Below the pieces are notes generated by a model, which saw nothing but the letters and a program-made list of their open reading frames with translations, did not search any database and was not told the origin of the DNA. 64,000 bases of DNA from an uncultured Gammaproteobacteria bacterium (GTDB taxonomy: Bacteria > Patescibacteriota > Microgenomatia > CAYQLK01): positions 595,396 to 659,395 of the forward strand of contig CAYOLO010000001.1 in NCBI GenBank assembly GCA_964404855.1. The letters are read 5' to 3'. The translations under genes were made by a program, and so were the position numbers. Of the stretch, positions 1 to 64,000 are shown one piece after another (the stretch's first letter is position 1; each line of letters begins with the position of its first letter).

Positions 1-321
1 ACCATTGCAAGAGCTGTAATTTTTGATGACGCGGCTCTGACACCTATGAGAAATAAGCCGTTTGTCGAAGTAATTACCGTCGCTAAAATAGACCTTAAAA
101 AAGGTGATAAACTAGACGGAATTGGATTTTATATGACATACGGATTGTGTGAAAATACAGAGACGGCTAGAAAAGAAAACCTTTTGCCAATAGGGCTTAG
201 TGAGGATTGTGTTTTGACGAGAGATATCAAAAAAGATGAGGTTTTAACATTTGATGATGTTACTCTTCCCGAAGGTAGGTTGTGCGACGAGTTATGGAGA
301 GAACAGTTTGAATTATTATAA
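1..321 (+). CDS. C-terminal fragment of SAF-domain oxidoreductase-like protein (gene starts upstream of window)
   Basis: Frame is open from base 1 with no stop before the listed ORF at 46..321. The C-terminal motif LTRDIKKDEVLTFDDVTL is typical of SAF domains. Confidence 0.4.
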   Translation, partial: TIARAVIFDDAALTPMRNKPFVEVITVAKIDLKKGDKLDGIGFYMTYGLCENTETARKENLLPIGLSEDCVLTRDIKKDEVLTFDDVTLPEGRLCDELWREQFELL

Positions 322-429
322 ACTTGGTTTGATCTTATCCAAACCCTACCTTAAGTAGGTAATCAAAATACTTATTGGGACTTAGACGGGAAACATACTT
401 AAGATCCTTGTATTTAATTATTAGACATT

Positions 430-1455
430 ATGTTTACAAAACAATTTTATACATTGCTTGTTTGGTTTTTTTGTTTGTCATTGATGATTTTTTCTTTAAT
501 TCTGTTTTTCTCTCCTTCTGGATTTAACTCTAATATATTAAAGGATAATTCCCTTGTAAGAAACCCTATTAATATTTGGAATTTTCGATCAATTGATACG
601 ATGAAATACTCGAGAGATTTGGCTCGAGAAAAATTAACCGATCAGGCTTTTTTAAGCGAAATTAACACTCAGGTTGCTAATATTGCCGCGACTGGTGCTA
701 ATTATGTGGGAATTGCTACCCCCTATGATGAAGAGTTTGTACCATATTTGACTGCATGGGTAGAAGCGGCTAGAAAAAACAATCTCAATGTTTGGTTCAG
801 GGGAAACTGGTCGAGCTGGGAAGGATGGTTTGGGTATCCTCACGAGATGACTTTCGACGAACATATTGCAAAATCTGCACGATTTGTTGATGAGCATAAA
901 GATTTATTTCAAGACGGAGATAAGTTCTCAGCTTGCCCTGAATGCGAGAATGGTATTCAAGGAGATCCTCGACAAACAGGTCGAATCGTAGAGTATCGTG
1001 ATTTTTTAATCAAAGAAACAACAATATTGAAAGACAAATTCAAATCTAAAGGGTTAGACGTAGATACAAATCTGCTGTCGATGAATATGGACGTAGCACG
1101 GCTTATTATGGACAAGGATACTGCTCGCGCAATTGGCGGAGTAATTACAGTTGACCATTATGTTGCTAACCCTGAAGATCTAGCAGAGGATGCAAAAGAG
1201 TTGGCAAGAGAAACAGAATCCCTAATAATTTATGGAGAGTTTGGTACCCCAATACCTGATATTAATGGAGATATGACAGATAAAGAACAGGTTGAGTGGT
1301 TAGAAAAGGCTTTAGCTAAGGTCAGTAATACTCCTGAGGTTGTCGGGATGAGTTATTGGGTGAATAAGGACGGATCAACTGAGCTTTGGGAGTCAGATAA
1401 TACACCCAAATCGGCCGTAGACGTAATAACTAAGTATTTCAAATTAAAGAGATAG
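430..1455 (+). CDS. secreted or membrane-anchored TIM-barrel glycoside hydrolase-like protein (GH5/GH113-like)
   Basis: N-terminal hydrophobic anchor; motifs WFRGNWSSWEGW and IIYGEFGTP resemble clan GH-A acid/base and nucleophile regions. Confidence 0.4.
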   Translation: MFTKQFYTLLVWFFCLSLMIFSLILFFSPSGFNSNILKDNSLVRNPINIWNFRSIDTMKYSRDLAREKLTDQAFLSEINTQVANIAATGANYVGIATPYDEEFVPYLTAWVEAARKNNLNVWFRGNWSSWEGWFGYPHEMTFDEHIAKSARFVDEHKDLFQDGDKFSACPECENGIQGDPRQTGRIVEYRDFLIKETTILKDKFKSKGLDVDTNLLSMNMDVARLIMDKDTARAIGGVITVDHYVANPEDLAEDAKELARETESLIIYGEFGTPIPDINGDMTDKEQVEWLEKALAKVSNTPEVVGMSYWVNKDGSTELWESDNTPKSAVDVITKYFKLKR

Positions 1456-1551
1456 TTTTTGAGATAAGTTAGATTTATAAAATATTGTTATAGGATACCT
1501 TGATGCCTATAGTGATGGTGGCGATTTTTTTCAGAAATTTTTTTTGACTTA

Positions 1552-2799
1552 TTAATTTCGATGTGAGTTGTTGTGTGATGTTTTTTCCCAGGTATATTGA
1601 TTTTTTAACATTCTAAATATTGCCCTTAATGAGGAAAAACTTAACATTAGTTGAAATGGGTAGTATGTCAATAAAATATGTAATATTAATTTCGGTGAAT
1701 ATTTATATTCATAATCCTTGGTAAACTCATATGCACCAAAGACGTAGAAAATTAATTGCGAGGCAAGAATGATTATTGGTATTAGTGAAAATATAATTAA
1801 CTCGATTGGGGCAGAAATAAATAATAGCGTGAAACTAATTAAAGGAAAATAAATTACCCATGCTGTTTGTAATAGTGGAACCACTAAGACATAGGCGGTT
1901 AATACTTTTCTTTTAATTCCTTTGATTTTTATCCATTTGAACTGAAAAAATATTTGTAAAAATCCCTGATTCCATCTAGTTCTTTGTTTTATAAATTGTG
2001 ATACTGAAGAAGGTGTTTCTTCCTTGGTTACATGTTTTTCATCATAAACAACAATTATTTTTGCATCTAGGACTGATAAGCGAATACCGATATCGGCGTC
2101 CTCAGTTAACATTGTCTCGTTCCAGCCGCCTATTGAGATTAGCTGTTTTTTTTTAAAAAAAACTGTATTTCCACCTAGTGGTACTACTCCAATTTTTGCA
2201 AAAAATGGCATCGATGACTTGAACCAAAAATAATATTCCAACACATTAAACAATGAAAACCATTTTGATTTGTAATTCATTAATTGCACTCCTGCCTGCA
2301 CAACGTCGGATTTAGTTCGCATAATAATTGTATTAATAATATTTAAGATATCCTGATGGGGTTCATCCTCGGCGTCAAAAATACCAATTATCGTTTTGTT
2401 TGATTTCTTTAAACCAATGTTTAATGATTTTGGCTTGTTGTCAATATTATTTTCTACAATAACTAGTCTGAAATTTTTAGATTGGATATTGCTTATTGCA
2501 CTTCTTATTGCATTAAGTGTTAATAAATCGTCCTTACGGCATAAGACAATAATTTCAAAAAGATTTGTTGGGTAGTTTATTTTCGACATTGCGATTAATG
2601 TGTCAAATATGACCTTTGACTCATTTCGTACAGGAAGAAGTAGTGAGAATGAATTGTTTGGTTTAGAAAAGCGTTTTGGAGACTTGCGGAGCTTAAGTGT
2701 ATCCGTGTTTTTCCAGGAATAAAACATTGAAAAGAAATCTAAAAGCGAATGAAGAATTAATATTAACGTTAAGGAAAAAATTATTCCTGTAAATATCAT
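1552..2799 (-). CDS. membrane glycosyltransferase family 2, processive type (QxxRW motif)
   Basis: DAED motif (GIFDAEDEPHQDIL), Q-R-T-R-W motif, N- and C-terminal transmembrane segments. Homologous to the GT2 at 41096..42613. Confidence 0.8.
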   Translation of the reverse strand: MIFTGIIFSLTLILILHSLLDFFSMFYSWKNTDTLKLRKSPKRFSKPNNSFSLLLPVRNESKVIFDTLIAMSKINYPTNLFEIIVLCRKDDLLTLNAIRSAISNIQSKNFRLVIVENNIDNKPKSLNIGLKKSNKTIIGIFDAEDEPHQDILNIINTIIMRTKSDVVQAGVQLMNYKSKWFSLFNVLEYYFWFKSSMPFFAKIGVVPLGGNTVFFKKKQLISIGGWNETMLTEDADIGIRLSVLDAKIIVVYDEKHVTKEETPSSVSQFIKQRTRWNQGFLQIFFQFKWIKIKGIKRKVLTAYVLVVPLLQTAWVIYFPLISFTLLFISAPIELIIFSLIPIIILASQLIFYVFGAYEFTKDYEYKYSPKLILHILLTYYPFQLMLSFSSLRAIFRMLKNQYTWEKTSHNNSHRN

Positions 2800-2801
2800 T
2801 T

Positions 2802-3335
2802 TTAAATAATAGAACCTGTGTAGTTTGCGGTTACTATAATTCGTTTACTGTCTAAAAATCCAGAACAAGTATAGAGAGTCATGACTTTTTGGTCTGATTC
2901 TAAGGACACTTTTGCGTATTTGGCTGGCGATTCTGTAATAAGGTCAACTGTAAAGACTTTGGCTTCGCCATTTGCGTATTTGAGCTCGATTGTATCCCCT
3001 CTCTTGACGTTTTTAAGGTTACCAAGGAGATTGGACCAGTTATGACCATAAAACACGCTATTACCTGTTTGAGCTGGTATTGCGCTATCTGTAAGATAAG
3101 TGACGCCGTTTTTGGTAGTTTCGAATTTGCCGTTGTTTCTAGTCGCAGGAATAATAGGTAAATTCACATTTATTGAACTAATTGTAATAGTGTTTGGTTG
3201 AACTGAATTAGATGTTTCTTTAGCAATTAATGGATCAACTGAGGTAGGAATAAAGGTTTGAATATAAAGTCCAGTTCCAAAGAGAATTAAAATTACACCT
3301 GACGCAATCAAACATTTGGAAAGAATGTTTTTCAT
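2802..3335 (-). CDS. sortase family transpeptidase
   Basis: N-terminal TM anchor and the TLYTC active-site cysteine motif characteristic of sortases. Confidence 0.8.
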   Translation of the reverse strand: MKNILSKCLIASGVILILFGTGLYIQTFIPTSVDPLIAKETSNSVQPNTITISSINVNLPIIPATRNNGKFETTKNGVTYLTDSAIPAQTGNSVFYGHNWSNLLGNLKNVKRGDTIELKYANGEAKVFTVDLITESPAKYAKVSLESDQKVMTLYTCSGFLDSKRIIVTANYTGSII

Positions 3336-3356
3336 TGTTGCCGTTTTTTGGCGAAC

Positions 3357-3944
3357 TTATTTGTTTCGGGATTTTTTGATACTCAATCCACCAAGAACTA
3401 GTCCAAGACCAAGGGTCATGAAAGCTAATATATTTGACATATTACCTGTTGTGGCAACGCCTAATATTTCACCACCGCCAATTCCACTACCGAAGTCATT
3501 AGATTTGGAGATCTCTGTGTTGCTAGTTGTACTTGCTCCTCCGACTGAGTGACAGGTGTAACCTTTATTCATAGCTAAATATGGAGCCTTTTCTAGTCCC
3601 CAAATAGAGCCATCCAAAACTAAAATCCAACCTTGATTGACGAATGACTGTACTTCATTCTGAGTTAGATCTGAAACTTTGAACCAATTGGTTTGTATTC
3701 CATTGCCTTCTGGAGGACAAAAACACTGAGTGTATGATTTATCAGATATTGTATATACAGCATCAGAACCGCTAAAGATTCGATTGTCGCCCACTATTCC
3801 ATGAATACCTGTGTCATATTTGACTTTAAGTCCAGCATTTGGAGCAAAACAGTCAGTAAATGGAGGAAGTGTCGCAAAAGCTGAGGTCGCAAGAGGAACC
3901 GATAATGTAATGTTAGCTGCCAGAGCTAAAAATGTTTTTTTCAT
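3357..3944 (-). CDS. secreted surface protein with C-terminal sortase-type sorting signal
   Basis: N-terminal signal peptide. C-terminal LGVATTG-like motif followed by a hydrophobic stretch and KKSRNK basic tail. Immediately upstream of the sortase gene. Confidence 0.6.
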   Translation of the reverse strand: MKKTFLALAANITLSVPLATSAFATLPPFTDCFAPNAGLKVKYDTGIHGIVGDNRIFSGSDAVYTISDKSYTQCFCPPEGNGIQTNWFKVSDLTQNEVQSFVNQGWILVLDGSIWGLEKAPYLAMNKGYTCHSVGGASTTSNTEISKSNDFGSGIGGGEILGVATTGNMSNILAFMTLGLGLVLGGLSIKKSRNK

Positions 3945-4153
3945 TTTTTTTATTTTTACTCGGGCAGTAGAAATATGTTATAGGGTGAAATTATACCCAA
4001 AAATTTGAATATGTCAACCCTGTAGTATTTAATTAGATGTTATAGTTTGTAGCTAATTGATATGCATAATCAGAGTTAACCAAATACTATAATTAAATTT
4101 AGTTAATAATCCTATAATTAAAGCTATTTTCGTAAAGGTGTAAAATAGAATAT

Positions 4154-4762
4154 ATGTTGAGTAATAAAGTGATTGGCCATGATGATGTTCACCTGTTAGT
4201 GCCTGATCAGGAGTATCGTTTATGTTCAATGAACAATTTGGACCTAAAAGGTGTTGAATTAACAGGTTCAAAATTTACGGATTGTAATTTTTCTCACTCT
4301 GATTTGACGGATGCTAAGCTTAACGATTGTGAACTTGAGCGCTGTGATTTGTCGAACATTAAGATTGCGGGTGCTAATTTATTTTCTACGGCGTTTCGGG
4401 AATGTAAATTACTGGGGGTGAGTTTTACAGTTCACACCAATATTACTTCTTGTGTCTTTGAAAAATGCCATATGGAATACACCTCATGGAGAGGAATGAA
4501 CTTAACTGGAATGGATTTGTCTCATAGCTTGCTTAAAGGATCTGACTTCGGTGCCGCAAACTTGGCTCGAGTTAATTTTACAAATAGTGATTTATTGGAG
4601 TGTGAATGGGATTATGCTAAGTTTAACCATACTGACGTTAGAGGCGCTAAGATTGACACTTTGAGTCTTAAAAAAGATGTTCATGGTTTGATAGTTACTC
4701 TTACACAGTTAAGAGGAATGGCTGAAAATGTCGGAATTATTGTTCTTGATGCTCATCCTTAA
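4154..4762 (+). CDS. pentapeptide-repeat protein (Qnr/MfpA-like fold)
   Basis: Tandem A(D/N)LxX pentapeptide repeats throughout (DLTDAKLNDCELERCDLSNIKIAGANL...). Confidence 0.8.
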   Translation: MLSNKVIGHDDVHLLVPDQEYRLCSMNNLDLKGVELTGSKFTDCNFSHSDLTDAKLNDCELERCDLSNIKIAGANLFSTAFRECKLLGVSFTVHTNITSCVFEKCHMEYTSWRGMNLTGMDLSHSLLKGSDFGAANLARVNFTNSDLLECEWDYAKFNHTDVRGAKIDTLSLKKDVHGLIVTLTQLRGMAENVGIIVLDAHP

Positions 4763-4772
4763 TATCTAATCT

Positions 4773-5303
4773 TTAGGTTTGTTCAAATAAAACTCCATTA
4801 TTTGAAACATAAGGATCTGTACACATAGACCTATTAAAACAACAAGGTCTGCGCATTCCTGATTTGAGCTTGGAGCAGGCAGTGTCTATTCTTTTTTCGC
4901 GTGTTTCTGGGTTTTTGGTTGAATTAATCCAGCGTATCCAGTCCCAACGAGCCATTGGTGTGGTATCTATCCACACAGCTCGAGCTTGGGGATTGCTTGT
5001 CAGTGCTGACTTTAAATCCTCAGGTAATTCTGGTTCTGGCCATTCTTTAATTGGCTCCAACGTAAGAGTAACAGTATCCCCTGCTTCAGCTTTAATGGTT
5101 TTGCGTGTGGTTTGGTCAACTCTAAACCAATGACTACCTTTGCCATCTGGTTCTAATGGGGCTTGAATTGGGCGACTATTTATTGTGCCACCAACCATCA
5201 CCATGCCTCGGGATGGAAGCTTAGCACTTTCGCTAATAGGTAATCTTATAAGTGTCCACTTACCAATTTTGAATAATTTGGTCTCGAAGTTAATTGAAAG
5301 CAT
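4773..5303 (-). CDS. DUF1905 / YdeI-OmpD-associated family protein
   Basis: N-terminal DUF1905-like beta region and C-terminal YdeI/OmdA-like basic helical tail. Confidence 0.6.
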   Translation of the reverse strand: MLSINFETKLFKIGKWTLIRLPISESAKLPSRGMVMVGGTINSRPIQAPLEPDGKGSHWFRVDQTTRKTIKAEAGDTVTLTLEPIKEWPEPELPEDLKSALTSNPQARAVWIDTTPMARWDWIRWINSTKNPETREKRIDTACSKLKSGMRRPCCFNRSMCTDPYVSNNGVLFEQT

Positions 5304-5329
5304 GTTTATATATAAATATTTTAGCTTAT

Positions 5330-5860
5330 TTAGTCACGAAGTGAAGTATTACCCTTAACATCGGCCGAAACAAAATATCCTTGATATTTTTCCAGTTGAG
5401 GAACATCTTTTCCTTCTAGAAGTGAAAAATACACTTTTGTAGTAAATGTCTTGGACAATAGTTGATTTTTTGAGACGAATTTGTCAATTTCACCAGAAAC
5501 TATAAGGTTGTGAAGATCTTTTACTGCTACAAATAAGTTGTTATCAAATAATTCTATGTTTTTAACAATTACAATGGTTTCATTCGTAACATCTTTTAAT
5601 TCTTCGATGAATTCTTTGAGCTTATCTTGTGTAAAAAATTGAGCACTTGTGTGTTTATGCCCCACTTGATGTTCAAATTCTTGTTCAGCCATAGGATAAC
5701 CACATAGAAATATGACCTTGTTTCTTTGAGTGAACCATTTTGCAGCTAGGCAGATTGTATATAATGATGCGCCCGAACCTTCTTTGCCGTGTATGAGCAT
5801 TGGGAGACTTTCAAGAATCAACGATTCCACTTCTGTGCCATCAACGAGGATTTTTTTCAT
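5330..5860 (-). CDS. hypothetical protein
   Basis: ORF trimmed to the MKKILVDG start at 5860, because the longer ORF to 5932 runs into tRNA-His. No recognisable domain. Confidence 0.4.
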   Translation of the reverse strand: MKKILVDGTEVESLILESLPMLIHGKEGSGASLYTICLAAKWFTQRNKVIFLCGYPMAEQEFEHQVGHKHTSAQFFTQDKLKEFIEELKDVTNETIVIVKNIELFDNNLFVAVKDLHNLIVSGEIDKFVSKNQLLSKTFTTKVYFSLLEGKDVPQLEKYQGYFVSADVKGNTSLRD

Positions 5861-5889
5861 AATTGTGTAATAGATCACACATAATCTAT

Positions 5890-5965
5890 GGGTGGCTGAG
5901 CGGGCTCGAACCGCCGACCTCCAGGTCCACAACCTAGCGCTCTAACCAACTGAGCTACAGCCACC
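5890..5965 (-). tRNA. tRNA-His (anticodon GTG)
   Basis: Reverse complement is GGTGGCTGTAGCTCAGTTGG...TTGTGGA...GGTTCGAGCCCGC...CAGCCACC. Cloverleaf with encoded G-1 and GTG anticodon; closely resembles E. coli tRNA-His. Confidence 0.9.
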
Positions 5966-6014
5966 ATTCTGACTTGGTTTTGCTATTTCTAACAAAAGCG
6001 AGACGTATTGTACC

Positions 6015-6347
6015 CTAATCTTGGTGTTTCTTCAAAATTAAGTCTTGGTATCTTTTTTTGTTGTTGCGAAGGTAAATAAACGGCAAAATACCTGCTGTGT
6101 TAAAGATAAATAAAGAAATAAACCAACCTTTGTCAGAAAGCCTTGCAGCCCTCCACATAGCTTTTACTTTAAGAACAACATCAATAATCGTAATTGCAAT
6201 AATAACGACATAAATGACGCCGAATACGGCCATAAATGTGCCTGTATCTAGTCCTGAGTATGGGTTAATAGAATCATAATCGTTGACTACTGGCATATTA
6301 GTGTTTAACTCCTTTGAGTTAAGCGTGTTTTGTGTAAGATAATTCAA
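6015..6347 (-). CDS. small membrane protein (PLD-nuclease N-terminal-like / DUF)
   Basis: Two TM helices and a WRAARLSDKGWFISLFIFNTAGILPFIYL motif. Confidence 0.4.
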   Translation of the reverse strand: MNYLTQNTLNSKELNTNMPVVNDYDSINPYSGLDTGTFMAVFGVIYVVIIAITIIDVVLKVKAMWRAARLSDKGWFISLFIFNTAGILPFIYLRNNKKRYQDLILKKHQD

Positions 6348-6385
6348 TTATATTCACCTCCTTTGTGAAATCTTTGATGATTCTA

Positions 6386-6391
6386 TTATAA
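6386..6391 (+). promoter_or_regulatory. TATAAT -10 element upstream of tRNA-Arg
   Basis: Exact TATAAT about 18 nt upstream of the tRNA 5' end. The -35 element is weak. Confidence 0.35.
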
Positions 6392-6409
6392 TAGTTGCGC
6401 TCGGATAAT

Positions 6410-6483
6410 GTCTCCATAGCTCAGTGGATTAGAGCGAACGCCTTCTAAGCGTTAGGTCGCAGGTTCGAATCCTGCTGGAGGCA
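6410..6483 (+). tRNA. tRNA-Arg (anticodon TCT)
   Basis: GTCTCCATAGCTCAGTGGATTAGAGCG...CTTCTAA loop...GGTTCGAATCCTGCTGGAGGCA. Canonical D and T arms. Confidence 0.9.
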
Positions 6484-6533
6484 CACAAATTAAAGTTGGT
6501 TTATTCGCCCTATAGTAATATAATTGCTGCCCG

Positions 6534-7991
6534 ATGAAATTAAAGAGGTATATTTTTTTCTTATTATTAATTTTAATTGTTCTTTTTCCTCTGCCTGTGT
6601 TGGCGCGTGAAGATTTGGAACCTAAGAACATTAATACTGTAATTCCCTCACCTAATAACCGATTTGGAATACATCTCAATGAGCCAGAATCAGATATTGA
6701 ACATGCCAAGCTATTAGTTAATAGTAATGGTGATTGGGGTTGGGTGGTAATGGTGATTAGGTCGAACGATCGAGATAAGGAAAAATGGCAAAGGATTTTT
6801 AATAAATTACGAGAAGATCATTTGATTCCTGTAGTTAGAATTGCTAGCAAACCAAACGCGGCGGGATATTGGGAAAGACCTACTGAAGAAGATGCCAAAA
6901 ACTGGGCGGATTTTCTCGACTCATTGATTTGGCCTACAAAAACTAGATTTGTAACTTTGTACAATGAGCCTAATCATTCTGGTGAATGGGGTGGTGAGGT
7001 AGATCCTGTTGATTACGCCAATAGGTTTGTTGAACAAGCAAAACGTCTTAAGGAAAAATCTAATGACTTTTTTATTCTAAATGGCGCAATCGATGCTGCG
7101 CCTCCAAACGAAATGCCAAAGTTTGCGAGTTTTGAATATTTTGTCGGTCATGCTGTAGCGGGTAATAGTGAGTTTCTTCAATATATTGATGGGTGGGCAT
7201 CTCATAGTTATCCAAATCCTGATTTTGCTGCGCCTGTTACAAACACTGGTAAAGCATCGGTCAAATCATATGTGTATGAGAAGACATTTGTTGAAAATTT
7301 GGGTAAAAAAATTGATTATGTTTTTGTTACCGAAACCGGCTGGAAACATAGCGAAGGTGTAGATGTGGACGGTAATCGTATTAGCGCTGAGGAAGCTGCA
7401 GATCGATATAAAACTGCGTATCAGACAGTTTGGACTGAGGATTATCTCGTAATGGTAGCCCCTTTTATTATTGATTATCCAGACAAGCCTTTTGATAACT
7501 TTAGTTTTCTTAATCCTAGAGTTTTAGGTGAAAGAACGGCGAAATATTTGCCTAATTTTGAAATCATTCGTGATTTACCTAAAAATGTTGGTAGGGCATT
7601 TCAGGAGACAAGAGCAAAATTTGTAAATATTGGTCTTAAGAATTTTTATCGCAAAGGGTCGAATTTTGAAGCTCTAGTTACATTTAAAAATATTGGACAA
7701 AGTTTGTGGGGTGACAATGCTGAGGTTACACCGAGAATAACAGGTGCGGAAAACATTACTGATTTAAAAGTTGAAAAAATAACAGATACAGAACTTACGA
7801 ATGTTAATGAAAATGAAACTTGGAAAATTAGTGGTAATTTGGCAGAAAAAGGTGTGATTACTCTGGGTTTTACTCCGATTGACCAAAACCAAAACTCTTT
7901 GTCAAAACCCGTTAATATGCCAATTTATGTTTCTGACGGATGGGAATATGTTTATCTTTCGGCAAGGGATATACTTTCTGGGATATTGTAA
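6534..7991 (+). CDS. secreted glycoside hydrolase, GH5-like (clan GH-A), with C-terminal extension
   Basis: Signal peptide. YNEPNHSGEW (NEP acid/base motif) and FVTETGWK (nucleophile motif) are typical of GH5. Confidence 0.6.
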   Translation: MKLKRYIFFLLLILIVLFPLPVLAREDLEPKNINTVIPSPNNRFGIHLNEPESDIEHAKLLVNSNGDWGWVVMVIRSNDRDKEKWQRIFNKLREDHLIPVVRIASKPNAAGYWERPTEEDAKNWADFLDSLIWPTKTRFVTLYNEPNHSGEWGGEVDPVDYANRFVEQAKRLKEKSNDFFILNGAIDAAPPNEMPKFASFEYFVGHAVAGNSEFLQYIDGWASHSYPNPDFAAPVTNTGKASVKSYVYEKTFVENLGKKIDYVFVTETGWKHSEGVDVDGNRISAEEAADRYKTAYQTVWTEDYLVMVAPFIIDYPDKPFDNFSFLNPRVLGERTAKYLPNFEIIRDLPKNVGRAFQETRAKFVNIGLKNFYRKGSNFEALVTFKNIGQSLWGDNAEVTPRITGAENITDLKVEKITDTELTNVNENETWKISGNLAEKGVITLGFTPIDQNQNSLSKPVNMPIYVSDGWEYVYLSARDILSGIL

Positions 7992-8015
7992 GTAAAATAT
8001 GGCAGGGTTTTTTTT

Positions 8016-8088
8016 GGGAACGTAGCTCAGCGGTAGAGCAGTCGCCTCTTAAGCGATTGGTCCAGGGTTCGAATCCCTGCGTTCCCAC
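8016..8088 (+). tRNA. tRNA-Lys (anticodon CTT)
   Basis: GGGAACGTAGCTCAGCGGTAGAGCAGTCGCCTCTTAAGCGAT...GGTTCGAATCCCTGCGTTCCCA. Confidence 0.9.
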
Positions 8089-8096
8089 ATTAGATC

Positions 8097-9500
8097 TTAA
8101 CGAACTAGGAAATTACTATTACTTAATATCTCTTCAAGGTCGGAAAAGTGTTTTTTGATTGCACTAATTTGTTTGTCGGGAAAATATAGAAAAACAGCTG
8201 GAGCTTCATCGACTAAATATTTTTGAAACTCATTGTATTGTTGCTGCCTAGCTGATTGAGCAATTGTTTGCCTGCCATCTTCAAGAAGCTTGTCTATTCG
8301 GACGTTACTTAGTTGAGTTAAATTAGTTTTGACTTGGGTTGAATGCCAAAGTGAGTATTGGTCAGGATCTGACGAAATAGTTTGTGCTCCAACTAGAACC
8401 TGAAAACTATCCGGAACACCGCGAACATTTTTAATTTCAACACTAAATCCACCTGCTGTCCAATCTTCAGCGATTTGTTTGGCAATATCTTCGTAGTCTC
8501 TGGTTGTACTAATTGTTATTTTTTTCTCGATGCTTTTATCTAAATCTTTTAGTAATTCCTCTGCTTTTTTAACATCATATTCGTATTTTTTGACATGCTC
8601 GGAATATGCCCAAGAAGTTGATGGAATAGGTCCAGTGGCTAAAATTCCAGCGCTGATAAAGTCTTTTTGTATTAGATGATTAAGGGCTTGTCTAACTTTT
8701 TTGTCCCCAAGTAATACATCCTTGGTGTTGAAAAAGGCAGCAACCAACCTTGTAGGTCTTTTGTAATTAATATTATTAACGTTGGGCCAAGTGATAAAAG
8801 GATTTGGATTGAAAATCTCTGTTGATTTAACTCTGCCTTGTTTGTAGGCAAGATAGGCAGATTCGCGATTTGGAAAAAACTCTACAATCAATAGCTTAAA
8901 TCTATTGTCAGCTTTTGTGAAATGAAGTTCTTTTACAATTTGTTCGACTTCTTTGATTTCTGTTAGTTTGTACGCTCCCGTACCTGCATAAGTACCTTTT
9001 CTGAATATTGGAGCCGAGGCAACGGTCGGAAAAGATGCTAGCGGATCATCGAGCTGGTATTCAATTGTATCCTCACTTATGACCTTGCTCTTGACCTTGG
9101 GAAAAATATCAACGAAATCATCAATTATTACTTTTTGACCATCTTGCCAATAGGTGTTTTTGTCGATTTGGAAGGTAAAGGTTTTTTTGTCATCGCTAAC
9201 TTTCCAAAAAATGGCAATATCTGGTTTAACTTGTCCATTTTCGTCGATTTGAGTCAAACCTCTAGTAGCTAAGCCTAAGATTTCTGGCGGAACCTCTGAA
9301 ATTTTATAGTTACCAACGACAGCGTGAGTATAAATATCTCGTCCAATAATTAGTGGTAGTCCTTTGAATAGTAGAGCGAATATTCCTGAAATTAAAATAA
9401 TTATTACTGCTATTAGTGCGGCCTTTTTGACAATGTATGCTTTGGTTATCCAAAACCAAAATCTAATCCGGCGGGAAAAAGCTTTAGTGTTAACTTTCAC
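8097..9500 (-). CDS. ABC transporter substrate-binding protein, family 5 (oligopeptide/dipeptide-binding, OppA/DppA-like), membrane anchored
   Basis: N-terminal TM anchor. Overall SBP_bac_5-like architecture (~470 aa). Confidence 0.65.
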   Translation of the reverse strand: MKVNTKAFSRRIRFWFWITKAYIVKKAALIAVIIILISGIFALLFKGLPLIIGRDIYTHAVVGNYKISEVPPEILGLATRGLTQIDENGQVKPDIAIFWKVSDDKKTFTFQIDKNTYWQDGQKVIIDDFVDIFPKVKSKVISEDTIEYQLDDPLASFPTVASAPIFRKGTYAGTGAYKLTEIKEVEQIVKELHFTKADNRFKLLIVEFFPNRESAYLAYKQGRVKSTEIFNPNPFITWPNVNNINYKRPTRLVAAFFNTKDVLLGDKKVRQALNHLIQKDFISAGILATGPIPSTSWAYSEHVKKYEYDVKKAEELLKDLDKSIEKKITISTTRDYEDIAKQIAEDWTAGGFSVEIKNVRGVPDSFQVLVGAQTISSDPDQYSLWHSTQVKTNLTQLSNVRIDKLLEDGRQTIAQSARQQQYNEFQKYLVDEAPAVFLYFPDKQISAIKKHFSDLEEILSNSNFLVR

Positions 9501-9521
9501 AAGATTGTAGGCTAATTAAAA

Positions 9522-9746
9522 CTAATTAAGGATAACAAGCGCAATTGAGATAGCGAAAAAGACAGCGGCCAGTCCGATGGTCATGTAATAGAGAATTTTT
9601 TCTACTCCCCTTCTGGACCTGTAAAAATCACCGCCTCCTCCAAAGGTCGACGAAAGCCCAACGCCTTTACTTTGTAACAGAATTGAGACTGTTAAAAGAA
9701 TCGAAATGATAATTAGAAAAATGCTAAGTATTTGATTGATACCCAT
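9522..9746 (-). CDS. secG: preprotein translocase subunit SecG
   Basis: 74 aa, two TM helices, LLQSKGVGLSSTFGGGG motif typical of SecG. Confidence 0.75.
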   Translation of the reverse strand: MGINQILSIFLIIISILLTVSILLQSKGVGLSSTFGGGGDFYRSRRGVEKILYYMTIGLAAVFFAISIALVILN

Positions 9747-9780
9747 AGTGGAGATTATAACAAAAGGATTATGTTTATTG

Positions 9781-10773
9781 TTATTTTGATAGATGAATTA
9801 TGGCTTCGGCTAGTTTGTCGGGGTCATGATGAATTGCATAATCGGTTTTAACAATATCTGAAAATTTGAATCTTTTATTTTTTGTTTTGGTTGTAACGTA
9901 ATGATAATTAAGGTTATCGGGTATTGGAGCAACTGTATTGTTGTTAATTAAATAATAGTCGAACGGGTCAAATCCTAAATGGCGAATAATTGCTTTTTGA
10001 TAATCCTCCGCAAAATAATTAGGGGTTTCAAACGGCTTGTTTGTGACATTGACTACAAAAATCTTCTTTGCCTTAGATTTTTTGAGTGCTTTAACAACAT
10101 CCTTAATTATTAGTACTGGCAAAATTGATGTATATAAATCGCCTGGGCCTGCAATAATTGTATTTGCGTCTATAATTGCTTGAGTGGATTTTTCAAAAGC
10201 TATGGCGTTTTTTGGCAGTAAGTGAACTGATTCTAATTCTCTTTTTCCATTATATTTTCCTAAATCAATATTTTCTTCGCCGGTTACTTTTTTACCTTCA
10301 ACTGTTTTGGCCCAAATCGATACCATATTTTTTGTGGCAGGCAAAACAACACCACGAGGAGAAAGAATTTCGGAAAGTTTTTCAAATGCAAGGTTAAAAT
10401 CGCCAGTAATATCGCGTAGAGCTACTATGGCAAGATTGCCTAGTTTTTGACCTTCTATCGAGGTATCGTGGCCATATCTGTCGCCTTTAAAGCGATACAA
10501 TAGCATGTCTTTGACCACTGATTCGTCTGCAGAAAGTGCTGCAAGGCACGTAATTAAATCGCCTGGAGGTTGAATATCAAAGGCGCGTCTAACTCGGCCG
10601 GCGGATCCGCCGTCATCAGCCATAGAAATAATTGCTGTAAGATCAAGATTTGGATAGTTTTTTAGCCCTCGTAATAATTGAGCGGTACCAATTCCGCCAC
10701 CTATTGCTACGACCTTTTGCTTTGTTGGAGCAATTTCAAAAAAATCACCCAAAAAACGATTTATGAATTTCAT
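9781..10773 (-). CDS. gluconeogenesis factor YvcK / CofD-like (UPF0052) family protein
   Basis: MADDGGSAGRVRR...PPGDL motifs characteristic of the YvcK/CofD family. Confidence 0.8.
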   Translation of the reverse strand: MKFINRFLGDFFEIAPTKQKVVAIGGGIGTAQLLRGLKNYPNLDLTAIISMADDGGSAGRVRRAFDIQPPGDLITCLAALSADESVVKDMLLYRFKGDRYGHDTSIEGQKLGNLAIVALRDITGDFNLAFEKLSEILSPRGVVLPATKNMVSIWAKTVEGKKVTGEENIDLGKYNGKRELESVHLLPKNAIAFEKSTQAIIDANTIIAGPGDLYTSILPVLIIKDVVKALKKSKAKKIFVVNVTNKPFETPNYFAEDYQKAIIRHLGFDPFDYYLINNNTVAPIPDNLNYHYVTTKTKNKRFKFSDIVKTDYAIHHDPDKLAEAIIHLSK

Positions 10774-10775
10774 AT

Positions 10776-11177
10776 TTAGTGCAAAATCCAGCGAACCAGA
10801 CTTGCGGTGAAAGAGTATACCAAAGCTGCAGCCAAAATGGTAAGAAAAACGCTGAGACTTATCTCCGGAATGATATAGCCGTTGATGTTAGTAATTGGAG
10901 AATAAAATGGGCTGACTCTAAAAGCAGGATATAGCATTACTAGGAAATAGAAATATATCGAGGTAAGAATAAAGCTAAGTAGTCCAAAAAAAATAAAATT
11001 AACGGGTAATAGAATCGTTTTAGCAATAGGTCTGACAAAATAATGAACCACAAATAATCCAATACAGGCAATAGTAAAACTACGCTGACCATCGACTAGT
11101 TCAATTGAGTTAATAATTGCAATAGTGACCCAAAACGATAACGCGACCGTAATTAAACTTCTGATGATTTTTTTCAT
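10776..11177 (-). CDS. DUF360 / phage holin family 4_2-like membrane protein
   Basis: About 133 aa with 4 TM segments; VRPIAKTILLPVNFIFFGLLSF resembles the DUF360 core. Confidence 0.5.
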   Translation of the reverse strand: MKKIIRSLITVALSFWVTIAIINSIELVDGQRSFTIACIGLFVVHYFVRPIAKTILLPVNFIFFGLLSFILTSIYFYFLVMLYPAFRVSPFYSPITNINGYIIPEISLSVFLTILAAALVYSFTASLVRWILH

Positions 11178-11188
11178 TGTTATAAATA

Positions 11189-12490
11189 CTATGACACAAT
11201 ACTTCTTATGCGTTCAAATTGTTTTTTTTGCCTTAGATTTCTGTGATAAGTGATAGCAAATCTGTGTGATTCGTCTCGGATTTGTTGAAGAAGCAGTAGT
11301 GCGGGAGAATTTCTCTCTAAGAGTATTGGCCTTGGTTCGTTTGGTATAAATATTTCTTCAAGTCGTTTGGCAAGGCCAATTATAGGAATATTAATATTGT
11401 TATCCTGCAGTACAGAATAAGCTGTAGAAACTTGTCCTTTGCCTCCATCGATTACAAATAAGTCAGGAAGTGGCCAAGCGTTTTTTAGTCTTCTCTTTAA
11501 CATTTCTCTATGCATTGCAAAATCGTCTGGAGTATCCTTGGTTTTAATGCGAAATCTTCGATATTGACTCTTATCGGGGGCGCCATTAGTTAAAACAACC
11601 ATTGACCCTGTGGCATTTGTTCCTTGGAAATTACTAATGTCGTAACATTCGATTCTTTTTGGTGTTGTTGATAAGTTAAGGATTTTTTTTAGGGTTTTAA
11701 TCTTTTGTAAATTAAGATCGGATAATAGATTAGGAGATTTAAGATACTCTTCAGGATATCGGACTTTTTGAGTTACATAAGTTAGACCTTCAATCTGTTT
11801 TTTAATACTTAACGCATCCTCAAATCTATGATCTTTTGAGGCTTCTAACATTTGTTTGTTTAAGTCAGTAATAATTTTGCGATATTTTCCAGACAAAAAT
11901 TTGATTAAAATCTTAAGATTTTTTTTATATTGTAGACGATTAGTTTCTGATCTATATGGATCTGGGCACAGCCCAAGATGTACATACAAACAAGGTCTTT
12001 TGTCGGCGTTATGTGTACAAAATGGAATTACTCTTCTAATGTTTTTAAGAAAATATGTAACTGTTTTTGATGATGGATATGGGCCAAAAACATAATCCCC
12101 CCTTTTGATTTTGTATTTTGGTTTTCTGATTGCCAGAACTTTTGGAACCTCAGAACTAAAGTCAATTTTTATATATATAGGGCTTTTATCGTCTTTGACA
12201 ACGATATTGTATTTTGGGAGATATTTTTTGATTAAATTAGCCTCCAAAAGCAAGGACTCTACCTCTGTTTCAACTTCGATATATTCAATCTTTCGGATTT
12301 CTTCAACTAGTTTGGCTGTTTTGGGTAATAATTTTTCGGGCGGTTTGAAATAACTACTAACTCTTGACCTGAGATTAACTGATTTACCAACATAAACAAC
12401 TCTCCCTGAGTCATCTCGATAGATGTATACGCCTGGAGTTTGTGGTAGAGTTAGAAATTTTTTCCGGTCAATTATTTTACCGCCGATCAT
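11189..12490 (-). CDS. uvrC: excinuclease ABC subunit C (short form lacking C-terminal HhH region)
   Basis: N-terminal GIY-YIG (YIYRDDSGRVVYVGKSVNLRSRVSSYF), UvrBC-interaction region, C-terminal RNaseH-like IIGLAKRLEEIF. Only 433 aa. Confidence 0.85.
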   Translation of the reverse strand: MIGGKIIDRKKFLTLPQTPGVYIYRDDSGRVVYVGKSVNLRSRVSSYFKPPEKLLPKTAKLVEEIRKIEYIEVETEVESLLLEANLIKKYLPKYNIVVKDDKSPIYIKIDFSSEVPKVLAIRKPKYKIKRGDYVFGPYPSSKTVTYFLKNIRRVIPFCTHNADKRPCLYVHLGLCPDPYRSETNRLQYKKNLKILIKFLSGKYRKIITDLNKQMLEASKDHRFEDALSIKKQIEGLTYVTQKVRYPEEYLKSPNLLSDLNLQKIKTLKKILNLSTTPKRIECYDISNFQGTNATGSMVVLTNGAPDKSQYRRFRIKTKDTPDDFAMHREMLKRRLKNAWPLPDLFVIDGGKGQVSTAYSVLQDNNINIPIIGLAKRLEEIFIPNEPRPILLERNSPALLLLQQIRDESHRFAITYHRNLRQKKQFERIRSIVS

Positions 12491-12495
12491 AAATT

Positions 12496-14373
12496 TTAGC
12501 TTTGCGGAAGTGGTTCAGAGTGTTTTTGTTTTATTTTTTTGAGGCTAAGTACTGTGACACCAATTCCGAATAGCAATATTAACAAATATATAATTATTTG
12601 CGAAAAAAATACTGGCCTAATAGTAATTACGCCTTGAATAACTTGATCTTGATAGATGATTTTGATTGGGTATTTTTCGTTAGTAAAGAAATTATTGTTA
12701 GTTAGATCAAATTTATAGGAGTTGACCGAATAGGCTGGAAGGGATAAAACTTCGATTGATTTACCGCCTGATATTGGCGCATCAGTCTCGATTGTAATTT
12801 TTTGATCAATTACTGATTTTTGTCCAAGGTTAGAAAGTGTAATTGTCCCTGTACCTCCGGTTCCGCCAATAAAATGATTAGGAAGGTCGAGTTTAAGATT
12901 AACTTTGAGATCCTGAGTTGGAACCTCGCTGGCAAACTCAACTTTTACATCTTTTTGATCAGAAGCAGTTTTGTAGCTACCAGCAGGAAGCGGATATTCA
13001 GATGAATAACCTTTTTGTGTAAATGTGATGTGATTAAAATCGAGTTTGGTAAAAAAATCTAATCCCCCTGTTGTTGAACCCCAAGTTGGGTCAATTTGAA
13101 TCCAGCCGCGCTCGTTGTCGTAATATTCCGGCCAAGCGTGCAAAATATCGGTTGTGCTTGAAGCTAACGATAATGGACGAAGTCTTGAGTTTTGAGTGTT
13201 GGCATAACCGTTAACTTCGCGAGCAGGAATACCTGCCATGCGAGCGAATGTAATAAATAGATCGGTAAATTCCATACATACACTATTTGCAGGATTATCA
13301 AATGCGACTCTTGAACCCTGCCTGGTAATCGTTGCATCATCTAGTCTTTTTTCATTGTAAGTAAGGTAGGTGGTGACAAAGTCATAAATATCCTTCGGGG
13401 TTTTTAGTGTTGAGGCTTTTTCTCTCAAAATCGGGTCAGTTACATCCCAATATTTGTCGCTTTGGGTATATTTTTGCATCTGCTCATCAGTAAGTGGGAT
13501 GACAGGAAAATCTTTGGGTTGATGTGTTACTTCAGCGAACCCTTGGTATGTCACGACAACTTCCTTTGCGGCCGGAAGTTTGAATCTAGCAATATAGTTA
13601 CCATCAGAATCGACCGTTATAGCTTCTGGCTGTGGGTCGATTTTCGTAGTGTATATTTTTTGATATGCATTGTCAGGAGGGAGTGCAATTTCGGAATATA
13701 CCCCTCTTAAATTGTCATTTTTGAGGTGGTAGGTTAAGTTAAGTTTGTAAATTTGTTTCTCTCCAAAAGAACTTGAGACGCCTTTTTGGGATATCTTGGT
13801 AACATCGAATGAATAAACGGTTTTGGATGTTCCGTTAATTGTAGTTTTTTCGGTTTTTACAGGTTCTGGATTAATAAAAGCAACAGGACCAAACGAATCA
13901 GGTACAGCCATGTGTACATTGTAGGAGCGTACTTCGTCAGTTTTGCTTAGTTTGGGAATAGAAATTTCCCAGATAATTCCATTTTTGACAGTTAACTCGT
14001 TGGCGTCGTAATTAAGTTTCCAATTAAGTTTTTTACCAAGCCCAACAACTCTTTGGTTAAAGGTGACAGCTAGTTGGGTTTTGTTATTTTCAAATGTTTG
14101 TTCGACGTCCAAAGGTCCTGATAAATCAGAAGCTGAAATGTTTTCTGGCTTAGTTTGGCCAAGTGAAAGGTTAAACTTAGTTGCATAAAAACGACTTGTG
14201 TTGTTTTCAAGGGAAATATTTTGGCTAACTTTTGTTTTACCGTTTAAGTCGACATCGTATGTGACGTCATAATCGGCAGCGAACTCGCCTTCAGCTGAAA
14301 CGTTTGTGTTAACGATAAGTGTTAGGGCAAAAAATGATAAAAATAAAAAAAAAGTTCGATGAATTAATTTCAC
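12496..14373 (-). CDS. secreted transglutaminase-like domain protein with C-terminal TM anchor
   Basis: Signal peptide. Cys core motif SVCMEFTDLFITFARMAGIPAREVNGY, His (HAWPEYY) and Asp (IDPT) of the transglutaminase-like catalytic triad. C-terminal TM plus basic tail. Confidence 0.75.
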   Translation of the reverse strand: MKLIHRTFFLFLSFFALTLIVNTNVSAEGEFAADYDVTYDVDLNGKTKVSQNISLENNTSRFYATKFNLSLGQTKPENISASDLSGPLDVEQTFENNKTQLAVTFNQRVVGLGKKLNWKLNYDANELTVKNGIIWEISIPKLSKTDEVRSYNVHMAVPDSFGPVAFINPEPVKTEKTTINGTSKTVYSFDVTKISQKGVSSSFGEKQIYKLNLTYHLKNDNLRGVYSEIALPPDNAYQKIYTTKIDPQPEAITVDSDGNYIARFKLPAAKEVVVTYQGFAEVTHQPKDFPVIPLTDEQMQKYTQSDKYWDVTDPILREKASTLKTPKDIYDFVTTYLTYNEKRLDDATITRQGSRVAFDNPANSVCMEFTDLFITFARMAGIPAREVNGYANTQNSRLRPLSLASSTTDILHAWPEYYDNERGWIQIDPTWGSTTGGLDFFTKLDFNHITFTQKGYSSEYPLPAGSYKTASDQKDVKVEFASEVPTQDLKVNLKLDLPNHFIGGTGGTGTITLSNLGQKSVIDQKITIETDAPISGGKSIEVLSLPAYSVNSYKFDLTNNNFFTNEKYPIKIIYQDQVIQGVITIRPVFFSQIIIYLLILLFGIGVTVLSLKKIKQKHSEPLPQS

Positions 14374-14429
14374 GGCAGGTGTTTAGATATTAATAATAGC
14401 TAAAAACTGAACAAAATAATAATTTTTAC

Positions 14430-17351
14430 CTAAATTAGTTTGGAAAGAAATTTTGCAGTATGAGATTTGGACACTTTGGAGACTTCAATTGGTGTACCTT
14501 CAGCAACAACAGTTCCACCACCATCGCCTCCTTCGGGACCAAGATCAATAATCCAGTCTGCGTTTTTGATGACATCTAGATTGTGTTCAATAACAACAAT
14601 CGTATTTCCCTGCTCGACAAGTCTCATTAAAATATTAAGAAGTTTTTCGATATCAGCAAAATGAAGACCGGTTGTTGGTTCGTCAAGAATGTATAAGGTT
14701 TTGCCTGTTGAGCGTTTAGATAATTCGGAAGCAAGCTTAACGCGCTGAGCTTCTCCCCCAGAAAGGGTTGGGGCGGGTTGGCCAAGTTTGATGTATCCTA
14801 AGCCAACATCGACAACGGTAGCTAGTTTGTTCTTAATCGAAGGTATGTTGTTAAAAAACTCTAAGGCTTCTTCTACTGTCATATCTAATACCTCAAAAAT
14901 ATTTTTGTCTTTGAAATGAACCTCTAGAGCTTCATCGTTGTAACGTTTGCCAGTACAAACTTCACAATCGACATAAACATCTGGAAGAAATTGCATTTCA
15001 ATCTTAACCTGACCTTCACCCTCACAAGCTTCACATCGACCGCCTTTAACATTGAATGAGAATCGTCCTGATTTGTATCCACGAATTTTGGCTTCGGTTG
15101 TTGAAGCAAAAAGCTCGCGAATTGGTGTAAAAATACCCGTGTAAGTGGCAGGATTGGAGCGTGGAGTTCTACCGATTGGTGATTGGTCTATCATTATGAC
15201 CTTGTCTAGGCTCTCCGTGCCCATTATTGTGGTGTGACTACCTGGGCGCTCTTTAGCGTGATAAAACTGCTGAGCAAGACTTTTATAAAGAATGTCGTGT
15301 ACAAGGGTTGATTTACCTGAACCAGAAACACCTGTAAAGCAGACAAATTTGCCCAAAGGAATGGTTACATCAATACCTTTAAGGTTGTGTTCGGTAGCGC
15401 CAATTATCGTTAACTCTTTGCCGTCGTGCGGATTAATAAATGATCCAGATTTGGTGGTAATTTTTTTCTTATCAGATAAATATTTTCCAGTTAGCGATTT
15501 AGGGTCTTTTATAATTTGTTGAGGAGTGCCTTGAGAAACAATTACCCCTCCGTGTTCGCCAGCACCTGGTCCAAAATCAAAAATATAGTCTGATTCCAAC
15601 ATCATGTCGCGGTCGTGTTCAACAACTAGAACAGAGTTGCCTAAATCACGCAGTTTCTGAAGTGTTCCAATTAGCCTTACATTATCTCTTTGGTGAAGAC
15701 CAATTGATGGCTCGTCCAAAACATAAAGCACACCAGAAAGACCTGAGCCGATTTGTGAGGCTAAACGGATTCTTTGCGCTTCTCCACCTGCTAAAGTTGT
15801 GGCGGTACGTGATAGGGATAAATAGTCTAGGCCAACATCGATTAAGAACTGTAATCTGGCAGTTATTTCTTTAAGGATTGGTTCAGACACTTGATTATCT
15901 CGCGCATTACCGGCAAATGAAGTTTTAATACTTTTAACCCATTCCAGTGAGTTACGGATTGATTTTTTGGAGACTTGTTCAATATTTAACCCATCGACCG
16001 TGATAGATAACGCTTCCGGCTTGAGCCTTGTGCCTTTACAAGTTGGACAAGTAAGGATACGCATAAATTTTTCGATTTCACCGCGAATGTAGCCTGATTC
16101 TGTTTCCCGATATCTACGCTCAAGATTAGGAATCACACCTTCAAAGGTTGTTTGCCACTCCGCACTTTTACCAAATCGGTTCTCGCCTTGAACTTTAAAT
16201 ACTTTCTCTGAACCGTAGAGTAAAAATTTACGATCAGCATCAGTTAGGTCCTTAATTGGTGTATTAATGGAAAAATGAATTTGTTTGGATGCCTCCTCTA
16301 GAAGCCTAGAAAACCATGTTTCGTGTGTAGAAAGCCTAGACCAAGGTAAAATTCCACCTTGGGCAATTGTTAAATTAGGGTTAAATACCAACTCTGGTTC
16401 AACTTCTAGTTTTGTACCAATACCTGTACAGGTTGGACAAGCTCCGTGGGGCGAGTTAAAGGAAAAAGTTCTGGGTTCAATTTCTGGCAGTGAAATATTA
16501 TCAAATGGACAGGCAAACTTTTCACTAAAAAGATGATCTTCTAGTTCGGTGGGAAAATCAGGAATTTCAAACGAGGCGTCTTGAATTTTGGCAATGATTA
16601 GATTGCCTTCAGCCAGCTTAAGTGCTGTTTCTACAGACTCAGAAAGCCTTTGTTTGTCGGCAACAGGCAAAACAAGCCTATCGATCACGGCATCAATTGA
16701 ATGTTTATTGGTTTTGATTAAGGTAAATTCATCCTCGATGTCATGGATTTGGTCATCAACCCTAACTCTAGTAATACCTCGTTTTCTTAAATCTGTGAAA
16801 AGTTGTGAAAATTCGCCTTTTCTGTCTCTAACAATTGGCGCCAAAACTAGCACACGCACTGGAGGTTTAGCTTTAATATCCCCTAGTTTTTGGATTTCAT
16901 CTACGATTTGAGCAGCAGATTGATGTTTGACCTCGCGGCCACAAACAGGGCAATGCGGATGGCCGACTCTAGCAAAAAGTAACCTTAAATAGTCATAAAT
17001 CTCTGTAATTGTACCGACGGTCGAGCGAGGATTGCGTGAAGTGGATTTTTGGTCGATAGAAATCGCTGGAGAAAGACCGTCTATCTGGTCTACATCAGGC
17101 TTATCCATAACACCTAAGAACTGTCTAGCATAACTAGATAGCGATTCTACATAACGTCTTTGTCCTTCAGCGTAGATAGTATCAAAGGCAAGTGATGATT
17201 TGCCTGAGCCAGATAGACCTGTAAAAACAACAAGCTGATTGCGTGGAATTTGTAATGTTAGGTTTTTGAGATTATGTTCACGGGCGCCAAAAACAGAAAT
17301 GAACTCTTGATTTTTGCTGGTTTTTTTCGGGTTATCTTTGGTGCTAGCCAT
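14430..17351 (-). CDS. uvrA: excinuclease ABC subunit A
   Basis: 973 aa with two ABC ATPase modules ([20 protein letters not shown]), LSGGE signature motifs and zinc-finger cysteines. Confidence 0.95.
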
Positions 17352-17436
17352 GAAGAGATATTTTAGTACAAGACGCTTGTTATTTCAAGGCTATTGTAGT
17401 TGATATGCTTAAGCCTGTAACCTATAATATTCCGCT

Positions 17437-19350
17437 ATGGCAAACAAAGTTGAAATAACTGATTCAAAGATTGCGGCTTTGGAGTTTGAAAGAGAAAATG
17501 GAAATCTATTTGGCCTTACTGAACAGGAAAGAGTCAATCTGCTTAAATACGAAGGAGAACTACTAGATTTTCGACCTCAGCTTGTAACTTCTTTTACGGC
17601 TCTCGACCGATTAAACGGAATTACGAAAGAAAGAGACTTAAAAATTAAAGCGGTTCTGGATGACTTAAGAGAACAGTCTGATCAGATAAAAATTGCACAA
17701 AACGTTAGCGTTCTATATCTGACGATTCTGGAAATTGGCGAGCGAGAAGGCTGGACACAGACACAAATTGCTGAGGTATTTGATAAACAACTTGATTTTA
17801 ATAATGAAGTTTCAGTTGTTACCAAAGATTTAGCTAAAAAAAGGTTAAGAGGTGGTGAACTGCCAAGTAATAGAATAATTGGAGCTGCATATAATAAATT
17901 AGCAAAACGTATTCCTAGTTGGTACAAGCTGGACATAACAGCTTGGCAAAATTTTATTTTTTCCTCGTTTGGTGCTCAACTTGATATTGAAAAAGAGCAA
18001 CTATCTGGAATTTGTTCTACCAGCATTGGGAGACTTGAGGGAACGTATAGGATTACGAACGAGGATATTTTGCCAGATTGGATGAATAATGGTGGGGTTG
18101 AGACTGGTAACCCAGATAAAGTTGTCGTAACAGAGGACTTAAAAGAGGATGAACAAGGCAAACAAAGACTGATTGAACAGTTTGAATATCATTCATCTAA
18201 AAGAAGTTATTTGGTAGAATCGGCAAGAAATAAAGGCAGAAAAACAATTTCACGAAATGTTGGTAAATATCGAAGACTTTTTCCATATGATGAGCTTGAT
18301 GTTGCACAATTAGTCATGTTTTTGGCGAATACCGATGGAATGACTTATTACGATGTTGACCAACAAACAATTGACCAGCTTAGTCCTGCACAAATTAACG
18401 AAAAGGCTTTGATTGCTGAAAAAAAAGAAGATTGGTTTATAAGGCGATTTGCAGAAACTGCGGATTTGTCTGAGGAGATGGTTAGAATTTTTTTAAAAAA
18501 ACGATTAGAAGACATGAGGTTTTTCGAAGGAACTGAAGAGGAAAAAGAAAGAAAAATTGCAGCTCTATTTTCTGATTTTGGACAGAGCGAGGAGATCGCT
18601 ACATTAAGAACGGTGGACAAAAAAACCGCACAAAGATTAACTTTTGATGTTCGACCAATGCTAGCGGAAATGGATCAAGAGGCACTAGAAACACTACAGT
18701 TAAAATTTGAAAACAATCCATTTGCCTCAAGAGCTGAATTTGTTACCGAGCTTGCTTGTGAGATTGTGAATTCTTTTTGGTCTGGATCAAATGATAAAGA
18801 TATAGCACGTTTTAAGGCTGAATATAAAAAATTCGTAATAAATTGGCTTAAGAATAACTGGAGAGTGGCGTACGCATCGCTTTATCACAGACTTCATAAC
18901 TCAGGTATTTTTGATTCTCCTACTCTAAATCCAACCAAGGAAGAAATTGTGAGTGAAGATTCTGAAGATATTGAATTTGCAATCACTGAGATCAAAATGG
19001 GTAGTTTGCTTGATTGGAAAGTGTTTTTTGATGTCAATAAAAATGGAGATGTGCGCATGGAAGCGTTAGAGGGAGACAGTCTAGATGCGTTGGAAGAACG
19101 ACTAGAAGAGTTATTAATTAAACATAGAATAAGCTGTTCTATTAAATTATCGAGCGTAATTCATACATTAGAGTGGGCTGCAGGACTGCCACAAGAAGTA
19201 TTACAGCTTATGATTCGTGAAACTGTAAACGGACAAGAATATTTAAAAATTAAGAGGGGTAATATTCGACTATTTTTTCAAATTAACCAAAGTCAGAAAC
19301 AATTGGTCTTTTTTGTATATCAAAAACAAGACAAAAGCTATCATTTTTAG
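17437..19350 (+). CDS. large acidic hypothetical protein with RelE/ParE-like C-terminal region
   Basis: 637 aa, helical and acidic. The last ~40 aa (KIKRGNIRLFFQINQSQKQLVFFVYQKQDKSY) match the RelE/ParE toxin-fold signature. Confidence 0.5.
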   Translation: MANKVEITDSKIAALEFERENGNLFGLTEQERVNLLKYEGELLDFRPQLVTSFTALDRLNGITKERDLKIKAVLDDLREQSDQIKIAQNVSVLYLTILEIGEREGWTQTQIAEVFDKQLDFNNEVSVVTKDLAKKRLRGGELPSNRIIGAAYNKLAKRIPSWYKLDITAWQNFIFSSFGAQLDIEKEQLSGICSTSIGRLEGTYRITNEDILPDWMNNGGVETGNPDKVVVTEDLKEDEQGKQRLIEQFEYHSSKRSYLVESARNKGRKTISRNVGKYRRLFPYDELDVAQLVMFLANTDGMTYYDVDQQTIDQLSPAQINEKALIAEKKEDWFIRRFAETADLSEEMVRIFLKKRLEDMRFFEGTEEEKERKIAALFSDFGQSEEIATLRTVDKKTAQRLTFDVRPMLAEMDQEALETLQLKFENNPFASRAEFVTELACEIVNSFWSGSNDKDIARFKAEYKKFVINWLKNNWRVAYASLYHRLHNSGIFDSPTLNPTKEEIVSEDSEDIEFAITEIKMGSLLDWKVFFDVNKNGDVRMEALEGDSLDALEERLEELLIKHRISCSIKLSSVIHTLEWAAGLPQEVLQLMIRETVNGQEYLKIKRGNIRLFFQINQSQKQLVFFVYQKQDKSYHF

Positions 19351-19421
19351 TTTTTTACTTGCTGTACTCAACCTATAGTTTATTATTTTGACAAATAGGA
19401 GTAAAATATCCGTGGTGCAAA

Positions 19422-19721
19422 GTGCAAAATTCAGTTCAGACATGCCACGTCTGGAATGAAAATTGTACAAACCCCGTTGCACCCATACGAGGCGTAGAGA
19501 AAGTGGCAAAGAAAATGTCCAAACCAGGACGGGCTGGGCTCAATGCTGTCGATGACAGATTTGAGATCACCCACATCAATGACGCAGGATGTGAGTATGA
19601 TCCTCAGATTCCAACTGGGACATACTACACGGTCCACGGTAGCGATGGGCGGCCTCTTGAGTTGTTCGTCGGCCAAGGTGTTGGACACCTGAACTCTGGG
19701 AAGGCTGGTTTTTACGACTAG
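19422..19721 (+). CDS. hypothetical protein in anomalously GC-rich segment (GTG start; may instead be non-coding)
   Basis: 99-aa ORF with no SD and no recognisable domain. Local GC is far above the flanks. Followed by an intrinsic terminator. Confidence 0.25.
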   Translation: MQNSVQTCHVWNENCTNPVAPIRGVEKVAKKMSKPGRAGLNAVDDRFEITHINDAGCEYDPQIPTGTYYTVHGSDGRPLELFVGQGVGHLNSGKAGFYD

Positions 19722-19736
19722 CTGACCACCCTCAAA

Positions 19737-19772
19737 GCGAGGCGGAAATAATAACTCCGCCTCTTTTTTTTT
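19737..19772 (+). terminator. rho-independent terminator
   Basis: gaggcgga-aataataac-tccgcctc hairpin followed by a run of 9-10 T. Confidence 0.8.
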
Positions 19773-19790
19773 GTTTACAAATATTAATTT

Positions 19791-21782
19791 TTATTTAAGA
19801 ATATCTATTTGATTACGAATTTCTATTGCCTTTTCAAAATCTAGATCGTTTGCGGCTTCGTGCATCTGACGCATCAAAAATTTAATAATTTTGGTTTTTT
19901 CATCAGGCAAAATTACTCCTGTTTTGGCTTTTTCAATGGCATTTATAATTACATCGTCAAGTTTAGGTACTTCGGGTGCATCTAGATCTCTGTCGGAAAG
20001 TTTGTCTCTGACTCTTTTAGTAATTCCAATGGGAGTGATTTTATGTTTGAGATTGTATTGGAGTTGGATTTTGCGCCTGCGAGTTACCTCGTCTATCGCA
20101 GCCTGCATCGAGTCGGTGGTCTTGTCGGCATACATAATGACGCGTCCATCGAGATGACGGGCTGCTCTACCCATTGTCTGAATAAGCGAAGTTCTGGACC
20201 GCAAAAACCCTTCTTTGTCGGCGTCGAGAATAGCCACAAGCGAGACTTCTGGTAGATCTAAACCCTCTCTAAGAAGGTTGATTCCGACAATGCAATCGTA
20301 TTTCCCAAGACGCAGGTCATCTAAAATATCTGTTCTGTCGAGTGTGGTGATATCAGAGTGTAAATATTGAACATTGATACTTTTTTCTTCTAGATATTTT
20401 GATAAGTCTTCAGCCATTCTTTTGGTTAATGTAGTAACCAAAACCCTTTGACCTTTTTCAACTCTGTTTTTGACCTCAACTATTAAATCATCAATTTGTC
20501 CTTCGGTTGGTCTGATATCAATTTCTGGATCAACAAGCCCCGTTGGTCTGATAATTTGCTCAATAACCTTGCCGTTTGAAAGCGAAACTTCATATTCATT
20601 AGGGGTGGCTGAGACATAAACGGCTTGATTAATCTTACGACTGAACTCGTCAAATTTTAAAGGCCTGTTGTCTAGTGCTGAAGGTAAGCGAAAACCAAAA
20701 TCGATTAAGGTTTGTTTGCGTGCCTGGTCTCCGTTATACATACCTCTGATTTGAGGCAAGGTAATATGTGATTCATCGACCATTAATAAATAATCATCTG
20801 CAAAATAATCGAGTAATGAATATGGTGGTTCGCCTGGTTTTCGTCCGTCAAAATATCGAGAGTAGTTTTCGATACCGTTGCAGTAACCTAACTCTTGAAT
20901 AATTTCCATATCGTAATTGGTTTTTTGGCTGATTCGGTGAGCCTCAAGATCTTTACCAAGACGTTTGAGCTCTTTGACGCGCAAATCAAGGTCAGCCAAA
21001 ATTTGTTTTCGGCCTGCTTCAAACGTATCTCTGGAGGCCTGATAGTGTTTGGCTGGATAAAGAATCGCTTTTTGTAGTTCTCGAACCGTTGTGGCGTTAA
21101 TTGGGTCAGTTACCGTGATTTTGGTAATAGTATCGCCACTAAAATACAACCTTAATGGATTTTCTTCATAAGCAGGAAAGATTTCGATTATCTCTCCCCT
21201 TACTCTATAAACACCTCTACGAAAATCAATCTCATTGCGTTCGTATTGGATTCTGTCAAAGGATTTGAGTAGCTCGGATCTGGTAATTGTCTGCCCGACT
21301 GACATTTCGGCAATATAGCGATTGTATTCAACTGGTGAACCAAGGTTGTAGATACACGAGACCGAGGAAACTACAATTACGTCCTTACGTGTCATTAAAT
21401 TCATAGTTGCAGAAAGTCTAAGTTTGTCAATCTCTTGATTGATATCAGTTTCCTTCTCTATGTAGGTGTCTGTTTGCGGAATATAGGCTTCTGGACGGTA
21501 GTAATCGTAATAACTAACAAAATAACTAACGGCGTTATCGGGGAAAAATTCCCTAAACTCTTGATAAAGTTGGGCGGCTAAAGTTTTGTTGTGAGAAATA
21601 ATTAATGTTGGCCTTTGGGTGTTGGCGATGACGTTGGCCATGGTAAAAGTTTTACCTGAACCAGTGACACCAAGTAATGTTTGGTGCTTTTCTTTCGATT
21701 CGACGCCTTTAGTCAGGGTCTCAATCGCCTGTGGCTGATCGCCTGAAGGTTTATAGTCTGATTTGAGTACAAAGCCTGACAT
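19791..21782 (-). CDS. uvrB: excinuclease ABC subunit B
   Basis: 663 aa with helicase motifs (GVTGSGKT), beta-hairpin region and C-terminal UvrB/UvrC interaction helix. Confidence 0.95.
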   Translation of the reverse strand: MSGFVLKSDYKPSGDQPQAIETLTKGVESKEKHQTLLGVTGSGKTFTMANVIANTQRPTLIISHNKTLAAQLYQEFREFFPDNAVSYFVSYYDYYRPEAYIPQTDTYIEKETDINQEIDKLRLSATMNLMTRKDVIVVSSVSCIYNLGSPVEYNRYIAEMSVGQTITRSELLKSFDRIQYERNEIDFRRGVYRVRGEIIEIFPAYEENPLRLYFSGDTITKITVTDPINATTVRELQKAILYPAKHYQASRDTFEAGRKQILADLDLRVKELKRLGKDLEAHRISQKTNYDMEIIQELGYCNGIENYSRYFDGRKPGEPPYSLLDYFADDYLLMVDESHITLPQIRGMYNGDQARKQTLIDFGFRLPSALDNRPLKFDEFSRKINQAVYVSATPNEYEVSLSNGKVIEQIIRPTGLVDPEIDIRPTEGQIDDLIVEVKNRVEKGQRVLVTTLTKRMAEDLSKYLEEKSINVQYLHSDITTLDRTDILDDLRLGKYDCIVGINLLREGLDLPEVSLVAILDADKEGFLRSRTSLIQTMGRAARHLDGRVIMYADKTTDSMQAAIDEVTRRRKIQLQYNLKHKITPIGITKRVRDKLSDRDLDAPEVPKLDDVIINAIEKAKTGVILPDEKTKIIKFLMRQMHEAANDLDFEKAIEIRNQIDILK

Positions 21783-22342
21783 TAGTCGATGGGGATTTCT
21801 AGCACTACTTCGCCTTCAATTTGACCTCTATCTTGAGTAATTAAATTCTTTTCAGCTTTAGTGAATTCTTTATTAAGGCTTTTGGCTAATTTTGTAAAAA
21901 TTTTACTCTTAGCAAAATCGCCATTTTTTTGTAAATCTGAAATTAAACCAACCAGCTGCTCTCTAATTAAATTGACTTCCCTGCGGGACAATTGTGTTTT
22001 ACCAGGAAACCTGCCAAATAATTGATTAAGTGTGGCAAATTTTTCAGACAAAGTTGCACTAGCGTTTTCCAGTGGAGCAAGTGGACTAAAACTTTCTATG
22101 TCGATGTTTGTCCTACTAGTATCCTGGTCGACAATGCGTTGTTCGACAAAGACTGAGGAAAGAAATTCCAACATTTCAGCTGAAAGATCAACATCAAGAA
22201 CTTGTGAGTCGCCTCTGGAGGTGCCAATTATTTCACTTGCAGCGTCAATAACCGCTTCGGCATTAAAAAGTCTATCCTCCTGAAGAATTCTTTCTGCGGC
22301 CGCTACAGCATCATGTTCGTGTTCTGATTCTAGATGAAACAT
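21782..22342 (-). CDS. acidic hypothetical protein, translationally coupled to uvrB
   Basis: Its stop overlaps the uvrB start (ATGA). 186 aa, pI acidic, no known domain. Confidence 0.45.
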   Translation of the reverse strand: MFHLESEHEHDAVAAAERILQEDRLFNAEAVIDAASEIIGTSRGDSQVLDVDLSAEMLEFLSSVFVEQRIVDQDTSRTNIDIESFSPLAPLENASATLSEKFATLNQLFGRFPGKTQLSRREVNLIREQLVGLISDLQKNGDFAKSKIFTKLAKSLNKEFTKAEKNLITQDRGQIEGEVVLEIPID

Positions 22343-22403
22343 AGTTATTTGGCTTTAATTTGAGCCTCATTTTACCATATTTTGCCCGAAGCTTCTAAAG
22401 AGC

Positions 22404-23459
22404 TTGTTAAATAGTGTAATAATAAATACAGGTATGAATGATTTAGAACAAAGAGTTCCGGTTGGTGTAGCAAATATTGCAAAAATAATGCCTAATCCTG
22501 AGGCGCTACTTACAATTCCGCAAACGGAAAGAAACCCTGGAGGCCTAGTTGATGCAAGAATTGAAAATTTACGCAAACAACTGAGAGAAAAATACAAAGA
22601 TATGCCACCAGAACGAATTGAATTCGTTTTAGATGTCTTTTTCGGACCTTTTAACTTCAAGGAGTTTGACCGTGAAAAGAGATATTCAAGGGATGAGGCT
22701 AGAGAGATTAAAACTCGATCAGCTAGTATTCAACACTTAATGACACATATGGCACTACATGCTGGAAGCGAAAATGCTGATCCTCAATTTCAATTAAAAA
22801 TAGCAAACCAACTACAAAAATATCAAGAAATTGCCTCAAGTCGATTCGGACGAGATATGGAGCTTAACAAGTTTTTGAAAGGTGTTATGGCGGAAATTGG
22901 TGTGGTCAAAGCACTATTATCCGCTGGATGTGAAGTTGTTCTTCCAGATTATCAACCGCAAAAATCATTCGAGGACAGTCCAGTTTGTCAGATGGATGTT
23001 GATCGTGGAATTGATTTAATTGCCGTAAAGGGTGCGGATATTTTCTTAGTCGATGCTAAAGGCACTAGATACTTCGAGGAACCGACTACAAAAAAAACTA
23101 AAGTTGATGCTAATGGAAACCCACTGGTAAGAAATGCGGTAGATATCGTAGAACAACAAAAATATGAATGGAATTTACCTAGTTTGCGGGGAGTTTCGGG
23201 GGTTGAGGATGTTTTTAGACAACATCCAAGCGCTACTGTGCATAAACTTATGATAAAAGTTCCAACCAGTGAGGAATTTTTGCCACCTATTAATTTACAA
23301 GATGGTAGGCCTGTTGGAAATTCCATTAGATCATTCGCTAGGTTGAACTCTGGTCTTACTAATGATATAATTATGGGTCTAGATAGATCTCGATTGTCCC
23401 GTATGGGATATCAACTATCAACATCAAACGAGGAGGCTGTCAATGCAAAGTCAGCATAG
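22404..23459 (+). CDS. hypothetical protein with C-terminal PD-(D/E)xK (restriction-endonuclease-like) nuclease motif
   Basis: Motif GIDLIAVKGADIFLVDAKG follows the D...(D/E)xK pattern of Hjc/NucS-like nucleases. Confidence 0.5.
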   Translation: MLNSVIINTGMNDLEQRVPVGVANIAKIMPNPEALLTIPQTERNPGGLVDARIENLRKQLREKYKDMPPERIEFVLDVFFGPFNFKEFDREKRYSRDEAREIKTRSASIQHLMTHMALHAGSENADPQFQLKIANQLQKYQEIASSRFGRDMELNKFLKGVMAEIGVVKALLSAGCEVVLPDYQPQKSFEDSPVCQMDVDRGIDLIAVKGADIFLVDAKGTRYFEEPTTKKTKVDANGNPLVRNAVDIVEQQKYEWNLPSLRGVSGVEDVFRQHPSATVHKLMIKVPTSEEFLPPINLQDGRPVGNSIRSFARLNSGLTNDIIMGLDRSRLSRMGYQLSTSNEEAVNAKSA

Positions 23460-23652
23460 ACACACGCCCGTTCGTATTACTGGCGAAAACAATGTACCAG
23501 CTCCACTTATTGACGAGCGCGAGCTTGAGATAATTGGCGAAATCGCGGAACAGATCGAAAAGGAATTTCCTGAAGATCCAGACCAAGATGGCATTGTGCC
23601 AACGATTGCGGACGAACCAGCTGGAAACAGCGACACGACCGACCATGAGTGA
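23443..23652 (+). CDS. small highly acidic protein overlapping the upstream gene
   Basis: 69 aa with a D/E-rich C-terminus. Start overlaps the stop of the preceding gene by 17 nt. Followed directly by a terminator. Confidence 0.45.
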   Translation: MQSQHRHTPVRITGENNVPAPLIDERELEIIGEIAEQIEKEFPEDPDQDGIVPTIADEPAGNSDTTDHE

Positions 23653-23675
23653 AACATCTCATGGTCTTTTTTTTA
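23641..23675 (+). terminator. rho-independent terminator
   Basis: gaccatgag-tgaaacat-ctcatggtc perfect 9-bp stem followed by TTTTTTTT. Confidence 0.85.
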
Positions 23676-23801
23676 TAGGATACTATTGAATAATAAACAT
23701 TAGTCTTGATTTTCGGGTTTTCTTTGTTATAATTATTTTAGACTGAATGAACTTGTGGAAGCAGTACAAGGTCAAAATTACAAAATAAAAAAACAAAAAA
23801 T

Positions 23802-24416
23802 ATGCCAGTTACTTTATACAAAAGACAAAAACAAATTTTAGATTTTATTAATCAGTATGTTTCTGTAAACGGACACTCACCGACATTGCAGGAAATTGCT
23901 GATGCTCTATCACTAAGATCACTTGCAACTGTTCACGAACATCTGCAGGCACTAAGTCGAAAAGGAATAATCAGACGTTTTGAGGGTTCTGTTAGAGGAA
24001 TCGAAGTTTTAGATAAAAAAATTGGTGATTCTTTACAGGGTATTGAACTCCCTTTGTTGGGGTTTATTGCTGCCGGCGCACCGATTGAACCGTACACTGA
24101 CCCAAATGCAACTTTTTCTGTCTCCCCTGCTTTGGTTTCGTCAAAAAAAAGAAGTTATGTTTTGCAAGTAAAAGGCGATTCGATGATCGAAGACGGAATT
24201 CTAGATGGGGACTTTGTTGTAATTGAGGAGCAAAATGTGGCGAATAATGGCGATATTATTGTTGCCTTACTTGAAAACGGAGTTGCGACTTTAAAACGAT
24301 TTTTTAAAGAAAAAGACCGTATCAGATTACAGCCAGCTAATAGCACCATGAAGCCTATTTATGCCAAAAAGGTGACTGTTCAAGGTAAGGTTGTGGGAGT
24401 TATTAGGAAATTTTAA
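23802..24416 (+). CDS. lexA: LexA repressor (S24 peptidase)
   Basis: N-terminal winged HTH (TLQEIADALSLRSLATVHEHLQALSRKG). Cleavage-site region and S24 catalytic VKGDSMIEDGI...K. Confidence 0.9.
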   Translation: MPVTLYKRQKQILDFINQYVSVNGHSPTLQEIADALSLRSLATVHEHLQALSRKGIIRRFEGSVRGIEVLDKKIGDSLQGIELPLLGFIAAGAPIEPYTDPNATFSVSPALVSSKKRSYVLQVKGDSMIEDGILDGDFVVIEEQNVANNGDIIVALLENGVATLKRFFKEKDRIRLQPANSTMKPIYAKKVTVQGKVVGVIRKF

Positions 24417-24493
24417 GATAATAGTTTTGGTTACTGTAGTTGTATAAATTGTAAAAATTGTTTTGCTATATTTGCCTGTGATAGAGTTAAGGT

Positions 24494-24979
24494 ATGGATA
24501 CAAACAACAATAACAACCCCTTGGACCCGGGATTGGGTTCTACTCCTCCTACAAGTGATGCTAGCTCAGATGCTCCAGTTGTTGCACCTGATATGGGTGT
24601 ACCTGTTGCACCGGCTCCAGACCCACTCGATGTTCCAGTAGTGGATGTACCTGTTGCACCAACAACTGATGCACCTGCTCCTGAGATGGAAATGCCAGCT
24701 CCAGTTGCAGATGTTCCTGCACCAGCAGCTGTAGTTGATGTGCCACCAGTTGCACCAGTAAACGATGCGCCTGTTGGGTTTGACCCTGCAATTCCTGCAG
24801 CCGAAGCCCCAGTTGGTGACTCTCAATACAACGCTGACGTTGATGCTGCAAAAGCTGACTTTCATACTGGTATGGATAATATTGAAAAAAAGTATGATGC
24901 TCCAGAAACAACACCTGTTTCAACTGACTCAGCAGTTCCAACTCCAACAACTGACGCTCCAGCCGAAGGTCAGAGTTAA
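24494..24979 (+). CDS. Pro/Ala/Val/Asp-rich low-complexity protein
   Basis: 161 aa with repetitive PVAP/DVPV motifs and an acidic pI. Confidence 0.4.
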   Translation: MDTNNNNNPLDPGLGSTPPTSDASSDAPVVAPDMGVPVAPAPDPLDVPVVDVPVAPTTDAPAPEMEMPAPVADVPAPAAVVDVPPVAPVNDAPVGFDPAIPAAEAPVGDSQYNADVDAAKADFHTGMDNIEKKYDAPETTPVSTDSAVPTPTTDAPAEGQS

Positions 24980-25041
24980 TAAACAAAGAAAATAATTAAA
25001 TCCCCTTCGATTTATTCAGTTTTGAATATTTAGGAGGGTTT

Positions 25042-25911
25042 TTATGTGGCGTTAGTGTTGCCGGTTGAAAGATTATCCAGTAAGTTGTGTGGGGTCGTAA
25101 CTGGCTTGGTAACTAAAGCGCCTTTATCAAGCTGTCTTAGTTCTGACTCGTAAGTTGATTTAAGCGTTTTATAGATTATTCCTGTGGCAATTGGATCATC
25201 CTGCATCGCAATCTTTATAGCTTCTTGGACGTTTTCAAAATCATGGCCAAGATCCTGAAGTTTAACTATTTTTTCTCTATACCATTGATAAGTGTTAATT
25301 TTATTGAAGGTAACACAAGGTTGTAATGCATCTACTAGTGAAAAACCTTTGTGGTTTATACCCTCAACAATTAAATCTGTGAGCTGAGTAATATCTCCTG
25401 CAAATCCTCTCGAAACGAATGTTGCTCCTGAGATAACCGCAAGAGCAAGCGGATTGAGTGCGGTTTCGATTACACCTTCAGGTGTAGATTTTGACTGATA
25501 TCCTTTGGTTGCAGTTGGAGAACTTTGCCCAGTTGTAAGCCCATAGACGCCGTTATTGTGAATAATAACAGTAATATCATGATTGCCTCGCATAGCTGCA
25601 AGTAAATGATTGAGCCCTTCTCCATAGGTATCGCCATCACCAGCTACGACAACGACATGTTGAGTATGGTTGGCAATTTTTGCCCCTACGGCAACAGGAA
25701 CAGGTCTTCCATGAAGCCCTTCAAACCCATAAGCGTGCATAAAATTGACCATATGCCCATGACAGCCCACTCCATAAACAAGCGTAACTTCGTGGGGTGC
25801 AATATTGAGTTTAACTAAAGCTGATTTGATTGCGGCCCAAATTCCAAAGTCACCACATCCAGCACACCAGTTTGGGAAACAGCCTGAATCAAAATCTTGT
25901 GTAATGCTCAT
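25042..25911 (-). CDS. 2-oxoacid:ferredoxin oxidoreductase subunit beta (TPP-binding)
   Basis: CxGCGDFGI motif and GDG TPP-binding region typical of KorB/PorB. Confidence 0.85.
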   Translation of the reverse strand: MSITQDFDSGCFPNWCAGCGDFGIWAAIKSALVKLNIAPHEVTLVYGVGCHGHMVNFMHAYGFEGLHGRPVPVAVGAKIANHTQHVVVVAGDGDTYGEGLNHLLAAMRGNHDITVIIHNNGVYGLTTGQSSPTATKGYQSKSTPEGVIETALNPLALAVISGATFVSRGFAGDITQLTDLIVEGINHKGFSLVDALQPCVTFNKINTYQWYREKIVKLQDLGHDFENVQEAIKIAMQDDPIATGIIYKTLKSTYESELRQLDKGALVTKPVTTPHNLLDNLSTGNTNAT

Positions 25912-27635
25912 ATTTTTTGAATTGTTTTTTCAAATACTTTAGCTAGATCATACGCCATAAATGGCCTTCCATCGTACCGTCTGACGCGGTGGCCAATTGT
26001 GACACCAGTTAGTTTTTTGAGGTAGCCTTCTAGTTGACCGGTAAAATTATTTTCAACGACAATCACATTTGAACCATCTTTAAGATAATTGACTAATGAT
26101 TTTGTATTGATTGGGTTAAGTCTGTCAATCGAAAGAAACGAATAATCATTTTTATTGGTAACCATGTCTAGTGCATCTAGAATAACTCCTTTGTTTGAAC
26201 CGAAAGAAATAATTTTAAGCTTGCCTTTTTGAGGGTTGATTGGTCTAAATGGTGGTGTTTTGGTGGTTAAAAGTGCAAGTTTTCTGAATCTTTTTTGTGT
26301 CATTTGAATCCTTGTTTTGTCACTTTCAGTAGATTGACCTGATTCTTCGTGTTCGTCAGAATTGGCGGCGAAAACAAAACCTCGCATACCTGGAATAGCG
26401 CGTGGTGAAATTCCATTTGCTGTGACTTGGTACCTACTGTAGTTTTTAGGCTTGTCTCGCTGAGTTATCAAACGACCCCTGTCAATCATGATTTTGGATA
26501 GGTCGAATAAATCAACAGTTGCGTGAGATTCCAGTACCATTTTGTCAGTGAGAATAATTACAGGAGTTTGATAAATATCGGCAAGATTAAAGGCTTCAAT
26601 TGTTGCCCAGAAACACTCAGAAATATCGCCTGGAGACAGAACAATACGAGGAAATTCTCCATGACCAGCTGAAAGCACAAAATCTAAATCTTCTTGGGCA
26701 GTCCAAGTTGGCATTCCCGTAGCGGGACCTGGTCTTTGACCTTCGACAATTACGATTGGGGTTTCGGTAATACCAGCAAGCGACACGCCTTCAGACATCA
26801 AAGCGAATCCTCCTCCGCTGGTTGCCGTCATGGCTCTAACACCTGTAAATGAGGCACCGATAGCCATATTAACGGCCGATATTTCATCTTCGGTATGTTT
26901 GACCACCATGTCATGTTTTGGCCCGTTTTTAGCCAAAAAATGCATCAGTGCTGAGGTAGGAGTCATTGGGTACCCAGCAAAAAACTTACAGCCTGCTGCA
27001 AGAGCACCAAGGGCTATTGCTTCGTTTCCACTAATTAACAATTGATCCTTACGGGGAGTTTTTATAAGAGGCAAAATATCAGGATATTTGGTATTTACAT
27101 AATCAAATCCGTCTTTTGCGACTTTGACATTCTGAACAACGACTTGTGTACCTTTGGCGGCAAATGATCTAGTAAGAACATTTTCTAGTTCAACAAATGG
27201 AATACCAAGAACCGCAACTGCTGCTCCTAACGAGGCGTTGTTAGCCATCAACGGGTCAGCATTATTATCTAGTGCTATTTTGTGTGCCGGAAGATCTATT
27301 TTTCTGACTTTGGTTGGTATGTTCAAATCGTCAGTATTAAATGCGTGTGAATCATAAATAACAGTTGATTTTGATGTAAGTTCATTAAGGTGGAGTTTGA
27401 TGCCGTTTGGATTAAGAGCTACTAAAACTTCAGTTGTGTGTTTGGGAGATCTAACTTGTGATCTGGAAAAAGTAACTTGATATGTGTTATGTCCACCGCG
27501 AATTAATGATGGATATTCTGAGTACCCAAATACATTAAATCCTAAGCTGCTCACAAGGGTCGCAAGTGATTGACCGGTAGTCATAACTCCGGCACCGGCT
27601 TCTCCAGCAACTTTAAAGCTAATTGATTCCAACAT
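25908..27635 (-). CDS. 2-oxoacid:ferredoxin oxidoreductase subunit alpha (KorA-like)
   Basis: 575 aa with N-terminal gamma-like domain and POR pyrimidine-binding domain. 4-nt overlap with the beta subunit gene. Confidence 0.8.
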   Translation of the reverse strand: MLESISFKVAGEAGAGVMTTGQSLATLVSSLGFNVFGYSEYPSLIRGGHNTYQVTFSRSQVRSPKHTTEVLVALNPNGIKLHLNELTSKSTVIYDSHAFNTDDLNIPTKVRKIDLPAHKIALDNNADPLMANNASLGAAVAVLGIPFVELENVLTRSFAAKGTQVVVQNVKVAKDGFDYVNTKYPDILPLIKTPRKDQLLISGNEAIALGALAAGCKFFAGYPMTPTSALMHFLAKNGPKHDMVVKHTEDEISAVNMAIGASFTGVRAMTATSGGGFALMSEGVSLAGITETPIVIVEGQRPGPATGMPTWTAQEDLDFVLSAGHGEFPRIVLSPGDISECFWATIEAFNLADIYQTPVIILTDKMVLESHATVDLFDLSKIMIDRGRLITQRDKPKNYSRYQVTANGISPRAIPGMRGFVFAANSDEHEESGQSTESDKTRIQMTQKRFRKLALLTTKTPPFRPINPQKGKLKIISFGSNKGVILDALDMVTNKNDYSFLSIDRLNPINTKSLVNYLKDGSNVIVVENNFTGQLEGYLKKLTGVTIGHRVRRYDGRPFMAYDLAKVFEKTIQKI

Positions 27636-27683
27636 AATTTTTAAAAATTAAGGCTATAAGGCAACTATGATAACATCATTTGT

Positions 27684-28376
27684 ATGAGTGAGAGTCAAGC
27701 TACATCTTTATATGTTATTTCAACTCCAATTGGCAACCTAGCCGATATGACCAACAGAGGACTAATGGCTCTAAAAACTGTCGATACCTTGTTGTGTGAA
27801 GATACCAGACGAACCGCCAAACTATTAAATCACTACGAGATTAAAGCCTCAATGCTGACGTTTGCGGATTTTAATGAAAATAAAATATTCGACCAAATTG
27901 TCGCCAGAATGGAAGATGGCGAAGTTTTTGGCTTAGTCTCTGACGCTGGCACTCCACTAGTTTCAGATCCAGGCTACAAACTATTGCGGGCAGTGATTGA
28001 TAAAGGACTAAAGGTTGAAGTTATGCCTGGAGCTTCGGCGGTGCTTACAGCTTTGGTTGGTTCGGGAATGACGCCTGACAAATTTTTGTTTTTGGGGTTT
28101 TTGTCTAGAAAACTTTCTAAACGAACGAAGGTTTTGGAAGCAGCTAAGTTATTTAAAAACGAAACAGATACTACAATAATTTTTTATGAGGCGCCAACTA
28201 GAATTATTAAGTTTTTGACAGAACTTACGACTTACTTTTCCGATAGAGAGGTTGTTGTGGCTCGGGAATTAACTAAAGAACACGAAGAGTTTATTAGAGG
28301 TAGTTTTGATGACGTAATTGCAAAACTGCAACTTAAAAAAGGTAAAATTAAAGGCGAATTTACAGTTCTGGTTTAA
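27684..28376 (+). CDS. rsmI: 16S rRNA (cytidine1402-2'-O)-methyltransferase RsmI (tetrapyrrole-methylase fold)
   Basis: LYVISTPIGNLADMTNRGLMALKTVDTLLCEDTRRTAKLL is the typical RsmI N-terminus. Confidence 0.8.
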   Translation: MSESQATSLYVISTPIGNLADMTNRGLMALKTVDTLLCEDTRRTAKLLNHYEIKASMLTFADFNENKIFDQIVARMEDGEVFGLVSDAGTPLVSDPGYKLLRAVIDKGLKVEVMPGASAVLTALVGSGMTPDKFLFLGFLSRKLSKRTKVLEAAKLFKNETDTTIIFYEAPTRIIKFLTELTTYFSDREVVVARELTKEHEEFIRGSFDDVIAKLQLKKGKIKGEFTVLV

Positions 28377-28378
28377 AT

Positions 28379-30037
28379 TTAAGAATGCAAATGGGTCAGA
28401 AGTGACTGGCCAGTCATATCGCTTGGTACTGGTATGCCCATAATCTGCAAAGCCGTAGGGGCAATATCAGCTAATTTGCCACTTGGTAGCTCTCTAACTA
28501 CCCCCTGAAATTCTGGAACAACAAAGACTGCTGGAACTGGCGAAGTATTATGTTCCGTGTCGACTTGTTTAGTTTGCGGATCAATCATTATCTCAGCATT
28601 ACCATGATCACTTGTAATAATTACTGCACCATTAAGACTGGATACGGTTTGAACAATTGTTTTAACGCACTCATCCACAAGCATAATACTTTCAACGGTT
28701 TTTTCGATATTGCCAGTGTGCCCAAGCATGTCTGGATTAGCAAAATTAATTACTGCAAAATGATATCTAGCCTGAGAAAGTGTGCGAATAAATGTTTTTG
28801 TAATTGTAACGGCTGACATGGCTGGAGCCATATCGTAGGTCGGCACCTTAACAGAAGGAACCATGACTCGATCTTCACCAGTAAAAGCCTGTTCTCTTCC
28901 ACCATTAAAAAAATAAGTAACGTGAGCATATTTTTCAGTTTCGGCAATATGAACCTGTCTTAGCTCTCGTTCAGAGATGACTCTGGCCATTGGGTTTTTG
29001 ATGTTATTTTCTTCAAATGCAATACCTGATACTGTTAGTTTTTTTTCATAATCTGTCATCGTTACAAAACAAATATTTTTGGCAAAATATGATCTATCAA
29101 ATCCGCTGACGGTTTTTTTTATGACTTCGGCGGTTCCGGCTTTGTGCTCATCTAAAGATTCATCGTTTATCTGTTTAACAAAAGGCACTTTGGCAAGGTC
29201 TTTTAATACGAAGCTTTTGGTAATTTGTCTTACTCTGTCAGGACGAAAATTAAACGAAATAATTGAATCATTATCTTTGACTTGACCAATTGGCGTCCCG
29301 CCAGAGTCAGTTATGACTGTTGGAATAATAAATTCATCTGTAATTTTGTTTTGGTATGAAGATTCAAGCACAACTACAGGATCAGTAGATTTTGGACCGA
29401 CTCCAGAAGCGATTGCTTCGTAGGCTTTTTCGGTTCTTTCCCAACGATTATCTCTGTCCATTGCATAATACCTACCGCTAACTGAGGCGATAGTTCCGAG
29501 ATTTTCAGATCTTAATTTGATCTGCATCTGTTGAACAACTGGCAAGCAACCCATTTGTGGTGAATCCCTTCCGTCAGTAAAAATATGAATTTTGATTTTG
29601 TCTGGTGTAATTCCAAACTGCTTTGCTAAATAAACTAGCGCAAACAAGTGATTAACTGAACTATGTACCTCACCCTGCCCAATTAGCCCCATAAGGTGCA
29701 GATTGCTTTTGTTTTTTTTAGTGTGATTAAGTGCAAGGTGAAAAGCATCGTTGTTAAAAAACATGCCATTTTCAATAGCTAAATTAATTCTAAGCAAATC
29801 TTGATAAACAATTCTGCCCGCACCTAAATTAATATGGCCGACTTCAGAATTACCTGCTTGGCCAGACGGTAAGCCAACGGATTCTCCAGAGGCCAAAAGT
29901 TGTGTGTGAGGATAGGTCGCATAAAGGGCTTTTAAGTAAGGTGTACCAGCTAAAGTTACAGCATTTCCTTCACTTGGCGAAGCGATTCCAAACCCATCCA
30001 GAACGATTAATACTACTGGGCCGTCAAGTCTGCGCAT
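28379..30037 (-). CDS. gpmI: 2,3-bisphosphoglycerate-independent phosphoglycerate mutase
   Basis: 552 aa; PVVLIVLDGFGI N-terminus and metalloenzyme domain. Confidence 0.9.
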   Translation of the reverse strand: MRRLDGPVVLIVLDGFGIASPSEGNAVTLAGTPYLKALYATYPHTQLLASGESVGLPSGQAGNSEVGHINLGAGRIVYQDLLRINLAIENGMFFNNDAFHLALNHTKKNKSNLHLMGLIGQGEVHSSVNHLFALVYLAKQFGITPDKIKIHIFTDGRDSPQMGCLPVVQQMQIKLRSENLGTIASVSGRYYAMDRDNRWERTEKAYEAIASGVGPKSTDPVVVLESSYQNKITDEFIIPTVITDSGGTPIGQVKDNDSIISFNFRPDRVRQITKSFVLKDLAKVPFVKQINDESLDEHKAGTAEVIKKTVSGFDRSYFAKNICFVTMTDYEKKLTVSGIAFEENNIKNPMARVISERELRQVHIAETEKYAHVTYFFNGGREQAFTGEDRVMVPSVKVPTYDMAPAMSAVTITKTFIRTLSQARYHFAVINFANPDMLGHTGNIEKTVESIMLVDECVKTIVQTVSSLNGAVIITSDHGNAEIMIDPQTKQVDTEHNTSPVPAVFVVPEFQGVVRELPSGKLADIAPTALQIMGIPVPSDMTGQSLLTHLHS

Positions 30038-30063
30038 AAAATTTGGTCTTAATTTTTGGCTTT

Positions 30064-31329
30064 TTAGTGATGCGAATATAGTTCGTATTCAATTGATAAA
30101 AGACGGTTGTATTTTGCTACACGTTCACCTCTAGCTGGTGCACCAAGTTTGGCATAATCGGCTCCAAGACCAACGGCAAGGTCGGCAATAAATGAATCAT
30201 TAGTTTCTCCTGACCTGTGTGAAAAAACTGTTTTCCAATTGTTAGTCTTGGCAAGATTGACGACTTCTATTGTCTCGGTTAATGTGCCAACTTGATTGGG
30301 TTTGATCAAAATTGAATTAGCAGCCTTTTTTTCGATTGCGATTTTGAGTTTTTTGGGATTGGTAGATAGCAAATCGTCACCGACTAAGAAAACCTGCGAA
30401 CCAACCTTCTCAGTTAAGGTTACCCACCCATCCCAATCGTCTTCTTCGAGAGGATCTTCCAACGATAAAAGTCTGTACTGACTGACCAAATCAGCATAAT
30501 ATTCTACAAACTCATCGGCAGAAATATTTACCGGCTTGTCTTTAATTTTGTATTGACCATTGCCTCGGTAAAAACTAGTGGCCGCTGCATCCAGACTTAA
30601 AAAGACGTCGGTACCTAGCTGATAATTTGTCTGGCGGATGGCCTCAATTATTACATCGAATGCTTCGGCGTTTACATAGAGATCGGGTGCAAAACCACCT
30701 TCATCGCCGAGGGAATGAATATAGTTTTTGGCAATTAATATTTTTTTGAGCGCATAATATATTTCAACTCCGATTTGAAGCGATTGAGAATAAGTTTTGT
30801 TTTTGGAAGGTACGACCATATATTCCTGAAAGTCCAAATTTCCAGCGCCGTGCTTACCACCATTTAAAATATTAAACATTGGTGTGGGAATAAATAACCC
30901 TGAGGTGTCGTTTTTGTGAAGTTTGGCAATGTAAGCATACAAAGGAAGCTTGGCCTCGATTGAACCCGCTCTGGCAACTGCTAGTGACACAGCAAGAATA
31001 GTATTACCACCGAGATTTTTCTTGTCTTCGGTGCCATCCATTTGTAGCATCAACTTATCAATCTCTTCTTGGTTAAATACACTTTTGCTGACAATTTTTG
31101 GCGCAATTATTTGTGTAACATTGGAGACGGCTTTTAGTACACCTAGGCCATTAAATCTTTTAGGGTCTCCGTCGCGCATTTCAAAAGCTTCGTATTTGCT
31201 ACGAGAAGATCCTGATGGTACCGAGGCGGTTCCCCAAACCCCTGAATCTAATCCTACACTGACCTCTATCGTTGGAACGCCTCGAGAGTCTAGAATTTCA
31301 CGGGCAAATATTTGATTAATTATGGCCAT
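30064..31329 (-). CDS. eno: enolase
   Basis: 421 aa; IFAREILDSRGVPTIEV N-terminus and enolase signature regions. Confidence 0.95.
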   Translation of the reverse strand: MAIINQIFAREILDSRGVPTIEVSVGLDSGVWGTASVPSGSSRSKYEAFEMRDGDPKRFNGLGVLKAVSNVTQIIAPKIVSKSVFNQEEIDKLMLQMDGTEDKKNLGGNTILAVSLAVARAGSIEAKLPLYAYIAKLHKNDTSGLFIPTPMFNILNGGKHGAGNLDFQEYMVVPSKNKTYSQSLQIGVEIYYALKKILIAKNYIHSLGDEGGFAPDLYVNAEAFDVIIEAIRQTNYQLGTDVFLSLDAAATSFYRGNGQYKIKDKPVNISADEFVEYYADLVSQYRLLSLEDPLEEDDWDGWVTLTEKVGSQVFLVGDDLLSTNPKKLKIAIEKKAANSILIKPNQVGTLTETIEVVNLAKTNNWKTVFSHRSGETNDSFIADLAVGLGADYAKLGAPARGERVAKYNRLLSIEYELYSHH

Positions 31330-33616
31330 ATTTTTTCTTTAATTTTGAGTTAATAAAACTTTTTTCTGCATCAGATACGACTTGCCTAGTTAAATCAATT
31401 ACGTCGGGAGTGACTGAAACAGAACTTACTCCCCACTCAACTAACATTTTGGTCAACTCTGGATAAAACGAAGGCGCTTGCCCACAAATACCAGCAGTAA
31501 TTTTATGTTTATTGGCGGTTTTTATTAGTTTTTCTAATGCCCAGAGAACGGCAGGATCAAGCTCAGAGTAGTCTTTGGCGACAGTTTCGTTATCGCGATC
31601 GGTACCAAGAATCAACATAGTTAAATCGTTACTGCCAATACTAATTCCATCTATACCGACCTTAATAAACTCTTCTAGCATTATTACATTCGAGGGAATT
31701 TCGGCCATCATAAAAAACTTAAAACTTGAGTCCCGAAACAGTCCTGCTTTTGAAACAATTCTTCGAACTTGGACTAATTCAGGCACATTGCGCACAAATG
31801 GCACCATTAGATGTAGATTGTTAAGCCCAAATTTTCGAACTTTTTTAATTGCATCTAACTCAAGATTAAACACCGCTGGATCGCTAATATAACGAAAACT
31901 TCCACGGTAACCTAGCATAGGATTGCTCTCTTGCGGTTCGTACGCGTCCCCACCAATAAGATTGCGATACTCGTTGGTTTTGAAATCGCTTGCTCTATAA
32001 ATAACTGGTCTTGGATAAAAAGCTTTGGCAAAACTAAACATACCGTCAGCTAGACTATTGGTGTACTCAATGCTTTTTTTGTCATGAATGGCTTTTTTGG
32101 GATGTACTCCGATTCCACTCATCATAAATTCTGCCCTTAATAGGCCAACTCCGTCGCAATTTTTAACCGCAACTTGAGAAGCTAACTCTGGCTCGGCGAG
32201 ATTGACATAAACCTTGGTGGCAGTCACTAACTCTTCGGGTTTTTTGTAAACCTTAGGATTAACATTAATATGCGTGATATGGGGTGCGCCTTTGTAGACG
32301 ACACCTGCAGAACCATCGACAGTAACAACATGGCCAGTTTTAAGCAGTTTAGTTGCTTTTTCTGTACCAACAACGGCAGGAATTCCAAGTTCTCTGGATA
32401 CAATTGCTGCATGGCTGGTTCGCCCGCCTTTATCTGTAATAACCGCCACCGCTTTTTTCATCCCAGGAACAAAATCTGGATTAGTCATCGAGGTAACCAA
32501 CACATCACCTGGGAGGATTTTATTAATTTCTTTGGGAGAAGAAATAATTTTGACAGGTCCGTAAGCAATACCTGGGGAAGCTGGAGCCCCTTCAAGGATT
32601 AGAGCAAGTTTGGTACTGTGGATATCACTACTGGTTGCTGCCGAAGATTTTTCTGCCCTTTGATTAATCGTGGTAATCGGTCTGGTTTGTGTGATAAAAA
32701 CTTTACCTTTGGAGTATGCCCACTCAATGTCTTGAGGAAAGAAATAATGATTTTCCAAGCCTCTGCCGATTTTGGCGATTTCGACAATAACCTTGTCTGG
32801 TATTTTTTGAGCTGATTGTTTTTGAGAACTAACAGGAATTTTGGATGTGACTGAACCGTGTTTGGAAAGCTGGTTCTTTTGTGTTGAGATAACTTTGTCT
32901 AAGATTTTGTAATCAGACTTCGACACTTCGTAATGATCAGGAGTGGCTTGGCCTTGAACAATCATTTCTCCCAAACCCCAAACGGCCTCTATAATAATTT
33001 TGGTCTTATCGCCAAGGACTGGATCGACCGTAAACATGACACCAGAAACTTCTGATTCGACCATTATCTGAACCGGTACAGCGATACCAACTTTTAACTG
33101 GTCAAATTTTTGCTCTCTACGATAAAAAATAGCTCGAGTTTCGAAAAGAGACGCCCAACATTTTTTGACGTGGTCAACAACCTCATCGGCACCTTTAATA
33201 TTAAGATATGTTGCTTGCTGGCCCGCAAATGATGCTTCTGGTAGATCTTCGGCTGTAGCAGAGGACCTAATTGCAACGTATTTATCTCTTAATCCTGATA
33301 GTTTGCCGTAATAACTGCGAATTTGATGTGCAAGATCATCAGGCATTTTGGCTTGAATAATCAGTTTTTTGATTTGAAGGGACACTTGTTGGATTATTTC
33401 AACATTACTTAAATCAGCATCGTCGAGAATGTTTTTAATTTGTTTCTTGAGGCCAGATGATTCTAAAAAATCAAAGTAGGCTTGAGCCGTGACAATATAA
33501 CCGTTAGGAACGGGCGCTTTGGCTCTTTGCATTTCACCGAGATTTGCACCTTTGCCACCAACAAGACCAATGTCAGATTTGGATACTTCTTTAAACCAAA
33601 CTATGTCGCGATTCAT
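31316..33616 (-). CDS. ppsA: phosphoenolpyruvate synthase (pyruvate, water dikinase)
   Basis: 766 aa. N-terminal GGKGANLGEM, phosphohistidine domain GGRTSHAAIVSRELGIPAVVG, C-terminal PEP-utilizing TIM barrel. Length fits PpsA rather than PPDK. Confidence 0.8.
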   Translation of the reverse strand: MNRDIVWFKEVSKSDIGLVGGKGANLGEMQRAKAPVPNGYIVTAQAYFDFLESSGLKKQIKNILDDADLSNVEIIQQVSLQIKKLIIQAKMPDDLAHQIRSYYGKLSGLRDKYVAIRSSATAEDLPEASFAGQQATYLNIKGADEVVDHVKKCWASLFETRAIFYRREQKFDQLKVGIAVPVQIMVESEVSGVMFTVDPVLGDKTKIIIEAVWGLGEMIVQGQATPDHYEVSKSDYKILDKVISTQKNQLSKHGSVTSKIPVSSQKQSAQKIPDKVIVEIAKIGRGLENHYFFPQDIEWAYSKGKVFITQTRPITTINQRAEKSSAATSSDIHSTKLALILEGAPASPGIAYGPVKIISSPKEINKILPGDVLVTSMTNPDFVPGMKKAVAVITDKGGRTSHAAIVSRELGIPAVVGTEKATKLLKTGHVVTVDGSAGVVYKGAPHITHINVNPKVYKKPEELVTATKVYVNLAEPELASQVAVKNCDGVGLLRAEFMMSGIGVHPKKAIHDKKSIEYTNSLADGMFSFAKAFYPRPVIYRASDFKTNEYRNLIGGDAYEPQESNPMLGYRGSFRYISDPAVFNLELDAIKKVRKFGLNNLHLMVPFVRNVPELVQVRRIVSKAGLFRDSSFKFFMMAEIPSNVIMLEEFIKVGIDGISIGSNDLTMLILGTDRDNETVAKDYSELDPAVLWALEKLIKTANKHKITAGICGQAPSFYPELTKMLVEWGVSSVSVTPDVIDLTRQVVSDAEKSFINSKLKKKYGHN

Positions 33617-33671
33617 ATGGGCAGTTAGCTTTATCTTACAACATATTCGGGGGATGTTTTAAGCGTCAAAT

Positions 33672-34346
33672 TTAGATTGAAACAAGTTCGACCATAAAAT
33701 GCTGACTATAGAGGTCGGGATTGGATGAACTTTTTTCCCTAATTTCAATACTTAACAGTTTCCTATAAAGCCTAATTAGTTGTGAAAGTGTAAATGTTTT
33801 GGCTTGTGACACAAGCTGGTTTTTTTGCCAAGGCTGACCATTAAAACTATCTGGTGAGGTCGTGATAACAATTAAGTCGCGAATACGATTTTGAATCATA
33901 GTCATGACTATTGGTTCAGCCGTATCTGCAAGGTTGAGTTCAAGAAGGTTAATAAAAGTCGAGGCTTTTTGCGGAGTAAGACTGTTGAGTAAATTAAATA
34001 TTTCTGTTCGAGCATCGACATTAAATATTTGCATTTTTTTCTTTAAGGTTGGTGGAATACGGCCAATGTTTTTGCCAACAGCCTCAAAAATTGCAGGGCT
34101 GTCTCCGAGGTTTTTTTCGATTGTTTGCCAAGTTTGTGCGTTGGTTAAAGAAAAATTTACAAAAATAAATACAGTTTGAGAAAACATATCTGTCAGCTGT
34201 AGTTTTTCAGCTAGCTCGCTATTTGTAATTGAAGACAAGTCTATTTCAAGAAAATTAGCACCTGTAAAGGATTTTTTGAGTTCGATAAACTTTTTTCTTG
34301 CTGTGACAGTATCACTGCCAGTAATAAGATAAATATTACTTGCCAT
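33672..34346 (-). CDS. DNA polymerase III delta subunit-like (short)
   Basis: N-terminal IYLITGSD...KKF pattern resembles HolA, but the protein is only 224 aa. Confidence 0.35.
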   Translation of the reverse strand: MASNIYLITGSDTVTARKKFIELKKSFTGANFLEIDLSSITNSELAEKLQLTDMFSQTVFIFVNFSLTNAQTWQTIEKNLGDSPAIFEAVGKNIGRIPPTLKKKMQIFNVDARTEIFNLLNSLTPQKASTFINLLELNLADTAEPIVMTMIQNRIRDLIVITTSPDSFNGQPWQKNQLVSQAKTFTLSQLIRLYRKLLSIEIREKSSSNPDLYSQHFMVELVSI

Positions 34347-34910
34347 TTATTTAAAAGTTAGTGTTTCAAGTAGGTGAGTAATCTGAGTCAAGGTTTGAGC
34401 ACGATCGTTAGTGGTGAACCAAATTGTAATTTGGGGTTTTTTGCCTTGGGCTGGTAGATTCATTGTTAATAGCATTCCACCTCCATCTAATTCAGTTAGA
34501 TTAGCGGAAATCTGCCGACCATCGACTTTAATAATTTTGTTTTGAGTTGGACTAGCTTTTGCTTTTTGTTCATCGGTCAATAAGTAGGGCAGGTTTTGGT
34601 TATAAAAAATCTGCGTGGTTGTTTGATTAAAACTAATTTCAACATAATTTTTGTTTGCAAAGCTGTCGTAATAAACCTGCCAATCAGCTGGAGCAAAGAA
34701 AGTAAGGTTTAGATTATCGATGTTGTTTAAGATAAATCCTTGCTCATCGACTGTTGGAGTAACTTGTTTATTTATTACAACTGGAGTTGGAGCAGTTTGT
34801 GTTGGGGTTGGATTAGGCGAGCTTGTTTGAGCTTTGGTGCAGGACGAAACAACCATTAAACAAGTAATTGTTAAGGTGAGAAACGAAACAATTTTTACTT
34901 TTGATGTCAT
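34347..34910 (-). CDS. lipoprotein of unknown function
   Basis: Signal peptide with lipobox-like VVSSC, followed by a Thr/Pro-rich linker. Confidence 0.5.
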   Translation of the reverse strand: MTSKVKIVSFLTLTITCLMVVSSCTKAQTSSPNPTPTQTAPTPVVINKQVTPTVDEQGFILNNIDNLNLTFFAPADWQVYYDSFANKNYVEISFNQTTTQIFYNQNLPYLLTDEQKAKASPTQNKIIKVDGRQISANLTELDGGGMLLTMNLPAQGKKPQITIWFTTNDRAQTLTQITHLLETLTFK

Positions 34911-34935
34911 TTAAATAAATGTGTTTAGCACTATT

Positions 34936-35604
34936 CTAAACCATTTTTGACTGGGCATAATTGAAATCTTTATGCATCTGCCTAATCATATCTTTTTCAT
35001 TACCCATAATTGAGGTTCGACCATGACCAGGGAATACTTGGGTGCCGTCGGGCAAATCAATTAATTTCATTAGACTATCGAACATTTTTTCTGGTGTAGA
35101 GGTTGGTAAATCTATTCTGCCAATTAAACCTTGAAAAAGAGTGTCGCCAGTAAAAACGCTTTTAAGTTCTGGAGAGTAATAACAAACCGAGCCAGGAGTG
35201 TGTCCAGGTACAGTGATGCATTTGATTTGTATTCCTCCGATGTCAAATGTTTGACCGTCCTCGATTGGTATATCTGCCTTGCCTGCAATAATTGGATAAT
35301 CGAATTTTTTGGCAAAATTACTAAAATCAGTTTCTAATAGACGAACATCATCCTTACCAATAGCAATCTGGACTGTTGAAACAATGTCTTTTATTATGCC
35401 ATTATGCGCCACATGATCAGGGTGATAGTGAGTGTTAAAAATATATTTCAAATGAGCTTGTTCTTTGGCAAATTCATCCAAGATTAAATCAGAGTCCCCA
35501 CCTGGATCGATAACACAGCCAACTTTGGCTTCTCTATCAATAATGATGTAAGGATGAACCCTAATTGGTCCAGAAGTAAACGACTTAACATAAAATTTTT
35601 CCAT
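34936..35604 (-). CDS. MBL-fold metallo-hydrolase (glyoxalase II-like)
   Basis: HTHYHPDH zinc-binding motif and further downstream His/Asp ligands. Confidence 0.85.
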   Translation of the reverse strand: MEKFYVKSFTSGPIRVHPYIIIDREAKVGCVIDPGGDSDLILDEFAKEQAHLKYIFNTHYHPDHVAHNGIIKDIVSTVQIAIGKDDVRLLETDFSNFAKKFDYPIIAGKADIPIEDGQTFDIGGIQIKCITVPGHTPGSVCYYSPELKSVFTGDTLFQGLIGRIDLPTSTPEKMFDSLMKLIDLPDGTQVFPGHGRTSIMGNEKDMIRQMHKDFNYAQSKMV

Positions 35605-35635
35605 ATTTTGATATTTTACGATAAAAAGGATGAAC

Positions 35636-38600
35636 TTAGTTCAGAACGGAAACCGAGTCGAAAGTTGCAGTCGATATTTGTGAGCCGTTGTGTGAGGTGA
35701 CAAATAAACCAATATAAATATTTTCATCCAAACTCACCGTCTTTGCGTCATATAAAACCCAATCTATTCCCGTACTCGAGGTGTAAGCAGAAATTGTATT
35801 GCCGATTCTAACTAATTTAAGGTAAGTATCGGGGAAATTATAAGACAGGCCGTTAGTATTGCTGTTAAAACTATTTTGAAAAGACACACCATTATTTGGA
35901 GTTACCGAAAGCAGTGCATAATCGGATCCAGAAGTAAGCGAGTTTTTGATTATGACTCCTGCCTTGGCCCAATCATTAGTATTGGTTTGAGAGGTAATTC
36001 TGGTTGATATTTCACCATCACCAATAAGTGGCTGATAAACAAATTGGAATTGATCAGCATCAGCCCAAATATCATTACCTGCTCCATTTAATGTAAATAT
36101 TGAACTGTCAAAACCTGCACTTCCTCCAAGTGTTGGATTACCAATATCGGTATTTAGCCAAGGACTTGGCAATGAAGCTATTGGGGTGGTTGAGACAGAT
36201 ACATTATCGAAAGTAACGGTACTAATATTTGAACCGTTATGTGATGTTACAAATAGTCCAATTTTGACATCTTGGTTAAGAGTTACAGTTCTGGTGCCAA
36301 TTAATATCCAACTGACTCCATCAATTGAACTGTAACTCGCAATATTATTTCCATCTCTTTTGAGCTTAAGCCATGCGTTTGGGAATATATAACTAGGTCC
36401 TGCAACTTCACTGTTAAAACCATATTGCATAACGATGCCGTGCGCTGGAGTCACAGCCAATAAAGCATAGCCAGACAGGCTTTGAGTTGAATCTTTAATA
36501 ATTATCCCAGCTTTGGCCCAGTCATTAGTATTGGTCTGAGTTGTAACACGAGTAATAATTTCGCCATTTCCAGATAAGTCTTGACTAACAAAATACATTT
36601 GATCAGCGCTTCCCCATATATCATCCCCCGCGCCTTTAACGGTATAAGTCCCATTAGAATAAGTAGCTGAGCCTAGTAGTTTTGGATTTCCAATATCAGT
36701 ACCAGTAAAAGGTGCAGGCACACCGCTTGGAAGTCCAGTTGAAACTAAACTGACATTATCAAAAGTTGCGGTCGATATTTGTGAGCCGTTGTGTGAGGTG
36801 ACAAACATACCGACAGTAATTGGACCTGAAAAGTTAATAGTTGTTGTGCCAGCAGATGCCCAATTAACCCCATCAGATGAGAGAAAAGAAGTAATTATGT
36901 TGCCTTCTCTAACTAGCCTTACCCAAGCGTTTGGAGAATTGAAACTTCCCCACTCAGATCCTGTATTAAAGTTGGTTTGAAAGGTGTACCCGTGTTGAGG
37001 GGTAACTGCAAAAATTGCATAAGGTGATTGCGGGGTTATGTTTTGTTTAATCATTACCCCTGCTTTTGCCCACCCATTAGTATTAATTGTTTGCGAGGTA
37101 ATTCTGGCGGTTATCTGGCCATTACCGGTAATATTTTGATAAACATACTGAAACTGATCGGATTCTCCCCAAATGTCATCGCCTGCTCCACTTACTGTGA
37201 ATGTTCCTTGATTAAATGTGGAACTACCTACCGTAAGAGGATTACCAACATCAGTATTTTGCCAGAGTCCAGTTAAACCCTGTTTAACAGTTACATTGTC
37301 AAAAACCGAGGTATTAAGTTCATTATATTTATGAGAAGTGACAAACATGCCGATCGTCACATTTTCATTCATAACTATCTCAGTCGAACCAAGCATTACC
37401 CAGTTAATTCCATCTACTGAAGTGTAAGAGGTGAATGTATTGTTAAATCTGACTAACTTAAGCCAAGCGTTGGGGAAGGCGTAACTAGTGCTCCCGTTTT
37501 CTGTATTAAAGCTGTGTTGAAAAGTCACTCCGTTTGCTGGAGTTACAGCGACTAATGCATATTTTGAACCGGAAGTAGCTGTTTCCTTTATCATTATTCC
37601 TGATTTTGCCCAATCGTCTGTATATTCTTGTGAAGTAACACGAGTAATGATTTCCCCGTTACCTGAGAGTGGTTGATAGACATATTGGAATTCATCGGTT
37701 GGCCCCCAAATATCTCCACCAGCTCCATTAATTGAAAATGTTCCGCCAGTATATGAAGCATTGCCAGATATTAGCGGTGTTCCAATATCTATACTAATCC
37801 ATGGAGCAGGTGGAATTTGAAACTCGCTAAAGTTAGCAACGTAAGAAGTATTAACAGATGGAGTAGTAATTGTGTGAGATTGAGTTAGCCCATCAGACCA
37901 ATTAAGAAATTGATAATAATAGTTTAAATAATACTGAGGAGACGGAGCACTCAAAACTCGCTCAACACCAACCACAGCAGATTCTGTATGAACCCCAAAG
38001 TAAGGAATTCCGTCAATTGTATAAGAAACGTTTGGGAAATTTGCGTTAAAGGTTAATGTCACTAAATTAGGATAAATATGTGTTGATGTTTTAGTACTTA
38101 GACCTTGAGAATCTGTAGTTGTCAGTTGGATTTCATACCAAGTGTTAGCCAAGTTGTCTGCTGATTTAGGAATCGTAAATTGTCCTGATCTTTGACCTAA
38201 AACAGGATGCCAAAATGGGTGAATGTGATCACCGTGATGGAAAACAAAATTCCATGAGAAAGCAGAATCAGGAAGTTCTAGATCTTCTGGGTCGCTGCCT
38301 GCTGCAGAATAACTAATTATGTCCCCAGCGTTGTAGTGACTATCAGTAACGGGAGCAATTATAGTCCCTTGAGGCAAACTGTTTCCTACAGTAATTATCA
38401 CTGTTTCAATATCACTCTTGTCGCCATCGGAGATGGTAAGGCTTACATTATGTGTACCATTAACTGTAAAAATATGAGCTGGATTACTATCAGTTGAAGA
38501 ATTGCCGTCACCAAAATCCCAAAGATAACTTAATTCATCACCGTCTGGATCAGATGATTCCGAGGAATCAAAATTAACAGTCAAAGGACCGAGCCCAGCA

Positions 38601-39769
38601 ATAGTTGATGGATTAATATCTGCAATCGGAGATCTGTTACCGCCTGATGGTGCAATAACTGAAAGTGTACCTGGGTAAAATGTCAGTTTGTAGATATTGC
38701 CATCAGGACCTTGTGAAAGCTGAACCGTCGTGCCTGCTTCTGTGTCAAAAGAATTATCTGAAATAACTGACTCAAAATTTGAATCAAATTTTAGATATCT
38801 AATAAAACCCAAAGTATAGTCGGCGTAAAAAAAGGCATTTTGGTATTCACTTGGAAAAGTTGACCCTCCATAAACTAAAGTGGATGTAATCGATCCCGCC
38901 TTGGCTGGGGGATCGGTGTGAGGATAAACAAAAACAGGATTAACATATGGACAACTAGAACAAATTCCTTCAACATTCGGCCAACCATAGTTGCCCCCTT
39001 TGTTAATAATATTAAGCTCTTCCCAAGCGTCACCACCCACATCTCCAACAACGGCCCTACCGTCTGGAAGGAAAGTAAACCTAAAAGGATTCCTTAACCC
39101 GTAAGCCCAAATGGATTTAAGAGCATTTGGTGTTGAATAAAATGGATTATCGGTAGGGATTGTGCCGTCTTTGTTAATTCGGTGTATTTTGCCGTGCACG
39201 TTACTTAGGTTTTGTGAATTAAGATTGTGGGTATTCATACCCATAGCCCAATAAAGCTTGCCGTCGGGACCAAACCTAATTTCCCCTCCATGATGATAGA
39301 TATCACCTTGTTGGTTTGACTCGAGAAGAATTAGTTCAGAATCGGCACTAGCAGTGTCGCCTATTACGGTTATGCGAGAAAGTCTGTCAAAATTCTGTGC
39401 GGTGGTATATGCAACATATAAATATCCATTATTTGCAAAATCAGGATCTGGTTCAATTCCTAGCAATCCCCTTTCGTCAGCGTTGTCTGTTTGCAGAGTA
39501 ACGATTGTAATTACTGGTTCTGTCTGAATTTGGCCATTTGCAAAAATTTTAATTGCTCCGGTTTTTTCGGAAATAAAAATTCTTCCATCTGGCATAAATC
39601 GAAATGCAGTTGGTTCATTAAGATTAGAAACAAGCTCAGTAATATCGAACTCAGTTGGTGGCGCGGCATTAATTTGACCTGGAGTAATGATTAACGCCAC
39701 TAAAAAAACAACAACCGAGATTGTTGTAAAAGCAAAAAGATTTCTAAGTAAATTTTTCAGATATTTCAA
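35636..39769 (-). CDS. giant secreted multidomain protein: PQQ-dependent sugar dehydrogenase-like beta-propeller + PKD domain + 4 tandem ~184-aa jelly-roll-like repeats
   Basis: Signal peptide. GLLGIEPDPDFANNGYLYVAYT (soluble quinoprotein glucose/sorbosone dehydrogenase-like). PKD motif in ...LSYLWDFGDGNSS.... Four repeats carry GAGDDIWG...DQFQYVYQ...WAKAG(V/I)(M/I)IK...FVTSHNGS. Confidence 0.75.
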   Translation of the reverse strand: MKYLKNLLRNLFAFTTISVVVFLVALIITPGQINAAPPTEFDITELVSNLNEPTAFRFMPDGRIFISEKTGAIKIFANGQIQTEPVITIVTLQTDNADERGLLGIEPDPDFANNGYLYVAYTTAQNFDRLSRITVIGDTASADSELILLESNQQGDIYHHGGEIRFGPDGKLYWAMGMNTHNLNSQNLSNVHGKIHRINKDGTIPTDNPFYSTPNALKSIWAYGLRNPFRFTFLPDGRAVVGDVGGDAWEELNIINKGGNYGWPNVEGICSSCPYVNPVFVYPHTDPPAKAGSITSTLVYGGSTFPSEYQNAFFYADYTLGFIRYLKFDSNFESVISDNSFDTEAGTTVQLSQGPDGNIYKLTFYPGTLSVIAPSGGNRSPIADINPSTIAGLGPLTVNFDSSESSDPDGDELSYLWDFGDGNSSTDSNPAHIFTVNGTHNVSLTISDGDKSDIETVIITVGNSLPQGTIIAPVTDSHYNAGDIISYSAAGSDPEDLELPDSAFSWNFVFHHGDHIHPFWHPVLGQRSGQFTIPKSADNLANTWYEIQLTTTDSQGLSTKTSTHIYPNLVTLTFNANFPNVSYTIDGIPYFGVHTESAVVGVERVLSAPSPQYYLNYYYQFLNWSDGLTQSHTITTPSVNTSYVANFSEFQIPPAPWISIDIGTPLISGNASYTGGTFSINGAGGDIWGPTDEFQYVYQPLSGNGEIITRVTSQEYTDDWAKSGIMIKETATSGSKYALVAVTPANGVTFQHSFNTENGSTSYAFPNAWLKLVRFNNTFTSYTSVDGINWVMLGSTEIVMNENVTIGMFVTSHKYNELNTSVFDNVTVKQGLTGLWQNTDVGNPLTVGSSTFNQGTFTVSGAGDDIWGESDQFQYVYQNITGNGQITARITSQTINTNGWAKAGVMIKQNITPQSPYAIFAVTPQHGYTFQTNFNTGSEWGSFNSPNAWVRLVREGNIITSFLSSDGVNWASAGTTTINFSGPITVGMFVTSHNGSQISTATFDNVSLVSTGLPSGVPAPFTGTDIGNPKLLGSATYSNGTYTVKGAGDDIWGSADQMYFVSQDLSGNGEIITRVTTQTNTNDWAKAGIIIKDSTQSLSGYALLAVTPAHGIVMQYGFNSEVAGPSYIFPNAWLKLKRDGNNIASYSSIDGVSWILIGTRTVTLNQDVKIGLFVTSHNGSNISTVTFDNVSVSTTPIASLPSPWLNTDIGNPTLGGSAGFDSSIFTLNGAGNDIWADADQFQFVYQPLIGDGEISTRITSQTNTNDWAKAGVIIKNSLTSGSDYALLSVTPNNGVSFQNSFNSNTNGLSYNFPDTYLKLVRIGNTISAYTSSTGIDWVLYDAKTVSLDENIYIGLFVTSHNGSQISTATFDSVSVLN

Positions 39770-39884
39770 AGGAATTAAATGTCAATAGTTGTAGAACTAT
39801 ATACTTATATAATTTTAAAATCAAGTCTATTTTTATTGCTATAAGATAATATTTTGTTTTTATTTAATCAAAAATCAATTTTAT

Positions 39885-39929
39885 ATGAAAAAGGGACGGA
39901 GGCTTGCTATATTAGCAAACTTCCGTCCC
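39885..39929 (-). terminator. rho-independent terminator for the gene at 39967..41148
   Basis: GGGACGGA...TTCCGTCCC long hairpin with an inner TTGCTA/TAGCAA stem, followed on the minus strand by TTTTTC. Confidence 0.75.
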
Positions 39930-39966
39930 ATGAATGTGGTCGAATGAACGACTCGAGAATTGGGAA

Positions 39967-41148
39967 TCACCGGTGACACTGCGCGAGTGCAGCCTCAGCT
40001 GGTTTACCCATTGGACTAAACCCCAAATCAGGCTTGTTTGGGTCCGGCAGAGTGAGATCCACTTGCCACCAATACAAACCATTGATAAGGGGAACGAAGA
40101 CTTGGCAGGTCGCTTGATAATAACGAAGCTGGGCTTCGTAATCAGCCGGCGACTCAGATAGGTAGTTCCACGGCTTTTGGTACGCTCCCTGTCTGGGGAG
40201 AATTCCTATTTCCGTAAAAACTACAGTCTTGGGGTCATACCCCTTACTGGTAATGTCGGCTATCCAACGCTGCCAGCCAGCAACAAGCGAATCAACGCTT
40301 GCACCAGTTGGTACATCGAGCGGATAGTAGGCATCGATTGAAGGAAAGTTCAGATCGCTGGCAAAGCCGGGGGCTTTGACGTCCCAGTTAGCCGAATATG
40401 TGATTTGGCCATCGTACTGGGTACGAACTACAGCGATTAGCGCTTTCCAAAGAGCGACCTCTGGCTCAAGCGAGACAAACTCGGTGCCGACATTGAGAAC
40501 GGCAACTTTTTCTTCTTGAGCAAGTTTGGCGTAGCCAACCAGAAGTGAGGAGTAGCTGTTAAACCACTGTCCTTTATCTGTTGGACTGAGCTGGCCTCGC
40601 CATTTTCCGTCGGCAACCAAAGAGGACTCATCCAGAATCGGCCTAAGCATAACAGTGAAGTTACGCTTGTGTGCCTCTCGGATAAATATCCTGATGTTGT
40701 CGTCGGTCGGAGTCTTTTTGGGGTCCTTGTAAACCTCCACTGATTGCCAGTTCGACTGGAAAACAGGAAAGACTAGGCTGACAGAATTGATGTTCAGCTC
40801 TGCCAGCCTATTGAGAAGTTTGGGTGCCTTTTCAGCAAAATCTCCTCCGTCGCTGTACACCAAAACCGAAACGCCTGCATGATATGCCAGCGAATCAGTT
40901 CGAGGACTTACCACTCGGTTGATTTTGGGAGTTGGTGTAGCGGTCGGAGTCGATTCTTGAGTTGGCGCGACTGTCTCACTTTCGGAAATTGGAGTTCCGA
41001 TTGTGGTAGTAGCATCTGCAACTTGAGTGCTATCAGATTGCTCCTTAGCACCAGTTTGCCCACAAGACACGACACAGAAAACTGCTACAGCCAGGCTAAC
41101 GAATAGTCCCGCCGACAGCAGAAGGTCGTTTTGGCGCTTCGTGATCAA
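39967..41148 (-). CDS. lipoprotein, glycoside hydrolase-like TIM barrel (GH-A clan-like)
   Basis: Lipobox VVSCGQ. NVGTEF and VVFTEIGI candidate catalytic glutamates. GC-rich. Confidence 0.45.
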   Translation of the reverse strand: MITKRQNDLLLSAGLFVSLAVAVFCVVSCGQTGAKEQSDSTQVADATTTIGTPISESETVAPTQESTPTATPTPKINRVVSPRTDSLAYHAGVSVLVYSDGGDFAEKAPKLLNRLAELNINSVSLVFPVFQSNWQSVEVYKDPKKTPTDDNIRIFIREAHKRNFTVMLRPILDESSLVADGKWRGQLSPTDKGQWFNSYSSLLVGYAKLAQEEKVAVLNVGTEFVSLEPEVALWKALIAVVRTQYDGQITYSANWDVKAPGFASDLNFPSIDAYYPLDVPTGASVDSLVAGWQRWIADITSKGYDPKTVVFTEIGILPRQGAYQKPWNYLSESPADYEAQLRYYQATCQVFVPLINGLYWWQVDLTLPDPNKPDLGFSPMGKPAEAALAQCHR

Positions 41149-42613
41149 GATAGTCCTTCTCCGTAACCAACCCGTGGTTGGTCTTCTCCCAGAAGTGCGG
41201 ACGGGTAGCCAGCTGGTATAGGGCTTTCCAAGTCGCGAAACTTAGTATTGCCCAGTACAGCGGAGCAAGAACCATCCACTTGATGTTGCCATGCAATCCT
41301 CTGACCTTGCAGCCCATCATCACGTAAAGGACGAACAAAACGTTGCCCAACGCGATAGAAAAGATGCCGAGATAGAAGATCGGAAGCGGATACAACTCTT
41401 GGATGAAGGTTGCATTCGTCGCCTGATAGGCAAGCGTCATGAACCAGAAGATCGGATTGACCAGCAGTGTAAGAGGCGTGGTCATTACGATCACCATGAA
41501 GGAGACGAAGTTGACGAAACCCAGATCCCTGTAGAGGCTGACTGGGTTGCGTGAGTGGACGAGGAAAGTAATCATCCCACCCTTCTTCCAGCGCGAACGC
41601 TGGCGAACCAGGTTGCCGAGATGACTGTTGGCTTCTTCCCATGTCACACTGTCCATCAACTTGACCTGAAGACGGCGACGGGCGATACGAATGCCCATAT
41701 CAATATCTTCGGTCACGTTGTACATGTCCCAGCCTCCCAACCCAAGTAGGGTTTGGGTACGGAAGTGATTGGATGTGCCTCCCAAAGGGACAGGCATTCC
41801 TAATCGTCCGAGCCCTGGAAGGATCAGATTGAAGTAGGTCGCATACTCAGCGCTGAAGAACTTCGTAATCCAGTTGGTCTGGGGGTTGAAGTACTCCAGT
41901 TTGGCTTGAATACACGCTACTCGCCTACTGACTTTGCGGAAACAGACGACAGCTTTTTTGAGCTGATCTGGTTCTGGTCGGTCTTCGGCGTCGTAGATAA
42001 CGACAAATTCTCCTGTTGCCCTTTTCAGACCCTCATTACAAGCCTTGGGCTTGGTTTTGAGGTTAGAGTCAGGCATGATCAACACCTCAAAATGAGGCGG
42101 AAGCGCTTGCGAGTTAATCTCGCCAAGAGTCTGGGAGTCCTTTTCTTCCAGAAGCAGAATAATCTGCAGTCGGTTGGTAGGATAATCCAGATTGGTGAGA
42201 TTCACGATTAGCTTGGAAGCTATTTCGTGCTCGTCAAAGAGTGGAACGAGGATTGTGTACCTCGGCAACTCAGGTCCATTAGCAAGAGCATCTAGCTCTG
42301 CCATCGAAACCTTGATGAGTGCCGATTCCAGTGACTTGACTGTCAGCAGGCTCTTGAAGATGATGACGGTGACATAGATCAGAGTGATCGTCCCCGCGAA
42401 CCCCAAAAGAACCGGCATATAGCCAAACATGATGATGCTAGCAACCACACAAGCAACAATTGCGAGTGCGGTAATGCTTTGCGGTATGGTCAGAATAACC
42501 TCAGCGGTCTCTGACTTGGTGCGCGGAGCGAATTTATTTACTACCCCGCGTCCATTTTTGACATGTTCTGGTCCGATCAAAGCTTCCTCCTGTGGGAAGA
42601 AAGAACTGACCAA
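41096..42613 (-). CDS. membrane glycosyltransferase family 2, processive type (QxxRW)
   Basis: IYDAEDRPEPDQL, VRQRSRWKKG and multiple TM segments. GC-rich homolog of the GT2 at 1552..2799. Confidence 0.8.
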   Translation of the reverse strand: MVSSFFPQEEALIGPEHVKNGRGVVNKFAPRTKSETAEVILTIPQSITALAIVACVVASIIMFGYMPVLLGFAGTITLIYVTVIIFKSLLTVKSLESALIKVSMAELDALANGPELPRYTILVPLFDEHEIASKLIVNLTNLDYPTNRLQIILLLEEKDSQTLGEINSQALPPHFEVLIMPDSNLKTKPKACNEGLKRATGEFVVIYDAEDRPEPDQLKKAVVCFRKVSRRVACIQAKLEYFNPQTNWITKFFSAEYATYFNLILPGLGRLGMPVPLGGTSNHFRTQTLLGLGGWDMYNVTEDIDMGIRIARRRLQVKLMDSVTWEEANSHLGNLVRQRSRWKKGGMITFLVHSRNPVSLYRDLGFVNFVSFMVIVMTTPLTLLVNPIFWFMTLAYQATNATFIQELYPLPIFYLGIFSIALGNVLFVLYVMMGCKVRGLHGNIKWMVLAPLYWAILSFATWKALYQLATRPHFWEKTNHGLVTEKDYLDHEAPKRPSAVGGTIR

Positions 42614-42647
42614 GGGTGGAGGCGAAGATGTGACTCCTCACTCCCAC

Positions 42648-44348
42648 TCACTCGATCAATTCCTTACGCTGGTAAATCTGAATCTGCTCATTTTCGAATA
42701 CGAGCAGATAGTGTTGATCCAAAGCTTCAGTGTTATTGAGGCTCCTGTAAACCTTGTCCTGATTGGCTTGCGAGTTGCGCATCACAACCCAGTCGACGAA
42801 TTCGGCCGGGCTATTTAGCGCCGGCTCCCACATTCGGTAGCTTCCCTCATAGAGAATCTCACGAATAGGAAGTTTTGAGCTGACTTGCAAGTCTTCGTTG
42901 CCGTAACTTTCCATCAAGACAAGTCCTGATGTGTAGTTTTGGCTTAGCCAGTAGGCTGCATCACGCTGGGTAACTGAAAGTGGTTTTTCCATGTCCGCCT
43001 TGGGCTCGTTTAGGGTGATAATCTCACCCTGATAAGCCACAAATGCGGAAAAAGCACAAACACCACCTACAATTACCGCACGACTGATGACGAAGTTCTT
43101 GGTCAGGTAGCCTGCAAAGATCGCCAAAGGCAAAATCATAGGCAGAGAAAACCTGACGTTGTACAGATCCCCCGTAACCTGTTCAACATAAAGCGGCCTT
43201 TGACCGAAGTAAAGGGCCGCGACGAAGAACGGGAAAGGAAACAGCAGAGCGTAAACGGGAGCTTTGCGGATATTTTTAGAGTCGCTGACAATGAAGTAAG
43301 CGAGACCGATTAGTCCGAAAAACAGCGTAACGGCGCCTGCAGTTTCGTAGGTTGCGATTGAGTAGGTCTTGAGCGCGATCCAGAAGTTTCCAACGGCTTT
43401 TTCAGACTCTCCAACCCAAAGGGAAGGTTTGGCATACTCACCGTACTGGAAATACAAGGGGTTGCCAAAGATTTGATAGTTCCAGATCAGCCATCCGACA
43501 ATGCCGAGGCTGGCTAGAAATGTCAAAAAGAAGACTTCTCCCTCAACACGCTCTTTCGGCATTTTTTTGTTGATGCAGACTACGCCCCAAAGCGGAACGA
43601 AAAGGGCCAGAAGAATCCAGCCTTCGTACCGCGTCATGGTTGCGCAGATTAGCATCAGCGCGGTCGCCAACCCATAAACGATGTTGGAAACAGGCTCGTC
43701 GATTTTTTGCGTCCACCTTATGAAAAAGTAGACACTGCCCGACAAGAACATACACAAAGGCAGTTCTGTCATAGCTGTCGACTGCATATAACCAACGTTG
43801 GGGTTGGCCACGAAAACCAGACTAGCTACGACACCAGCCCAGCGTGAACCGGAGATTGTTTCGGTTATCTTGTACAGAAAAACGGAAGTCCCCACAAAAC
43901 AGAGCATCGAAGGAATACTTCCTGCAATACCTGTCTTGTAGAGATAATCATTCCAGATCAGTGGCTGCATGAGCAGATGCGGTAGCGGTGGCCAAACTCC
44001 GCCGAGCTGAGCCAATCCCGGTGTGGGGCTGTCAACAACTCTTTTGGCGATGAGTAGATGCGATTGTGCGTCTTTGTAGACCAGAACTAGGTCGTTGGTG
44101 TAGTAGTAGACGAAGTTGACTACAGACACCAGAAGTGTGATGGTGATGATGACCAAAAGCAGGTTGTCCCGCTTGTGGCTATCTTCGCTAGTAACGACTG
44201 CCGGACGCCTTACGGCTACGGTCTGGCGAACGTTCGTTTTGGTTGCAACTTGCTTGGTTGCGACTGACTGAGACCGAACTTCGGACGTAACCAGTTTGTA
44301 ACCGGTTCGCCCGCAGTAATAAGCCACAGCAAAAATTGAGCGCAGCAT
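42648..44348 (-). CDS. GT-C superfamily polytopic membrane glycosyltransferase (ArnT/PMT-like)
   Basis: 566 aa with more than 10 TM segments. Conserved acidic motif in the first periplasmic loop (YKDAQSHLLIAKR). GC-rich. Confidence 0.55.
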   Translation of the reverse strand: MLRSIFAVAYYCGRTGYKLVTSEVRSQSVATKQVATKTNVRQTVAVRRPAVVTSEDSHKRDNLLLVIITITLLVSVVNFVYYYTNDLVLVYKDAQSHLLIAKRVVDSPTPGLAQLGGVWPPLPHLLMQPLIWNDYLYKTGIAGSIPSMLCFVGTSVFLYKITETISGSRWAGVVASLVFVANPNVGYMQSTAMTELPLCMFLSGSVYFFIRWTQKIDEPVSNIVYGLATALMLICATMTRYEGWILLALFVPLWGVVCINKKMPKERVEGEVFFLTFLASLGIVGWLIWNYQIFGNPLYFQYGEYAKPSLWVGESEKAVGNFWIALKTYSIATYETAGAVTLFFGLIGLAYFIVSDSKNIRKAPVYALLFPFPFFVAALYFGQRPLYVEQVTGDLYNVRFSLPMILPLAIFAGYLTKNFVISRAVIVGGVCAFSAFVAYQGEIITLNEPKADMEKPLSVTQRDAAYWLSQNYTSGLVLMESYGNEDLQVSSKLPIREILYEGSYRMWEPALNSPAEFVDWVVMRNSQANQDKVYRSLNNTEALDQHYLLVFENEQIQIYQRKELIE

Positions 44349-44861
44349 TTAGGCTTTACCCTCCGAAGAAGTCTTCTGATGGATGACGACAGGGACTTGG
44401 GGTTCGTGGTGCTTTATTGCGAACACGAACCTGTGACTGGCGATGTACGACAGCACAAGTCCAGCGACCGTGCCGAAAACAAGTGACGGGAGGTGGTTGA
44501 AAACCAGAATCGACAAACCAAACACAAAAGTGTTGGTAATCAAGCTGGTAAGAGCCATGATATTGAACTTCACGAGTGAAGCAATCCCACCTAGGAAACC
44601 ATGAGCTGGTTTCTTTCTGTCACTCCATGTGAAGTGAAAACTCAGGAGGTAGTTGGTTTGGGTTGAGACAATGAAGGCAAAGGCGTTAACCGCCGTTATC
44701 TGCCACCAAAGTTCAAACCAAGTGGTTGAGAGAATACCGAAGAAGAGCGCGTACTGGAGGCTCGTGCAAACGAGGCCGACAGTCAAAAACTTGATGACGC
44801 GCTGGAGGTTAATCCGCTCGCCAAAGGTCTGAAGGACAGGACCGGATACGATTGGAACCAC
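44349..44861 (-). CDS. GtrA-family polysaccharide synthesis membrane protein
   Basis: 4 TM segments; KFLTVGLVCTSLQYALFFGIL is typical of GtrA. Start codon uncertain. Confidence 0.6.
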   Translation of the reverse strand: MVPIVSGPVLQTFGERINLQRVIKFLTVGLVCTSLQYALFFGILSTTWFELWWQITAVNAFAFIVSTQTNYLLSFHFTWSDRKKPAHGFLGGIASLVKFNIMALTSLITNTFVFGLSILVFNHLPSLVFGTVAGLVLSYIASHRFVFAIKHHEPQVPVVIHQKTSSEGKA

Positions 44862-45109
44862 GGAAGAAACTCTCCATTTCTCGAATACGTTTTTAAGGTA
44901 CTCCGCTCTGGTGTTGCGACGCCCTATAGTTCTGTCGTCAAGATGACGGAAAAACTTTTGGGATTACGCAATTAATGTTTTCATAAGCTCGATTATTTAG
45001 TCCGATAACACTGATGTGTTTTACGGTCTATTTCGACCTATAGTTGCGGAGCTTGGATTATAGGTAAAAACTATCAATAGGTCAAGCGCGAAGTTTATAA
45101 ATGAAGAGA

Positions 45110-45760
45110 TTAATTATTAGCAAAAACGAAGGCGGCGTAGAATCCGGCAATTCCTCCGCAGCCGATTTGCCAGCTCGGGTTCTGTAAAGCTTCCCTATGT
45201 CCTGTTAGTGATCTATCCCAACCAAACTCAACGATATGTACTCCAGATAGAGCTTGACCGCCGTACAAAACTTCGCCGAGGTGGATGAATTCGTTCTGAC
45301 TTTCGCCGTATTTATTAAAACCTGCATGATTGTCTAATCCGCCATTGGCAACTTGTTCCTCTGCGCGTTTTTGAGCAATATCACAGATTGTGGAATTAGA
45401 AGTCAAAGTATTAAGCCCGTGGGCTTTGCGGTAGTCATTGACGGCTGCAAATAACTCATCGCGCGTGGACATATTTTCGGAAATTGGAACAGAAAATTCG
45501 GTTAGATGCTCATCGACTTTGCGAACTGACCAATCTGGAGTTGGAGTGGGAAGCTTTTTATTTTGAGTTTGAAGATTGTTTTTGATTGAGCCTGTTTCAA
45601 CAGCACTTGTTTCGATTTTGGCTTCAGATGTGGCAGTATTAGTCCTTAATAGACTACGGCCAATTTTTTCAATATTTGTAAGCTGAGAAGGCAGATTGAC
45701 AGCGTAGGTAAGAAAAACAATACCAACAAAAACAGTGATAATTACCAATATTTTGACCAT
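45110..45760 (-). CDS. CAP/SCP/PR-1-like domain protein with N-terminal signal anchor
   Basis: ORF trimmed to the MVKILVII start at 45760. C-terminal GHREALQNPSWQIGCG matches the CAP-domain GHYTQ...GC signature. Confidence 0.6.
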   Translation of the reverse strand: MVKILVIITVFVGIVFLTYAVNLPSQLTNIEKIGRSLLRTNTATSEAKIETSAVETGSIKNNLQTQNKKLPTPTPDWSVRKVDEHLTEFSVPISENMSTRDELFAAVNDYRKAHGLNTLTSNSTICDIAQKRAEEQVANGGLDNHAGFNKYGESQNEFIHLGEVLYGGQALSGVHIVEFGWDRSLTGHREALQNPSWQIGCGGIAGFYAAFVFANN

Positions 45761-45800
45761 TTGGCTAAATATCCTATCATAGGATAAGGATTTTTTAATT

Positions 45801-46835
45801 ATGAAGGTATTAATTACAGGTATTTCGGGGTTTCTGGGTATTAATTTAACGAGATATTTCTTATCTAAAAATGTTGAGGTTAGAGGTATTGACTTGGTTG
45901 ATTTTGAGTATCCAGAAAAAAATAAGATTGAAATGATTGTGGGCGATATTCGCAATAAGTCTAATGTCAAAAAAGCTATTTTAGATGTGGATTATGTGGT
46001 CCATTGTGCCGCAGCACTACCTTTGTACCCTGATGATGATATTTTTTCGACCGATATATTAGGTACAAAAATACTACTTGAAGAGTCGTGGAAACAAAAT
46101 GTGAAAAGATTTGTTTATATTTCATCGACTGCTGTTTACGGGATTCCTGACCATCACCCAATCTCAGAATCTGACAAATTAATCGGAGTTGGTGCGTATG
46201 GAGTTAGTAAAGTAAAGGCGGAAAAAATTTGTGAAAACTATCGTGAAAAAGGAATGATATTACCAATACTTAGACCAAAGAGTTTTGTCGGCCCTGAACG
46301 TTTAGGAGTGTTTGCCCTTTTTTATGACTGGGCAAAATCTGGCAAAAATTTCCCGATGATTGGCAGTGGTAAAAACAAGTATCAGTTGCTTGATGTTGAA
46401 GATTTGTGTCAAGCAATTTGGCTTAGTTTGACTAAGCCAAAAGCAGTGGTTAATGACACATTTAACATTGGTGCTAAAGAATTTTTGAGTATGCAAGAAG
46501 ATTATCAGGCGGTATTAACTGAAGCTGGATTTGGTAAAAAAATCATTCCACTGCCTGCAAAACCGACCATATTGGCGCTGATTCTTTTAGAAAAACTAAA
46601 ACTATCCCCTCTTTATAGGTGGGTCTATGAAACAGCTGGCAAAGATAGTTTTGTCTCAATCGAAAAAGCGGAGAAAAAGCTGGGATTTAAACCAAAATTT
46701 AGTAACAGTGAGGCACTAGTTAGAAATTATAGGTGGTTTTTGAAAAACTATGACTATTTTAATGGCTTATCTGGTGTTACTCACCGAGTGCCATGGAAAC
46801 AGGGAGCTTTAAGTCTAGCGAAGATATTTTTCTGA
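45801..46835 (+). CDS. NAD-dependent epimerase/dehydratase (SDR family)
   Basis: ITGISGFLG Rossmann motif and YxxxK region; 344 aa. Confidence 0.85.
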   Translation: MKVLITGISGFLGINLTRYFLSKNVEVRGIDLVDFEYPEKNKIEMIVGDIRNKSNVKKAILDVDYVVHCAAALPLYPDDDIFSTDILGTKILLEESWKQNVKRFVYISSTAVYGIPDHHPISESDKLIGVGAYGVSKVKAEKICENYREKGMILPILRPKSFVGPERLGVFALFYDWAKSGKNFPMIGSGKNKYQLLDVEDLCQAIWLSLTKPKAVVNDTFNIGAKEFLSMQEDYQAVLTEAGFGKKIIPLPAKPTILALILLEKLKLSPLYRWVYETAGKDSFVSIEKAEKKLGFKPKFSNSEALVRNYRWFLKNYDYFNGLSGVTHRVPWKQGALSLAKIFF

Positions 46836-46842
46836 AGAAAAT

Positions 46843-46866
46843 GCCGCCCTTTTTACGGGGCGGCAA
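46843..46866 (-). terminator. GC-rich hairpin, likely terminator for the minus-strand small-gene pair (weak for the + strand)
   Basis: tgccgccc-loop-ggggcggca stem with a U-rich tract on the minus-strand side. Confidence 0.5.
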
Positions 46867-47116
46867 CTGATGAACTCATGCTTGTCAGGCTCATCCTTGC
46901 GGGACAAACTGAGGCGGCGCGAGCAGGTAGTTCGGCACATGGAGCGTGAAGGTTCTGGACGTCCAGACACACTTGTCGCCGTCGTGACCTTGAGAAAATG
47001 CGCTTCGGGCGATCCGAACCCGCTCCTCCGCAATCACCCGTCGATGAGTGTTGCCGTTGGGAACAGCACCACCAACTAAATCGACTTCGCCGCAGATGCA
47101 GGCGAAAGACGTAAAC

Positions 47117-47332
47117 TCAATGTCCACTTCTGATACTCCCTTCCGAAAGCAACCTGTCGTAAGCCTCCGTGACCATTTCGCGAGTGATGGCAGGGTTTTC
47201 GATGTAAGTGTTGCCAAAGACAAAACTTATCATCTGTGCCCTGCGGTCAGCGGGAGTCACTATGACTCCTCGAGTTTTGACCAAAAGATCGTCGAGGTCT
47301 GGTGTGTTGGAACGCTGTGATGTCATGCACAC
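47117..47332 (-). CDS. small hypothetical protein (GC-rich island)
   Basis: 71 aa, 8 bp downstream of the preceding ORF. An overlapping alternative-frame ORF at 46891..47223 suggests a possible frameshift or degeneration. Confidence 0.3.
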   Translation of the reverse strand: MCMTSQRSNTPDLDDLLVKTRGVIVTPADRRAQMISFVFGNTYIENPAITREMVTEAYDRLLSEGSIRSGH

Positions 47333-47340
47333 TTTACTTC

Positions 47341-47667
47341 TTATTCACCTCCAGTAAGATGTTGGATGTTCGGAAGCGCTTCCGCGAGTGAATTCCAGCC
47401 TCTTGGACGCAGAACTTCGATGCTGCGGAGTTCGGCGACTTCGAGCATGAACCCGATATGGTGGATGACTTCGTCTCTGGCTGCACCATTGAAGATGTGC
47501 AGATAAAGTGAAGCCGCGAAGGCTTCTCTGTTGGTGAGGGCTTCGGCTTCGTCGGCGCTGTAGATGAAATTCACAGCTGTTTCGGCAAGTTTCTGCCCAT
47601 AGCGTTTAGCTAGAACATCGAGAGCTTGTTGGGCTTGTGGGGACAGGACTGCTACTTGAGCACTCAT
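47341..47667 (-). CDS. hypothetical protein (GC-rich island)
   Basis: 108 aa with no known domain. Confidence 0.4.
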   Translation of the reverse strand: MSAQVAVLSPQAQQALDVLAKRYGQKLAETAVNFIYSADEAEALTNREAFAASLYLHIFNGAARDEVIHHIGFMLEVAELRSIEVLRPRGWNSLAEALPNIQHLTGGE

Positions 47668-47730
47668 CTTTACTTAGATAAACCGCCTTTTTTAATGAGC
47701 TAACAGATAGTCTACTCTAATAGGATTTTT

Positions 47731-47767
47731 TTGCAAGAAAAAGGCGGCCATATGGTTAATGGCCGCC
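47731..47767 (-). terminator. rho-independent terminator for the gene at 47814..48845
   Basis: ggcggccat-atggtta-atggccgcc perfect 9-bp stem, with a T-run on the minus strand. Confidence 0.8.
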
Positions 47768-47813
47768 AAAGAGGACTAGTTGACGGAATGTTCTTTAGCT
47801 CGCGAAAACAGGC

Positions 47814-48845
47814 TTAGAACCTGCGGCTCGAACCTTTAGATTTGCCGCCTGGGCCGGATCGGAAACCTCTAGTGTCCGTAAACGACTTCATTTTGCCGTT
47901 ACGTCCGGTCGTAAAGGTACCGATGCCCGGAACGTGCTGTGATGTGCCGGTAAGGTTGCCTCGGTTGTCGTGGTGGAAGGTCAGGCCGAGGCCTGGCACC
48001 TGCTGGGAAGAACCTCGGGTATTACCCCGACGGTCTTGGTTGAAGCTCAGGCCTGGTAGGCCCGAACGGGTCGAGGAACCGGTATGGTTGCCGCGGCTGT
48101 CGCTGCGGAATGTCAGGCCGAGTCCGTCGTTGCGAGGGCCTTGATAGCCACCGCCACGAGGTGCTCGTGGTCTTGGATGCTCGCGGCAATAGAAATCCCT
48201 GCTCGCATCGGGTTCAAACGGCAGATTCATCACGGAGTGCTGACCACCGACGCAGTAGGCAGCGTACTTCGGTTGAGGATGTTCCTTGCAGTGGAACGGT
48301 CGGTCGCCATTTGGCTGGAATGGAACTTTGACTGTGTGTAACCCGCCGGTGCAGAATGCGTCGAACATCGGCTTGGGGTGATCGCGACAGTAGAAGTCAC
48401 GCTTGGGGTCTGGAGCTCGGTTGAGCCCCTGAACTGTGTGACTACCGCCGACGCAGTACCCAGAGAATTTTGGTTGCGGATGGTCGCGACAGAAGAAGTC
48501 GCGCTTGGGGTCGGGTTGGAATGGAATCTTGGTTTGATGGTCCCCGCCAACACAAAACGCATCGTACATGACACGAGGCGCTGATTTGTGGTCTCGGCAG
48601 TTGAACGGTCTGCTACTGTCCGGTTCGAATGGGAGTTCGACCGTGTGCCCGCCGTTTTTGCAGTGGGCGGTGTACATTTCACGCTGAGGGCGTGTTTGCT
48701 GACTGCCACCGCCTTTGCGGGCAGCACGGCAATTTGGGCACCGCGTGGGTTGTGAGAATCCTTTCTCAGCGAAGAATGTCTGTTCCCGTTCGGAGAAGTC
48801 GAACCTCTGCGAACAGTCTTTGCAGGTGAGGGTTTGGCTGGGCAC
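47814..48845 (-). CDS. zinc-ribbon + tandem Cys/His repeat + RGG/Gly-rich tail protein (putative nucleic-acid binding)
   Basis: N-terminal CKDC...CPNC ribbon. Five ~34-aa repeats F/YCxGGxH(T/S)V...PFxPDxxRDFxC(R/K)(D/E)HPxP. C-terminal GLGLTF(R/H)xDxRGNxTG repeats. Confidence 0.6.
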   Translation of the reverse strand: MPSQTLTCKDCSQRFDFSEREQTFFAEKGFSQPTRCPNCRAARKGGGSQQTRPQREMYTAHCKNGGHTVELPFEPDSSRPFNCRDHKSAPRVMYDAFCVGGDHQTKIPFQPDPKRDFFCRDHPQPKFSGYCVGGSHTVQGLNRAPDPKRDFYCRDHPKPMFDAFCTGGLHTVKVPFQPNGDRPFHCKEHPQPKYAAYCVGGQHSVMNLPFEPDASRDFYCREHPRPRAPRGGGYQGPRNDGLGLTFRSDSRGNHTGSSTRSGLPGLSFNQDRRGNTRGSSQQVPGLGLTFHHDNRGNLTGTSQHVPGIGTFTTGRNGKMKSFTDTRGFRSGPGGKSKGSSRRF

Positions 48846-48997
48846 GAAGAAGAATACCTTTCTCTAACCGTGATAAGCAGGAACTGGTTTGAATCGTACA
48901 ACTAGTTAATGTGCTTAGTCCTTTCTGTTGAGGGTTTGACACTCTCAAGTTGGAAATTGGAGTAATTATATCAAAAAATAACAACTATGGGATTGAA

Positions 48998-49035
48998 TAA
49001 GAAAAAGGAGAAGCCAAATTAATAGTCTTCTCCTT
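48998..49035 (-). terminator. rho-independent terminator for the gene at 49060..49518
   Basis: ggagaag...cttctcc stem followed on the minus strand by TTTTTCTTATT. Confidence 0.75.
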
Positions 49036-49059
49036 ATGTTTGTCTGGTCGAATGCCTTT

Positions 49060-49518
49060 TTAGGTGGCGGTAGTGATCCGCTTGGTGCGCATTTTCGCTT
49101 CTTCAGCGAAACTGCTCTTGTGGCTGTTGACGACAAGGGCGACATCAAAGTTCTTGATGGGGGTTTCGCACCGAGTGAAACGCCACGCGTCGTAAATCAT
49201 CGTGTAGATGGTCCTAATGTGAGGGCCGTCGGAGTCCTGACGAGCGATCAACTTGAGCTCGTCGACCGTAAGGTTAGCGACGACGCTTCGGCCACATTCG
49301 AGCCTGGCTTCGCCAGCCCTGCAGATTACGAGGCGGTCAGTTGGCCCGTTGGGGTTGAACCGAACGATTTCGAGCCTGCCGTGGGCGCGGTGAGCGATGT
49401 TCGCCAGCTTCTGGGTGAAATAAGCCAGCGAGTTTTCGTCGTTTTTGGGGATACGACGAATCTCGGCCGTAAGGCGCCTGACGGAACGCGGCTTCCTATG
49501 AGCTTGCCTGTGCGACAT
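49060..49518 (-). CDS. hypothetical basic protein (GC-rich island)
   Basis: 152 aa, Arg-rich N-terminus. GGAG Shine-Dalgarno 8 nt upstream of the ATG. Confidence 0.5.
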   Translation of the reverse strand: MSHRQAHRKPRSVRRLTAEIRRIPKNDENSLAYFTQKLANIAHRAHGRLEIVRFNPNGPTDRLVICRAGEARLECGRSVVANLTVDELKLIARQDSDGPHIRTIYTMIYDAWRFTRCETPIKNFDVALVVNSHKSSFAEEAKMRTKRITTAT

Positions 49519-49698
49519 TACTACTCCAGATTAAAAGTTCCTTGCCTCAATCGTTCCCACCCACAGGCTGTGGACAGGTCTTTTTGACACAAGAGCGGTA
49601 TTCTAGCTCAATTATTGTAAAAATACAACAATATAAACTAAAATAATTCAATCCTGTAGTAAACTGTATTTTAGTTAAATTGATATAATAATTGCATA

Positions 49699-50355
49699 AT
49701 GGAGAGAGAGCCAATTTTTATTGCCCACAAGGGTGATACAGTAAATTTTCCCGAAAACACCCTCGAAGCGTTTGAGAGTGCTTTTAGTAAAGGTGCAGAT
49801 GGAATTGAAATGGATGTTCACTTAAGTGATACAGGTAAGATAATTGTGGTCCACAATTATCTCTATGACAGGAGGCAAAACTACCCAACGCTCGACGAAG
49901 TACTGGCAAGATTCGCTTCTCGAGGAAGAATTGAGATTGAGGTGAAAGAATTAGAGGAAAATGCCCTTGCAATTATTGAGGGGATTGTAAATAAATACAG
50001 ACCTTTTGATGTCGAAGTAACCACAAGTGTCCAACCACTCATGCCAAAAATTAGTGAAGTTTTTAATACTGACAGGCGCGGACTTATTTTTCGTAACAAT
50101 TTAATTGAAGATTGGATGCCCGAAGAATTTCGTATTAAATGGATTTTGGCACACTTACATTTAACTGGGGCAAATGTTCTGCATCTTGACCTTGACCTCT
50201 ATACACCAGCAATTATTGCTGCTATGCGAAATAAAAAAATTGTGACACATACACACATAAAAGCGGATAACAATGAAGCCATCGACAAAGTTAGACTATT
50301 GAGAATTGATCAATTCACTTTTGATGATATCGAACTACTAAAACAAAAGAAGTAA
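49699..50355 (+). CDS. glycerophosphodiester phosphodiesterase
   Basis: IAHKGDTVNFPENTLEAFESAFSKGADGIEMDVHLSDTGKIIVVHN GDPD catalytic motifs. Confidence 0.85.
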   Translation: MEREPIFIAHKGDTVNFPENTLEAFESAFSKGADGIEMDVHLSDTGKIIVVHNYLYDRRQNYPTLDEVLARFASRGRIEIEVKELEENALAIIEGIVNKYRPFDVEVTTSVQPLMPKISEVFNTDRRGLIFRNNLIEDWMPEEFRIKWILAHLHLTGANVLHLDLDLYTPAIIAAMRNKKIVTHTHIKADNNEAIDKVRLLRIDQFTFDDIELLKQKK

Positions 50356-50371
50356 ATAAGCCCAAAAAACA

Positions 50372-50555
50372 TAAAAAAAGAGGAAGAGACGGTTGTCTCT
50401 TCCCCTGACTCACTGGCCCCTGTTTAGGGCTTGGAGTGGCTGGCCGAGCCAGCAGTTAGGCTCGGCTTCGCCGGCGCCGCCTGGACCTTATGAAAAGAAC
50501 CGCGTGATGCTATTCAAGCATAGGCCTCCAGAACGTTTTTTTTGGTTTTTAACCG
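50372..50555 (-). ncRNA. predicted small RNA (~185 nt), identity unknown (6S-like size)
   Basis: Minus-strand consensus promoter TTGACA (50590-50585) N17 TATAAT (50567-50562). GC-rich body in an AT-rich intergenic region. Intrinsic terminator ggaagagac-aacc-gtctcttcc followed by a U-run (50404-50372). Confidence 0.55.
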
Positions 50556-50626
50556 GGTATAATTATATTATATCTTATAGTAATTGTCAAATACTGCGAA
50601 TAAAAACCTATATAATAAGTACTACA

Positions 50627-51334
50627 ATGAAAATAAGAAATAATGGGTTTATTTATGTTTTTTCAGAGACTAGTGACGGCAACATGTCCTACACTTGGGG
50701 TGGCCAAAATGAAGTCGATATAAACAGAAGTAAATTTTTAAAAAAATATTCACTCGAGCCTACAAAATGCGTTAAGGCATCACTGGTACACGGAACAAGA
50801 ATAAAAATCGTTACTGAAATAAATTGTGACTGCGATAAAGAATATGTTTGTGACAGTTTGATAACTAACTCAAAAAAAGTTGTATTGTGTATGGTGACGG
50901 CCGATTGTTTCCCCTTGGTAATCTTTGACCCAAAAACCAAACTAATATCCCTAACCCACCTTGGACACCGAGGAGTATCGGCAAAACTAACCAAAAAAGT
51001 GATTAAAAAAATGCAAAAACTTGGTTCAGAGCCAACTAATCTAGTCGCGATAATTGGAGCAGGAATCAGAAAAGAGTCGTATGTTTTTGATGATGTCACT
51101 CAGAAAAACGATCCTGAGTGGGGAAATTTTTTGAGGAACACAAAGAATGGCAAAATCTCTGTAGATTTGGTTGGGTTTATAGTTAGACAGTTAACAGAAA
51201 GTGGAATCATGCAGAACAATATTCGTGACCTTGAGATTGATACAGCTCAAGGTAACAAATATTTTTCGCATTACAGAGCGCAGTTATTAAACGAAAAAGA
51301 AGGAAGGTTTTTGTCGGCGGTAAAAATTACTTAA
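50627..51334 (+). CDS. pgeF: peptidoglycan editing factor PgeF / YfiH (DUF152, laccase-domain) family
   Basis: TADCFPLVIFDP and LTHLGHRGVSAKL motifs. ORF trimmed to MKIRNNG because the listed upstream extension crosses the sRNA region. Confidence 0.75.
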   Translation: MKIRNNGFIYVFSETSDGNMSYTWGGQNEVDINRSKFLKKYSLEPTKCVKASLVHGTRIKIVTEINCDCDKEYVCDSLITNSKKVVLCMVTADCFPLVIFDPKTKLISLTHLGHRGVSAKLTKKVIKKMQKLGSEPTNLVAIIGAGIRKESYVFDDVTQKNDPEWGNFLRNTKNGKISVDLVGFIVRQLTESGIMQNNIRDLEIDTAQGNKYFSHYRAQLLNEKEGRFLSAVKIT

Positions 51335-52640
51335 CTTTTTTTAAGGTTTCTAGTATCTGTCTTGCTAATTGATGCGAATTACCTGAACCCATAACTAATA
51401 TTATTTCGTTATTTTCGAGCGATTGGGATAAGCTTTTTGTAATTGTTTCAAAATCAGGAATGTACTCACTATTTTTTATGACATCGGCGATGTTTTGACC
51501 TGAGAAATTTGGATCTTCTTTTTCGCGGCTGGTAAATATTTTGGAAATAATGACCTTGTTAGCTAGTACGAGTGAGTCTGCTAGCTGGTCGAGTGTGAAT
51601 TTTAGCCGGCTAACGGTGTGTGGTTCGATAACTACGGTTATTTTGGCTTCTGGATACCGAGAATTAATGGCTTCAATTGAGGCCTTAAAAGCACTTGGGT
51701 GGTTGGCGTAGTCATCAAAAACCATGACTCCCCTGCTTGTTCCAATCAGCTCCAGACGTCTGTTAAGACCAGTAAAATTTGATAGAGATTTGAGTGCGAT
51801 TTGCTCAGAAATACCAAGTACTCTAGCTAGTTCTAGCACACCCAATGCGTTGTCCTTGTTGTGCTGACCAAGAACAGTGAGAGCAATGTTTTTAGTATTT
51901 TTGCTTGGGTAGTAAGGAGCTAATTGGACTAATGAATTTTTGAAAGATTTAACTAGTCTTTGGTTACCGATATTTTCCGCGTTATAGATAAGCACACTAC
52001 CTGTCGGCATGTTCGAAACTAAGTTTTGATAAGATTCCAACATACGCTCAAATGTCAAAAAATATTCAGGATGGTCCATTTCGATATTATTCAGGATTAG
52101 ATAATCGGGATGATAAGAGGCAAAGTTGTCGTGGAATTCATCGGCCTCCGAAATGAAATATTTACCATCGCCTAATAGAATATTATTTTGCCAACCAATG
52201 TCGGTTGCGCCAATCTCGACCGTTGGATTAAGCTTCGCGTCTTGCAGTAAGTGACCAACCATCGCCGTCGTGGTGCTTTTTCCGTGTGTGCCCGCAATGC
52301 AAATCACTTTTTTATTTTTGTGGAGATATTGACCCAAAAAATCCTGCCATTTAACTAGAATATTTTTATTTTTAGCCTCTAATATTTCTGGGTGGTTTTC
52401 GTTTTGATAAAAAACCGCGGGTGTTACTGCCACCAAATCAGCGTCTTTAATGTGTGATATGTCGTGACCTGTGAATACTTTAATGTCTGATGATTTCACT
52501 TTTTGAATATAAGGGGTGTCACTGGCAACATCACAGCCTGTGACTTGATATCCGTAGTTTTTAGCAATTTGGGCAACAGCTGAAACACCAGAACCGCCAA
52601 TACCAACAAAATGAATATTTTTAATCGGTTTTTGAATCAT
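51327..52640 (-). CDS. murC: UDP-N-acetylmuramate--L-alanine ligase
   Basis: IHFVGIGGSGVSAVAQI N-terminus, Mur ligase central and C-terminal domains. Start trimmed to the MIQKPIKN ATG at 52640. Confidence 0.85.
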   Translation of the reverse strand: MIQKPIKNIHFVGIGGSGVSAVAQIAKNYGYQVTGCDVASDTPYIQKVKSSDIKVFTGHDISHIKDADLVAVTPAVFYQNENHPEILEAKNKNILVKWQDFLGQYLHKNKKVICIAGTHGKSTTTAMVGHLLQDAKLNPTVEIGATDIGWQNNILLGDGKYFISEADEFHDNFASYHPDYLILNNIEMDHPEYFLTFERMLESYQNLVSNMPTGSVLIYNAENIGNQRLVKSFKNSLVQLAPYYPSKNTKNIALTVLGQHNKDNALGVLELARVLGISEQIALKSLSNFTGLNRRLELIGTSRGVMVFDDYANHPSAFKASIEAINSRYPEAKITVVIEPHTVSRLKFTLDQLADSLVLANKVIISKIFTSREKEDPNFSGQNIADVIKNSEYIPDFETITKSLSQSLENNEIILVMGSGNSHQLARQILETLKKVK

Positions 52641-52654
52641 ATGTTGTATTTTAA

Positions 52655-52687
52655 TAAAAAAAGGCGCTCTGTGAATTTTAGAGCGCC
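52655..52687 (-). terminator. rho-independent terminator for the gene at 52723..53340
   Basis: ggcgctct-gtgaatttt-agagcgcc stem followed on the minus strand by TTTTTTT. Confidence 0.8.
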
Positions 52688-52722
52688 AAAGGGCGTAAGG
52701 ACAGAGGTTGGGAGAAAGAATT

Positions 52723-53340
52723 TTAGGCTTGAGAGCCAAGCGACTCGGCTACGAGTTTTGCAAACTCGTCGGCCATTGTATCGCGGTTGTGCCAACCGAC
52801 CTTGAACATCACGACCTCATCGCGATTAGCAAGCTGTTGACCAGCTTCCATAATCATTCTGGCCATGTCTAGGCGCTTGGCAAGCTCTTCAGCTTCCATT
52901 GCCTGTCTCGCGGTCATGTTGTGAGTCAGATACTCTGGCTCTGCTTCGAGCACGAACCAGCGCACAAGACTGACATCTTTGGCCTCTGGCCTTTCAGCAA
53001 GCTCCTGAGGAACTGCTGCCTGATAAACGGGATTAAGCTCGATGATGGCGCCAGTTGCGCCGCCAGCGGCTAAGGCTTGGATGTCCCCAATGCGGTAAGC
53101 ATAGTGGAATCCCTTGTTTTCGTGATGACCGACCAACTCACCACCGTTAAGATGGTTTTCGTAGTCAGCACCAGAGATACAGATTTTGGTTTCGATGCCT
53201 ACGCCCCTATCAGGACGGGTCGTAACCATCTGAGGATTGCTCAGCCCGAGCCGTTCGATGACGACTTGTGTGAGGTAATCCTTACCAGCTCCGGATGGTC
53301 CGGAGATCCCAATTACTGGAATTTGTTTTGTTTTATCCAT
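52723..53340 (-). CDS. gmk: guanylate kinase family protein (GC-elevated)
   Basis: P-loop GISGPSGAGKD, TTRPDR and downstream Gmk-like regions. Noticeably higher GC than the flanks. Confidence 0.65.
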   Translation of the reverse strand: MDKTKQIPVIGISGPSGAGKDYLTQVVIERLGLSNPQMVTTRPDRGVGIETKICISGADYENHLNGGELVGHHENKGFHYAYRIGDIQALAAGGATGAIIELNPVYQAAVPQELAERPEAKDVSLVRWFVLEAEPEYLTHNMTARQAMEAEELAKRLDMARMIMEAGQQLANRDEVVMFKVGWHNRDTMADEFAKLVAESLGSQA

Positions 53341-53380
53341 ATCAAGTGCGTAATTTTACACTAATTTTCCATTAAGTCAA

Positions 53381-53968
53381 TCAGTCAATAATAGTCCTAT
53401 AGTTATTTGCTAATTTATCCAGATTTGGTACTCCAAATTCTTTGGCAAAATTATCGAATTTTTGTGCGTTTTCTTCGCCGAACTTGAGCGCAATTTTCCT
53501 ATAAGATTCGAAACTATTAAATTTGGGATTTTTGGAGTGAAACTTATCTGCATACATGACTAATCTTTCCTCGACTGTCTCAGCCATATAATTATCGACT
53601 GGTAATGGTAGATTTGATTTGGTTATATAGTCTTTTGTAAGACCAAGACCTGTGTGGCACTTGGCTATCCGACATAAGTCTTCACTATAGCCTTTCTCTT
53701 TTAAAATATTATATCCTATAATTCCATGTTTAATATAATTTGGCTCGTCAAAAATTCCTTTCTCATCAATAAGTTTGTAGGCACCAATATCATGTAATAG
53801 AGCACCGCTTTTGACTAAATCGATGTTTAATTCTAAAGCCTTATCGGCGATTATTTGAGAACAAATTTGCCAAATGATTTGGCAGTGAGAAAAAATAATA
53901 TCGAATGCTGTTTGGCTGGGTGCGTAATACAGATGAAGTTTTTTGATTTCGGATTCGTTTGGATACAT
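53381..53968 (-). CDS. HD-domain phosphohydrolase (YqeK-like)
   Basis: LLHDIG and KCHTG His/Asp metal-binding motifs. Confidence 0.65.
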   Translation of the reverse strand: MYPNESEIKKLHLYYAPSQTAFDIIFSHCQIIWQICSQIIADKALELNIDLVKSGALLHDIGAYKLIDEKGIFDEPNYIKHGIIGYNILKEKGYSEDLCRIAKCHTGLGLTKDYITKSNLPLPVDNYMAETVEERLVMYADKFHSKNPKFNSFESYRKIALKFGEENAQKFDNFAKEFGVPNLDKLANNYRTIID

Positions 53969-53994
53969 TTTTTTATTTGTACCGCAACATATTA

Positions 53995-55368
53995 CTAAAA
54001 AATCTCAATTAATTTGAGAACACCGCTTCTTATTTCCGAATATTTAATCTTACTTGCCGTGGTATTAACTGTGGTAGTGAGAATTTCCTGCAGATTGCAA
54101 ATAACTGGGTCGTCAGTTGGCTCTTCTAATAATTTGACCACTTCTAGCCAGTGGTTACTTAAAATTTGAAGGATTTTTTCGGTTTCTGGTGTGAGCGTTT
54201 GAGATTCTTTGGCTGTGACTAGTACAGCTGCAGCCATACTCGCATAAGTACTACTATTGTCGGCTGTGGTTAACTCTGAACTATCAAGTACTATTACAGG
54301 AACACTTGTAGCTACCTCACCACTAGCGGCTGCGTGTCTGGCAAGTAGTTGAATATCAAAAGACATATCAGTGATTTTGTCTGGCATGGCTACAACCGTG
54401 GCAAGATTGGCGGTATTAAAAGCCTTAAATCCTGCTTGAGTGTCGGTTGGCAAATAGTGACCAAGTAATTCGTTGCGAATCGTTCCAAGAAGAATCTTGG
54501 TTCTTTTTTTACCTTCGGAATGTAAGAACTCAGCGTCTTCTGAAACTGACAATTCGTGCCTACGGTTGCCGGTAACTGCCGAAGCGCCGTGGACTATTGG
54601 GTGAATAAGCGTACCCAGTAAGCCTAGGTTATAGGAAAGATCAGCGTCGGTGTAAACAACGATATCGTCACCAGCCGTAATGGAGCTTGCCATTCCAGCA
54701 TAAACAGAACCACCTTTTTTGCTGTCTTTAGCCGATTTGAGCTCAACCACTGCTTCTTTTAGCAAGTCGATTTTTTGGTTCGGTGCATTTTTGATGAAGT
54801 CTTCAAGAAAAATAACCTCGTGGGTTTCGTGAAGTTGGCGGTGATCAATAATTGTTTGAATTGATTTACCTGTATCAGAATCACAACCATCATCAACCCA
54901 AATAAGACGGCATTTAATATTAGGATTGACCTTGTGCAACCACCTAAGCTGACGGTCTTTTTCAACAACAAAATTCTCACCGTGTGGATGAGGGTCCAGA
55001 GCAGATTCGGAATTATTTGTGCCCCAGATAAGACCGTTTATTTCGCGAGGTCTAAGTCTGTGGCTTTCACGGAAAACCGAAACAACAATTCCTACCTGTA
55101 GAGGATTACTAATAAGGCTAAAGGCTGCTTTGGAAATAGCTAATTTGACACCTGCGTGGATAAAAAGTGAGGTTTTGGGATTTTTGTGCAGTTCAAGCTC
55201 GAGTTTTTTGAGTCCGATTAAACTAAAGTCGTATTGAGCAAGCAGATTGTCGGCGTAGCGCCTGAGCTCTTTTTGGACATGCTGATCTTTGAAGTTGTGT
55301 TGACCAACAGGAGCCACAGATGAATCGTTAGCAATTGAAAAAGACAGATTATCTATTATCGTGGTCAT
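53995..55368 (-). CDS. glycosyltransferase family 2 (GT-A fold) with N-terminal extension
   Basis: VYTDADLSY (DxD) and QAGFKAF motifs; 457 aa. Confidence 0.65.
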   Translation of the reverse strand: MTTIIDNLSFSIANDSSVAPVGQHNFKDQHVQKELRRYADNLLAQYDFSLIGLKKLELELHKNPKTSLFIHAGVKLAISKAAFSLISNPLQVGIVVSVFRESHRLRPREINGLIWGTNNSESALDPHPHGENFVVEKDRQLRWLHKVNPNIKCRLIWVDDGCDSDTGKSIQTIIDHRQLHETHEVIFLEDFIKNAPNQKIDLLKEAVVELKSAKDSKKGGSVYAGMASSITAGDDIVVYTDADLSYNLGLLGTLIHPIVHGASAVTGNRRHELSVSEDAEFLHSEGKKRTKILLGTIRNELLGHYLPTDTQAGFKAFNTANLATVVAMPDKITDMSFDIQLLARHAAASGEVATSVPVIVLDSSELTTADNSSTYASMAAAVLVTAKESQTLTPETEKILQILSNHWLEVVKLLEEPTDDPVICNLQEILTTTVNTTASKIKYSEIRSGVLKLIEIF

Positions 55369-55380
55369 GGCAGTTACCGA

Positions 55381-56487
55381 TTAACTAAGTGAGAGTAGTT
55401 TTTTGACTTGGGAAACTGCTCTTGGGAGCTCGTCGTTAACGATATAAACGATTCCCAAATCTGGATTTTGGGTGAATAGTGTTGTTTCGGCTACTTCGGT
55501 GATTTGACCTGGACCCATAGTGGATTCTAGGTATGAATCTTTGACACTGTAACGGTCTTCGACTTCTGGATCTTTGTGCGTTGGGTCACCGTAAGTGCGA
55601 ACAATAACACGTGTAGCTAATTCCAAGATTCCACCACCTGGAGGAAGAATACAAACTGGCTGAAGTGTTAGCTCAGGTAGTAGCTCTGGTGCATTTTTAC
55701 TTATGTTGACAACTTCGCCAGGGCTTTGTTCGATAAACGCGATATTAGACTTGGCAAAAGCTTCTTTGGTTGCTGCAACGGTTGTGCCGTAACGGCCGCG
55801 ACCTGGGCGAAGAAGATCCGCAAGGAATGGACCTTGTGCTAGATATTTGTTTTCGCCACTAGCATCCAAACCTTCCACATCAACGCCATCAATATAGTGA
55901 TAATCAACTCCAGCTTCTTCGCCTGGGCGTCTGGCGCGAGTTGTGGTGTTAACTACACGAGGACCTGAGAGTTTAATAATTGTTCCTTTGCCTGTGCCAC
56001 CAATGCCGAGCATTGGCACGCCGACTTTTTTACCGTTACCTATTGCCTCTTCAACTTTGGCTTGACCTTTGGCTAGTGTATGGTCTTCAAGCGCCGAAGC
56101 GATATCTTCGTCAGCGATACCTTCGGTATTAAGACCGACACCTTCAGCTAGGTTGTGTAGTACTTGGTTGTAGTTGGATTGATATTCAAATAATGTGTCG
56201 GCTTTAAGTGCTAATAGTCCGGCAATAGTTGTTGGGTCACGGCGAAGCTGTTCTCTAAGGGATTTGACTTCATCACTTGCTTCGTCAGAGATTTCGATTG
56301 TAGAAGGATTAGCAACATAACGCATAACAATCTCTGTAACTACGCCAGATTGGCTAGCAAGCCACTTGCCTGCTTCTGATTCGATATCAGCGGTACTTAG
56401 TGCATCTTTTACCTTGGAGGCAATTAGTGACATTTTTTCTTCTTCAGCTTTGTTCATATTTTTATTCACGAGAGGAGATTCTAGCAC
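55381..56487 (-). CDS. guanylate kinase-like domain protein with degenerate P-loop and ~170-aa N-terminal extension
   Basis: C-terminal TTTRARRPGEEAGVDYHYI and following region align to Gmk. P-loop GIGGTGKG is atypical. Start codon uncertain (GTG, or an internal ATG). Confidence 0.5.
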   Translation of the reverse strand: MLESPLVNKNMNKAEEEKMSLIASKVKDALSTADIESEAGKWLASQSGVVTEIVMRYVANPSTIEISDEASDEVKSLREQLRRDPTTIAGLLALKADTLFEYQSNYNQVLHNLAEGVGLNTEGIADEDIASALEDHTLAKGQAKVEEAIGNGKKVGVPMLGIGGTGKGTIIKLSGPRVVNTTTRARRPGEEAGVDYHYIDGVDVEGLDASGENKYLAQGPFLADLLRPGRGRYGTTVAATKEAFAKSNIAFIEQSPGEVVNISKNAPELLPELTLQPVCILPPGGGILELATRVIVRTYGDPTHKDPEVEDRYSVKDSYLESTMGPGQITEVAETTLFTQNPDLGIVYIVNDELPRAVSQVKKLLSLS

Positions 56488-56611
56488 CGAGCTAAAAAAT
56501 ACTCAACGGGTCAATGTGAGAAAGAATAAAATGTAATTAAGCAAATTATTTATTTTTTTTCTCGCTGAAAATATGGGCAAACTGAGCTCAAGAATATGCT
56601 AGAATCCGATA

Positions 56612-58693
56612 ATGGGATTATTTTTAACGCTTGATTTGCACTCTATATATCTGTTTATTTTTTCCATTGGTTTAGGTTTAGGCATCGGCACTGTAATAAT
56701 AAAAAATGTTTTTTATTGGGCGGTAAAGAATGGAAAGCTCACTTGTGATGAGCTAAGGATTATTCGTATTTTACAAAGAGTGGGTTGGGTGGCTATTTTG
56801 ATATATGGTTTGGGAGGGATTGGTCTTTTTTCACTCGCTTACGAAGTAATACTCGGCCTTGGAATTTTTCGAGCGAGCATGACAATTGTAGTGTTACTAA
56901 TTGTTAATGAAATATTAATTTCATTTTATTTTTTATCCCGCATGACCAAAGGTGGTAATAATGGCTTTGTACTCGACGCGATTATTTTAGGTAGCGGTGT
57001 TGTCTCCGCGGTTTCGTGGTTCTTTTTACTACTTCATCATATTTTTTATCAGACTTATATCGGCTACTTTACATTCTTGACACTGTACACGAGTGTGCTC
57101 GCCATATTTGTACTTATAACTTGGTTTGTAAGGAAAAACTCAATGACTTCTCGTGATTTGGGCGTGATAAAACGCTTTTTTCTTATCACATTATTGTTTA
57201 CGGGGATTTTAGTAATCCTATCTTATGTAACAACTAATTACACAATTGGGCTGGGTAGTTTGAAGAGAAAAGAAATAGTTAATGTTGTGCTTAACACATA
57301 TACTGCCGACGATGTAGCACTTCACAATAACTCAGAGGACTGCTGGCTAATTATCGATAAAAAAGTGTTCAATACTTCAGAAGCCTCTCGACTACATCCT
57401 GCAATGTTTAATTGTGGACAAGATGTAAGTGAAAATTATCACAAAAATCACGGAGCAACTATTCGAGATAAAATGATGAAGTTCCATATTGGCGAGCTCG
57501 GCGAGGGCAAAGGTGTGCAGAATGTGGACATTCCGTTCGAAAAACATACAACACTTAGCCCATACCGCGAACTATATGTGGAGGAAAATACCTGGAATCC
57601 CCGTGAGCTCATGATTGTTGTCGAGAAAAATGCAGAAAATCTTCTTATTATTGATGGAACCACTCACAAGCTAGTTGGGCGCGTCCATAATGTCGGATAT
57701 CAACCGCATACTTCGGTTTTTTCATCTGATGCTAGCAATATGTATATTATTTCGCGCGACGGATGGTTAACAAAAATTAATCTAAAAACATTAGAGCCTA
57801 CCCAATCGGTAAATGTTGGTGAAAATTCCCGTGGTACGGCAATTACTGATAACGACAAATATGTAGCGGTTGGAAATTATTCACCTGGGAATCTTGTAAT
57901 ACTTAATGCTGAGTCGATGGAAATACTCAAAACGATTCCTCTTACTGCAAATGTGGATGGAAAGGATGTTGAATCGCGAGCTGGAGCTGTGGTTGAAGAC
58001 GGAAACCGCATTATTGTGGCGCTTAAGGATGCAAATAGCGTGTGGGCGATAGATACAAACAAGCCTGACTTTCCTGTGACTAACAAGTTTGATGGGATTG
58101 GTAAGAATATACCTGCACTGCATGACGCGTTCCTAACTCCAAACGGTAAACATTACATTGTAGCCTCGCAAGGTTCAAAAACTGCTTGGGTTTTGGATTT
58201 GGCGACTATGAAGCCGGTTGCGGAAATTGAGACTGGGGAAACACCACACACCGGCCCAGGTGCGACTTGGGAGAATTATATATATGTTCCTGCGCTTGGA
58301 GAGGGACTAATTACGGTTATTGATACTAAGACATGGAAGCCTGCAAAATATATAAAAACGGGAGGACCGGGACTTTTTGTTCGTAGTTACAGTAAGGATT
58401 CGTCATATCCTTATGTGTGGGCCGATACTGCTTTTGGCGAGCATAAAGATGAGATATATGTGATTGATGCTCGGATTAATGAAATTGTTAAGACAATTAT
58501 CCCTGTAAAAGGAGAAAGCTCCTGGCATCCTGAATTTACTTACAATGGTGATTTTGTATATGTCGTTTCTCAGTCTGCGAATGAAGTAGAAGTCTATGAT
58601 GCTCACACCTTCGAACTGGTTGAGCGTATTAAATCAGATACACCATCAGCAATATCGAATGTCGGCCTTCGTATCGAAGAGCCTGGACTATGA
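56612..58693 (+). CDS. polytopic membrane protein with cytochrome b5-like heme-binding domain and C-terminal YVTN/cd1-type beta-propeller
   Basis: About 6 N-terminal TM segments. HNNSEDCWLIIDKKVF...HPAMFNCGQDVSENY...HGA is a cyt-b5-like pattern. Repeated beta-propeller blades follow. Confidence 0.55.
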   Translation: MGLFLTLDLHSIYLFIFSIGLGLGIGTVIIKNVFYWAVKNGKLTCDELRIIRILQRVGWVAILIYGLGGIGLFSLAYEVILGLGIFRASMTIVVLLIVNEILISFYFLSRMTKGGNNGFVLDAIILGSGVVSAVSWFFLLLHHIFYQTYIGYFTFLTLYTSVLAIFVLITWFVRKNSMTSRDLGVIKRFFLITLLFTGILVILSYVTTNYTIGLGSLKRKEIVNVVLNTYTADDVALHNNSEDCWLIIDKKVFNTSEASRLHPAMFNCGQDVSENYHKNHGATIRDKMMKFHIGELGEGKGVQNVDIPFEKHTTLSPYRELYVEENTWNPRELMIVVEKNAENLLIIDGTTHKLVGRVHNVGYQPHTSVFSSDASNMYIISRDGWLTKINLKTLEPTQSVNVGENSRGTAITDNDKYVAVGNYSPGNLVILNAESMEILKTIPLTANVDGKDVESRAGAVVEDGNRIIVALKDANSVWAIDTNKPDFPVTNKFDGIGKNIPALHDAFLTPNGKHYIVASQGSKTAWVLDLATMKPVAEIETGETPHTGPGATWENYIYVPALGEGLITVIDTKTWKPAKYIKTGGPGLFVRSYSKDSSYPYVWADTAFGEHKDEIYVIDARINEIVKTIIPVKGESSWHPEFTYNGDFVYVVSQSANEVEVYDAHTFELVERIKSDTPSAISNVGLRIEEPGL

Positions 58694-58869
58694 TTTGGAA
58701 TTGAATTAATGAATTATCGCCTTATATCTTAAATGCGATTTTTGGTTTTTTAAAAAAATATTTTTGTGAGCCAGTTAAGTTTAGATTGGAACTCTGTAAT
58801 TGACTTCTTCCAGCGCTTAAACACTACTTTCCAGCAACTTAGAATAGAAGTGCCTAATTATTATACCGT

Positions 58870-59493
58870 ATGAGTAACGACGCTGTTGTAAAAACCAGAG
58901 TAGGATTTGTTGAGGAAATTACCAAGGCTACCGACACTAAAGCTATTAAAACGAGCTTCCATGAGTTAGTTGCTTCTCTCTTGGGTAAGGAGGACAAAAA
59001 ACTAGAGCATATTCAGGAACTTGCAAAGAATTGGATAGGTGGAGACACAGAAGCAAGTAAGGCATTTAATGACGAAATAGAGGCATATTGTGAGCAGTTT
59101 CCCGTAGAAGTGGGTATACAACTCCGTAGCTCCCTCCATGTACTAGACAAAGACGCTAGCCTTGCCCTCCGAAGCAATTTAATTAAAGAGCATGGCATTA
59201 CTAAAATTACCGATAAGTTATTCCTAGACTTAGCACTTAATGCCTATTTTAGAGCGCTTAGGTGTTCTGCTATTTATCATGCACTAATACAAAACAAGGA
59301 TGGAGAAATACAAATATCACAAGTCCGTACCAACTTCTTAAAAGAGCTAAGTAAGCAAATAGAAATGGCAAACGAGCAGTTTTATAGATTTATAAAGCAA
59401 CTTGAGAAAAATGACAGTCCACCCGTGAATGTAAAGATAAATACCAAGTCTACATTTATCGGTCAAAACCAACAATTTAACAAAAACGCCTAA
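58870..59493 (+). CDS. hypothetical protein
   Basis: 207 aa, helical, no known domain. Confidence 0.4.
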   Translation: MSNDAVVKTRVGFVEEITKATDTKAIKTSFHELVASLLGKEDKKLEHIQELAKNWIGGDTEASKAFNDEIEAYCEQFPVEVGIQLRSSLHVLDKDASLALRSNLIKEHGITKITDKLFLDLALNAYFRALRCSAIYHALIQNKDGEIQISQVRTNFLKELSKQIEMANEQFYRFIKQLEKNDSPPVNVKINTKSTFIGQNQQFNKNA

Positions 59494-59512
59494 TGATTTA
59501 GGAAAAAATGCT

Positions 59513-59830
59513 ATGAAAAAAAATCTTGTGGAAAACACACCTAGACTTACAACTAATATAGTTAGCAACTTAGGCTTGGCAGAAATGGAAAGTATTGTTA
59601 TAGAAAATCAAAAGGTAAACTTAACGACTACCAGTTGTAATTTTGGTGGTAAAAGATATTGGTTTACTTGTCCTAGGTGTACTTCCAGAGTTGGTACGCT
59701 TTTTTGTCCCTATGGAGAAGATTTATACGAGTGTAGGGTGTGTAAGGGTCTTAGGTATGAACTATCTATAAATCGGAGGTCAAAAAATGAACACTTTATT
59801 AAACTTTTGCACCAAATTAAGTCTCTATGA
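59513..59830 (+). CDS. small 4-Cys zinc-ribbon protein
   Basis: CNFGGKRYWFTCPRC ... CPYGEDLYECRVC pairs of CxxC. Confidence 0.45.
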   Translation: MKKNLVENTPRLTTNIVSNLGLAEMESIVIENQKVNLTTTSCNFGGKRYWFTCPRCTSRVGTLFCPYGEDLYECRVCKGLRYELSINRRSKNEHFIKLLHQIKSL

Positions 59831-61177
59831 GTTGCTAGGTGGTGGCGGGTTAGTTTGAGGTGGCTCTACTAGCCATCCATTCTGTTTTAAGAAAGCCTTT
59901 AATAAGTCGTCACTTACATCCTCATACCCCAAGCTCCAGTAAATCTCTTTGATAAAACTAATAGTGTGGTCTTGTAGGGATTGGTCGTTATGGAGCAACG
60001 AGGTTTCTATTTCTACTTTCCATAGGTATTTGTTTTTTAATGGTACTTCTTCATCCTCATGCCAGAACATCCCACCTCTATATCCGTTAGGGACGATACG
60101 TTTTAATTGCGCTCCATTTATTCCATCCAATTCTACGTATCCATAAATTGCACCTTGGTAGTTAAATTTTGTGTAGAAATTCTTTAGAGCTTTAAGAAAC
60201 ATAACGTAATAAACCGCTAGCGTCTCAATATAGATATGTTTTCTTCTCTCATCTACACGCAATACGTCATCTGCTAAAAAGAGTAATCCAGTAGAAAATA
60301 CTTGTTGGCAACTCAACCCACCGTCAAAAGAGTGCTGGAAGCGGAATACCCCCTCTTGGATAGGCTTTACGTTTAAGTCTGGAAAATCTGTACTCCCTTT
60401 CCTATACCTAATTTGCTCCATGTTTGTTTTAATATCTAACGGGGTACAAAGTGCTTTTTGAGGATAATAGGGCTGGGCTAATATGGTCAACATTGAAGTC
60501 TCACTTCCGAGGGTCTTTTGGTAGTATTGTGAGTGATATGCTGGTGGTTGTTGTCCTTGTGCCTTAGCATTTTCAATCCGTTCTTGAAATTTTGCTTTTT
60601 CTACAGCGATAAGTTTTAGACGCTTTCTTTCTTCTGCTTTTAGCCCATCGTCGTAGTTTTCTTTGGCTATCCTTATATAATTCTCTCTAGCCAACCGTGC
60701 TTTATCTTTTTTACCAACCAATAGCTCAACTGCTTCTGGACTGGCAAGGCTAATTGGGTCTGTAATGTTTCCACTACGAACATAGATATTAGCCTCATTA
60801 TGGACATAATACGGCGTCCTATCTCCCTCATAAATCCTTACTAATATAAAAACTTTTCCATTTACTTCATTGGTTACATGCAAGTCGTAGAGCGGTCTTT
60901 GGTCTACGGAAGTAGCGTATTGATGTATTTTATCCGCTAGCTTGCTATCAAAAATAATGCCGTCAAAAACAACTGGTTTACCAGATTTGTCTTCTTCTAC
61001 GCCTATTATGATTACGCCACCTCTGCTATTGGAGAATGAGGCAAAATGCTTGGCGAGACCTTTACTCGGAAGTTCTTTTTTGTAATCTAACTGAAATCCC
61101 TCAATGTAACCCTGTTTACAGAACTCAACAACCTCTTCAAATGTGAAAGTGTCTATAGGTTTGCTTAGTATTTGCAT
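59825..61177 (-). CDS. AlbA_2 (Schlafen-like) domain protein
   Basis: N-terminal FEEVVEF...E...FASFSNSRGGVIIIGVEEDKSG matches the AlbA_2 putative DNA-binding domain. C-terminal region unknown. Confidence 0.6.
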   Translation of the reverse strand: MQILSKPIDTFTFEEVVEFCKQGYIEGFQLDYKKELPSKGLAKHFASFSNSRGGVIIIGVEEDKSGKPVVFDGIIFDSKLADKIHQYATSVDQRPLYDLHVTNEVNGKVFILVRIYEGDRTPYYVHNEANIYVRSGNITDPISLASPEAVELLVGKKDKARLARENYIRIAKENYDDGLKAEERKRLKLIAVEKAKFQERIENAKAQGQQPPAYHSQYYQKTLGSETSMLTILAQPYYPQKALCTPLDIKTNMEQIRYRKGSTDFPDLNVKPIQEGVFRFQHSFDGGLSCQQVFSTGLLFLADDVLRVDERRKHIYIETLAVYYVMFLKALKNFYTKFNYQGAIYGYVELDGINGAQLKRIVPNGYRGGMFWHEDEEVPLKNKYLWKVEIETSLLHNDQSLQDHTISFIKEIYWSLGYEDVSDDLLKAFLKQNGWLVEPPQTNPPPPSNS

Positions 61178-61205
61178 AATTTAGTGTCATGTAATTAAGT
61201 TGGAT

Positions 61206-63461
61206 TTAGCTTCTAAACCGTAGCTTAATATAATCCTGTGCTTGTGAGCCTTGCAGTTCAGACGTAGAGTTACCAGCACGGACATAAAAGCGCTGGCTTT
61301 GACCATCCTTGACGTAGATAGGTACTCTAGATGGCAAGCAGTCTATGGCAAGCATACGCTTACCCTCATGGTCTTCAAATCTTGGGTGGAGGTATACCGT
61401 CCAATGAGAGCCTATTCTGTCATTTAGCAGATTTACTAAATGTAAGTGCAACTTATCATCATTTTCAAAGCCATCTACACTTAATCCTAGTGCTTCTTTA
61501 TCATCCGAAACACCAATTAAGAGTGTCCCGCCTTTGCTATTAAGAAAACCCGCAATGGTTTTTAATACACTTAGTTCTATTCTTGGGTCTGGTTGTCCTG
61601 TATGTAAATTAGTTCTTAGAGTGGACTTAAACTCAACCGCTCCTGTCTCTCCTTGCGCAATAATATCGGCAATAGATAGGTGCGATACCTCATCATCTTG
61701 TTTTAAGTCTGATTTTAATTTGTGATAAGCGTCTGCAATTATCTGCGAAATACGCTCTCTTCTCCTCATTAAAAACTCTCTGTACTCCATTTCTTCCCAG
61801 TTATCGGGGAGACCATGCCAGTAATACATCTTTTTAATTTCTTGTGGTGAGAAGCGAGATACTATTTGTGGTACGTACTCTTTAGGGTTTGTATCAGAAA
61901 TTGCGGAGTTATCATTCCATTCCACAATCGCATAGTTAGCAATTTGGTTCGTATCTCTAAGGTCTATTATGCCGTGGGTTTTTAGGTAGGCTTTAGGATA
62001 TAGGTGGTGTCTCTCCAGAGCCGAGCGAGTGGATTTAATTGAAGCGTCTATTAAATCTGAAACTTTTTGCTTTGAAAATAGTGCGTCTGCCTCTAGGAGA
62101 ACTAACGAAGCATAAAAGGCAAAAAGAGATGGACTACGTGGTGATGAAGTTGCAAGGCTATTGGGTAGGTTGATAGACCAATAGTCGTCTGTAAACACCT
62201 CTGCACAAATACGCTCTAACTCACCGATAAACTCATCTGCCTCTGTTACGTTTCTAAACCGTGCTAAGTCAAACTCCATAGCGCTCTCTGGTGAGCCTGT
62301 AAATCGTCCTGTTAAGCTGGACATAAAGAACCAACGGGCGATTACCTGTCTTAACTTAAACTCTTCTACTTTGTATTCTGTACGCCCTATAAGGTAGAGA
62401 GTGTAGGCAAACATTAGGTTAGTTTGGGAGCTTATGTAATCGCTATTACGGTAGCCAGATAGTGCTATGGCTTTGAGGAAATCGTGCCAGTAGGTGAGAT
62501 TTAACACACGGGATTGAGCATTTTTAAGTACCTCAAATTGGTCAATTCTTCTTTGCTCACTAAACTCACCCGTCTCTAAATCCTTACCTCTTAAAATTGA
62601 GTAGACGTAGTGTAATCTCGCTCTCTTAAAACCTAAGCCTACGCTTACTCTTAGTAATTGGTCTGGGTCTGGTTGAGAAACTAAATTATATGGCGATGGC
62701 TGACCAGTTGAGGGAGTTTTAGCCATGCGACAAAAATCTTCTAGCATAGTTCTACCCTCATCCCAGAATACGGACATTAAGGTAAGGATAAAGTCCGATT
62801 GGTTAAGTGGTTTACCCTCGCTATTTATACGGACAAATATCTCTGCTACTTGCTCCTCTGTAATAGCAGAAGATAATTCCAATGCCGTAAAAGGGAAATT
62901 TAGTAGGTTAGATAATCGTGTAATTGACTGTCGTATTTTCTTTACATCTTCTGGAGTAAGGCTTGCCACCTCTTGATTATTTTGGATATACGTATCTACA
63001 AGTTCAAAAATATCTGTAGATTTATTCCAAAGCATGGAGATATTAGGGATGTAAGACCTGTCTTTTTTTATGGCGGCGTCCGATACTGCAAAGCGTTCAG
63101 TAATAGGGTTAAATGATATTTCTATCTTTTCTTTTTGGTAGTTTTCTCTCACTACTTCTACACCTTGGATAACCGCAAAGAGTGAGGTAAGTCTTTGTTG
63201 ACCGTCTACGATAAGCAATCTCGCAGGTTTTTGCTTGGCATCTGCTCCAATTTGTCTTGCTTCCTCAACAAAAGCATTTTGCCAAAAAAGTAAGTATCCA
63301 ATTGGGTAGCCCCGATACATACTGTCAAAAAGGTCTCTAACTTTCGTATCTTTCCAAACAAAAGGGCGCTGTATGTCTGGCAAACCTATCTCGCCCATCT
63401 CTATGTAGTTGACCAGAGTGCCTAAATCGTAGCGTACTTCTTTGAATAATCTATCTGCCAT
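61206..63461 (-). CDS. GmrSD-family Type IV restriction endonuclease (DUF262 + DUF1524) fused to C-terminal AlbA_2 domain
   Basis: N-terminal LPDIQRPFVWKD...YPIGYLLFW (DUF262). HHLYPKAY...NYAIVEWNDN (DUF1524 His-Me finger). C-terminal GETGAVEFKSTL...FLNSKGGTLLIGVSDDKEALG (AlbA_2). Confidence 0.75.
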   Translation of the reverse strand: MADRLFKEVRYDLGTLVNYIEMGEIGLPDIQRPFVWKDTKVRDLFDSMYRGYPIGYLLFWQNAFVEEARQIGADAKQKPARLLIVDGQQRLTSLFAVIQGVEVVRENYQKEKIEISFNPITERFAVSDAAIKKDRSYIPNISMLWNKSTDIFELVDTYIQNNQEVASLTPEDVKKIRQSITRLSNLLNFPFTALELSSAITEEQVAEIFVRINSEGKPLNQSDFILTLMSVFWDEGRTMLEDFCRMAKTPSTGQPSPYNLVSQPDPDQLLRVSVGLGFKRARLHYVYSILRGKDLETGEFSEQRRIDQFEVLKNAQSRVLNLTYWHDFLKAIALSGYRNSDYISSQTNLMFAYTLYLIGRTEYKVEEFKLRQVIARWFFMSSLTGRFTGSPESAMEFDLARFRNVTEADEFIGELERICAEVFTDDYWSINLPNSLATSSPRSPSLFAFYASLVLLEADALFSKQKVSDLIDASIKSTRSALERHHLYPKAYLKTHGIIDLRDTNQIANYAIVEWNDNSAISDTNPKEYVPQIVSRFSPQEIKKMYYWHGLPDNWEEMEYREFLMRRRERISQIIADAYHKLKSDLKQDDEVSHLSIADIIAQGETGAVEFKSTLRTNLHTGQPDPRIELSVLKTIAGFLNSKGGTLLIGVSDDKEALGLSVDGFENDDKLHLHLVNLLNDRIGSHWTVYLHPRFEDHEGKRMLAIDCLPSRVPIYVKDGQSQRFYVRAGNSTSELQGSQAQDYIKLRFRS

Positions 63462-63555
63462 ATTTATATTTATAACTATAGTCCAAAGTCTTTAGCATTT
63501 GTATTTAATCAGTTGATTTTTTGTAACAAATGCTAAATAATGATAAGTAGATTAT

Positions 63556-63723
63556 ATGGCAAAAGATGACCTTTTTTCAATAGAAGAAGTGGCTAAGACG
63601 CTCAAAGTTTCGTATATTACCGTTTACAGGTGGATTAGGGCTAATAAATTACCGTCTTTTAAGGCGGGTAAGCAGTATAGAATAAAAAAAGTAGACCTAG
63701 ATACTTTTCTAAAAGTTAAATAA
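63556..63723 (+). CDS. excisionase-family HTH DNA-binding protein
   Basis: 55 aa; LFSIEEVAKTLKVSYITVYRWIRANKLPSFKAGKQYRIKKVDLDTFL is the typical Xis/AlpA-type HTH. Confidence 0.6.
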   Translation: MAKDDLFSIEEVAKTLKVSYITVYRWIRANKLPSFKAGKQYRIKKVDLDTFLKVK

Positions 63724-63731
63724 AGATAAAT

Positions 63732-64000
63732 ATGAGCGACCAAATCAATAAAATAAACAAAAAAGCCACCGTTAATTTAGAGGAGCTACTAAAAAGCGAC
63801 GCACCCTATCTTGTAGAAGATGGCAAAGTAAACTTAGAGAAACTAAAAGGCTTGCTAACAGGTAAAACTACCGAAAAAGAAGACGACAGATTTTATTTTA
63901 ACTGGGCTGGCAAGGATAAGGTTTTCCAAGCTATCCAAGCACCAGCCTACTCAACACTAGCACCTCGCAAAGATAAATCTATCGGATGGGACGAGACCGA
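63732..64000 (+). CDS. N-terminal fragment of Type III restriction-modification Mod-like DNA methyltransferase (continues beyond window)
   Basis: FYFNWAGKDKVFQAIQAPAYSTLAP resembles the LNWxGK...L motif at the N-terminus of Type III Mod methylases. Confidence 0.45.
   Translation, partial: MSDQINKINKKATVNLEELLKSDAPYLVEDGKVNLEKLKGLLTGKTTEKEDDRFYFNWAGKDKVFQAIQAPAYSTLAPRKDKSIGWDET

Follow-up and report, generated by a model that had tools for sequence, protein, structure and literature searches.

The window analyzed here, a stretch of 64,000 nucleotides, contains a complete coding sequence at positions 17437..19350 of the forward strand. It runs from an ATG to a TAG stop codon at 19348-19350 and encodes a protein of 637 amino acids with a pI of 5.12 and 107 Asp/Glu versus 87 Lys/Arg residues. 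The start, MANK or MTNK, is common to orthologs at 41-86% identity, and with dN/dS values of 0.11-0.15 for the N-terminal part and 0.03 for the C-terminal part the open reading frame is a real gene under purifying selection. It is flanked by uvrA (14430-17351, reverse strand), which is transcribed divergently across an intergenic region of 85 bp, and on the other side by uvrB (19791-21782, reverse strand). The preliminary description, which reported a large acidic protein encoded between uvrA and uvrB and divergent from the former, was thus correct on the overall layout. To this layout we add a conserved small ORF of ~99 aa (19422..19721, forward strand) between the 637-aa gene and uvrB; it is directly 3' of the former and possibly co-transcribed with it. 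Downstream of the small ORF the sequence reads as a terminator-like hairpin (19739..19772, forward strand; GAGGCGG and CCGCCTC separated by 11 nt, then T9), which was overlooked by the automatic scan because its loop is longer than 8 nt. The 637-aa gene and uvrC, uvrA, uvrB and lexA form a 13-kb cluster that is kept in all relatives of at least 41% identity.

A promoter scan located a sigma-70-like promoter for the 637-aa gene at 17400..17428 (forward strand; TTGATA-17-TATAAT, 11/12), of which the -35 and -10 hexamers are kept in loci L001, L003, L006, L008 and L010. To judge from its sequence the promoter looks strong and constitutive. Since the -10 hexamer ends 8 nt 5' of the ATG, the predicted mRNA is near-leaderless and without a Shine-Dalgarno sequence. 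The scan and locus comparison also gave uvrA a promoter of its own (17360..17388, reverse strand; TTGAAA-17-TAAAAT), so that two separate, adjacent core promoters replace the shared one described earlier. The spacer of the uvrA promoter contains a 13-nt palindrome, ACAAG-ACG-CTTGT (17368-17380). Of the relatives, only the closest (L006, L010) share it, other sequence taking its place in L001, L003, L008 and L013, and we rejected it as a LexA operator because it is not conserved and lies in a promoter spacer.

The divergent position next to uvrA, the location within the uvr-lexA cluster and the palindrome overlapping the uvrA promoter could point to an SOS-linked or DNA-directed factor, such as a ParE-like gyrase poison or a repair accessory that is co-regulated with uvrA via a LexA operator. 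An SOS-linked factor was already among the options of the preliminary description, and the best Pfam name obtained for the family, ParE_toxin, would suit it. The intergenic region (17352-17436), however, holds no canonical LexA box at informative mismatch levels: the canonical motifs of eight lineages, which may not be those of the host, gave no meaningful match. A candidate SOS element, TTCGGG-N10-TAnAAT, is shared by the promoters of lexA and the uvrB operon (candidate sites 22369-22390 and 23712-23733), occurs nowhere else in the 64 kb and is absent from the promoter of the 637-aa gene. Furthermore, gene order is maintained over the whole range between 100% and 41% identity, and the position between uvrA and uvrB is confined to the clade at or above 41%; in all distant members the adjacency is lost and the gene lies among unrelated housekeeping genes. 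The 637-aa protein is tied to DNA repair by nothing beyond its position in one lineage. Together with the type of active site discussed below, these results make a role as an SOS-linked or DNA-directed factor very improbable.

The preliminary description recognized a RelE/ParE-like signature in the last ~40 residues of the protein. The resemblance was borne out by a structure model and Pfam hits, whereas the length was underestimated: the RelE-like domain comprises ~115 aa (about residues 521-637; 18997..19347, forward strand). An AF2 model of residues 520-637 (118 aa) had a pLDDT of 89.7 and a pTM of 0.83 and showed a β-β-α-α-α-β-β-β-β topology, with elements E9-13, H30-43, H52-63 (plus H67-72), E75-78, E81-88, E91-98 and E103-110 in the 118-aa numbering, followed by an 8-residue tail. 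When this model was compared with the PDB by Foldseek, the top 19 matches were RelE, RelE2, PfiT, YoeB, HigB or HigB2 toxins, with probabilities up to 0.97 and target-normalized TM scores of 0.5-0.6. A separately built full-length model returned the same toxin matches and is informative for the C-terminus alone. The structure prediction proposed earlier as a check thus yielded a RelE-superfamily fold from a confident model and a fold search. The RelE-like group is described as having a pre-β and a pre-α element, an α-β1-β2-β3-β4 core and a C-terminal extension, with a conserved C-terminal Tyr as its defining feature (bioRxiv 10.64898/2026.08.28.747851). The C-terminal domain agrees with this group in topology, structural similarity, and the presence of the basic residues and the Tyr. 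The model supports the view that the last ~115 residues fold as a complete RelE-type BECR domain.

Sequence searches gave a fainter signal of the same kind. The full-length protein had no match in Pfam, NCBIfam or PDB sequences, and neither had three C-terminal fragments; even at E values up to 10, neither the whole protein nor its C-terminal fragments matched ParE_toxin (PF05016). The signal emerged only on scanning many relatives individually. Sub-threshold PF05016 matches were then found in the C-terminal fragments of 18 out of 69 relatives (E up to 1) and in 8 of 75 full-length members, spanning profile positions 12-86 of 89. The best relative scored 20.9 bits and thus stayed below the gathering threshold of 23 bits. 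Because no other Pfam family matched more than two of the 69 fragments and the confident structure model matches RelE-superfamily toxins, the RelE/ParE resemblance goes beyond chance.

The family alignment allowed inspection of the putative catalytic positions. In the hhalign register with E. coli RelE, K604, K606, R607 and R611 on β2/β3 (codons at 19246..19269, forward strand) are opposite RelE K52, K54, R56 and R61. Conservation in 110 aligned sequences, which average only 21% identity, was high: Lys or Arg occurs at position 604 in 106 and at position 606 in 104 of the sequences, and R611 is kept in 109. Family conservation also marks a basic residue and a Tyr in the C-terminal tail (codons K630 to Y635, 19324..19341, forward strand), with Lys or Arg at position 630 in 105 sequences and Tyr at 635 in 102, so that K604, K606, R611, K630 and Y635 are 93-99% conserved. 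K630 and Y635 were considered positional analogs of RelE R81 and Y87 by inspection only, as the hhalign alignment ends before the tail. The C-terminal stretch quoted in the preliminary description, KIKRGNIRLFFQINQSQKQLVFFVYQKQDKSY, is present, and no other part of the family is as well conserved. The comparison supports a RelE active-site constellation that is apparently intact in the C-terminal domain. ParE-type toxins target DNA gyrase rather than RNA, and PF05016 mixes ParE toxins with RelE RNases, including E. coli RelE (PMC11980606); the Pfam name ParE_toxin is therefore no sign of gyrase targeting. The C-terminal domain shares its overall fold with ParE toxins, and PF05016 is the only Pfam family that recurs. 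Gyrase-inhibiting ParE toxins are not RNases, whereas the 637-aa family keeps the RelE-type positions, which argues for an RNase type rather than a gyrase inhibitor.

The remaining part of the protein, residues 1-520 (17437..18996, forward strand), is an acidic, soluble and apparently all-helical module with a pI of 4.99. Its family median pI is 5.17, in contrast to 9.1 for the basic C-terminal part, and an acidic linker is present at about residues 490-520. Conserved motifs include P160-x-W162-F/Y, P213-D-W215, E..D238 and P407. The helical character claimed in the preliminary description can be kept for residues 1-520 only as a low-confidence prediction, since it was seen solely in a full-length AF2 run with six sequences and a pLDDT of 47. 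Searches with the N-terminal module against Pfam, PDB sequences, PADLOC and PHROG gave no match, and the family profile retrieved just helical low-complexity noise from the PDB sequences. Searches within the 637-aa protein for a transmembrane segment, a signal peptide, internal repeats and homology between the N- and C-terminal parts were negative, and no antitoxin or DNA-binding Pfam family recurred among the 75 full-length members. Two confirmed variants, L023 and L024, consist of the N-terminal module without the RelE-like tail, which indicates that the protein is modular and that the N-terminal module is a separate unit. At most seven of the listed homologs fall short of the C-terminus. 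Homologs lacking the tail had been named earlier as evidence that would count against the RelE/ParE proposal; such variants exist but are rare, and they do not refute the RelE fold.

With a word-indexed homolog search, even when family alignments were used, only close relatives were obtained; an exhaustive profile search broadened the family to 128 cluster representatives (clusters at 50% identity). Nearly all of these are 600-690 aa long with an apparently helical N-terminal part and a RelE-like C-terminus, and the two-module architecture is retained in ~95% of these divergent representatives. None of the members has a name or matches an entry in Pfam, PADLOC or PHROG. The label Gammaproteobacteria on related MAGs was not supported by LexA and UvrB similarity.

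The surroundings of the gene offered no candidate for a separate antitoxin. When seven neighborhoods were compared (the uvrA/uvrB clade, L014, L016, L017, L020, L021 and L022), no partner gene was conserved across them, and the conserved adjacent antitoxin gene of type II systems is missing. The 99-aa ORF was found by tblastn in all lineage relatives at 46-87% identity. It had no match in the distant loci searched, L014-L019, and in L003 and L006 a reverse-strand gene separates it from the 637-aa gene. For these reasons we discarded it as a family-level antitoxin; the ORF appears to be lineage-specific and not coupled to the 637-aa family.

Large proteins with C-terminal BECR toxin domains are typical of polymorphic toxins. 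The layout of the 637-aa protein is of this kind, and with a small conserved ORF directly 3' of the gene in this lineage one could envisage a secreted toxin with an N-terminal trafficking module, a C-terminal BECR RNase and the 99-aa ORF as immunity gene. Yet no signal peptide, transmembrane segment or match to LXG, PAAR, Rhs or another trafficking domain was found, conservation in the family peaks in the C-terminal domain, which should be the variable part, and the supposed immunity gene shows the restricted distribution and the separation just described. Such proteins are recognized by a trafficking domain, a variable C-terminus and an adjacent immunity gene, and the 637-aa family shows none of these. 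We regard secretion as a polymorphic toxin as highly unlikely.

The gene is solitary and encodes an acidic N-terminal part and a basic, toxin-like C-terminal part, which would suit two of the options raised in the preliminary description: an antitoxin fused to a toxin, or a toxin fold used within a larger protein. We propose, with a probability of about one in two, that the gene encodes a RelE-type mRNA endonuclease that regulates itself within a single chain. It would be a soluble cytoplasmic protein composed of an autonomous, acidic, helical N-terminal module and a RelE-type BECR ribonuclease domain. The RelE toxin is a ribosome-dependent mRNA cutter, and the C-terminal domain would act likewise by entering the ribosomal A site and cleaving mRNA. 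In place of a separate antitoxin, the N-terminal module of this chain would hold the nuclease inactive, or direct it, until a signal arrives. The outcome would be a single-gene, self-regulated enzyme for translation shutoff or mRNA decay, and the position between uvrA and uvrB would be a lineage-specific accident of gene order with no functional SOS link. The RNase activity, the ribosome dependence and the gating by the N-terminal module are our inferences. The protein contains no recognizable RHH, Phd/YefM, HTH/HigA, ParD, BrnA or MqsA domain, by which fused toxin-antitoxins are identified, and the N-terminal module may act like an antitoxin with a new type of structure.

A specific sub-case of the proposed single-chain endonuclease is a fused toxin-antitoxin for phage defense by abortive infection, resembling CapRel(SJ46), in which the N-terminal module senses a phage protein and frees the RelE nuclease to shut down translation in infected cells. 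The solitary gene with a toxin domain and intact active site would suit this role. So would the much lower conservation of the N-terminal part among orthologs (36-84% identity, compared with 64-95% for the C-terminal part) and a pair of tandem paralogs, 34% identical, in one genome. There are known examples of BECR toxins fused to antitoxins in one gene, some of which act in defense (PMC11980606). The window protein, six relatives and three neighboring proteins of unknown function, however, gave no matches in PADLOC-DB 2.0, and no relatives were found in PHROGs or viral contigs; a defense or phage origin was rejected after these scans. In addition, the sampled neighborhoods were all of housekeeping type rather than defense islands or mobile elements, synteny is steady over the range given above, the N-terminal part is under purifying selection and the promoter appears to be constitutive. 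A phage-defense function is accordingly doubtful.

Alternatively, the protein may have been domesticated as a housekeeping factor. It would then be inherited vertically and take part in the routine turnover of mRNA or the quality control of ribosomes in a lineage with small genomes, either as an endonuclease associated with the ribosome or as an inert module that binds ribosomes or RNA. The housekeeping contexts would agree with this, among them a locus where the gene is inserted in the secE-nusG-rplKA...rplJL cluster and another where it is next to truB, as would the purifying selection throughout, the widely retained architecture and a constitutive-looking, near-leaderless promoter like that of uvrA. 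On the other hand, a core gene of a large clade would be expected to form more than 128 clusters at 50% identity, a neighborhood with translation genes is not conserved, and a core factor would not usually have tail-less variants or be duplicated in tandem. We consider this explanation possible but unlikely. A more specific form, a domesticated RelE in which the vertically inherited, single-chain, ribosome-dependent mRNA endonuclease is coupled by its N-terminal module to a cellular signal, is put forward only tentatively; its task would be routine mRNA decay or the quality control of ribosomes in these small genomes, and it would not be a selfish toxin-antitoxin or defense element.

The proposed single-chain endonuclease can be compared with several known systems. 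The RelE proteins of E. coli (PDB 4fxe/4v7k) and T. thermophilus (2khe) resemble the C-terminal domain in the basic residues K52, K54 and R61 and the C-terminal Tyr. RelE is a stand-alone toxin of ~95 aa, whereas here the domain forms the C-terminal end of a protein of 637 aa that scores below every Pfam threshold, has a shorter spacing between the basic residue and the Tyr of the tail, and lacks the RelB-like or other conserved antitoxin gene found with RelBE. CapRel(SJ46) is a phage-defense protein that combines a toxin and an autoinhibitory or sensor domain in one chain. It shares with the 637-aa protein the concept of dispensing with a separate antitoxin, and no defense-context signal was found here. 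Its toxin is a toxSAS pyrophosphokinase rather than an RNase, and CapRel is much smaller than the 637-aa protein. The transmembrane ToxM, the RelE homolog of PtuXYZ and the PIN-BECR-Tox2 effectors of Menshen also carry a BECR RNase domain within a larger architecture. Unlike ToxM the 637-aa protein has no transmembrane segment; its gene has no PtuA-like ATPase or restriction-endonuclease neighbors, and partners of the PIN, ParB or ABC ATPase type are likewise missing.

To our knowledge, RelE-type nucleases are known almost only as toxins of ~90 aa with a separate antitoxin. A family of ~640-aa proteins encoded by single genes among housekeeping genes, with a RelE active site under strong purifying selection and no antitoxin gene, raises the question of what keeps a potentially lethal A-site nuclease in check within one chain. 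Two possibilities come to mind: the chain may include an antitoxin or sensor module of a new, intramolecular kind, or normal RNA metabolism may have recruited a toxin fold. For nucleotide excision repair and for the SOS response the family has no relevance. Fused BECR toxin-antitoxin genes likewise combine a BECR toxin domain and a possibly neutralizing sequence in one gene. The known fusions carry a recognizable small antitoxin domain (YefM, ParD, HigA, BrnA, HTH or MqsA; PMC11980606), whereas the partner here is a module of ~520 aa without similarity to any antitoxin or Pfam family. Multidomain proteins without an identifiable antitoxin were set aside in that survey of RelE/ParE proteins (PMC11980606), and defining the present family would add an architecture that it left unanalyzed.

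The gene for the 637-aa protein appears in the ORF listing exactly as first described, on the forward strand from an ATG at 17437 to a TAG at 19350. An 85-bp intergenic region separates it from the divergent uvrA (14430-17351, reverse strand); downstream lies uvrB (19791-21782), also on the reverse strand. The identities of uvrA, uvrB, uvrC (11189-12490) and lexA (23802-24416) were taken from the Pfam annotation of syntenic relatives. The protein is indeed acidic, with a pI of 5.12 and 107 Asp/Glu versus 87 Lys/Arg residues. Searches of Pfam, NCBIfam and the PDB sequences with the whole protein and with three C-terminal fragments gave no match. Start and length of the gene are common to orthologs at 41-86% identity, and in the closest pair dN/dS was 0.11 for residues 1-520 (N-part) and 0.03 for residues 521-637 (C-domain). 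The gene is real and constrained.

A word-indexed search returned only six full-length relatives; when 1.84 billion cluster representatives were searched exhaustively with a profile, 128 proteins came up at E ≤ 0.001. Of the retrieved sequences 110 are 590-700 aa long; the family sequences match almost end to end and therefore share one conserved architecture. Mean column identity over 110 members was 21%, with near-invariant positions that include P160, W162, P213, W215, D238 and P407 in the N-part and W527, G546, R611, F625, K630 and Y635 in the C-terminal region. None of ten cluster representatives checked in public sources carries any name. One database protein, P0007 (543 aa), joins the N-terminal half of the family to an SBP_bac_5 solute-binding protein, probably as a chimera produced by assembly or gene calling.

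When the C-terminal fragments of 69 relatives were scanned singly, 18 matched ParE_toxin (PF05016; best E = 3e-4) and no other Pfam family was matched by more than two. ParE_toxin was again the sole recurrent Pfam family among 75 full-length members. Where detectable, the match covers profile positions 12-86 of 89, at a score under the gathering score (20.9 vs 23 bits). Structure prediction, which the preliminary description had proposed for the C-terminus, gave a confident AlphaFold2 model of residues 520-637 from the 69-sequence alignment (pLDDT 89.7, pTM 0.83), and the order of its elements is that published for the RelE-like BECR group, i.e. pre-β, pre-α, α, β1-β4 and a C-terminal tail (bioRxiv 10.64898/2026.08.28.747851). 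An hhalign comparison with the verified E. coli RelE sequence had a probability of 2%, by itself not significant; the register of this non-significant alignment places K604, K606, R607 and R611 opposite RelE K52, K54, R56 and R61. Conservation across the family is 93-99% at these four positions and at the tail residues K630 and Y635. The lines of evidence from sequence and model agree in indicating a RelE-type domain at the C-terminus. The RelE/ParE-like character noted initially was thus upheld as to fold type through Pfam recurrence, model and active-site register, but the domain is larger than the 40 residues first noted and comprises about 115. PF05016 holds ParE gyrase poisons as well as RelE RNases (Gerdes, PMC11980606); the conserved constellation of basic residues and tyrosine points to the RNase type rather than the ParE type.

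The N-part is acidic (pI 4.99; family median 5.17) and the C-part is basic across the family (median pI 9.06); in the window protein itself the C-domain has a pI of 6.3 and its last 48 aa a pI of 10. The preliminary description saw no recognisable domains outside the tail, and this was borne out: PDB-sequence, PADLOC and PHROG searches of the N-part were empty, no Pfam family recurs in it across 75 members, and no internal repeat or similarity to the C-domain was detected. Its proposed helical nature is matched by an all-helical model, the sole structural information on this part, though of low confidence (pLDDT 47). Homologs without the tail, which had been expected to speak against the initial assignment, do occur: two complete genes (L023 332-1987 and L024 1998-3572) cover family-profile positions 4-514 and then end, and no RelE domain was found anywhere on their contigs. 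The RelE domain is nevertheless joined to the N-module in about 95% of the family cluster representatives. Because these two genes consist of the N-part alone, it is an autonomous module. Upstream of the L024 gene lie a faint Zeta_toxin-like gene and a DUF2188 gene.

The 637-aa protein is thus composed of two modules, one of them a RelE-type BECR domain with active-site positions under strong selection. We put the probability at about one half that the C-domain would cut ribosome-bound mRNA like RelE, with the N-module holding it back or directing it within the same chain. A toxin-type domain at the end of a long chain could also belong to a secreted polymorphic toxin; the N-part shows no transmembrane or signal-like segment, and we consider this very improbable.

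The RelE-type reading has two sub-variants on which the genomic neighbourhood bears. In the clade with ≥41% identity the gene order is fixed: uvrC, a transglutaminase-like gene, uvrA, the 637-aa gene (divergent), a small ORF, uvrB, the 186-aa gene, a ~345-aa gene (divergent) and lexA. The placement between uvrA and uvrB holds in this clade but not in members at ~20-25% identity, which occupy unrelated neighbourhoods: next to RibD_C and ECF-transporter genes (L016), within a mevalonate-pathway cluster (L017), after ndk and a tandem paralog (L020), convergent with truB (L021) and within a secE-nusG-rplKA…rplJL cluster (L022). No partner gene is common to the clade and these distant loci, and no separate antitoxin gene is conserved with the family. 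A defence-type fused toxin-antitoxin would place both functions in one chain, yet no mobile-element, phage or defence signatures were seen around family members, and we hold this sub-variant to be plausible but rather unlikely. A domesticated nuclease would suit the family neighbourhoods, which consist of housekeeping genes; this we judge plausible to the same low degree. Among known systems, RelE toxins and the gene fusions of toxin and antitoxin listed by Gerdes (2025) come closest. That survey set aside multidomain RelE/ParE proteins without an identifiable antitoxin (PMC11980606), a class that the 637-aa family fits; it is otherwise undescribed in the sources searched. The L020 paralogs (622-2523 and 2588-4498; 34% identity) are best conserved in the RelE-like domain.

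The suggestion of an SOS-linked factor was examined at the promoters. The 637-aa gene, described at first as sharing the promoter region of uvrA, has its own conserved promoter (TTGATA-17-TATAAT, 17400-17428, forward strand), back to back with that of uvrA (TTGAAA-17-TAAAAT, 17388-17360, reverse strand). At both genes (17360-17437) 8 nt lie between the end of the -10 hexamer and the start codon, and a Shine-Dalgarno sequence is lacking; leaderless or almost leaderless mRNAs would be expected. No canonical LexA box is present in the intergenic region or upstream of lexA, although the real LexA motif of the lineage may differ. A 13-nt palindrome in the uvrA promoter spacer (17368-17380) is replaced by other sequence in four related loci (L001, L003, L008, L013). 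The 64-kb window holds just two copies of the element TTCGGG-N10-TAnAAT, in which a spacer of exactly 10 nt separates TTCGGG from the downstream -10 hexamer; chance would give 0.05. One copy is at the promoter of the 186-aa/uvrB operon (22369-22390, reverse strand), the other at that of lexA (23712-23733, forward strand). Relatives have the element at the same two sites, and it may be an SOS operator or promoter element specific to the lineage; the uvrA/637-aa region lacks it. With no canonical box, an unconserved palindrome and this element missing, an SOS link of the 637-aa gene is unsupported. An SOS- or ParE-type role, for which the uvrA-adjacent position and the PF05016 matches might be cited, is likewise very improbable.

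Directly downstream of the 637-aa gene lies a relatively GC-rich ORF of ~99 aa without a family match (19422-19721, forward strand), possibly on the same transcript; after it comes a terminator-like hairpin that carries a T9 run (19739-19772). Every lineage relative has this ORF, conserved at 46-87% identity. A search of the distant loci L014-L019 gave no match to it, and in L003 and L006 it is split from the 637-aa gene by a reverse-strand gene. OmpR/PhoB-type Trans_reg_C genes directly adjoin family members at three loci (L003 11976-12599, L006 11980-12537, L014 2503-3822), in two cases as an insertion that parts the 637-aa gene from the small ORF.

The NER/SOS neighbourhood is unusually compact, with uvrC, uvrA, uvrB and lexA within 13 kb (11189-24416) that also hold the transglutaminase-like protein and five unknown genes (637-aa, 99-aa, 186-aa, 351-aa and 69-aa ORFs). 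The start of the 186-aa ORF (21782-22342) overlaps the uvrB stop region. The 351-aa protein (22404-23459, forward strand), divergent from the uvrB operon, had no Pfam or PADLOC match and contains a stretch, GIDLIAV...FLVDAKG, that by eye resembles a PD-(D/E)xK nuclease motif.

The source is an uncultured, low-GC, small-genome bacterium, and its contig measures 660 kb. Related MAGs (L010, L011, L012) are labelled 'uncultured Gammaproteobacteria bacterium', a label that looks wrong because it is not supported by protein similarities: the window LexA resembles that of E. coli no more closely than that of Thermotoga, and the nearest proteins to UvrB are of Bacillus type. GC content, mainly 35-40%, rises to 0.44-0.51 at 40000-50000 (0.35-0.40 elsewhere in the window); Rfam detected no rRNA there, and the segment may be of foreign origin or hold a set of genes with a distinct composition.

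Follow-up and report, generated by a model that had tools for sequence, protein, structure and literature searches.

The window analysed here, 64,000 nucleotides of DNA, is an AT-rich sequence interrupted by two GC-rich stretches, at 39885-45000 (block A; GC 0.496) and 46843-49600 (block B; GC 0.535). GC is 0.380 to the left of the blocks, 0.379 between them (45001-46842) and 0.395 to their right (in round figures, 0.50 and 0.54 against 0.38-0.40), bearing out the contrast drawn by the first-pass annotation. The steps in the GC profile are abrupt and intergenic, lying at approximately 39.9, 44.9, 46.85 and 49.55 kb, and GC falls to 0.21 immediately beyond the terminator of block A (39885-39929). 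Third-position GC (GC3) ranges from 0.50 to 0.61 for the genes of block A and from 0.50 to 0.72 for those of block B; approximately 45 other ORFs give 0.26-0.36. The suggested tetranucleotide check gave a divided answer: both blocks were outliers from the background on raw distance (z = 5-9) but not on the GC-normalised signature (z ~0), and the signal is thus essentially one of base composition and codon usage. The compositional islands themselves are real, their codon usage is foreign-looking, and the gene pair between them (45110-46835; a CAP-domain protein and an epimerase) is native-looking, as proposed, with a GC3 of 0.30-0.35. The window is likewise AT-rich elsewhere, save for isolated patches represented by GC-rich genes at 19422-19721 and 52723-53340.

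All real genes of both blocks lie on the minus strand, as previously stated. A plus-strand ORF at 49036-49587 was rejected as a gene: its substitutions fall at codon position 1, not 3, marking it as a non-coding antisense shadow. The claim that each transcription unit ends in its own GC hairpin also held, since all four terminators fold and carry U-runs; their energies are -26.3, -17.0, -18.4 and -14.7 kcal/mol, at z-scores of -7.7 to -4.0, and none of 200 shuffles reached such stability. The ratio R/(R+K) is 0.67-0.88 in block B proteins versus 0.36-0.49 in block A proteins. For comparison we used relatives spanning at least eight independent samples or assemblies (ENA, Logan, NCBI and JGI), including two ENA samples (L001, L002), four Logan runs (L003-L006), a GTDB species representative (L007), GCA_964418515.1 (L011), GCA_020050275.1 (L012) and a JGI metagenome contig (L017).

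Block A is one operon, spanning 39885-45085, in which a near-consensus promoter is followed by a long conserved leader and the genes, with a strong terminator at the end. Its right boundary (44862..45085, minus strand, as for all features of the operon) is formed by the promoter (TTGACC-17-TATAAT at 45085-45057, matching 11 of 12 consensus positions) and an AT-rich leader of approximately 190 nt. Segments of the leader do not differ at all from one species to another, among them two copies of AACTATAGG (45037-45045 and 44923-44931); an Rfam search with the leader returned no match, and evidence for a consensus fold is weak. The first gene (44349..44861) encodes a small membrane protein of the GtrA family (Pfam GtrA_DPMS_TM, E = 6.4e-13), and its stop codon directly adjoins the ATG of a gene for a 566-aa GT-C-type (PMT/GT39-like) polytopic membrane glycosyltransferase (42648..44348). 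This protein has at least eight TM-like segments and exceeds the Pfam gathering cutoff for both PMT (29.7 bits) and PMT_2 (28.4 bits); a sequence search of solved structures gave no match. The third gene (41096..42580; GC3 = 0.60) encodes a 494-aa membrane-embedded, processive-type GT2 glycan synthase resembling BcsA and XagB (Pfam Glyco_trans_2_3 and Glyco_tranf_2_3), with the motifs DAED, TED and QRSRW and with two N-terminal and at least two C-terminal TM segments. Its PDB matches are the minimal cellulose-synthase-like 6yv7 and BcsA (4hg6), and it attained no NCBIfam equivalog cutoff, those of CelA and PgaC included. Translation starts at a TTG (42580) preceded by a GGAGG ribosome-binding site, in agreement with the 494 aa of relatives. 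The 3' end of the GT2 gene overlaps by 53 nt the start of the last gene (39967..41148; GC3 = 0.50), which encodes a GH113 glycoside hydrolase of the beta-mannanase family (Pfam GH113, E = 7.7e-44). This protein is probably a lipoprotein, with a single N-terminal hydrophobic segment, a lipobox-like VVSC at residues 26-29 and a Thr/Pro-rich linker. It matches the structures of the endo-beta-1,4-mannanase AaManA (4cd6 and 3civ; E = 3e-23), and both conserved motifs align Glu with Glu (VGTEF/vgcEm and FTEIG/fmEvG). The operon ends at an intrinsic terminator (39885..39929; -26.3 kcal/mol, z = -7.7, then UUUUU), which marks the left compositional boundary.

The genes adjoining block A are of low GC. 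Outside the island, a minus-strand gene of native GC3 (0.28) at 35636..39769 encodes a secreted or anchored protein of 1377 aa with GSDH, PKD and four DUF1349 domains (Pfam). Nakamurella encodes a counterpart with this architecture (37% identical) two genes downstream of the GT2 homologue, and a DUF1349-repeat protein (35-39% identical) adjoins the GT-C-GT2-GH113 module on a high-GC contig (L019). Since DUF1349-repeat proteins occur near the module in two outgroup loci, the GC-rich operon appears to lie within a functionally coherent neighbourhood, in which the low-GC gene would be a functionally linked neighbour of block A; this fits an insertion next to a glycan locus that already existed, or a replacement of part of one. 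Between the blocks, a CAP-domain secreted protein (Pfam CAP; 45110..45766, minus strand; GC3 = 0.35) is 216-217 aa long in the calls for relatives and 73% identical in the sister species; its true start is probably the Met at 45766 rather than 45970. Beside it, on the plus strand, lies a gene for an NAD-dependent sugar epimerase/dehydratase of the SDR type (45801..46835; Pfam Epimerase, E = 2.4e-42). Its sister-species counterpart is syntenic and 75% identical, it matches no NCBIfam equivalog, and precursor supply is a possible role.

Block B, distinct from block A, comprises three transcription units that carry Arg-rich, clade-restricted orphans and a zinc-ribbon repeat protein, and is essentially without homologues beyond the clade. 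All its features are on the minus strand. The small operon at its left begins with a 108-aa ORF (47341..47667) that is identical on 15 contigs and 47% identical in the sister species, where an FNGAARDE core is invariant. A 66-aa ORF follows (47117..47317; 69-70 aa in the calls for relatives), kept in L001 (63%), L011 and L012, and then one of approximately 78 aa (46891..47127) whose GTG start overlaps the upstream stop codon at GTGGACATTGA; the latter is 73-82% identical in the sister species, with substitutions at position 3 > 1 > 2. None of the three matched Pfam, PHROG or PADLOC, and the 108-aa ORF has no viral relatives. The operon terminator (46842..46865; -17.0 kcal/mol) is the left boundary of the block. 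The second unit encodes a 343-aa zinc-ribbon protein (zf343; 47814..48845) with a zf_Tbcl domain (Pfam, E = 7.7e-14) and repeated zf_Tbcl_2 domains (CxxC-x17-CxxC; E = 6e-22), an NCBIfam match to TIGR04272, internal DNA repeats and a Gly/Arg/Ser-rich tail, and it ends at a terminator at 47743..47767 (-18.4 kcal/mol). No other gene of the window is as GC-rich over its full length as zf343; full-length homologues of its product number only three in a search of 5.8 billion proteins, each from within the clade, and L001 and L007 gave no match. The right-most GC-rich gene (49060..49518; terminator 48998..49035, -14.7 kcal/mol) encodes an orphan of 152 aa, with a coding pattern (position 3 > 1 > 2) on the minus strand only. 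It is 49% identical in the sister species, only two related representative clusters occur among 1.84 billion, and there are no viral relatives; its AF2 model (pLDDT 79.5) gave no significant match in a PDB fold search. Gene content to the right of block B varies among relatives: the sister species lacks both zf343 and GDPD, and the right flank of L012 differs, a Phage_30_3-domain gene lying at a distance of a few kb.

Two GC-rich genes stand alone. At 52723..53340 (minus strand; GC3 = 0.53) a P-loop, guanylate-kinase-like protein of 205 aa is encoded, with weak guanylate-kinase matches; the gene is GC-rich and syntenic in the sister species too, and AACTATAGG lies 56 nt upstream (53396-53404), kept in L001, L007 and L011. 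The other (19372..19772, plus strand; GC = 0.50) comprises a 99-aa orphan gene at 19422-19721 with its own terminator and an upstream AACTATAGG at 19372-19380, found at the same position in a sister-species locus (L021). The motif is thus conserved upstream of three GC-rich units.

The first-pass annotation took the organism for a member of the Saccharibacteria. UvrB, however, shares 97% identity with a protein labelled Candidatus Curtissbacteria bacterium; its next named matches (~65%) are mostly Curtissbacteria, with a single Amesbacteria and a single Saccharimonadales; a cluster-mate of the epimerase is likewise named Curtissbacteria. On these protein matches the organism is an ultra-small bacterium of the Candidatus Curtissbacteria type (Microgenomates, CPR) and no Saccharibacterium, which leaves the argument from epibionts living on Actinobacteria baseless here.

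Every relative recovered carries both blocks at the same site, between the same junctions and equally GC-rich. In the sister species (UvrB 87%, PPDK 86% and GT2 76% identical) the blocks are syntenic, block A proteins are 53-77% identical compared with 52-94% for native proteins, and divergence of the island proteins runs parallel to that of native ones. Native 4-fold sites are near saturation against this species (identity 0.324 versus 0.271 for random), so the blocks are older than the split. These comparisons indicate that the blocks are old and fixed in a genus-level clade, rather than recent imports; such conserved synteny is largely what the first-pass annotation had named as evidence against its own reading. 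They also leave almost no room for an assembly or binning artefact, whereby GC-rich fragments of another organism were joined into an AT-rich CPR contig. CPR genomes do derive from metagenomes, and some related MAG records are plainly mislabelled Gammaproteobacteria or Bacteroidetes, but identical gene order and junctions recur across the independent samples and assemblies, the blocks alternate with native genes, and conservation extends to the promoters and leaders where blocks and native DNA meet.

The blocks resemble classical compositional islands in that GC and GC3 change sharply at their edges, codon usage is atypical and the function, surface-glycan synthesis, is of an accessory type. 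Unlike these, they come with neither integrase nor recombinase, lack direct repeats at their flanks and have no tRNA gene within 30 kb; they are also fixed across the clade, not strain-variable, and their GC excess outlasts the saturation of native synonymous sites. Block B, and possibly block A, might have been left behind by a prophage, an integrative element or a defence island, as small orphan genes with individual terminators, the variable content right of block B and plasmid-borne GT2-family modules in other phyla could suggest. We consider this improbable given the missing mobility features, together with the lack of PHROG or PADLOC matches to block B proteins and of relatives in 2.9 million viral contigs.

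Synonymous turnover bears on whether the GC-rich genes, rather than being decaying imports, are a class at its own, higher GC equilibrium, maintained by selection acting on mRNA or on synonymous sites, or else by GC-biased gene conversion in segments that recombine often, possibly co-regulated through AACTATAGG and of either foreign or native origin. In two non-independent comparisons of approximately 20 genes, 17-30% of 4-fold G/C sites differed in GC-rich genes versus 43-67% in interleaved native genes (Mantel-Haenszel odds ratios of 7.7 and 5.0 at matched local GC; gene-level Mann-Whitney p = 3e-4 and 1e-3); 4-fold A/T sites showed no significant difference. Turnover is low at three separate loci, and the native genes lying among them show no such reduction, a pattern that speaks against one recombination tract as the cause. 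Polarised changes in GC-rich genes are near balance (127 GC>AT to 97 AT>GC), with no clear amelioration, and GC4 follows the background of each genome (~0.52 in the window, L011 and L012; 0.60 in L001). Furthermore, each of the four exact copies of AACTATAGG (0.43 expected) lies just 5' of a GC-rich unit, and the sister species has kept all of them. Against an equilibrium, neutrality alone predicts a G/C-site difference of ~0.68x in a GC-rich tract, and the residual deficit (turnover at ~0.55-0.75 of the native-rate prediction) affects all substitution types and could stem from a reduced mutation rate or from shared history. The predictions of equilibrium and of amelioration bracket the polarised counts (p ~0.05 for each), under a parsimony polarisation that is visibly biased (154:249 in native genes); zf343 does not show the effect, and the core CTATAG occurs near native promoters as well. 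We regard a separate equilibrium as unlikely.

Relatives beyond the clade were examined for a donor. The GT2 is 54-56% identical to proteins from moderate-GC contigs and a Patescibacteria MAG, and its best identity outside the clade is flat, at 47-56%, across many phyla; no donor lineage is identifiable from the GT2 matches. The GT-C-GT2-GH113 order is the same in a Patescibacteria MAG (L016), a Dormibacteraeota MAG (L018) and L019, identities to outgroups being 48-54% for GT2, 31-39% for GT-C and 37-42% for GH113, and GT-C homologues lie immediately 5' of GT2 at loci in other phyla. Other arrangements are a GtrA-GT2-GT-C fusion in Nakamurella sp. PAMC28650 (L020), a GT2-GH113 fusion (P0056), a nucleotidyltransferase-BcsB-GT2-GT39 set on a conjugative Geobacillus plasmid and a homologous module on a Frigoribacterium plasmid.

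Recent transfer from a high-GC actinobacterial host, a reading built on the host acquisition first proposed and its expected best matches in Actinobacteria, is very improbable, and its "recent" and "Saccharibacteria" parts are largely refuted. The GC contrast, the Nakamurella and Frigoribacterium modules (the former with its GSDH-PKD-DUF1349 neighbour) and an ancestral GC4 back-extrapolated to ~0.7-0.8, provided that the island is still ameliorating at a slow rate of its own, would accord with such a donor. However, the organism falls with Curtissbacteria, the island is fixed, and its synteny kept, throughout a clade in which native genes have reached synonymous saturation, and actinobacterial GT2s (47-51% identical at best) form a separate clade, the nearest relatives being of moderate or low GC. 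Typical actinobacterial GC3 is far above the 0.5-0.6 of the island.

We favour, with a probability of roughly 60%, horizontal acquisition of foreign-composition genes before the genus-level clade diverged, neither recent nor demonstrably actinobacterial, block A being an envelope-glycan module and block B a set of orphans. Foreign origin is, we infer, the best reading of the composition, and the donor may have been of high GC. As no genome with an empty site was found among the relatives, we infer acquisition from composition only. Named Curtissbacteria are common among UvrB matches (~65%) and absent from the 120 best GT2 matches, which argues against broad vertical presence; conversely, the near GT2 relative in a Patescibacteria MAG, whose module has near-native GC, may point to vertical inheritance within CPR, GC having risen locally.

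No prior characterisation of the GT-C-GT2-GH113 module was found in the literature. Compared with the modules of L016, L018 and L019, that of the window is preceded by a free-standing GtrA and is foreign in composition to its genome. It shares a DUF1349-repeat neighbour with L019 and Nakamurella, the latter's also being GSDH-PKD; in Nakamurella, unlike here, GtrA, a GtrB-like GT2 and GT-C are fused, with no adjacent GH113. Gtr glycosylation systems consist of a GtrA flippase helper, a GtrB polyprenyl-phosphate sugar synthase and a GtrC-type GT-C transferase. Block A resembles them in having GtrA directly upstream of GT-C and GT2, but its GT2 is a 494-aa synthase with QRSRW and multiple TM helices (GtrB is ~300 aa), and its operon includes a glycoside hydrolase. 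As in BcsA-BcsZ cellulose-type systems, a membrane GT2 (D/DxD/TED/QxxRW) adjoins an extracytoplasmic glycoside hydrolase, here with no BcsB partner and no PilZ or c-di-GMP receptor domain. A Clostridioides difficile 630 cluster of GT2, GH113 and epimerase, predicted to make a ManNAc-rich exopolysaccharide (PMC7710045), shares the hydrolase family and a nearby epimerase gene, although the epimerase here is an SDR and not WecB; both comparators lack the additional GT-C glycosyltransferase and GtrA.

The polymer chemistry and the roles of the block A enzymes are predicted from their families. The processive GT2 would polymerise a nucleotide sugar and extrude a beta-linked glycan, which the GH113 partner suggests to be of the mannose or ManNAc type. 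The membrane-anchored, extracytoplasmic GH113 may trim or release this polymer, by analogy with BcsZ and cellulose, and GT-C with its GtrA-type helper would add sugars from polyprenyl-phosphate donors at the outer face.

A 1-kb sliding profile placed GC at 0.33-0.43 across most of the window, interrupted by two plateaus of 0.49-0.51 (40-45 kb) and 0.48-0.55 (46.5-49.5 kb) with a trough of 0.36-0.40 between them. At 200-nt resolution the steps were intergenic, lying at approximately 39.9, 44.9, 46.85 and 49.55 kb. We term the two GC-rich segments block A (39885-45085) and block B (46842-49600). From left to right, segment GC was 0.380, 0.496 (A), 0.379, 0.535 (B) and 0.395, bearing out the first-pass annotation on both the GC-rich interruption of AT-rich sequence and the low-GC segment between the blocks. 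GC3 was 0.26-0.36 in some 45 background ORFs, compared with 0.50-0.61 across 39967-44861 and 0.50-0.72 across 46891-49518. Tetranucleotide composition, also expected to set the island apart, did so only in raw form: the raw distance from background was large for both blocks (z = 5-9), whereas the GC-normalised signature was not outlying. Thus, the signal is one of GC and codon usage, and as such the compositional anomaly is real and strong. GC-rich patches in the window are not all island-like, since 24494-24979 (plus strand) owes its GC of 0.49 to amino acid composition (GC1 0.72, GC3 0.23) and not to foreign codon usage.

All real block genes lie on the minus strand, as had been proposed. 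The plus-strand ORF 49036-49587 was considered as a gene and rejected as an antisense shadow: the substitutions in its frame affect codon position 1, while those of the minus-strand gene 49060-49518 follow the pattern position 3 > 1 > 2. The four proposed GC hairpin terminators all folded stably (-26.3, -17.0, -18.4 and -14.7 kcal/mol) and carried U-tails, and none of 200 shuffles was as stable.

Relatives of the locus were recovered as contigs encoding GT2 or GT-C proteins 76-97% identical to those of the window. They came from two ENA samples (L001, L002), four Logan runs (L003-L006), a GTDB species representative (L007), the NCBI assemblies GCA_964418515.1 (L011) and GCA_020050275.1 (L012), two fragments (L013, L014) and a JGI metagenome (L017). 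A common gene order was found in all of them: PPDK, MBL-fold and GSDH/PKD/DUF1349 genes in that sequence, with further genes between, then GH113-GT2-GT-C-GtrA, CAP, epimerase and small ORFs. The corresponding segments were GC-rich in the relatives; in L001, for example, GC was 0.51-0.53 against 0.39-0.45, and GC3 0.56-0.64 against approximately 0.40. The same order and GC excess in independent data exclude an assembly chimera as the source of the anomaly.

Comparison with the sister species (L001, L007) revealed protein identities of 86% for PPDK, 75% for the epimerase and 76-77% for GT2. Overall, the divergence of block A proteins (53-77% identity) was on a par with that of native proteins (52-94%), and native four-fold sites were close to saturation, with an identity of 0.324 against a random expectation of 0.271. 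This near-saturation, together with the parallel divergence, indicates that the blocks were already present in the common ancestor of the window and its sister species. A synteny comparison had been suggested as a means of finding the insertion boundaries; it instead revealed island genes conserved at the same site across the relatives. No empty site was found in any recovered relative, including the sister species, nor in scans of genome and metagenome contigs. The genome-contig scan, made with the epimerase, returned one true relative only (L007) together with an epimerase copy on L008 that lacked synteny, and the CAP protein, used for the metagenome-contig scan, retrieved just one contig, a near-identical one. 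The L008 copy (L008 10001-11034; CAVUXT010000043.1, a 797-kb contig of a Bacteroidota-like MAG) is a frameshifted version of the otherwise native epimerase, 69% identical and sharing no synteny with the window; its neighbours encode an OmpA-family protein, a hybrid sensor kinase and a polyphosphate kinase. There is a hint here that the epimerase itself may have moved between phyla.

The first-pass annotation took the host to be a Saccharibacterium living on Actinobacteria, from which the island would have been taken up. The window UvrB shares 97% identity with a protein named as that of a Candidatus Curtissbacteria bacterium; further matches form a group at 86-89% and then fall to approximately 65-67%, where those bearing names are for the most part Curtissbacteria, besides a single Amesbacteria and a single Saccharimonadales. 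A cluster-mate of the epimerase (>90% identical) is likewise named Curtissbacteria, a taxon placed by NCBI taxonomy in the Microgenomates group of Patescibacteria. On the evidence of these UvrB and epimerase relatives, the host is Candidatus Curtissbacteria, and the proposed uptake is unsupported on this point as well as on age, the blocks predating the sister-species split. Named Curtissbacteria are frequent among the UvrB matches and missing from the best 120 GT2 matches, which suggests that the phylum does not generally carry the module.

Nor did the island proteins match Actinobacteria best, as had been predicted. Outside the clade, GT2 identity among the best 120 matches was flat across phyla at 47-56%. 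The closer matches were non-actinobacterial: contigs of the L015 type (GT2 56%, GH113 47%; contig GC 0.47), a Patescibacteria MAG (L016; GT2, GT-C and GH113 at 54, 38 and 37%, in a module just slightly more GC-rich than its flanks) and high-GC GT2s of Dormibacteraeota and Terriglobales type (51-54%), compared with 47-51% for Actinobacteria. In a midpoint-rooted neighbour-joining tree of GT2, computed without bootstrap and open to composition bias, the window clade grouped with the L015-type and L016 sequences while Actinobacteria formed a separate clade. An actinobacterial host origin thus has no specific support.

Signs of mobility were also sought. No integrase-like match was found in Pfam or PHROG, and only short chance repeats occur around the blocks. 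The tRNA genes of the window lie solely at 5.9-8.1 kb, with none near the blocks. For phage or defence content, none of the five block B proteins matched PHROG or PADLOC, and viral-contig scans with three of them were empty. Related synthase modules are mobile in other phyla, as seen from the conjugative Geobacillus stearothermophilus plasmid pEF60063-1 (L024, CP128455.1 30229-41590), which carries a sugar-phosphate nucleotidyltransferase, BcsB, a GT2 (40% identical to that of the window) and a GT39-family GT-C adjoining a tyrosine recombinase. A foreign origin is the best reading of the composition of the blocks, and the likeliest account of the anomaly is that they were acquired horizontally long ago and became fixed within a genus of Curtissbacteria.

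Block A is read from a near-consensus promoter (TTGACC-17-TATAAT, 45085-45057, minus strand) through a leader of approximately 190 nt that precedes GtrA. All four genes lie on the minus strand: GtrA (44349-44861), assigned to its family by profile; a PMT-like GT-C glycosyltransferase (42648-44348), identified by profile match; GT2 (41096-42580), with a TTG start behind GGAGG; and GH113 (39967-41148), which overlaps the end of GT2 by 53 nt and is followed by a terminator. A structured RNA or riboswitch in the leader was considered and rejected; an Rfam search of the leader returned no match, and the three lineages compared gave no convincing consensus fold, its covariation term being positive.

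The sole GT2 of the operon is of the 494-residue synthase type, with DAED at 197, TED at 290 and QRSRW at 327, and with TM-like segments flanking the catalytic domain on both sides. Its closest solved structures were 6yv7 (a minimal cellulose-synthase-like entry) and BcsA, and it fell below every NCBIfam equivalog cutoff. GH113 matched profile PF22612 with 150.6 bits (cutoff 27) and the AaManA beta-mannanase structures with E = 3e-23. Alignment to 4cd6 revealed retention of both the Glu of VGTEF and the Glu of FTEIG, which, on the AaManA precedent, are probably the catalytic pair (acid/base and nucleophile). The N terminus of the protein carries a single hydrophobic segment; a VVSC resembling a lipobox and a linker rich in Thr and Pro are also present. 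GT-C scored 29.7 bits against PMT (cutoff 22.7) and 28.4 bits against PMT_2 (cutoff 26.1), and contains at least eight TM-like segments; no solved structure was matched by sequence, and a single-sequence AF2 model (pLDDT 40) was too poor to use.

In these features, block A resembles synthase-dependent beta-glycan systems, whose membrane GT2 bears the D, DxD, TED and Q(Q/R)xRW motifs matched by the block A GT2 and whose adjacent extracytoplasmic hydrolase has a counterpart in the predicted GH113. It differs from the three-component Gtr system in that the GtrB-type GT2 of approximately 300 residues, which makes a polyprenyl-phosphate sugar, is not present. No Pfam or NCBIfam domain of a BcsB-type co-polymerase or a PilZ c-di-GMP receptor was detected in any block A gene. 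A C. difficile cluster comprising GT2, GH113 and an epimerase has been argued to encode a synthase-dependent ManNAc-rich exopolysaccharide (clostridial cellulose synthase paper, PMC7710045). Building on the domain content and motifs seen in block A, polymer chemistry may be proposed by analogy: GT2 would polymerise and export a beta-linked mannose-type glycan, an anchored GH113 would trim it, and GT-C with GtrA might decorate this glycan or another acceptor using polyprenyl-phosphate sugars as donors.

By Pfam, the low-GC genes between the blocks code for a secreted protein with a CAP domain and a sugar epimerase of the SDR type (45801-46835, plus strand). The long CAP ORF (45110-45970, minus strand) overlaps the start of the epimerase by 170 nt on the opposite strand. 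As CAP homologues in the relatives are called at 216-217 residues, translation probably begins at the Met at 45766, and the similarity upstream of it is a shadow of the epimerase coding sequence. The order GT-C-GT2-GH113 was found again in L016, a Dormibacteraeota MAG (L018) and a high-GC contig (L019); in Nakamurella sp. PAMC28650 (L020), GtrA, a GtrB-like GT2 and GT-C are fused upstream of a GT2 homologue, and the database protein P0056 is a GT2-GH113 fusion. Both the L019 and L020 modules are flanked by DUF1349-repeat proteins. On the window side, the 1377-residue protein encoded at 35636-39769 (minus strand) contains GSDH and PKD domains and four DUF1349 repeats and has homologues of matching architecture at L020 10865-13638, near the GT2 module, and at L019 2-2824, adjoining it. 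It is 37% identical over 875 residues to the Nakamurella GSDH-PKD-DUF1349 protein, and its gene is fully native in composition (GC3 0.28). Because a gene of native GC3 is thus shared with the outgroup modules, the functional glycan cluster is compositionally mosaic and larger than the compositional island. The position of the GC-rich operon inside a coherent glycan locus suggests either its insertion beside an older glycan cluster or a xenologous replacement within one. Block A is best explained as an envelope-glycan operon of recognisable synthase type that sits within a native locus related to it.

Block B comprises three minus-strand units: a translationally coupled operon encoding proteins of 108, 66 and 78 residues (47667-46891); a gene for a 343-residue zinc-ribbon repeat protein (zf_Tbcl/zf_Tbcl_2) with a Gly/Arg/Ser-rich tail (47814-48845); and a gene for a 152-residue protein (49060-49518). 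Whilst the four small proteins matched nothing in Pfam, all five genes displayed a coding-type substitution pattern. The ratio R/(R+K) was 0.67-0.88 in block B, 0.36-0.49 in block A and approximately 0.3 in native proteins, and block B proteins have essentially no homologues outside the clade. This arginine-rich, clade-restricted character makes it likely that blocks A and B have separate histories, B being best explained as an acquired group of orphan genes. The right edge of block B is variable: the zinc-ribbon gene (47814-48845) and a GDPD gene (49699-50355) are missing in the sister species (L001, L007), and the flank in L012 differs, lacking GDPD, most of Cu-oxidase_4, a Mur-ligase-like gene and the kinase-like gene. 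L012 also carries a Phage_30_3-domain gene a few kilobases away.

Two GC-rich genes stand apart from the blocks. The first (19422-19721, plus strand, GC 0.50) encodes a 99-residue orphan between a 637-residue gene and uvrB and has its own terminator at approximately 19739-19770; no match was found in Pfam, PHROG or NCBIfam. The second (52723-53340, minus strand) encodes a P-loop, guanylate-kinase-like protein, so assigned from weak matches; its GC3 is 0.53 and it is GC-rich in the sister species too.

The 9-mer AACTATAGG occurs in four exact copies in the window, against 0.43 expected, and none of 100 shuffles reached four. The copies, each on the minus strand, sit at 45037-45045 and 44923-44931 within the block A leader, at 53396-53404, which is 56 nt upstream of the kinase-like gene, and, inverted, at 19372-19380, approximately 45 nt upstream of the 99-residue gene. 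Every copy lies just upstream of a GC-rich unit; the block B units are without one. All four sites are kept in the sister species (L001 7586, 7697 and 1201; L021 8410) despite saturated synonymous sites. The 99-residue orphan is conserved with its upstream motif in L021, the sister-species locus for that gene, and the promoter and 5' UTR of the kinase-like gene are near-identical between species. The palindromic core CTATAG is also present near some native promoters. AACTATAGG resembles the initiation core of T7/SP6-type promoters; its assignment as such a promoter was rejected, there being no conserved sequence upstream of the 9-mer between sites.

Synonymous turnover in the GC-rich genes was assessed against L011 and L012. 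Four-fold G/C sites differed from the window at 17-30% in GC-rich genes and 43-67% in interleaved native genes, a 2-3-fold greater stability in the former, whereas four-fold A/T sites differed alike in the two classes. The G/C contrast held gene by gene (Mann-Whitney p = 3e-4 and 1e-3) and at matched local GC (Mantel-Haenszel odds ratios 7.7 and 5.0). Slower G/C decay through duplex stability or local GC was considered and rejected, because the class difference stays at matched GC and higher local GC does not bring lower turnover within a class. Low G/C turnover was seen in three separate loci, namely block A, block B and the 52.7-kb kinase-like gene, and not in the genes between them; one recent recombination tract was therefore rejected as the cause. 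Neutrality alone predicts some of the contrast, since by calculation a tract at GC4 0.54 should show differences at its G/C sites approximately 0.68 times as frequently as one at GC4 0.30. Even so, synonymous turnover as a whole in the GC-rich genes was about 0.55-0.75 of the neutral expectation. Summed over these genes, polarised changes numbered 127 GC>AT and 97 AT>GC, falling between equilibrium (1:1) and ongoing amelioration (about 1.7-2.7:1), a polarisation biased by parsimony (native genes gave 154:249) and with too few substitutions to separate the two.

It is conceivable, though we put the chance at a little under one in five, that the GC-rich genes (both blocks, with the 19.4-kb and 52.7-kb singletons) form a long-lived compositional class within a reduced CPR genome, standing at its own GC equilibrium rather than ameliorating. 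Selection, or GC-biased gene conversion in segments prone to recombination, would then actively protect synonymous positions ending in G or C, and part of the class would be marked and co-regulated by a conserved AACTATAGG immediately upstream. Were slow turnover of G/C sites general, it would bear on the amelioration clocks used to date transfers. What merits further study is the persistent GC excess, the lowered synonymous turnover and the motif shared upstream. The case also carries a methodological warning: here a sharp GC island is no sign of recent transfer, and judging the host taxon by eye gave the wrong answer.

The GT-C-GT2-GH113 module, with its DUF1349-repeat neighbours (one of them GSDH/PKD), is found repeatedly in different phyla and seems to be uncharacterised, and is for these reasons a sensible subject for biochemistry. 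The genomes of CPR bacteria are tiny, and these bacteria rely on contacts made at the cell surface with other organisms. Given this reliance, a surface-glycan synthase operon that was acquired and then kept could plausibly help to determine how Curtissbacteria attach or how their envelope is built.

Follow-up and report, generated by a model that had tools for sequence, protein, structure and literature searches.

Four adjacent genes of Candidatus Curtissbacteria, a CPR host with a small, reduced genome, form an operon that encodes a GtrA-family protein, a GT-C-fold transferase, a QxxRW family-2 glycosyltransferase (GT2) with a BcsA/HAS fold and a GH113 putative lipoprotein. In our judgement there is an even chance that this operon makes a decorated, synthase-dependent surface glycan, as an acquired and reduced member of a cassette that pairs a GT-C enzyme with a synthase-type GT2.

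The four genes form a single operon

All four open reading frames were found on the minus strand at the positions where the original prediction had placed them. They and the features around them in the window, by which we mean the whole 64-kb stretch of DNA that was analysed, are listed here.

45057..45085, minus strand: promoter-like site upstream of gtrA (TTGACC, 17-nt spacer, TATAAT), in host-like AT-rich DNA
39967-44861, minus strand: the four-gene operon
44349..44861, minus strand: GtrA-family small membrane protein, 170 aa
42648..44348, minus strand: GT-C-fold polytopic glycosyltransferase, 566 aa
41096..42613, minus strand: synthase-type, membrane-embedded GT2 ('XagB-like'), 505 aa
39967..41148, minus strand: GH113 putative lipoprotein (clan GH-A, beta-mannanase family), 393 aa
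39888..39929, minus strand: intrinsic terminator that closes the operon, with UUUUU after an interrupted hairpin of 16 bp
35636..39769, minus strand: secreted or membrane-anchored protein with GSDH, PKD and four DUF1349 domains, 1377 aa

The gtrA stop codon directly abuts the GT-C start codon, the GT-C and GT2 genes are separated by 34 nt on the same strand, and the GH113 frame overlaps the 3' end of the GT2 gene by 53 nt. The promoter-like site is the best of the region with 11 of 12 consensus matches; it is a consensus match only, and the region holds no more such sites than shuffling would lead one to expect. The terminator hairpin has a predicted stability of -26.3 kcal/mol (z = -7.7), which none of 200 shuffled sequences equalled. 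Since a promoter-like site, a terminator and abutting or overlapping frames are all present, we conclude that 39967-44861 is one operon. The tight co-directional packing noted originally was thus confirmed; the span first proposed, 41096-44861, does mark a real operon, but its start wrongly leaves out the GH113 gene.

The operon is compositionally foreign and under purifying selection

The four genes and a GC-rich island have exactly the same extent (about 50% GC, compared with roughly 38% around them), and the island's sharp edges, near 39950 and 44950, match the operon boundaries. The GC3 of the operon genes runs from 0.50 (GH113) to 0.61 (gtrA), compared with 0.26-0.36 in host genes; the GC excess is concentrated at third codon positions and GC2 is ordinary. 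The same operon lies at the same locus in L007 (92-97% identity) and in L001/L008 (~76%), with a dS similar to that of the flanking genes, and is therefore vertically inherited within this clade. Its closest relatives outside the clade are 45-56% identical and belong to other lineages.

We consider it extremely improbable that the island is not foreign and owes its GC richness to amino-acid composition or to selection on membrane-protein genes. Such an explanation could draw on the vertical inheritance within the clade and on homologous cassettes in other low-GC hosts, where GC also exceeds that of the flanks (0.47 vs 0.42 in L087, 0.43 vs 0.39 in L088, 0.50 vs 0.42 in L012), but the position of the excess at GC3, the coincidence of island edges with operon boundaries and the distant relatives in other lineages all argue against it. 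We conclude that the operon is compositionally foreign and was horizontally acquired, so that the foreign look ascribed to it earlier stands up to comparison with host genes in both GC and GC3. All four genes are under purifying selection (dN/dS 0.09-0.12; 0.086 for gtrA against L007). Thus, a reduced Curtissbacteria genome has retained an acquired operon, presumably for an envelope glycan, under purifying selection.

The island GT2 resembles glycan synthases and is distinct from the native GT2

The island GT2 matches Pfam Glyco_trans_2_3 (3.2e-19) and Glyco_tranf_2_3 (1.1e-18), in agreement with its predicted family. Its GT-A catalytic domain contains the D, DxD, TED and Q(Q/R)xRW motifs; the characteristic stretches read VIYDAEDRP, VPLGGTSNHF, GGWDMYNVTED and QRSRW, with WEKTNH towards the C-terminus. 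In an alignment with 42 homologues (A2), D208-A-E-D211, TED (301-303), Q338-R-S-R-W342 and the C-terminal W475/E476/T478/H480 are invariant. The AlphaFold model (pLDDT 86.4) has two N-terminal and three to four C-terminal transmembrane helices, and its top Foldseek matches are BcsA, the Chlorella virus and Xenopus hyaluronan synthases, PcManGT and Chs1 (for BcsA, CvHAS and XlHAS1, E 1e-13 to 1e-15 and TM 0.5-0.58). Pfam found no PilZ or MshEN c-di-GMP receptor domain in this protein, a feature that does not define the fold class.

By sequence, the best PDB match is PcManGT, which we take to be a minimal cellulose-synthase-like mannosyltransferase that is not known to polymerise; its rank among the best matches of the GT2 in both structure and sequence is an observation that counts against polymer synthesis by the operon. 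QxxRW GT2s are not all processive, as exemplified by the cyanobacterial monoglucosyl-diacylglycerol synthase. The island GT2 is predicted to be processive.

A second GT2 is encoded in the window, outside the operon.

1552..2799, minus strand: native AT-rich QRTRW GT2 of 415 aa, distantly paralogous to the island GT2
2802-3335: sortase adjoining the native GT2
3357-3944: putative surface protein by the native GT2

It carries GIFDAEDEP, VPLGGNTVFF, GGWNETMLTED and QRTRW, and the DAED, Q-R-(S/T)-R-W and PLGG/GGW/TED motifs are present in both proteins as had been quoted. The two are homologous, as proposed, with 30% identity over 239 residues (E = 2e-37; overall range 24-30%). The further claim, that the cell holds a native and a xenologous copy of one processive beta-glycan synthase, did not hold: identity is only 24-30%, a profile built on the family of the island GT2 scores 174 bits for the native GT2 and 760 bits for the island GT2, and the two genes have different neighbours (a sortase and a surface protein for the native one, GT-C and GH113 for the island one). 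We therefore reject the view of two copies of one enzyme and regard them as distant paralogues of one superfamily.

The GtrA and GT-C proteins and a presumed lipid-linked donor

The GtrA protein matches Pfam GtrA_DPMS_TM (PF04138, 6.4e-13, residues 24-147) and is presumed to be a polyprenyl-phosphate-sugar flippase; that it has been kept under purifying selection implies that a lipid-linked donor is still used. The GT-C protein matches PMT (6e-07) and PMT_2 (2.2e-06), both over their gathering scores, and no other Pfam family. Its AlphaFold model (pLDDT 85.6, pTM 0.84) consists of about 60 disordered N-terminal residues, about 11-13 transmembrane helices and a C-terminal extracytoplasmic alpha/beta domain. 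A Foldseek search of the PDB with this model returned exclusively GT-C enzymes, namely STT3, DPY19, Pmt4, ArnT (TM 0.56-0.59), AftA/B and PglB; a sequence search of the PDB gave no match, that is, no detectable similarity to solved GT-C enzymes. Both predicted families are thereby borne out, by Pfam for each and by fold as well for the GT-C protein.

Invariant residues of the GT-C protein (alignment A1) are D93, H97, R103, E195 and R240-Y241-E242. Asp93 lies in the first outer loop after TM1, in model helix 92-106, and is the putative catalytic acidic residue of the first extracytoplasmic loop. The PMT-type DE motif is not evident in loop 1, which reads KDA around D93. Instead of the GT2 product, this enzyme might use a protein or a lipid as its acceptor, a point that weighs against decoration of a synthase-made glycan.

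The GH113 protein and its downstream neighbour

The GH113 protein matches profile PF22612 (7.7e-44, profile positions 10-276 of 289) and AaManA (4cd6, 2.8e-23). The AaManA glutamates E151 and E231, the clan GH-A catalytic pair (acid/base and nucleophile), align with the Glu of NVGTEF and of VFTEIG, respectively. The protein is a candidate lipoprotein, since its hydrophobic N-terminus leads into a VVSC lipobox and then into a linker rich in Thr, Pro and Ser. The GH-like lipoprotein of the original prediction is thus assigned to GH113 as a putative lipoprotein. Beta-1,4-mannanase activity is predicted, and in nature the enzyme may act on the polymer of its own operon.

Directly downstream, in a separate transcription unit, is the gene for the GSDH-PKD-DUF1349 protein, with host-like GC (GC3 0.28). 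According to Pfam, its GSDH domain is a PQQ-type sugar dehydrogenase beta-propeller (1e-30 against PDB aldose sugar dehydrogenases), and the four DUF1349 repeats, visible in the translation, are lectin-like.

GT-C and synthase-type GT2 genes form a conserved cassette

Homologous loci were sampled from 80 species-level GTDB genomes, retrieved through the GT-C protein alone, and a cassette was defined as a GT-C gene immediately beside a QxxRW GT2 gene on the same strand. A synthase-type GT2 adjoins the GT-C gene in 79 of 79 assessable loci (of 80), and QxxRW is present in 78 of these 79 GT2s. A GtrB-type GT2 is additionally encoded upstream in 69/80 loci, usually fused to the GT-C protein. A homologue of the GSDH-PKD-DUF1349 protein adjoins the cassette in 46/80 loci and is its usual neighbour in other phyla. 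GH113 occurs in only 5 of the 80 loci and is therefore accessory, not core; this rarity counts against a general part for the hydrolase in glycan synthesis.

Several of these domains also occur in single polypeptides: GT2 with GT-C and GH113 (P0447), GtrB with GT2 and GT-C (P0439, P0483), GT-C with GH5 (P0471, P0491) and GT2 with GH113 (P0056). The arrangement of the domains agrees with the topology: the hydrolase comes after the C-terminal, extracytoplasmic end of the GT-C part. In other relatives MshEN is fused to the GT2 (e.g. P0045). The adjacency in 79/79 loci and these Rosetta-stone fusions support functional coupling of the GT-C enzyme and the synthase-type GT2.

Neither the operon nor the window open reading frames of at least 150 aa (64 kb) include a GtrB/Dpm1-type GT2, an absence that counts against the decorated-glycan reading, in which the donor supply is assumed. 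The window clade shares this trait with L012, with the Chloroflexota loci L025, L027, L031, L035 and L063, and with L085, in a GtrB-less sub-clade (trees were neighbour-joining only, without support values); L088 and L010 have an unlinked or displaced GtrB-type gene nearby. On the evidence of the cassette survey and the fusions, we conclude that the window locus is a GtrB-less, GH113-bearing, reduced member of a conserved, uncharacterised cassette, atypical in having GH113 and in lacking the GtrB part from both operon and 64-kb window. It had been considered unusual to find a QxxRW GT2 with GtrA and GT-C, where GtrB would be expected. The combination itself proved to be the rule; the expectation of GtrB was sound, as GtrB accompanies most cassettes and is missing here.

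That earlier view implied that the QxxRW GT2 stands in for GtrB, making a lipid-linked sugar or oligosaccharide for transfer by the GT-C enzyme. We find this very doubtful. The missing GtrB-type GT2 and the existence of a GtrB-less sub-clade would fit it, but both GT2 types occur together in most loci, and in one polypeptide in the triple fusions, so the QxxRW GT2 is no GtrB substitute in the family at large, and such a replacement is rejected at that level. The displaced GtrB-type genes of L088 and L010 suggest instead a donor synthase encoded elsewhere.

It is also quite unlikely, in our view, that GtrA and a PMT-like GT-C enzyme O-glycosylate Ser/Thr-rich exported proteins, such as the GH113 linker or the GSDH-PKD-DUF1349 protein, and that GT2 and GH113 belong to a separate, co-travelling exopolysaccharide system. 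Consistent with this are the PMT and PMT_2 matches, the fold match to Pmt4, the linker itself, the frequency of the large secreted neighbour and the precedent of streptococcal GtrB plus GT-C systems, which glycosylate Ser/Thr-rich disordered regions (PMC12041528). However, the invariable GT-C/GT2 adjacency and the single polypeptides would be hard to explain if the pathways were unrelated, and the loop 1 motif is not of the PMT type.

The cassette is found mainly in Actinomycetota, Chloroflexota and Patescibacteria; the family comprises about 1,100 clusters (50% identity) at E <= 1e-30, and culturable carriers include Actinoplanes, Glycomyces, Herbidospora, Mycolicibacterium and Sinomonas. This distribution would suit a lipoglycan pathway, in which the QxxRW GT2 makes a glycolipid or lipid-linked primer (e.g. 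hexosyl-diacylglycerol) rather than a polymer, and the GT-C enzyme extends it outside from polyprenyl-phosphate sugars to a membrane-anchored lipoglycan like actinobacterial lipomannan. The PcManGT match points the same way, as do the automatic annotation of a xagB-like gene as beta-monoglucosyldiacylglycerol synthase (PMC4643136) and the GT-C enzymes that make mycobacterial lipomannan and arabinan, with AftA and AftB among our fold matches. We nevertheless regard this pathway as unlikely: the GT2, the GT-C protein or both occur fused to endo-acting hydrolases of clan GH-A, which argues for a beta-linked polymer as substrate; MshEN-GT2 fusions are typical of c-di-GMP-gated exopolysaccharide synthases; and the match of the GT2 model to BcsA and hyaluronan synthases includes the transmembrane region.

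A proposed route to a decorated surface glycan

Our preferred reading remains a decorated, synthase-dependent glycan, and we infer its sugars, the GT-C acceptor and the roles of the GH113 and GSDH proteins. The QxxRW GT2 would take a nucleotide sugar at the cytoplasmic face, polymerise it into a beta-linked glycan and thread the chain through its own transmembrane channel, like BcsA and hyaluronan synthase. GtrA would flip a polyprenyl-phosphate-sugar, assumed to be supplied by a donor synthase encoded outside the operon, and the GT-C enzyme would transfer its sugar, at the outer face, to the emerging chain or its anchor. The membrane-tethered GH113 protein could cleave or trim the beta-(manno-type) backbone, like BcsZ, PssZ and CcsZ in other synthase systems, and the GSDH-PKD-DUF1349 surface protein encoded next to the operon is likely to bind or modify the product.

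By analogy, the GT2 family appears to behave as an exopolysaccharide synthase elsewhere: besides the MshEN fusions, Xanthomonas needs xagB to form a biofilm exopolysaccharide (PMC3609779). In C. difficile, an operon of GT2 plus GH113 has been interpreted as a manno-type exopolysaccharide system, predicted to be of ManNAc type (PMC7710045). Taken together, sequence comparisons indicate that the cassette is most likely a widespread, uncharacterised surface-glycan machine in Actinomycetota, Chloroflexota and Patescibacteria.

More tentatively, and with somewhat less than even confidence, we suggest that the GT-C enzyme and the synthase-type GT2 are one bipartite machine, in which the GT-C part glycosylates, anchors or ligates the synthase-made polymer as it leaves the membrane, and a retaining GH-A hydrolase possibly performs a release or transglycosylation step. 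If so, bacteria would have a new way of assembling glycans, which combines synthase-dependent with polyprenol-dependent routes, is spread over the three phyla and has been captured by a reduced CPR genome.

Comparison with known glycan systems

The BcsA/BcsZ cellulose system, Listeria PssC/PssZ and the predicted C. difficile GT2 plus GH113 system (PMC7710045) share with the window a membrane GT2 with D, DxD, TED and QxxRW and a BcsA/HAS-like fold. A dedicated extracytoplasmic endo-hydrolase, predicted for the window's GH113 protein, is a further common feature, and c-di-GMP receptor fusions recur in family members of the window GT2; the window differs in having no PilZ/MshEN and no BcsB- or BcsC-like partners, and its hydrolase is GH113, not GH8. 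In the literature we found no description of a GT-C enzyme coupled to a characterised synthase system.

With the Gtr systems (GtrA/GtrB/GtrC for O-antigen, CsbB/GtcA/YfhO for lipoteichoic acid, GacI/GacL and SccN/SccP for rhamnose polysaccharides) the window shares a GtrA-family protein and a GT-C-fold transferase, and most homologous cassettes also share a GtrB-type GT2, fused or adjacent. In contrast, the window operon has no GtrB, its GT-C protein shows no detectable sequence similarity to solved GT-Cs, and the acceptor is presumed to be a synthase-made polymer instead of a teichoic acid or a glycan from the Wzy or ABC pathway.

In JGI annotations, many proteins closely homologous to the island GT2 are called 'glycosyltransferase XagB', a likeness by name to the GT2 of Xanthomonas xagABCD. 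The partners there differ, being XagA, C and D or, in iron oxidisers, a BcsB-like gene (PMC4643136), and GT-C, GtrA and GH113 are not reported. A horizontally transferred c-di-GMP module of Streptococcus, as summarised from Liu et al. [quoted passage not shown] Going by that summary, this mobile module resembles the cassette in joining a GtrB/GtrA-type part with a cellulose-synthase-like GT2 and a large polytopic protein, and differs from the window in its diguanylate cyclase and in the absence of GH113 or a GSDH protein from the description.

The arrangement of GT2, GSDH protein and GH113 brings to mind another known locus. Streptomyces CslA-GlxA-CslZ likewise unites a cellulose-synthase-like GT2, an extracellular redox enzyme and a glycoside hydrolase, but its redox enzyme is a copper radical oxidase, not a PQQ-type propeller, its hydrolase is GH6, and it has no GT-C or GtrA. 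Synthase-dependent polysaccharides are modified outside the membrane by acetylation, deacetylation, epimerisation and phosphoethanolamine addition; glycosylation by a GT-C enzyme was not found among their known modifications in the literature. A GT-C enzyme hard-wired to a synthase-type GT2 suggests that branched or anchored surface glycans are made by an as yet undescribed route in monoderm-type bacteria and in ultrasmall CPR cells, which attach to hosts through their surfaces, and the idea is directly testable in the culturable carriers of the cassette.

Organization of the operon and its proteins

On the minus strand, four open reading frames follow one another head to tail across 39967-44861. 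The original prediction was right about these frames and about all their family assignments, as judged by Pfam and by the fold matches of AlphaFold models.

44349-44861, minus strand: gtrA (Pfam GtrA_DPMS_TM, 6.4e-13)
42648-44348, minus strand: putative polytopic GT-C glycosyltransferase, 566 aa (Pfam PMT and PMT_2, weak but above gathering scores)
41096-42613, minus strand: GT2, 505 aa (Pfam Glyco_trans_2_3 and Glyco_tranf_2_3, about 1e-19)
39967-41148, minus strand: GH113 protein, 393 aa (Pfam GH113, 7.7e-44)

The gtrA stop codon stands directly against the GT-C start codon, 34 nt separate the GT-C and GT2 genes, and the start of the GH113 gene overlaps the end of the GT2 gene by 53 nt. Upstream of gtrA, the best sigma-70-like site of the region (45085-45057; TTGACC, 17-nt spacer, TATAAT) has 11 of 12 matches, and just past the GH113 stop codon a hairpin (-26.3 kcal/mol, z = -7.7) is followed by UUUUU. 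Since the frames abut or overlap between a promoter-like site and a terminal hairpin, the four genes look like one transcription unit.

Neither a sequence search of the PDB nor an exact-sequence look-up gave a match to the GT-C protein. Its AlphaFold model (pLDDT 85.6, pTM 0.84) matched GT-C enzymes only, namely STT3/OST, DPY19, Pmt4, ArnT (TM 0.56-0.59), ALG9/12, AftA/B and PglB, and residue D93, directly past the first TM helix, was invariant across 21 homologues. The model of the island GT2 (pLDDT 86.4) matched BcsA, the Chlorella virus and Xenopus hyaluronan synthases, PcManGT and chitin synthases; its DAED, TED and QRSRW motifs and a C-terminal W-E-x-T-x-H motif were invariant in 42 homologues. 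The GH113 protein aligned with AaManA at both catalytic glutamates (2.8e-23), and its N-terminus, with a hydrophobic segment, a VVSC lipobox and a Thr/Pro/Ser-rich linker, marks it by sequence pattern as a putative lipoprotein.

GT-C and synthase-type GT2 form a widespread cassette

A GT-C profile run against GTDB species genomes recovered 266 relatives. The best 80 of these, on which our counts rest, come from Actinomycetota (Herbidospora, Glycomyces, Actinoplanes, Paractinoplanes, Actinosynnema, Nonomuraea, Frankia, Mycobacterium, Mycolicibacterium), Chloroflexota, Saccharibacteria and other Patescibacteria. At E <= 1e-30, the family comprised 1,129 clusters (50% identity) in an exhaustive profile search.

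Partners of GT-C by domain mapping, best 80 of 266 loci
QxxRW GT2 adjoining GT-C: 79 of 79 assessable loci
GtrB-type domain directly upstream of GT-C: 69 of 80 (49 in the same ORF)
GtrA near GT-C: at least 49 of 80
Large GSDH-PKD-DUF1349 protein within 10 kb of GT-C: 46 of 80
GH113 near GT-C: 5 of 80

The QxxRW motif itself was present in 78 of the 79 adjacent GT2s, the lone exception being a truncated ORF. Homologous proteins also carry the partners in one chain: a QxxRW GT2, GT-C and GH113 (P0447); GtrB, a QxxRW GT2 and GT-C (P0439, P0483); GT-C and GH5 (P0471, P0491); GT-C and another GH-A-type domain (P0452); a GT2 and GH113 (P0056); and three MshEN (c-di-GMP receptor) domains with a GT2 (P0045). 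The invariable adjacency, together with these fusions, makes the combination of a QxxRW GT2 with GtrA and GT-C, which had been considered unusual, the rule for this GT-C family, and the same evidence argues against the GT-C and GT2 halves being unrelated. A GDSL lipase lies near two cassettes; it did not recur and was rejected as a component.

It had further been implied that the QxxRW GT2 replaces GtrB, the maker of the polyprenyl-phosphate-sugar donor. GtrB is indeed absent from the window operon, from a few Chloroflexota loci and from loci L012, L085 and L087, which group together in neighbour-joining trees. However, a GT-C homologue very often shares its chain with a GtrB-type GT2 (PF00535), sometimes with GtrA too, and the frequent upstream GtrB-type domain and the GtrB-QxxRW GT2 fusions place both enzymes in one system, so that a QxxRW GT2 acting in GtrB's place is improbable. 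In the locus we see a reduced form of an uncharacterised cassette of GT-C and a synthase-type GT2 that is widespread and conserved; the missing GtrB and the presence of GH113 set this version apart.

The operon is compositionally foreign, old and in use

The island genes have about 50% GC, compared with about 38% around them, with sharp edges. Their GC3 lies at 0.50-0.61, that of 40 other genes at 0.26-0.36, and their GC2 is ordinary. The foreign look originally ascribed to the island is thus borne out in its composition, and a foreign origin is well supported. The operon occupies the same place in L007 (92-97% protein identity) and in L001, L002 and L008 (about 76%). Compared with L007, all four genes have a dN/dS of 0.09-0.12, and in dS they resemble the flanking genes. 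We conclude from the shared locus, the low dN/dS and the flank-like dS that the operon is old and in use.

Outside this clade the closest sequences are 45-56% identical. In neighbour-joining trees the window clade groups with L087 (an unclassified Logan contig) and L088 (a Patescibacteria MAG) in a GtrB-less sub-clade that includes Chloroflexota; these trees single out no donor lineage. In L087, L088 and L012, all from other low-GC hosts, the cassette is 4-8 points GC-richer than its flanks, a difference that may reflect repeated transfer from donors with more GC, or else a constraint on composition. A search of the island borders for direct or inverted repeats, integrase genes and tRNA genes yielded just short, chance-level repeats, the nearest tRNA genes being more than 30 kb away. 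Metagenome contigs queried for an empty site with the flanking epimerase showed synteny in the same clade only, the distant matches lying in unrelated, mostly high-GC contexts.

The window UvrB is 97% identical to a Candidatus Curtissbacteria protein, and its remoter matches are also Curtissbacteria or Patescibacteria. The syntenic MAG records L007 (CAYQLK010000004.1) and L008 (CAYUKQ010000005.1; 76-97% protein identity across the two) are titled 'uncultured Gammaproteobacteria bacterium', titles which, given UvrB, look like mislabels or placeholders.

Immediately downstream of the operon terminator lies the usual cassette partner of other phyla.

35636-39769: GSDH-PKD-4xDUF1349 protein, 1377 aa

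Its GC3 of 0.28 is host-like over the whole length, despite the abutting GC-rich operon. This suggests either that an older set beside a resident GSDH partner gave way to the four upstream genes, or that the parts arrived at different times.

Other features of the window

The NAD-dependent epimerase flanking the island (45801-46835) has host-like GC. Its nearest homologues outside the clade (54-68% identity) lie in unrelated contexts, and the contigs that carry them are mostly high in GC (about 0.53-0.70; a few 0.39-0.44); the epimerase gene may have been acquired earlier and ameliorated since. A CAP-domain ORF (45110-45970) shares 170 nt with the epimerase ORF, so the real CAP start is probably further downstream.

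Encoded in a second GC-rich block (46750-49600; GC 0.50-0.62, GC3 up to 0.72) are a protein of 343 aa in which treble-clef zinc fingers repeat (47814-48845; zf_Tbcl_2, 6e-22) and small ORFs that matched no family. L007, the 92% relative, has this block; L001 and L008 have just part of it. An isolated GC-rich gene at 52723-53340 (GC 0.52, GC3 0.53), without a family match, is conserved in syntenic relatives (74-96% identity). Also present are a 693-aa protein with cytochrome d1 heme (4.7e-68) and cytochrome b5-like domains (56612-58693), unexpected in a fermentative CPR genome, and a defence-like pair at 59825-63461, consisting of an AlbA_2 protein (59825-61177) and a GmrSD_N and Schlafen AlbA_2 protein (61206-63461; PADLOC HEC-05, 4.8e-34).

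The native GT2 is a distant paralogue

Homology between the island GT2 and the AT-rich native GT2 (1552-2799) was confirmed, their catalytic cores being 30% identical (E = 2e-37). The further claim of two copies of one synthase was not supported: the native enzyme is 24-30% identical to the island GT2's family over nearly full length, and the family profile scores it at 174 bits against 760 bits for the island GT2. By sequence comparison, the native GT2 is a true homologue and a distant paralogue of the island enzyme. Three neighbours share its cluster (430-3944): a sortase (2802-3335), a putative surface protein that has a membrane anchor at the C-terminus (3357-3944) and, in divergent orientation, a secreted protein of 341 aa (430-1455). 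The last gave no Pfam, NCBIfam or PDB match, showed no similarity to GH113 and was dropped as a candidate GH113-like partner.

A working scheme and comparison with known systems

From the observed folds, motifs, conservation and fusions we infer, for every chemical step, a four-step scheme as the most economical reading. The GT2 would make and export a beta-linked chain; GT-C would add a sugar at the outer face from a polyprenyl-phosphate donor, made by an enzyme encoded elsewhere and flipped across the membrane by GtrA; the tethered GH113 would trim or release a manno-type backbone; and the lectin-rich GSDH protein may bind or modify the product. Service in a lipoglycan pathway instead is unlikely. 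PMT-like protein O-glycosylation has a precedent in streptococcal GtrB/GT-C (PMC12041528), and we consider it distinctly doubtful here.

We found no paper describing a cassette of GT-C and a QxxRW GT2. We discarded the Actinoplanes gsf 'GtrA-dependent' cluster (PMC13390465) as a counterpart, since its genes are a different set. XagB-type GT2s are tied to an uncharacterised biofilm exopolysaccharide (PMC3609779, PMC4643136), and a C. difficile operon of GT2 and GH113 is the predicted maker of a ManNAc-rich exopolysaccharide (PMC7710045). [quoted passage not shown]
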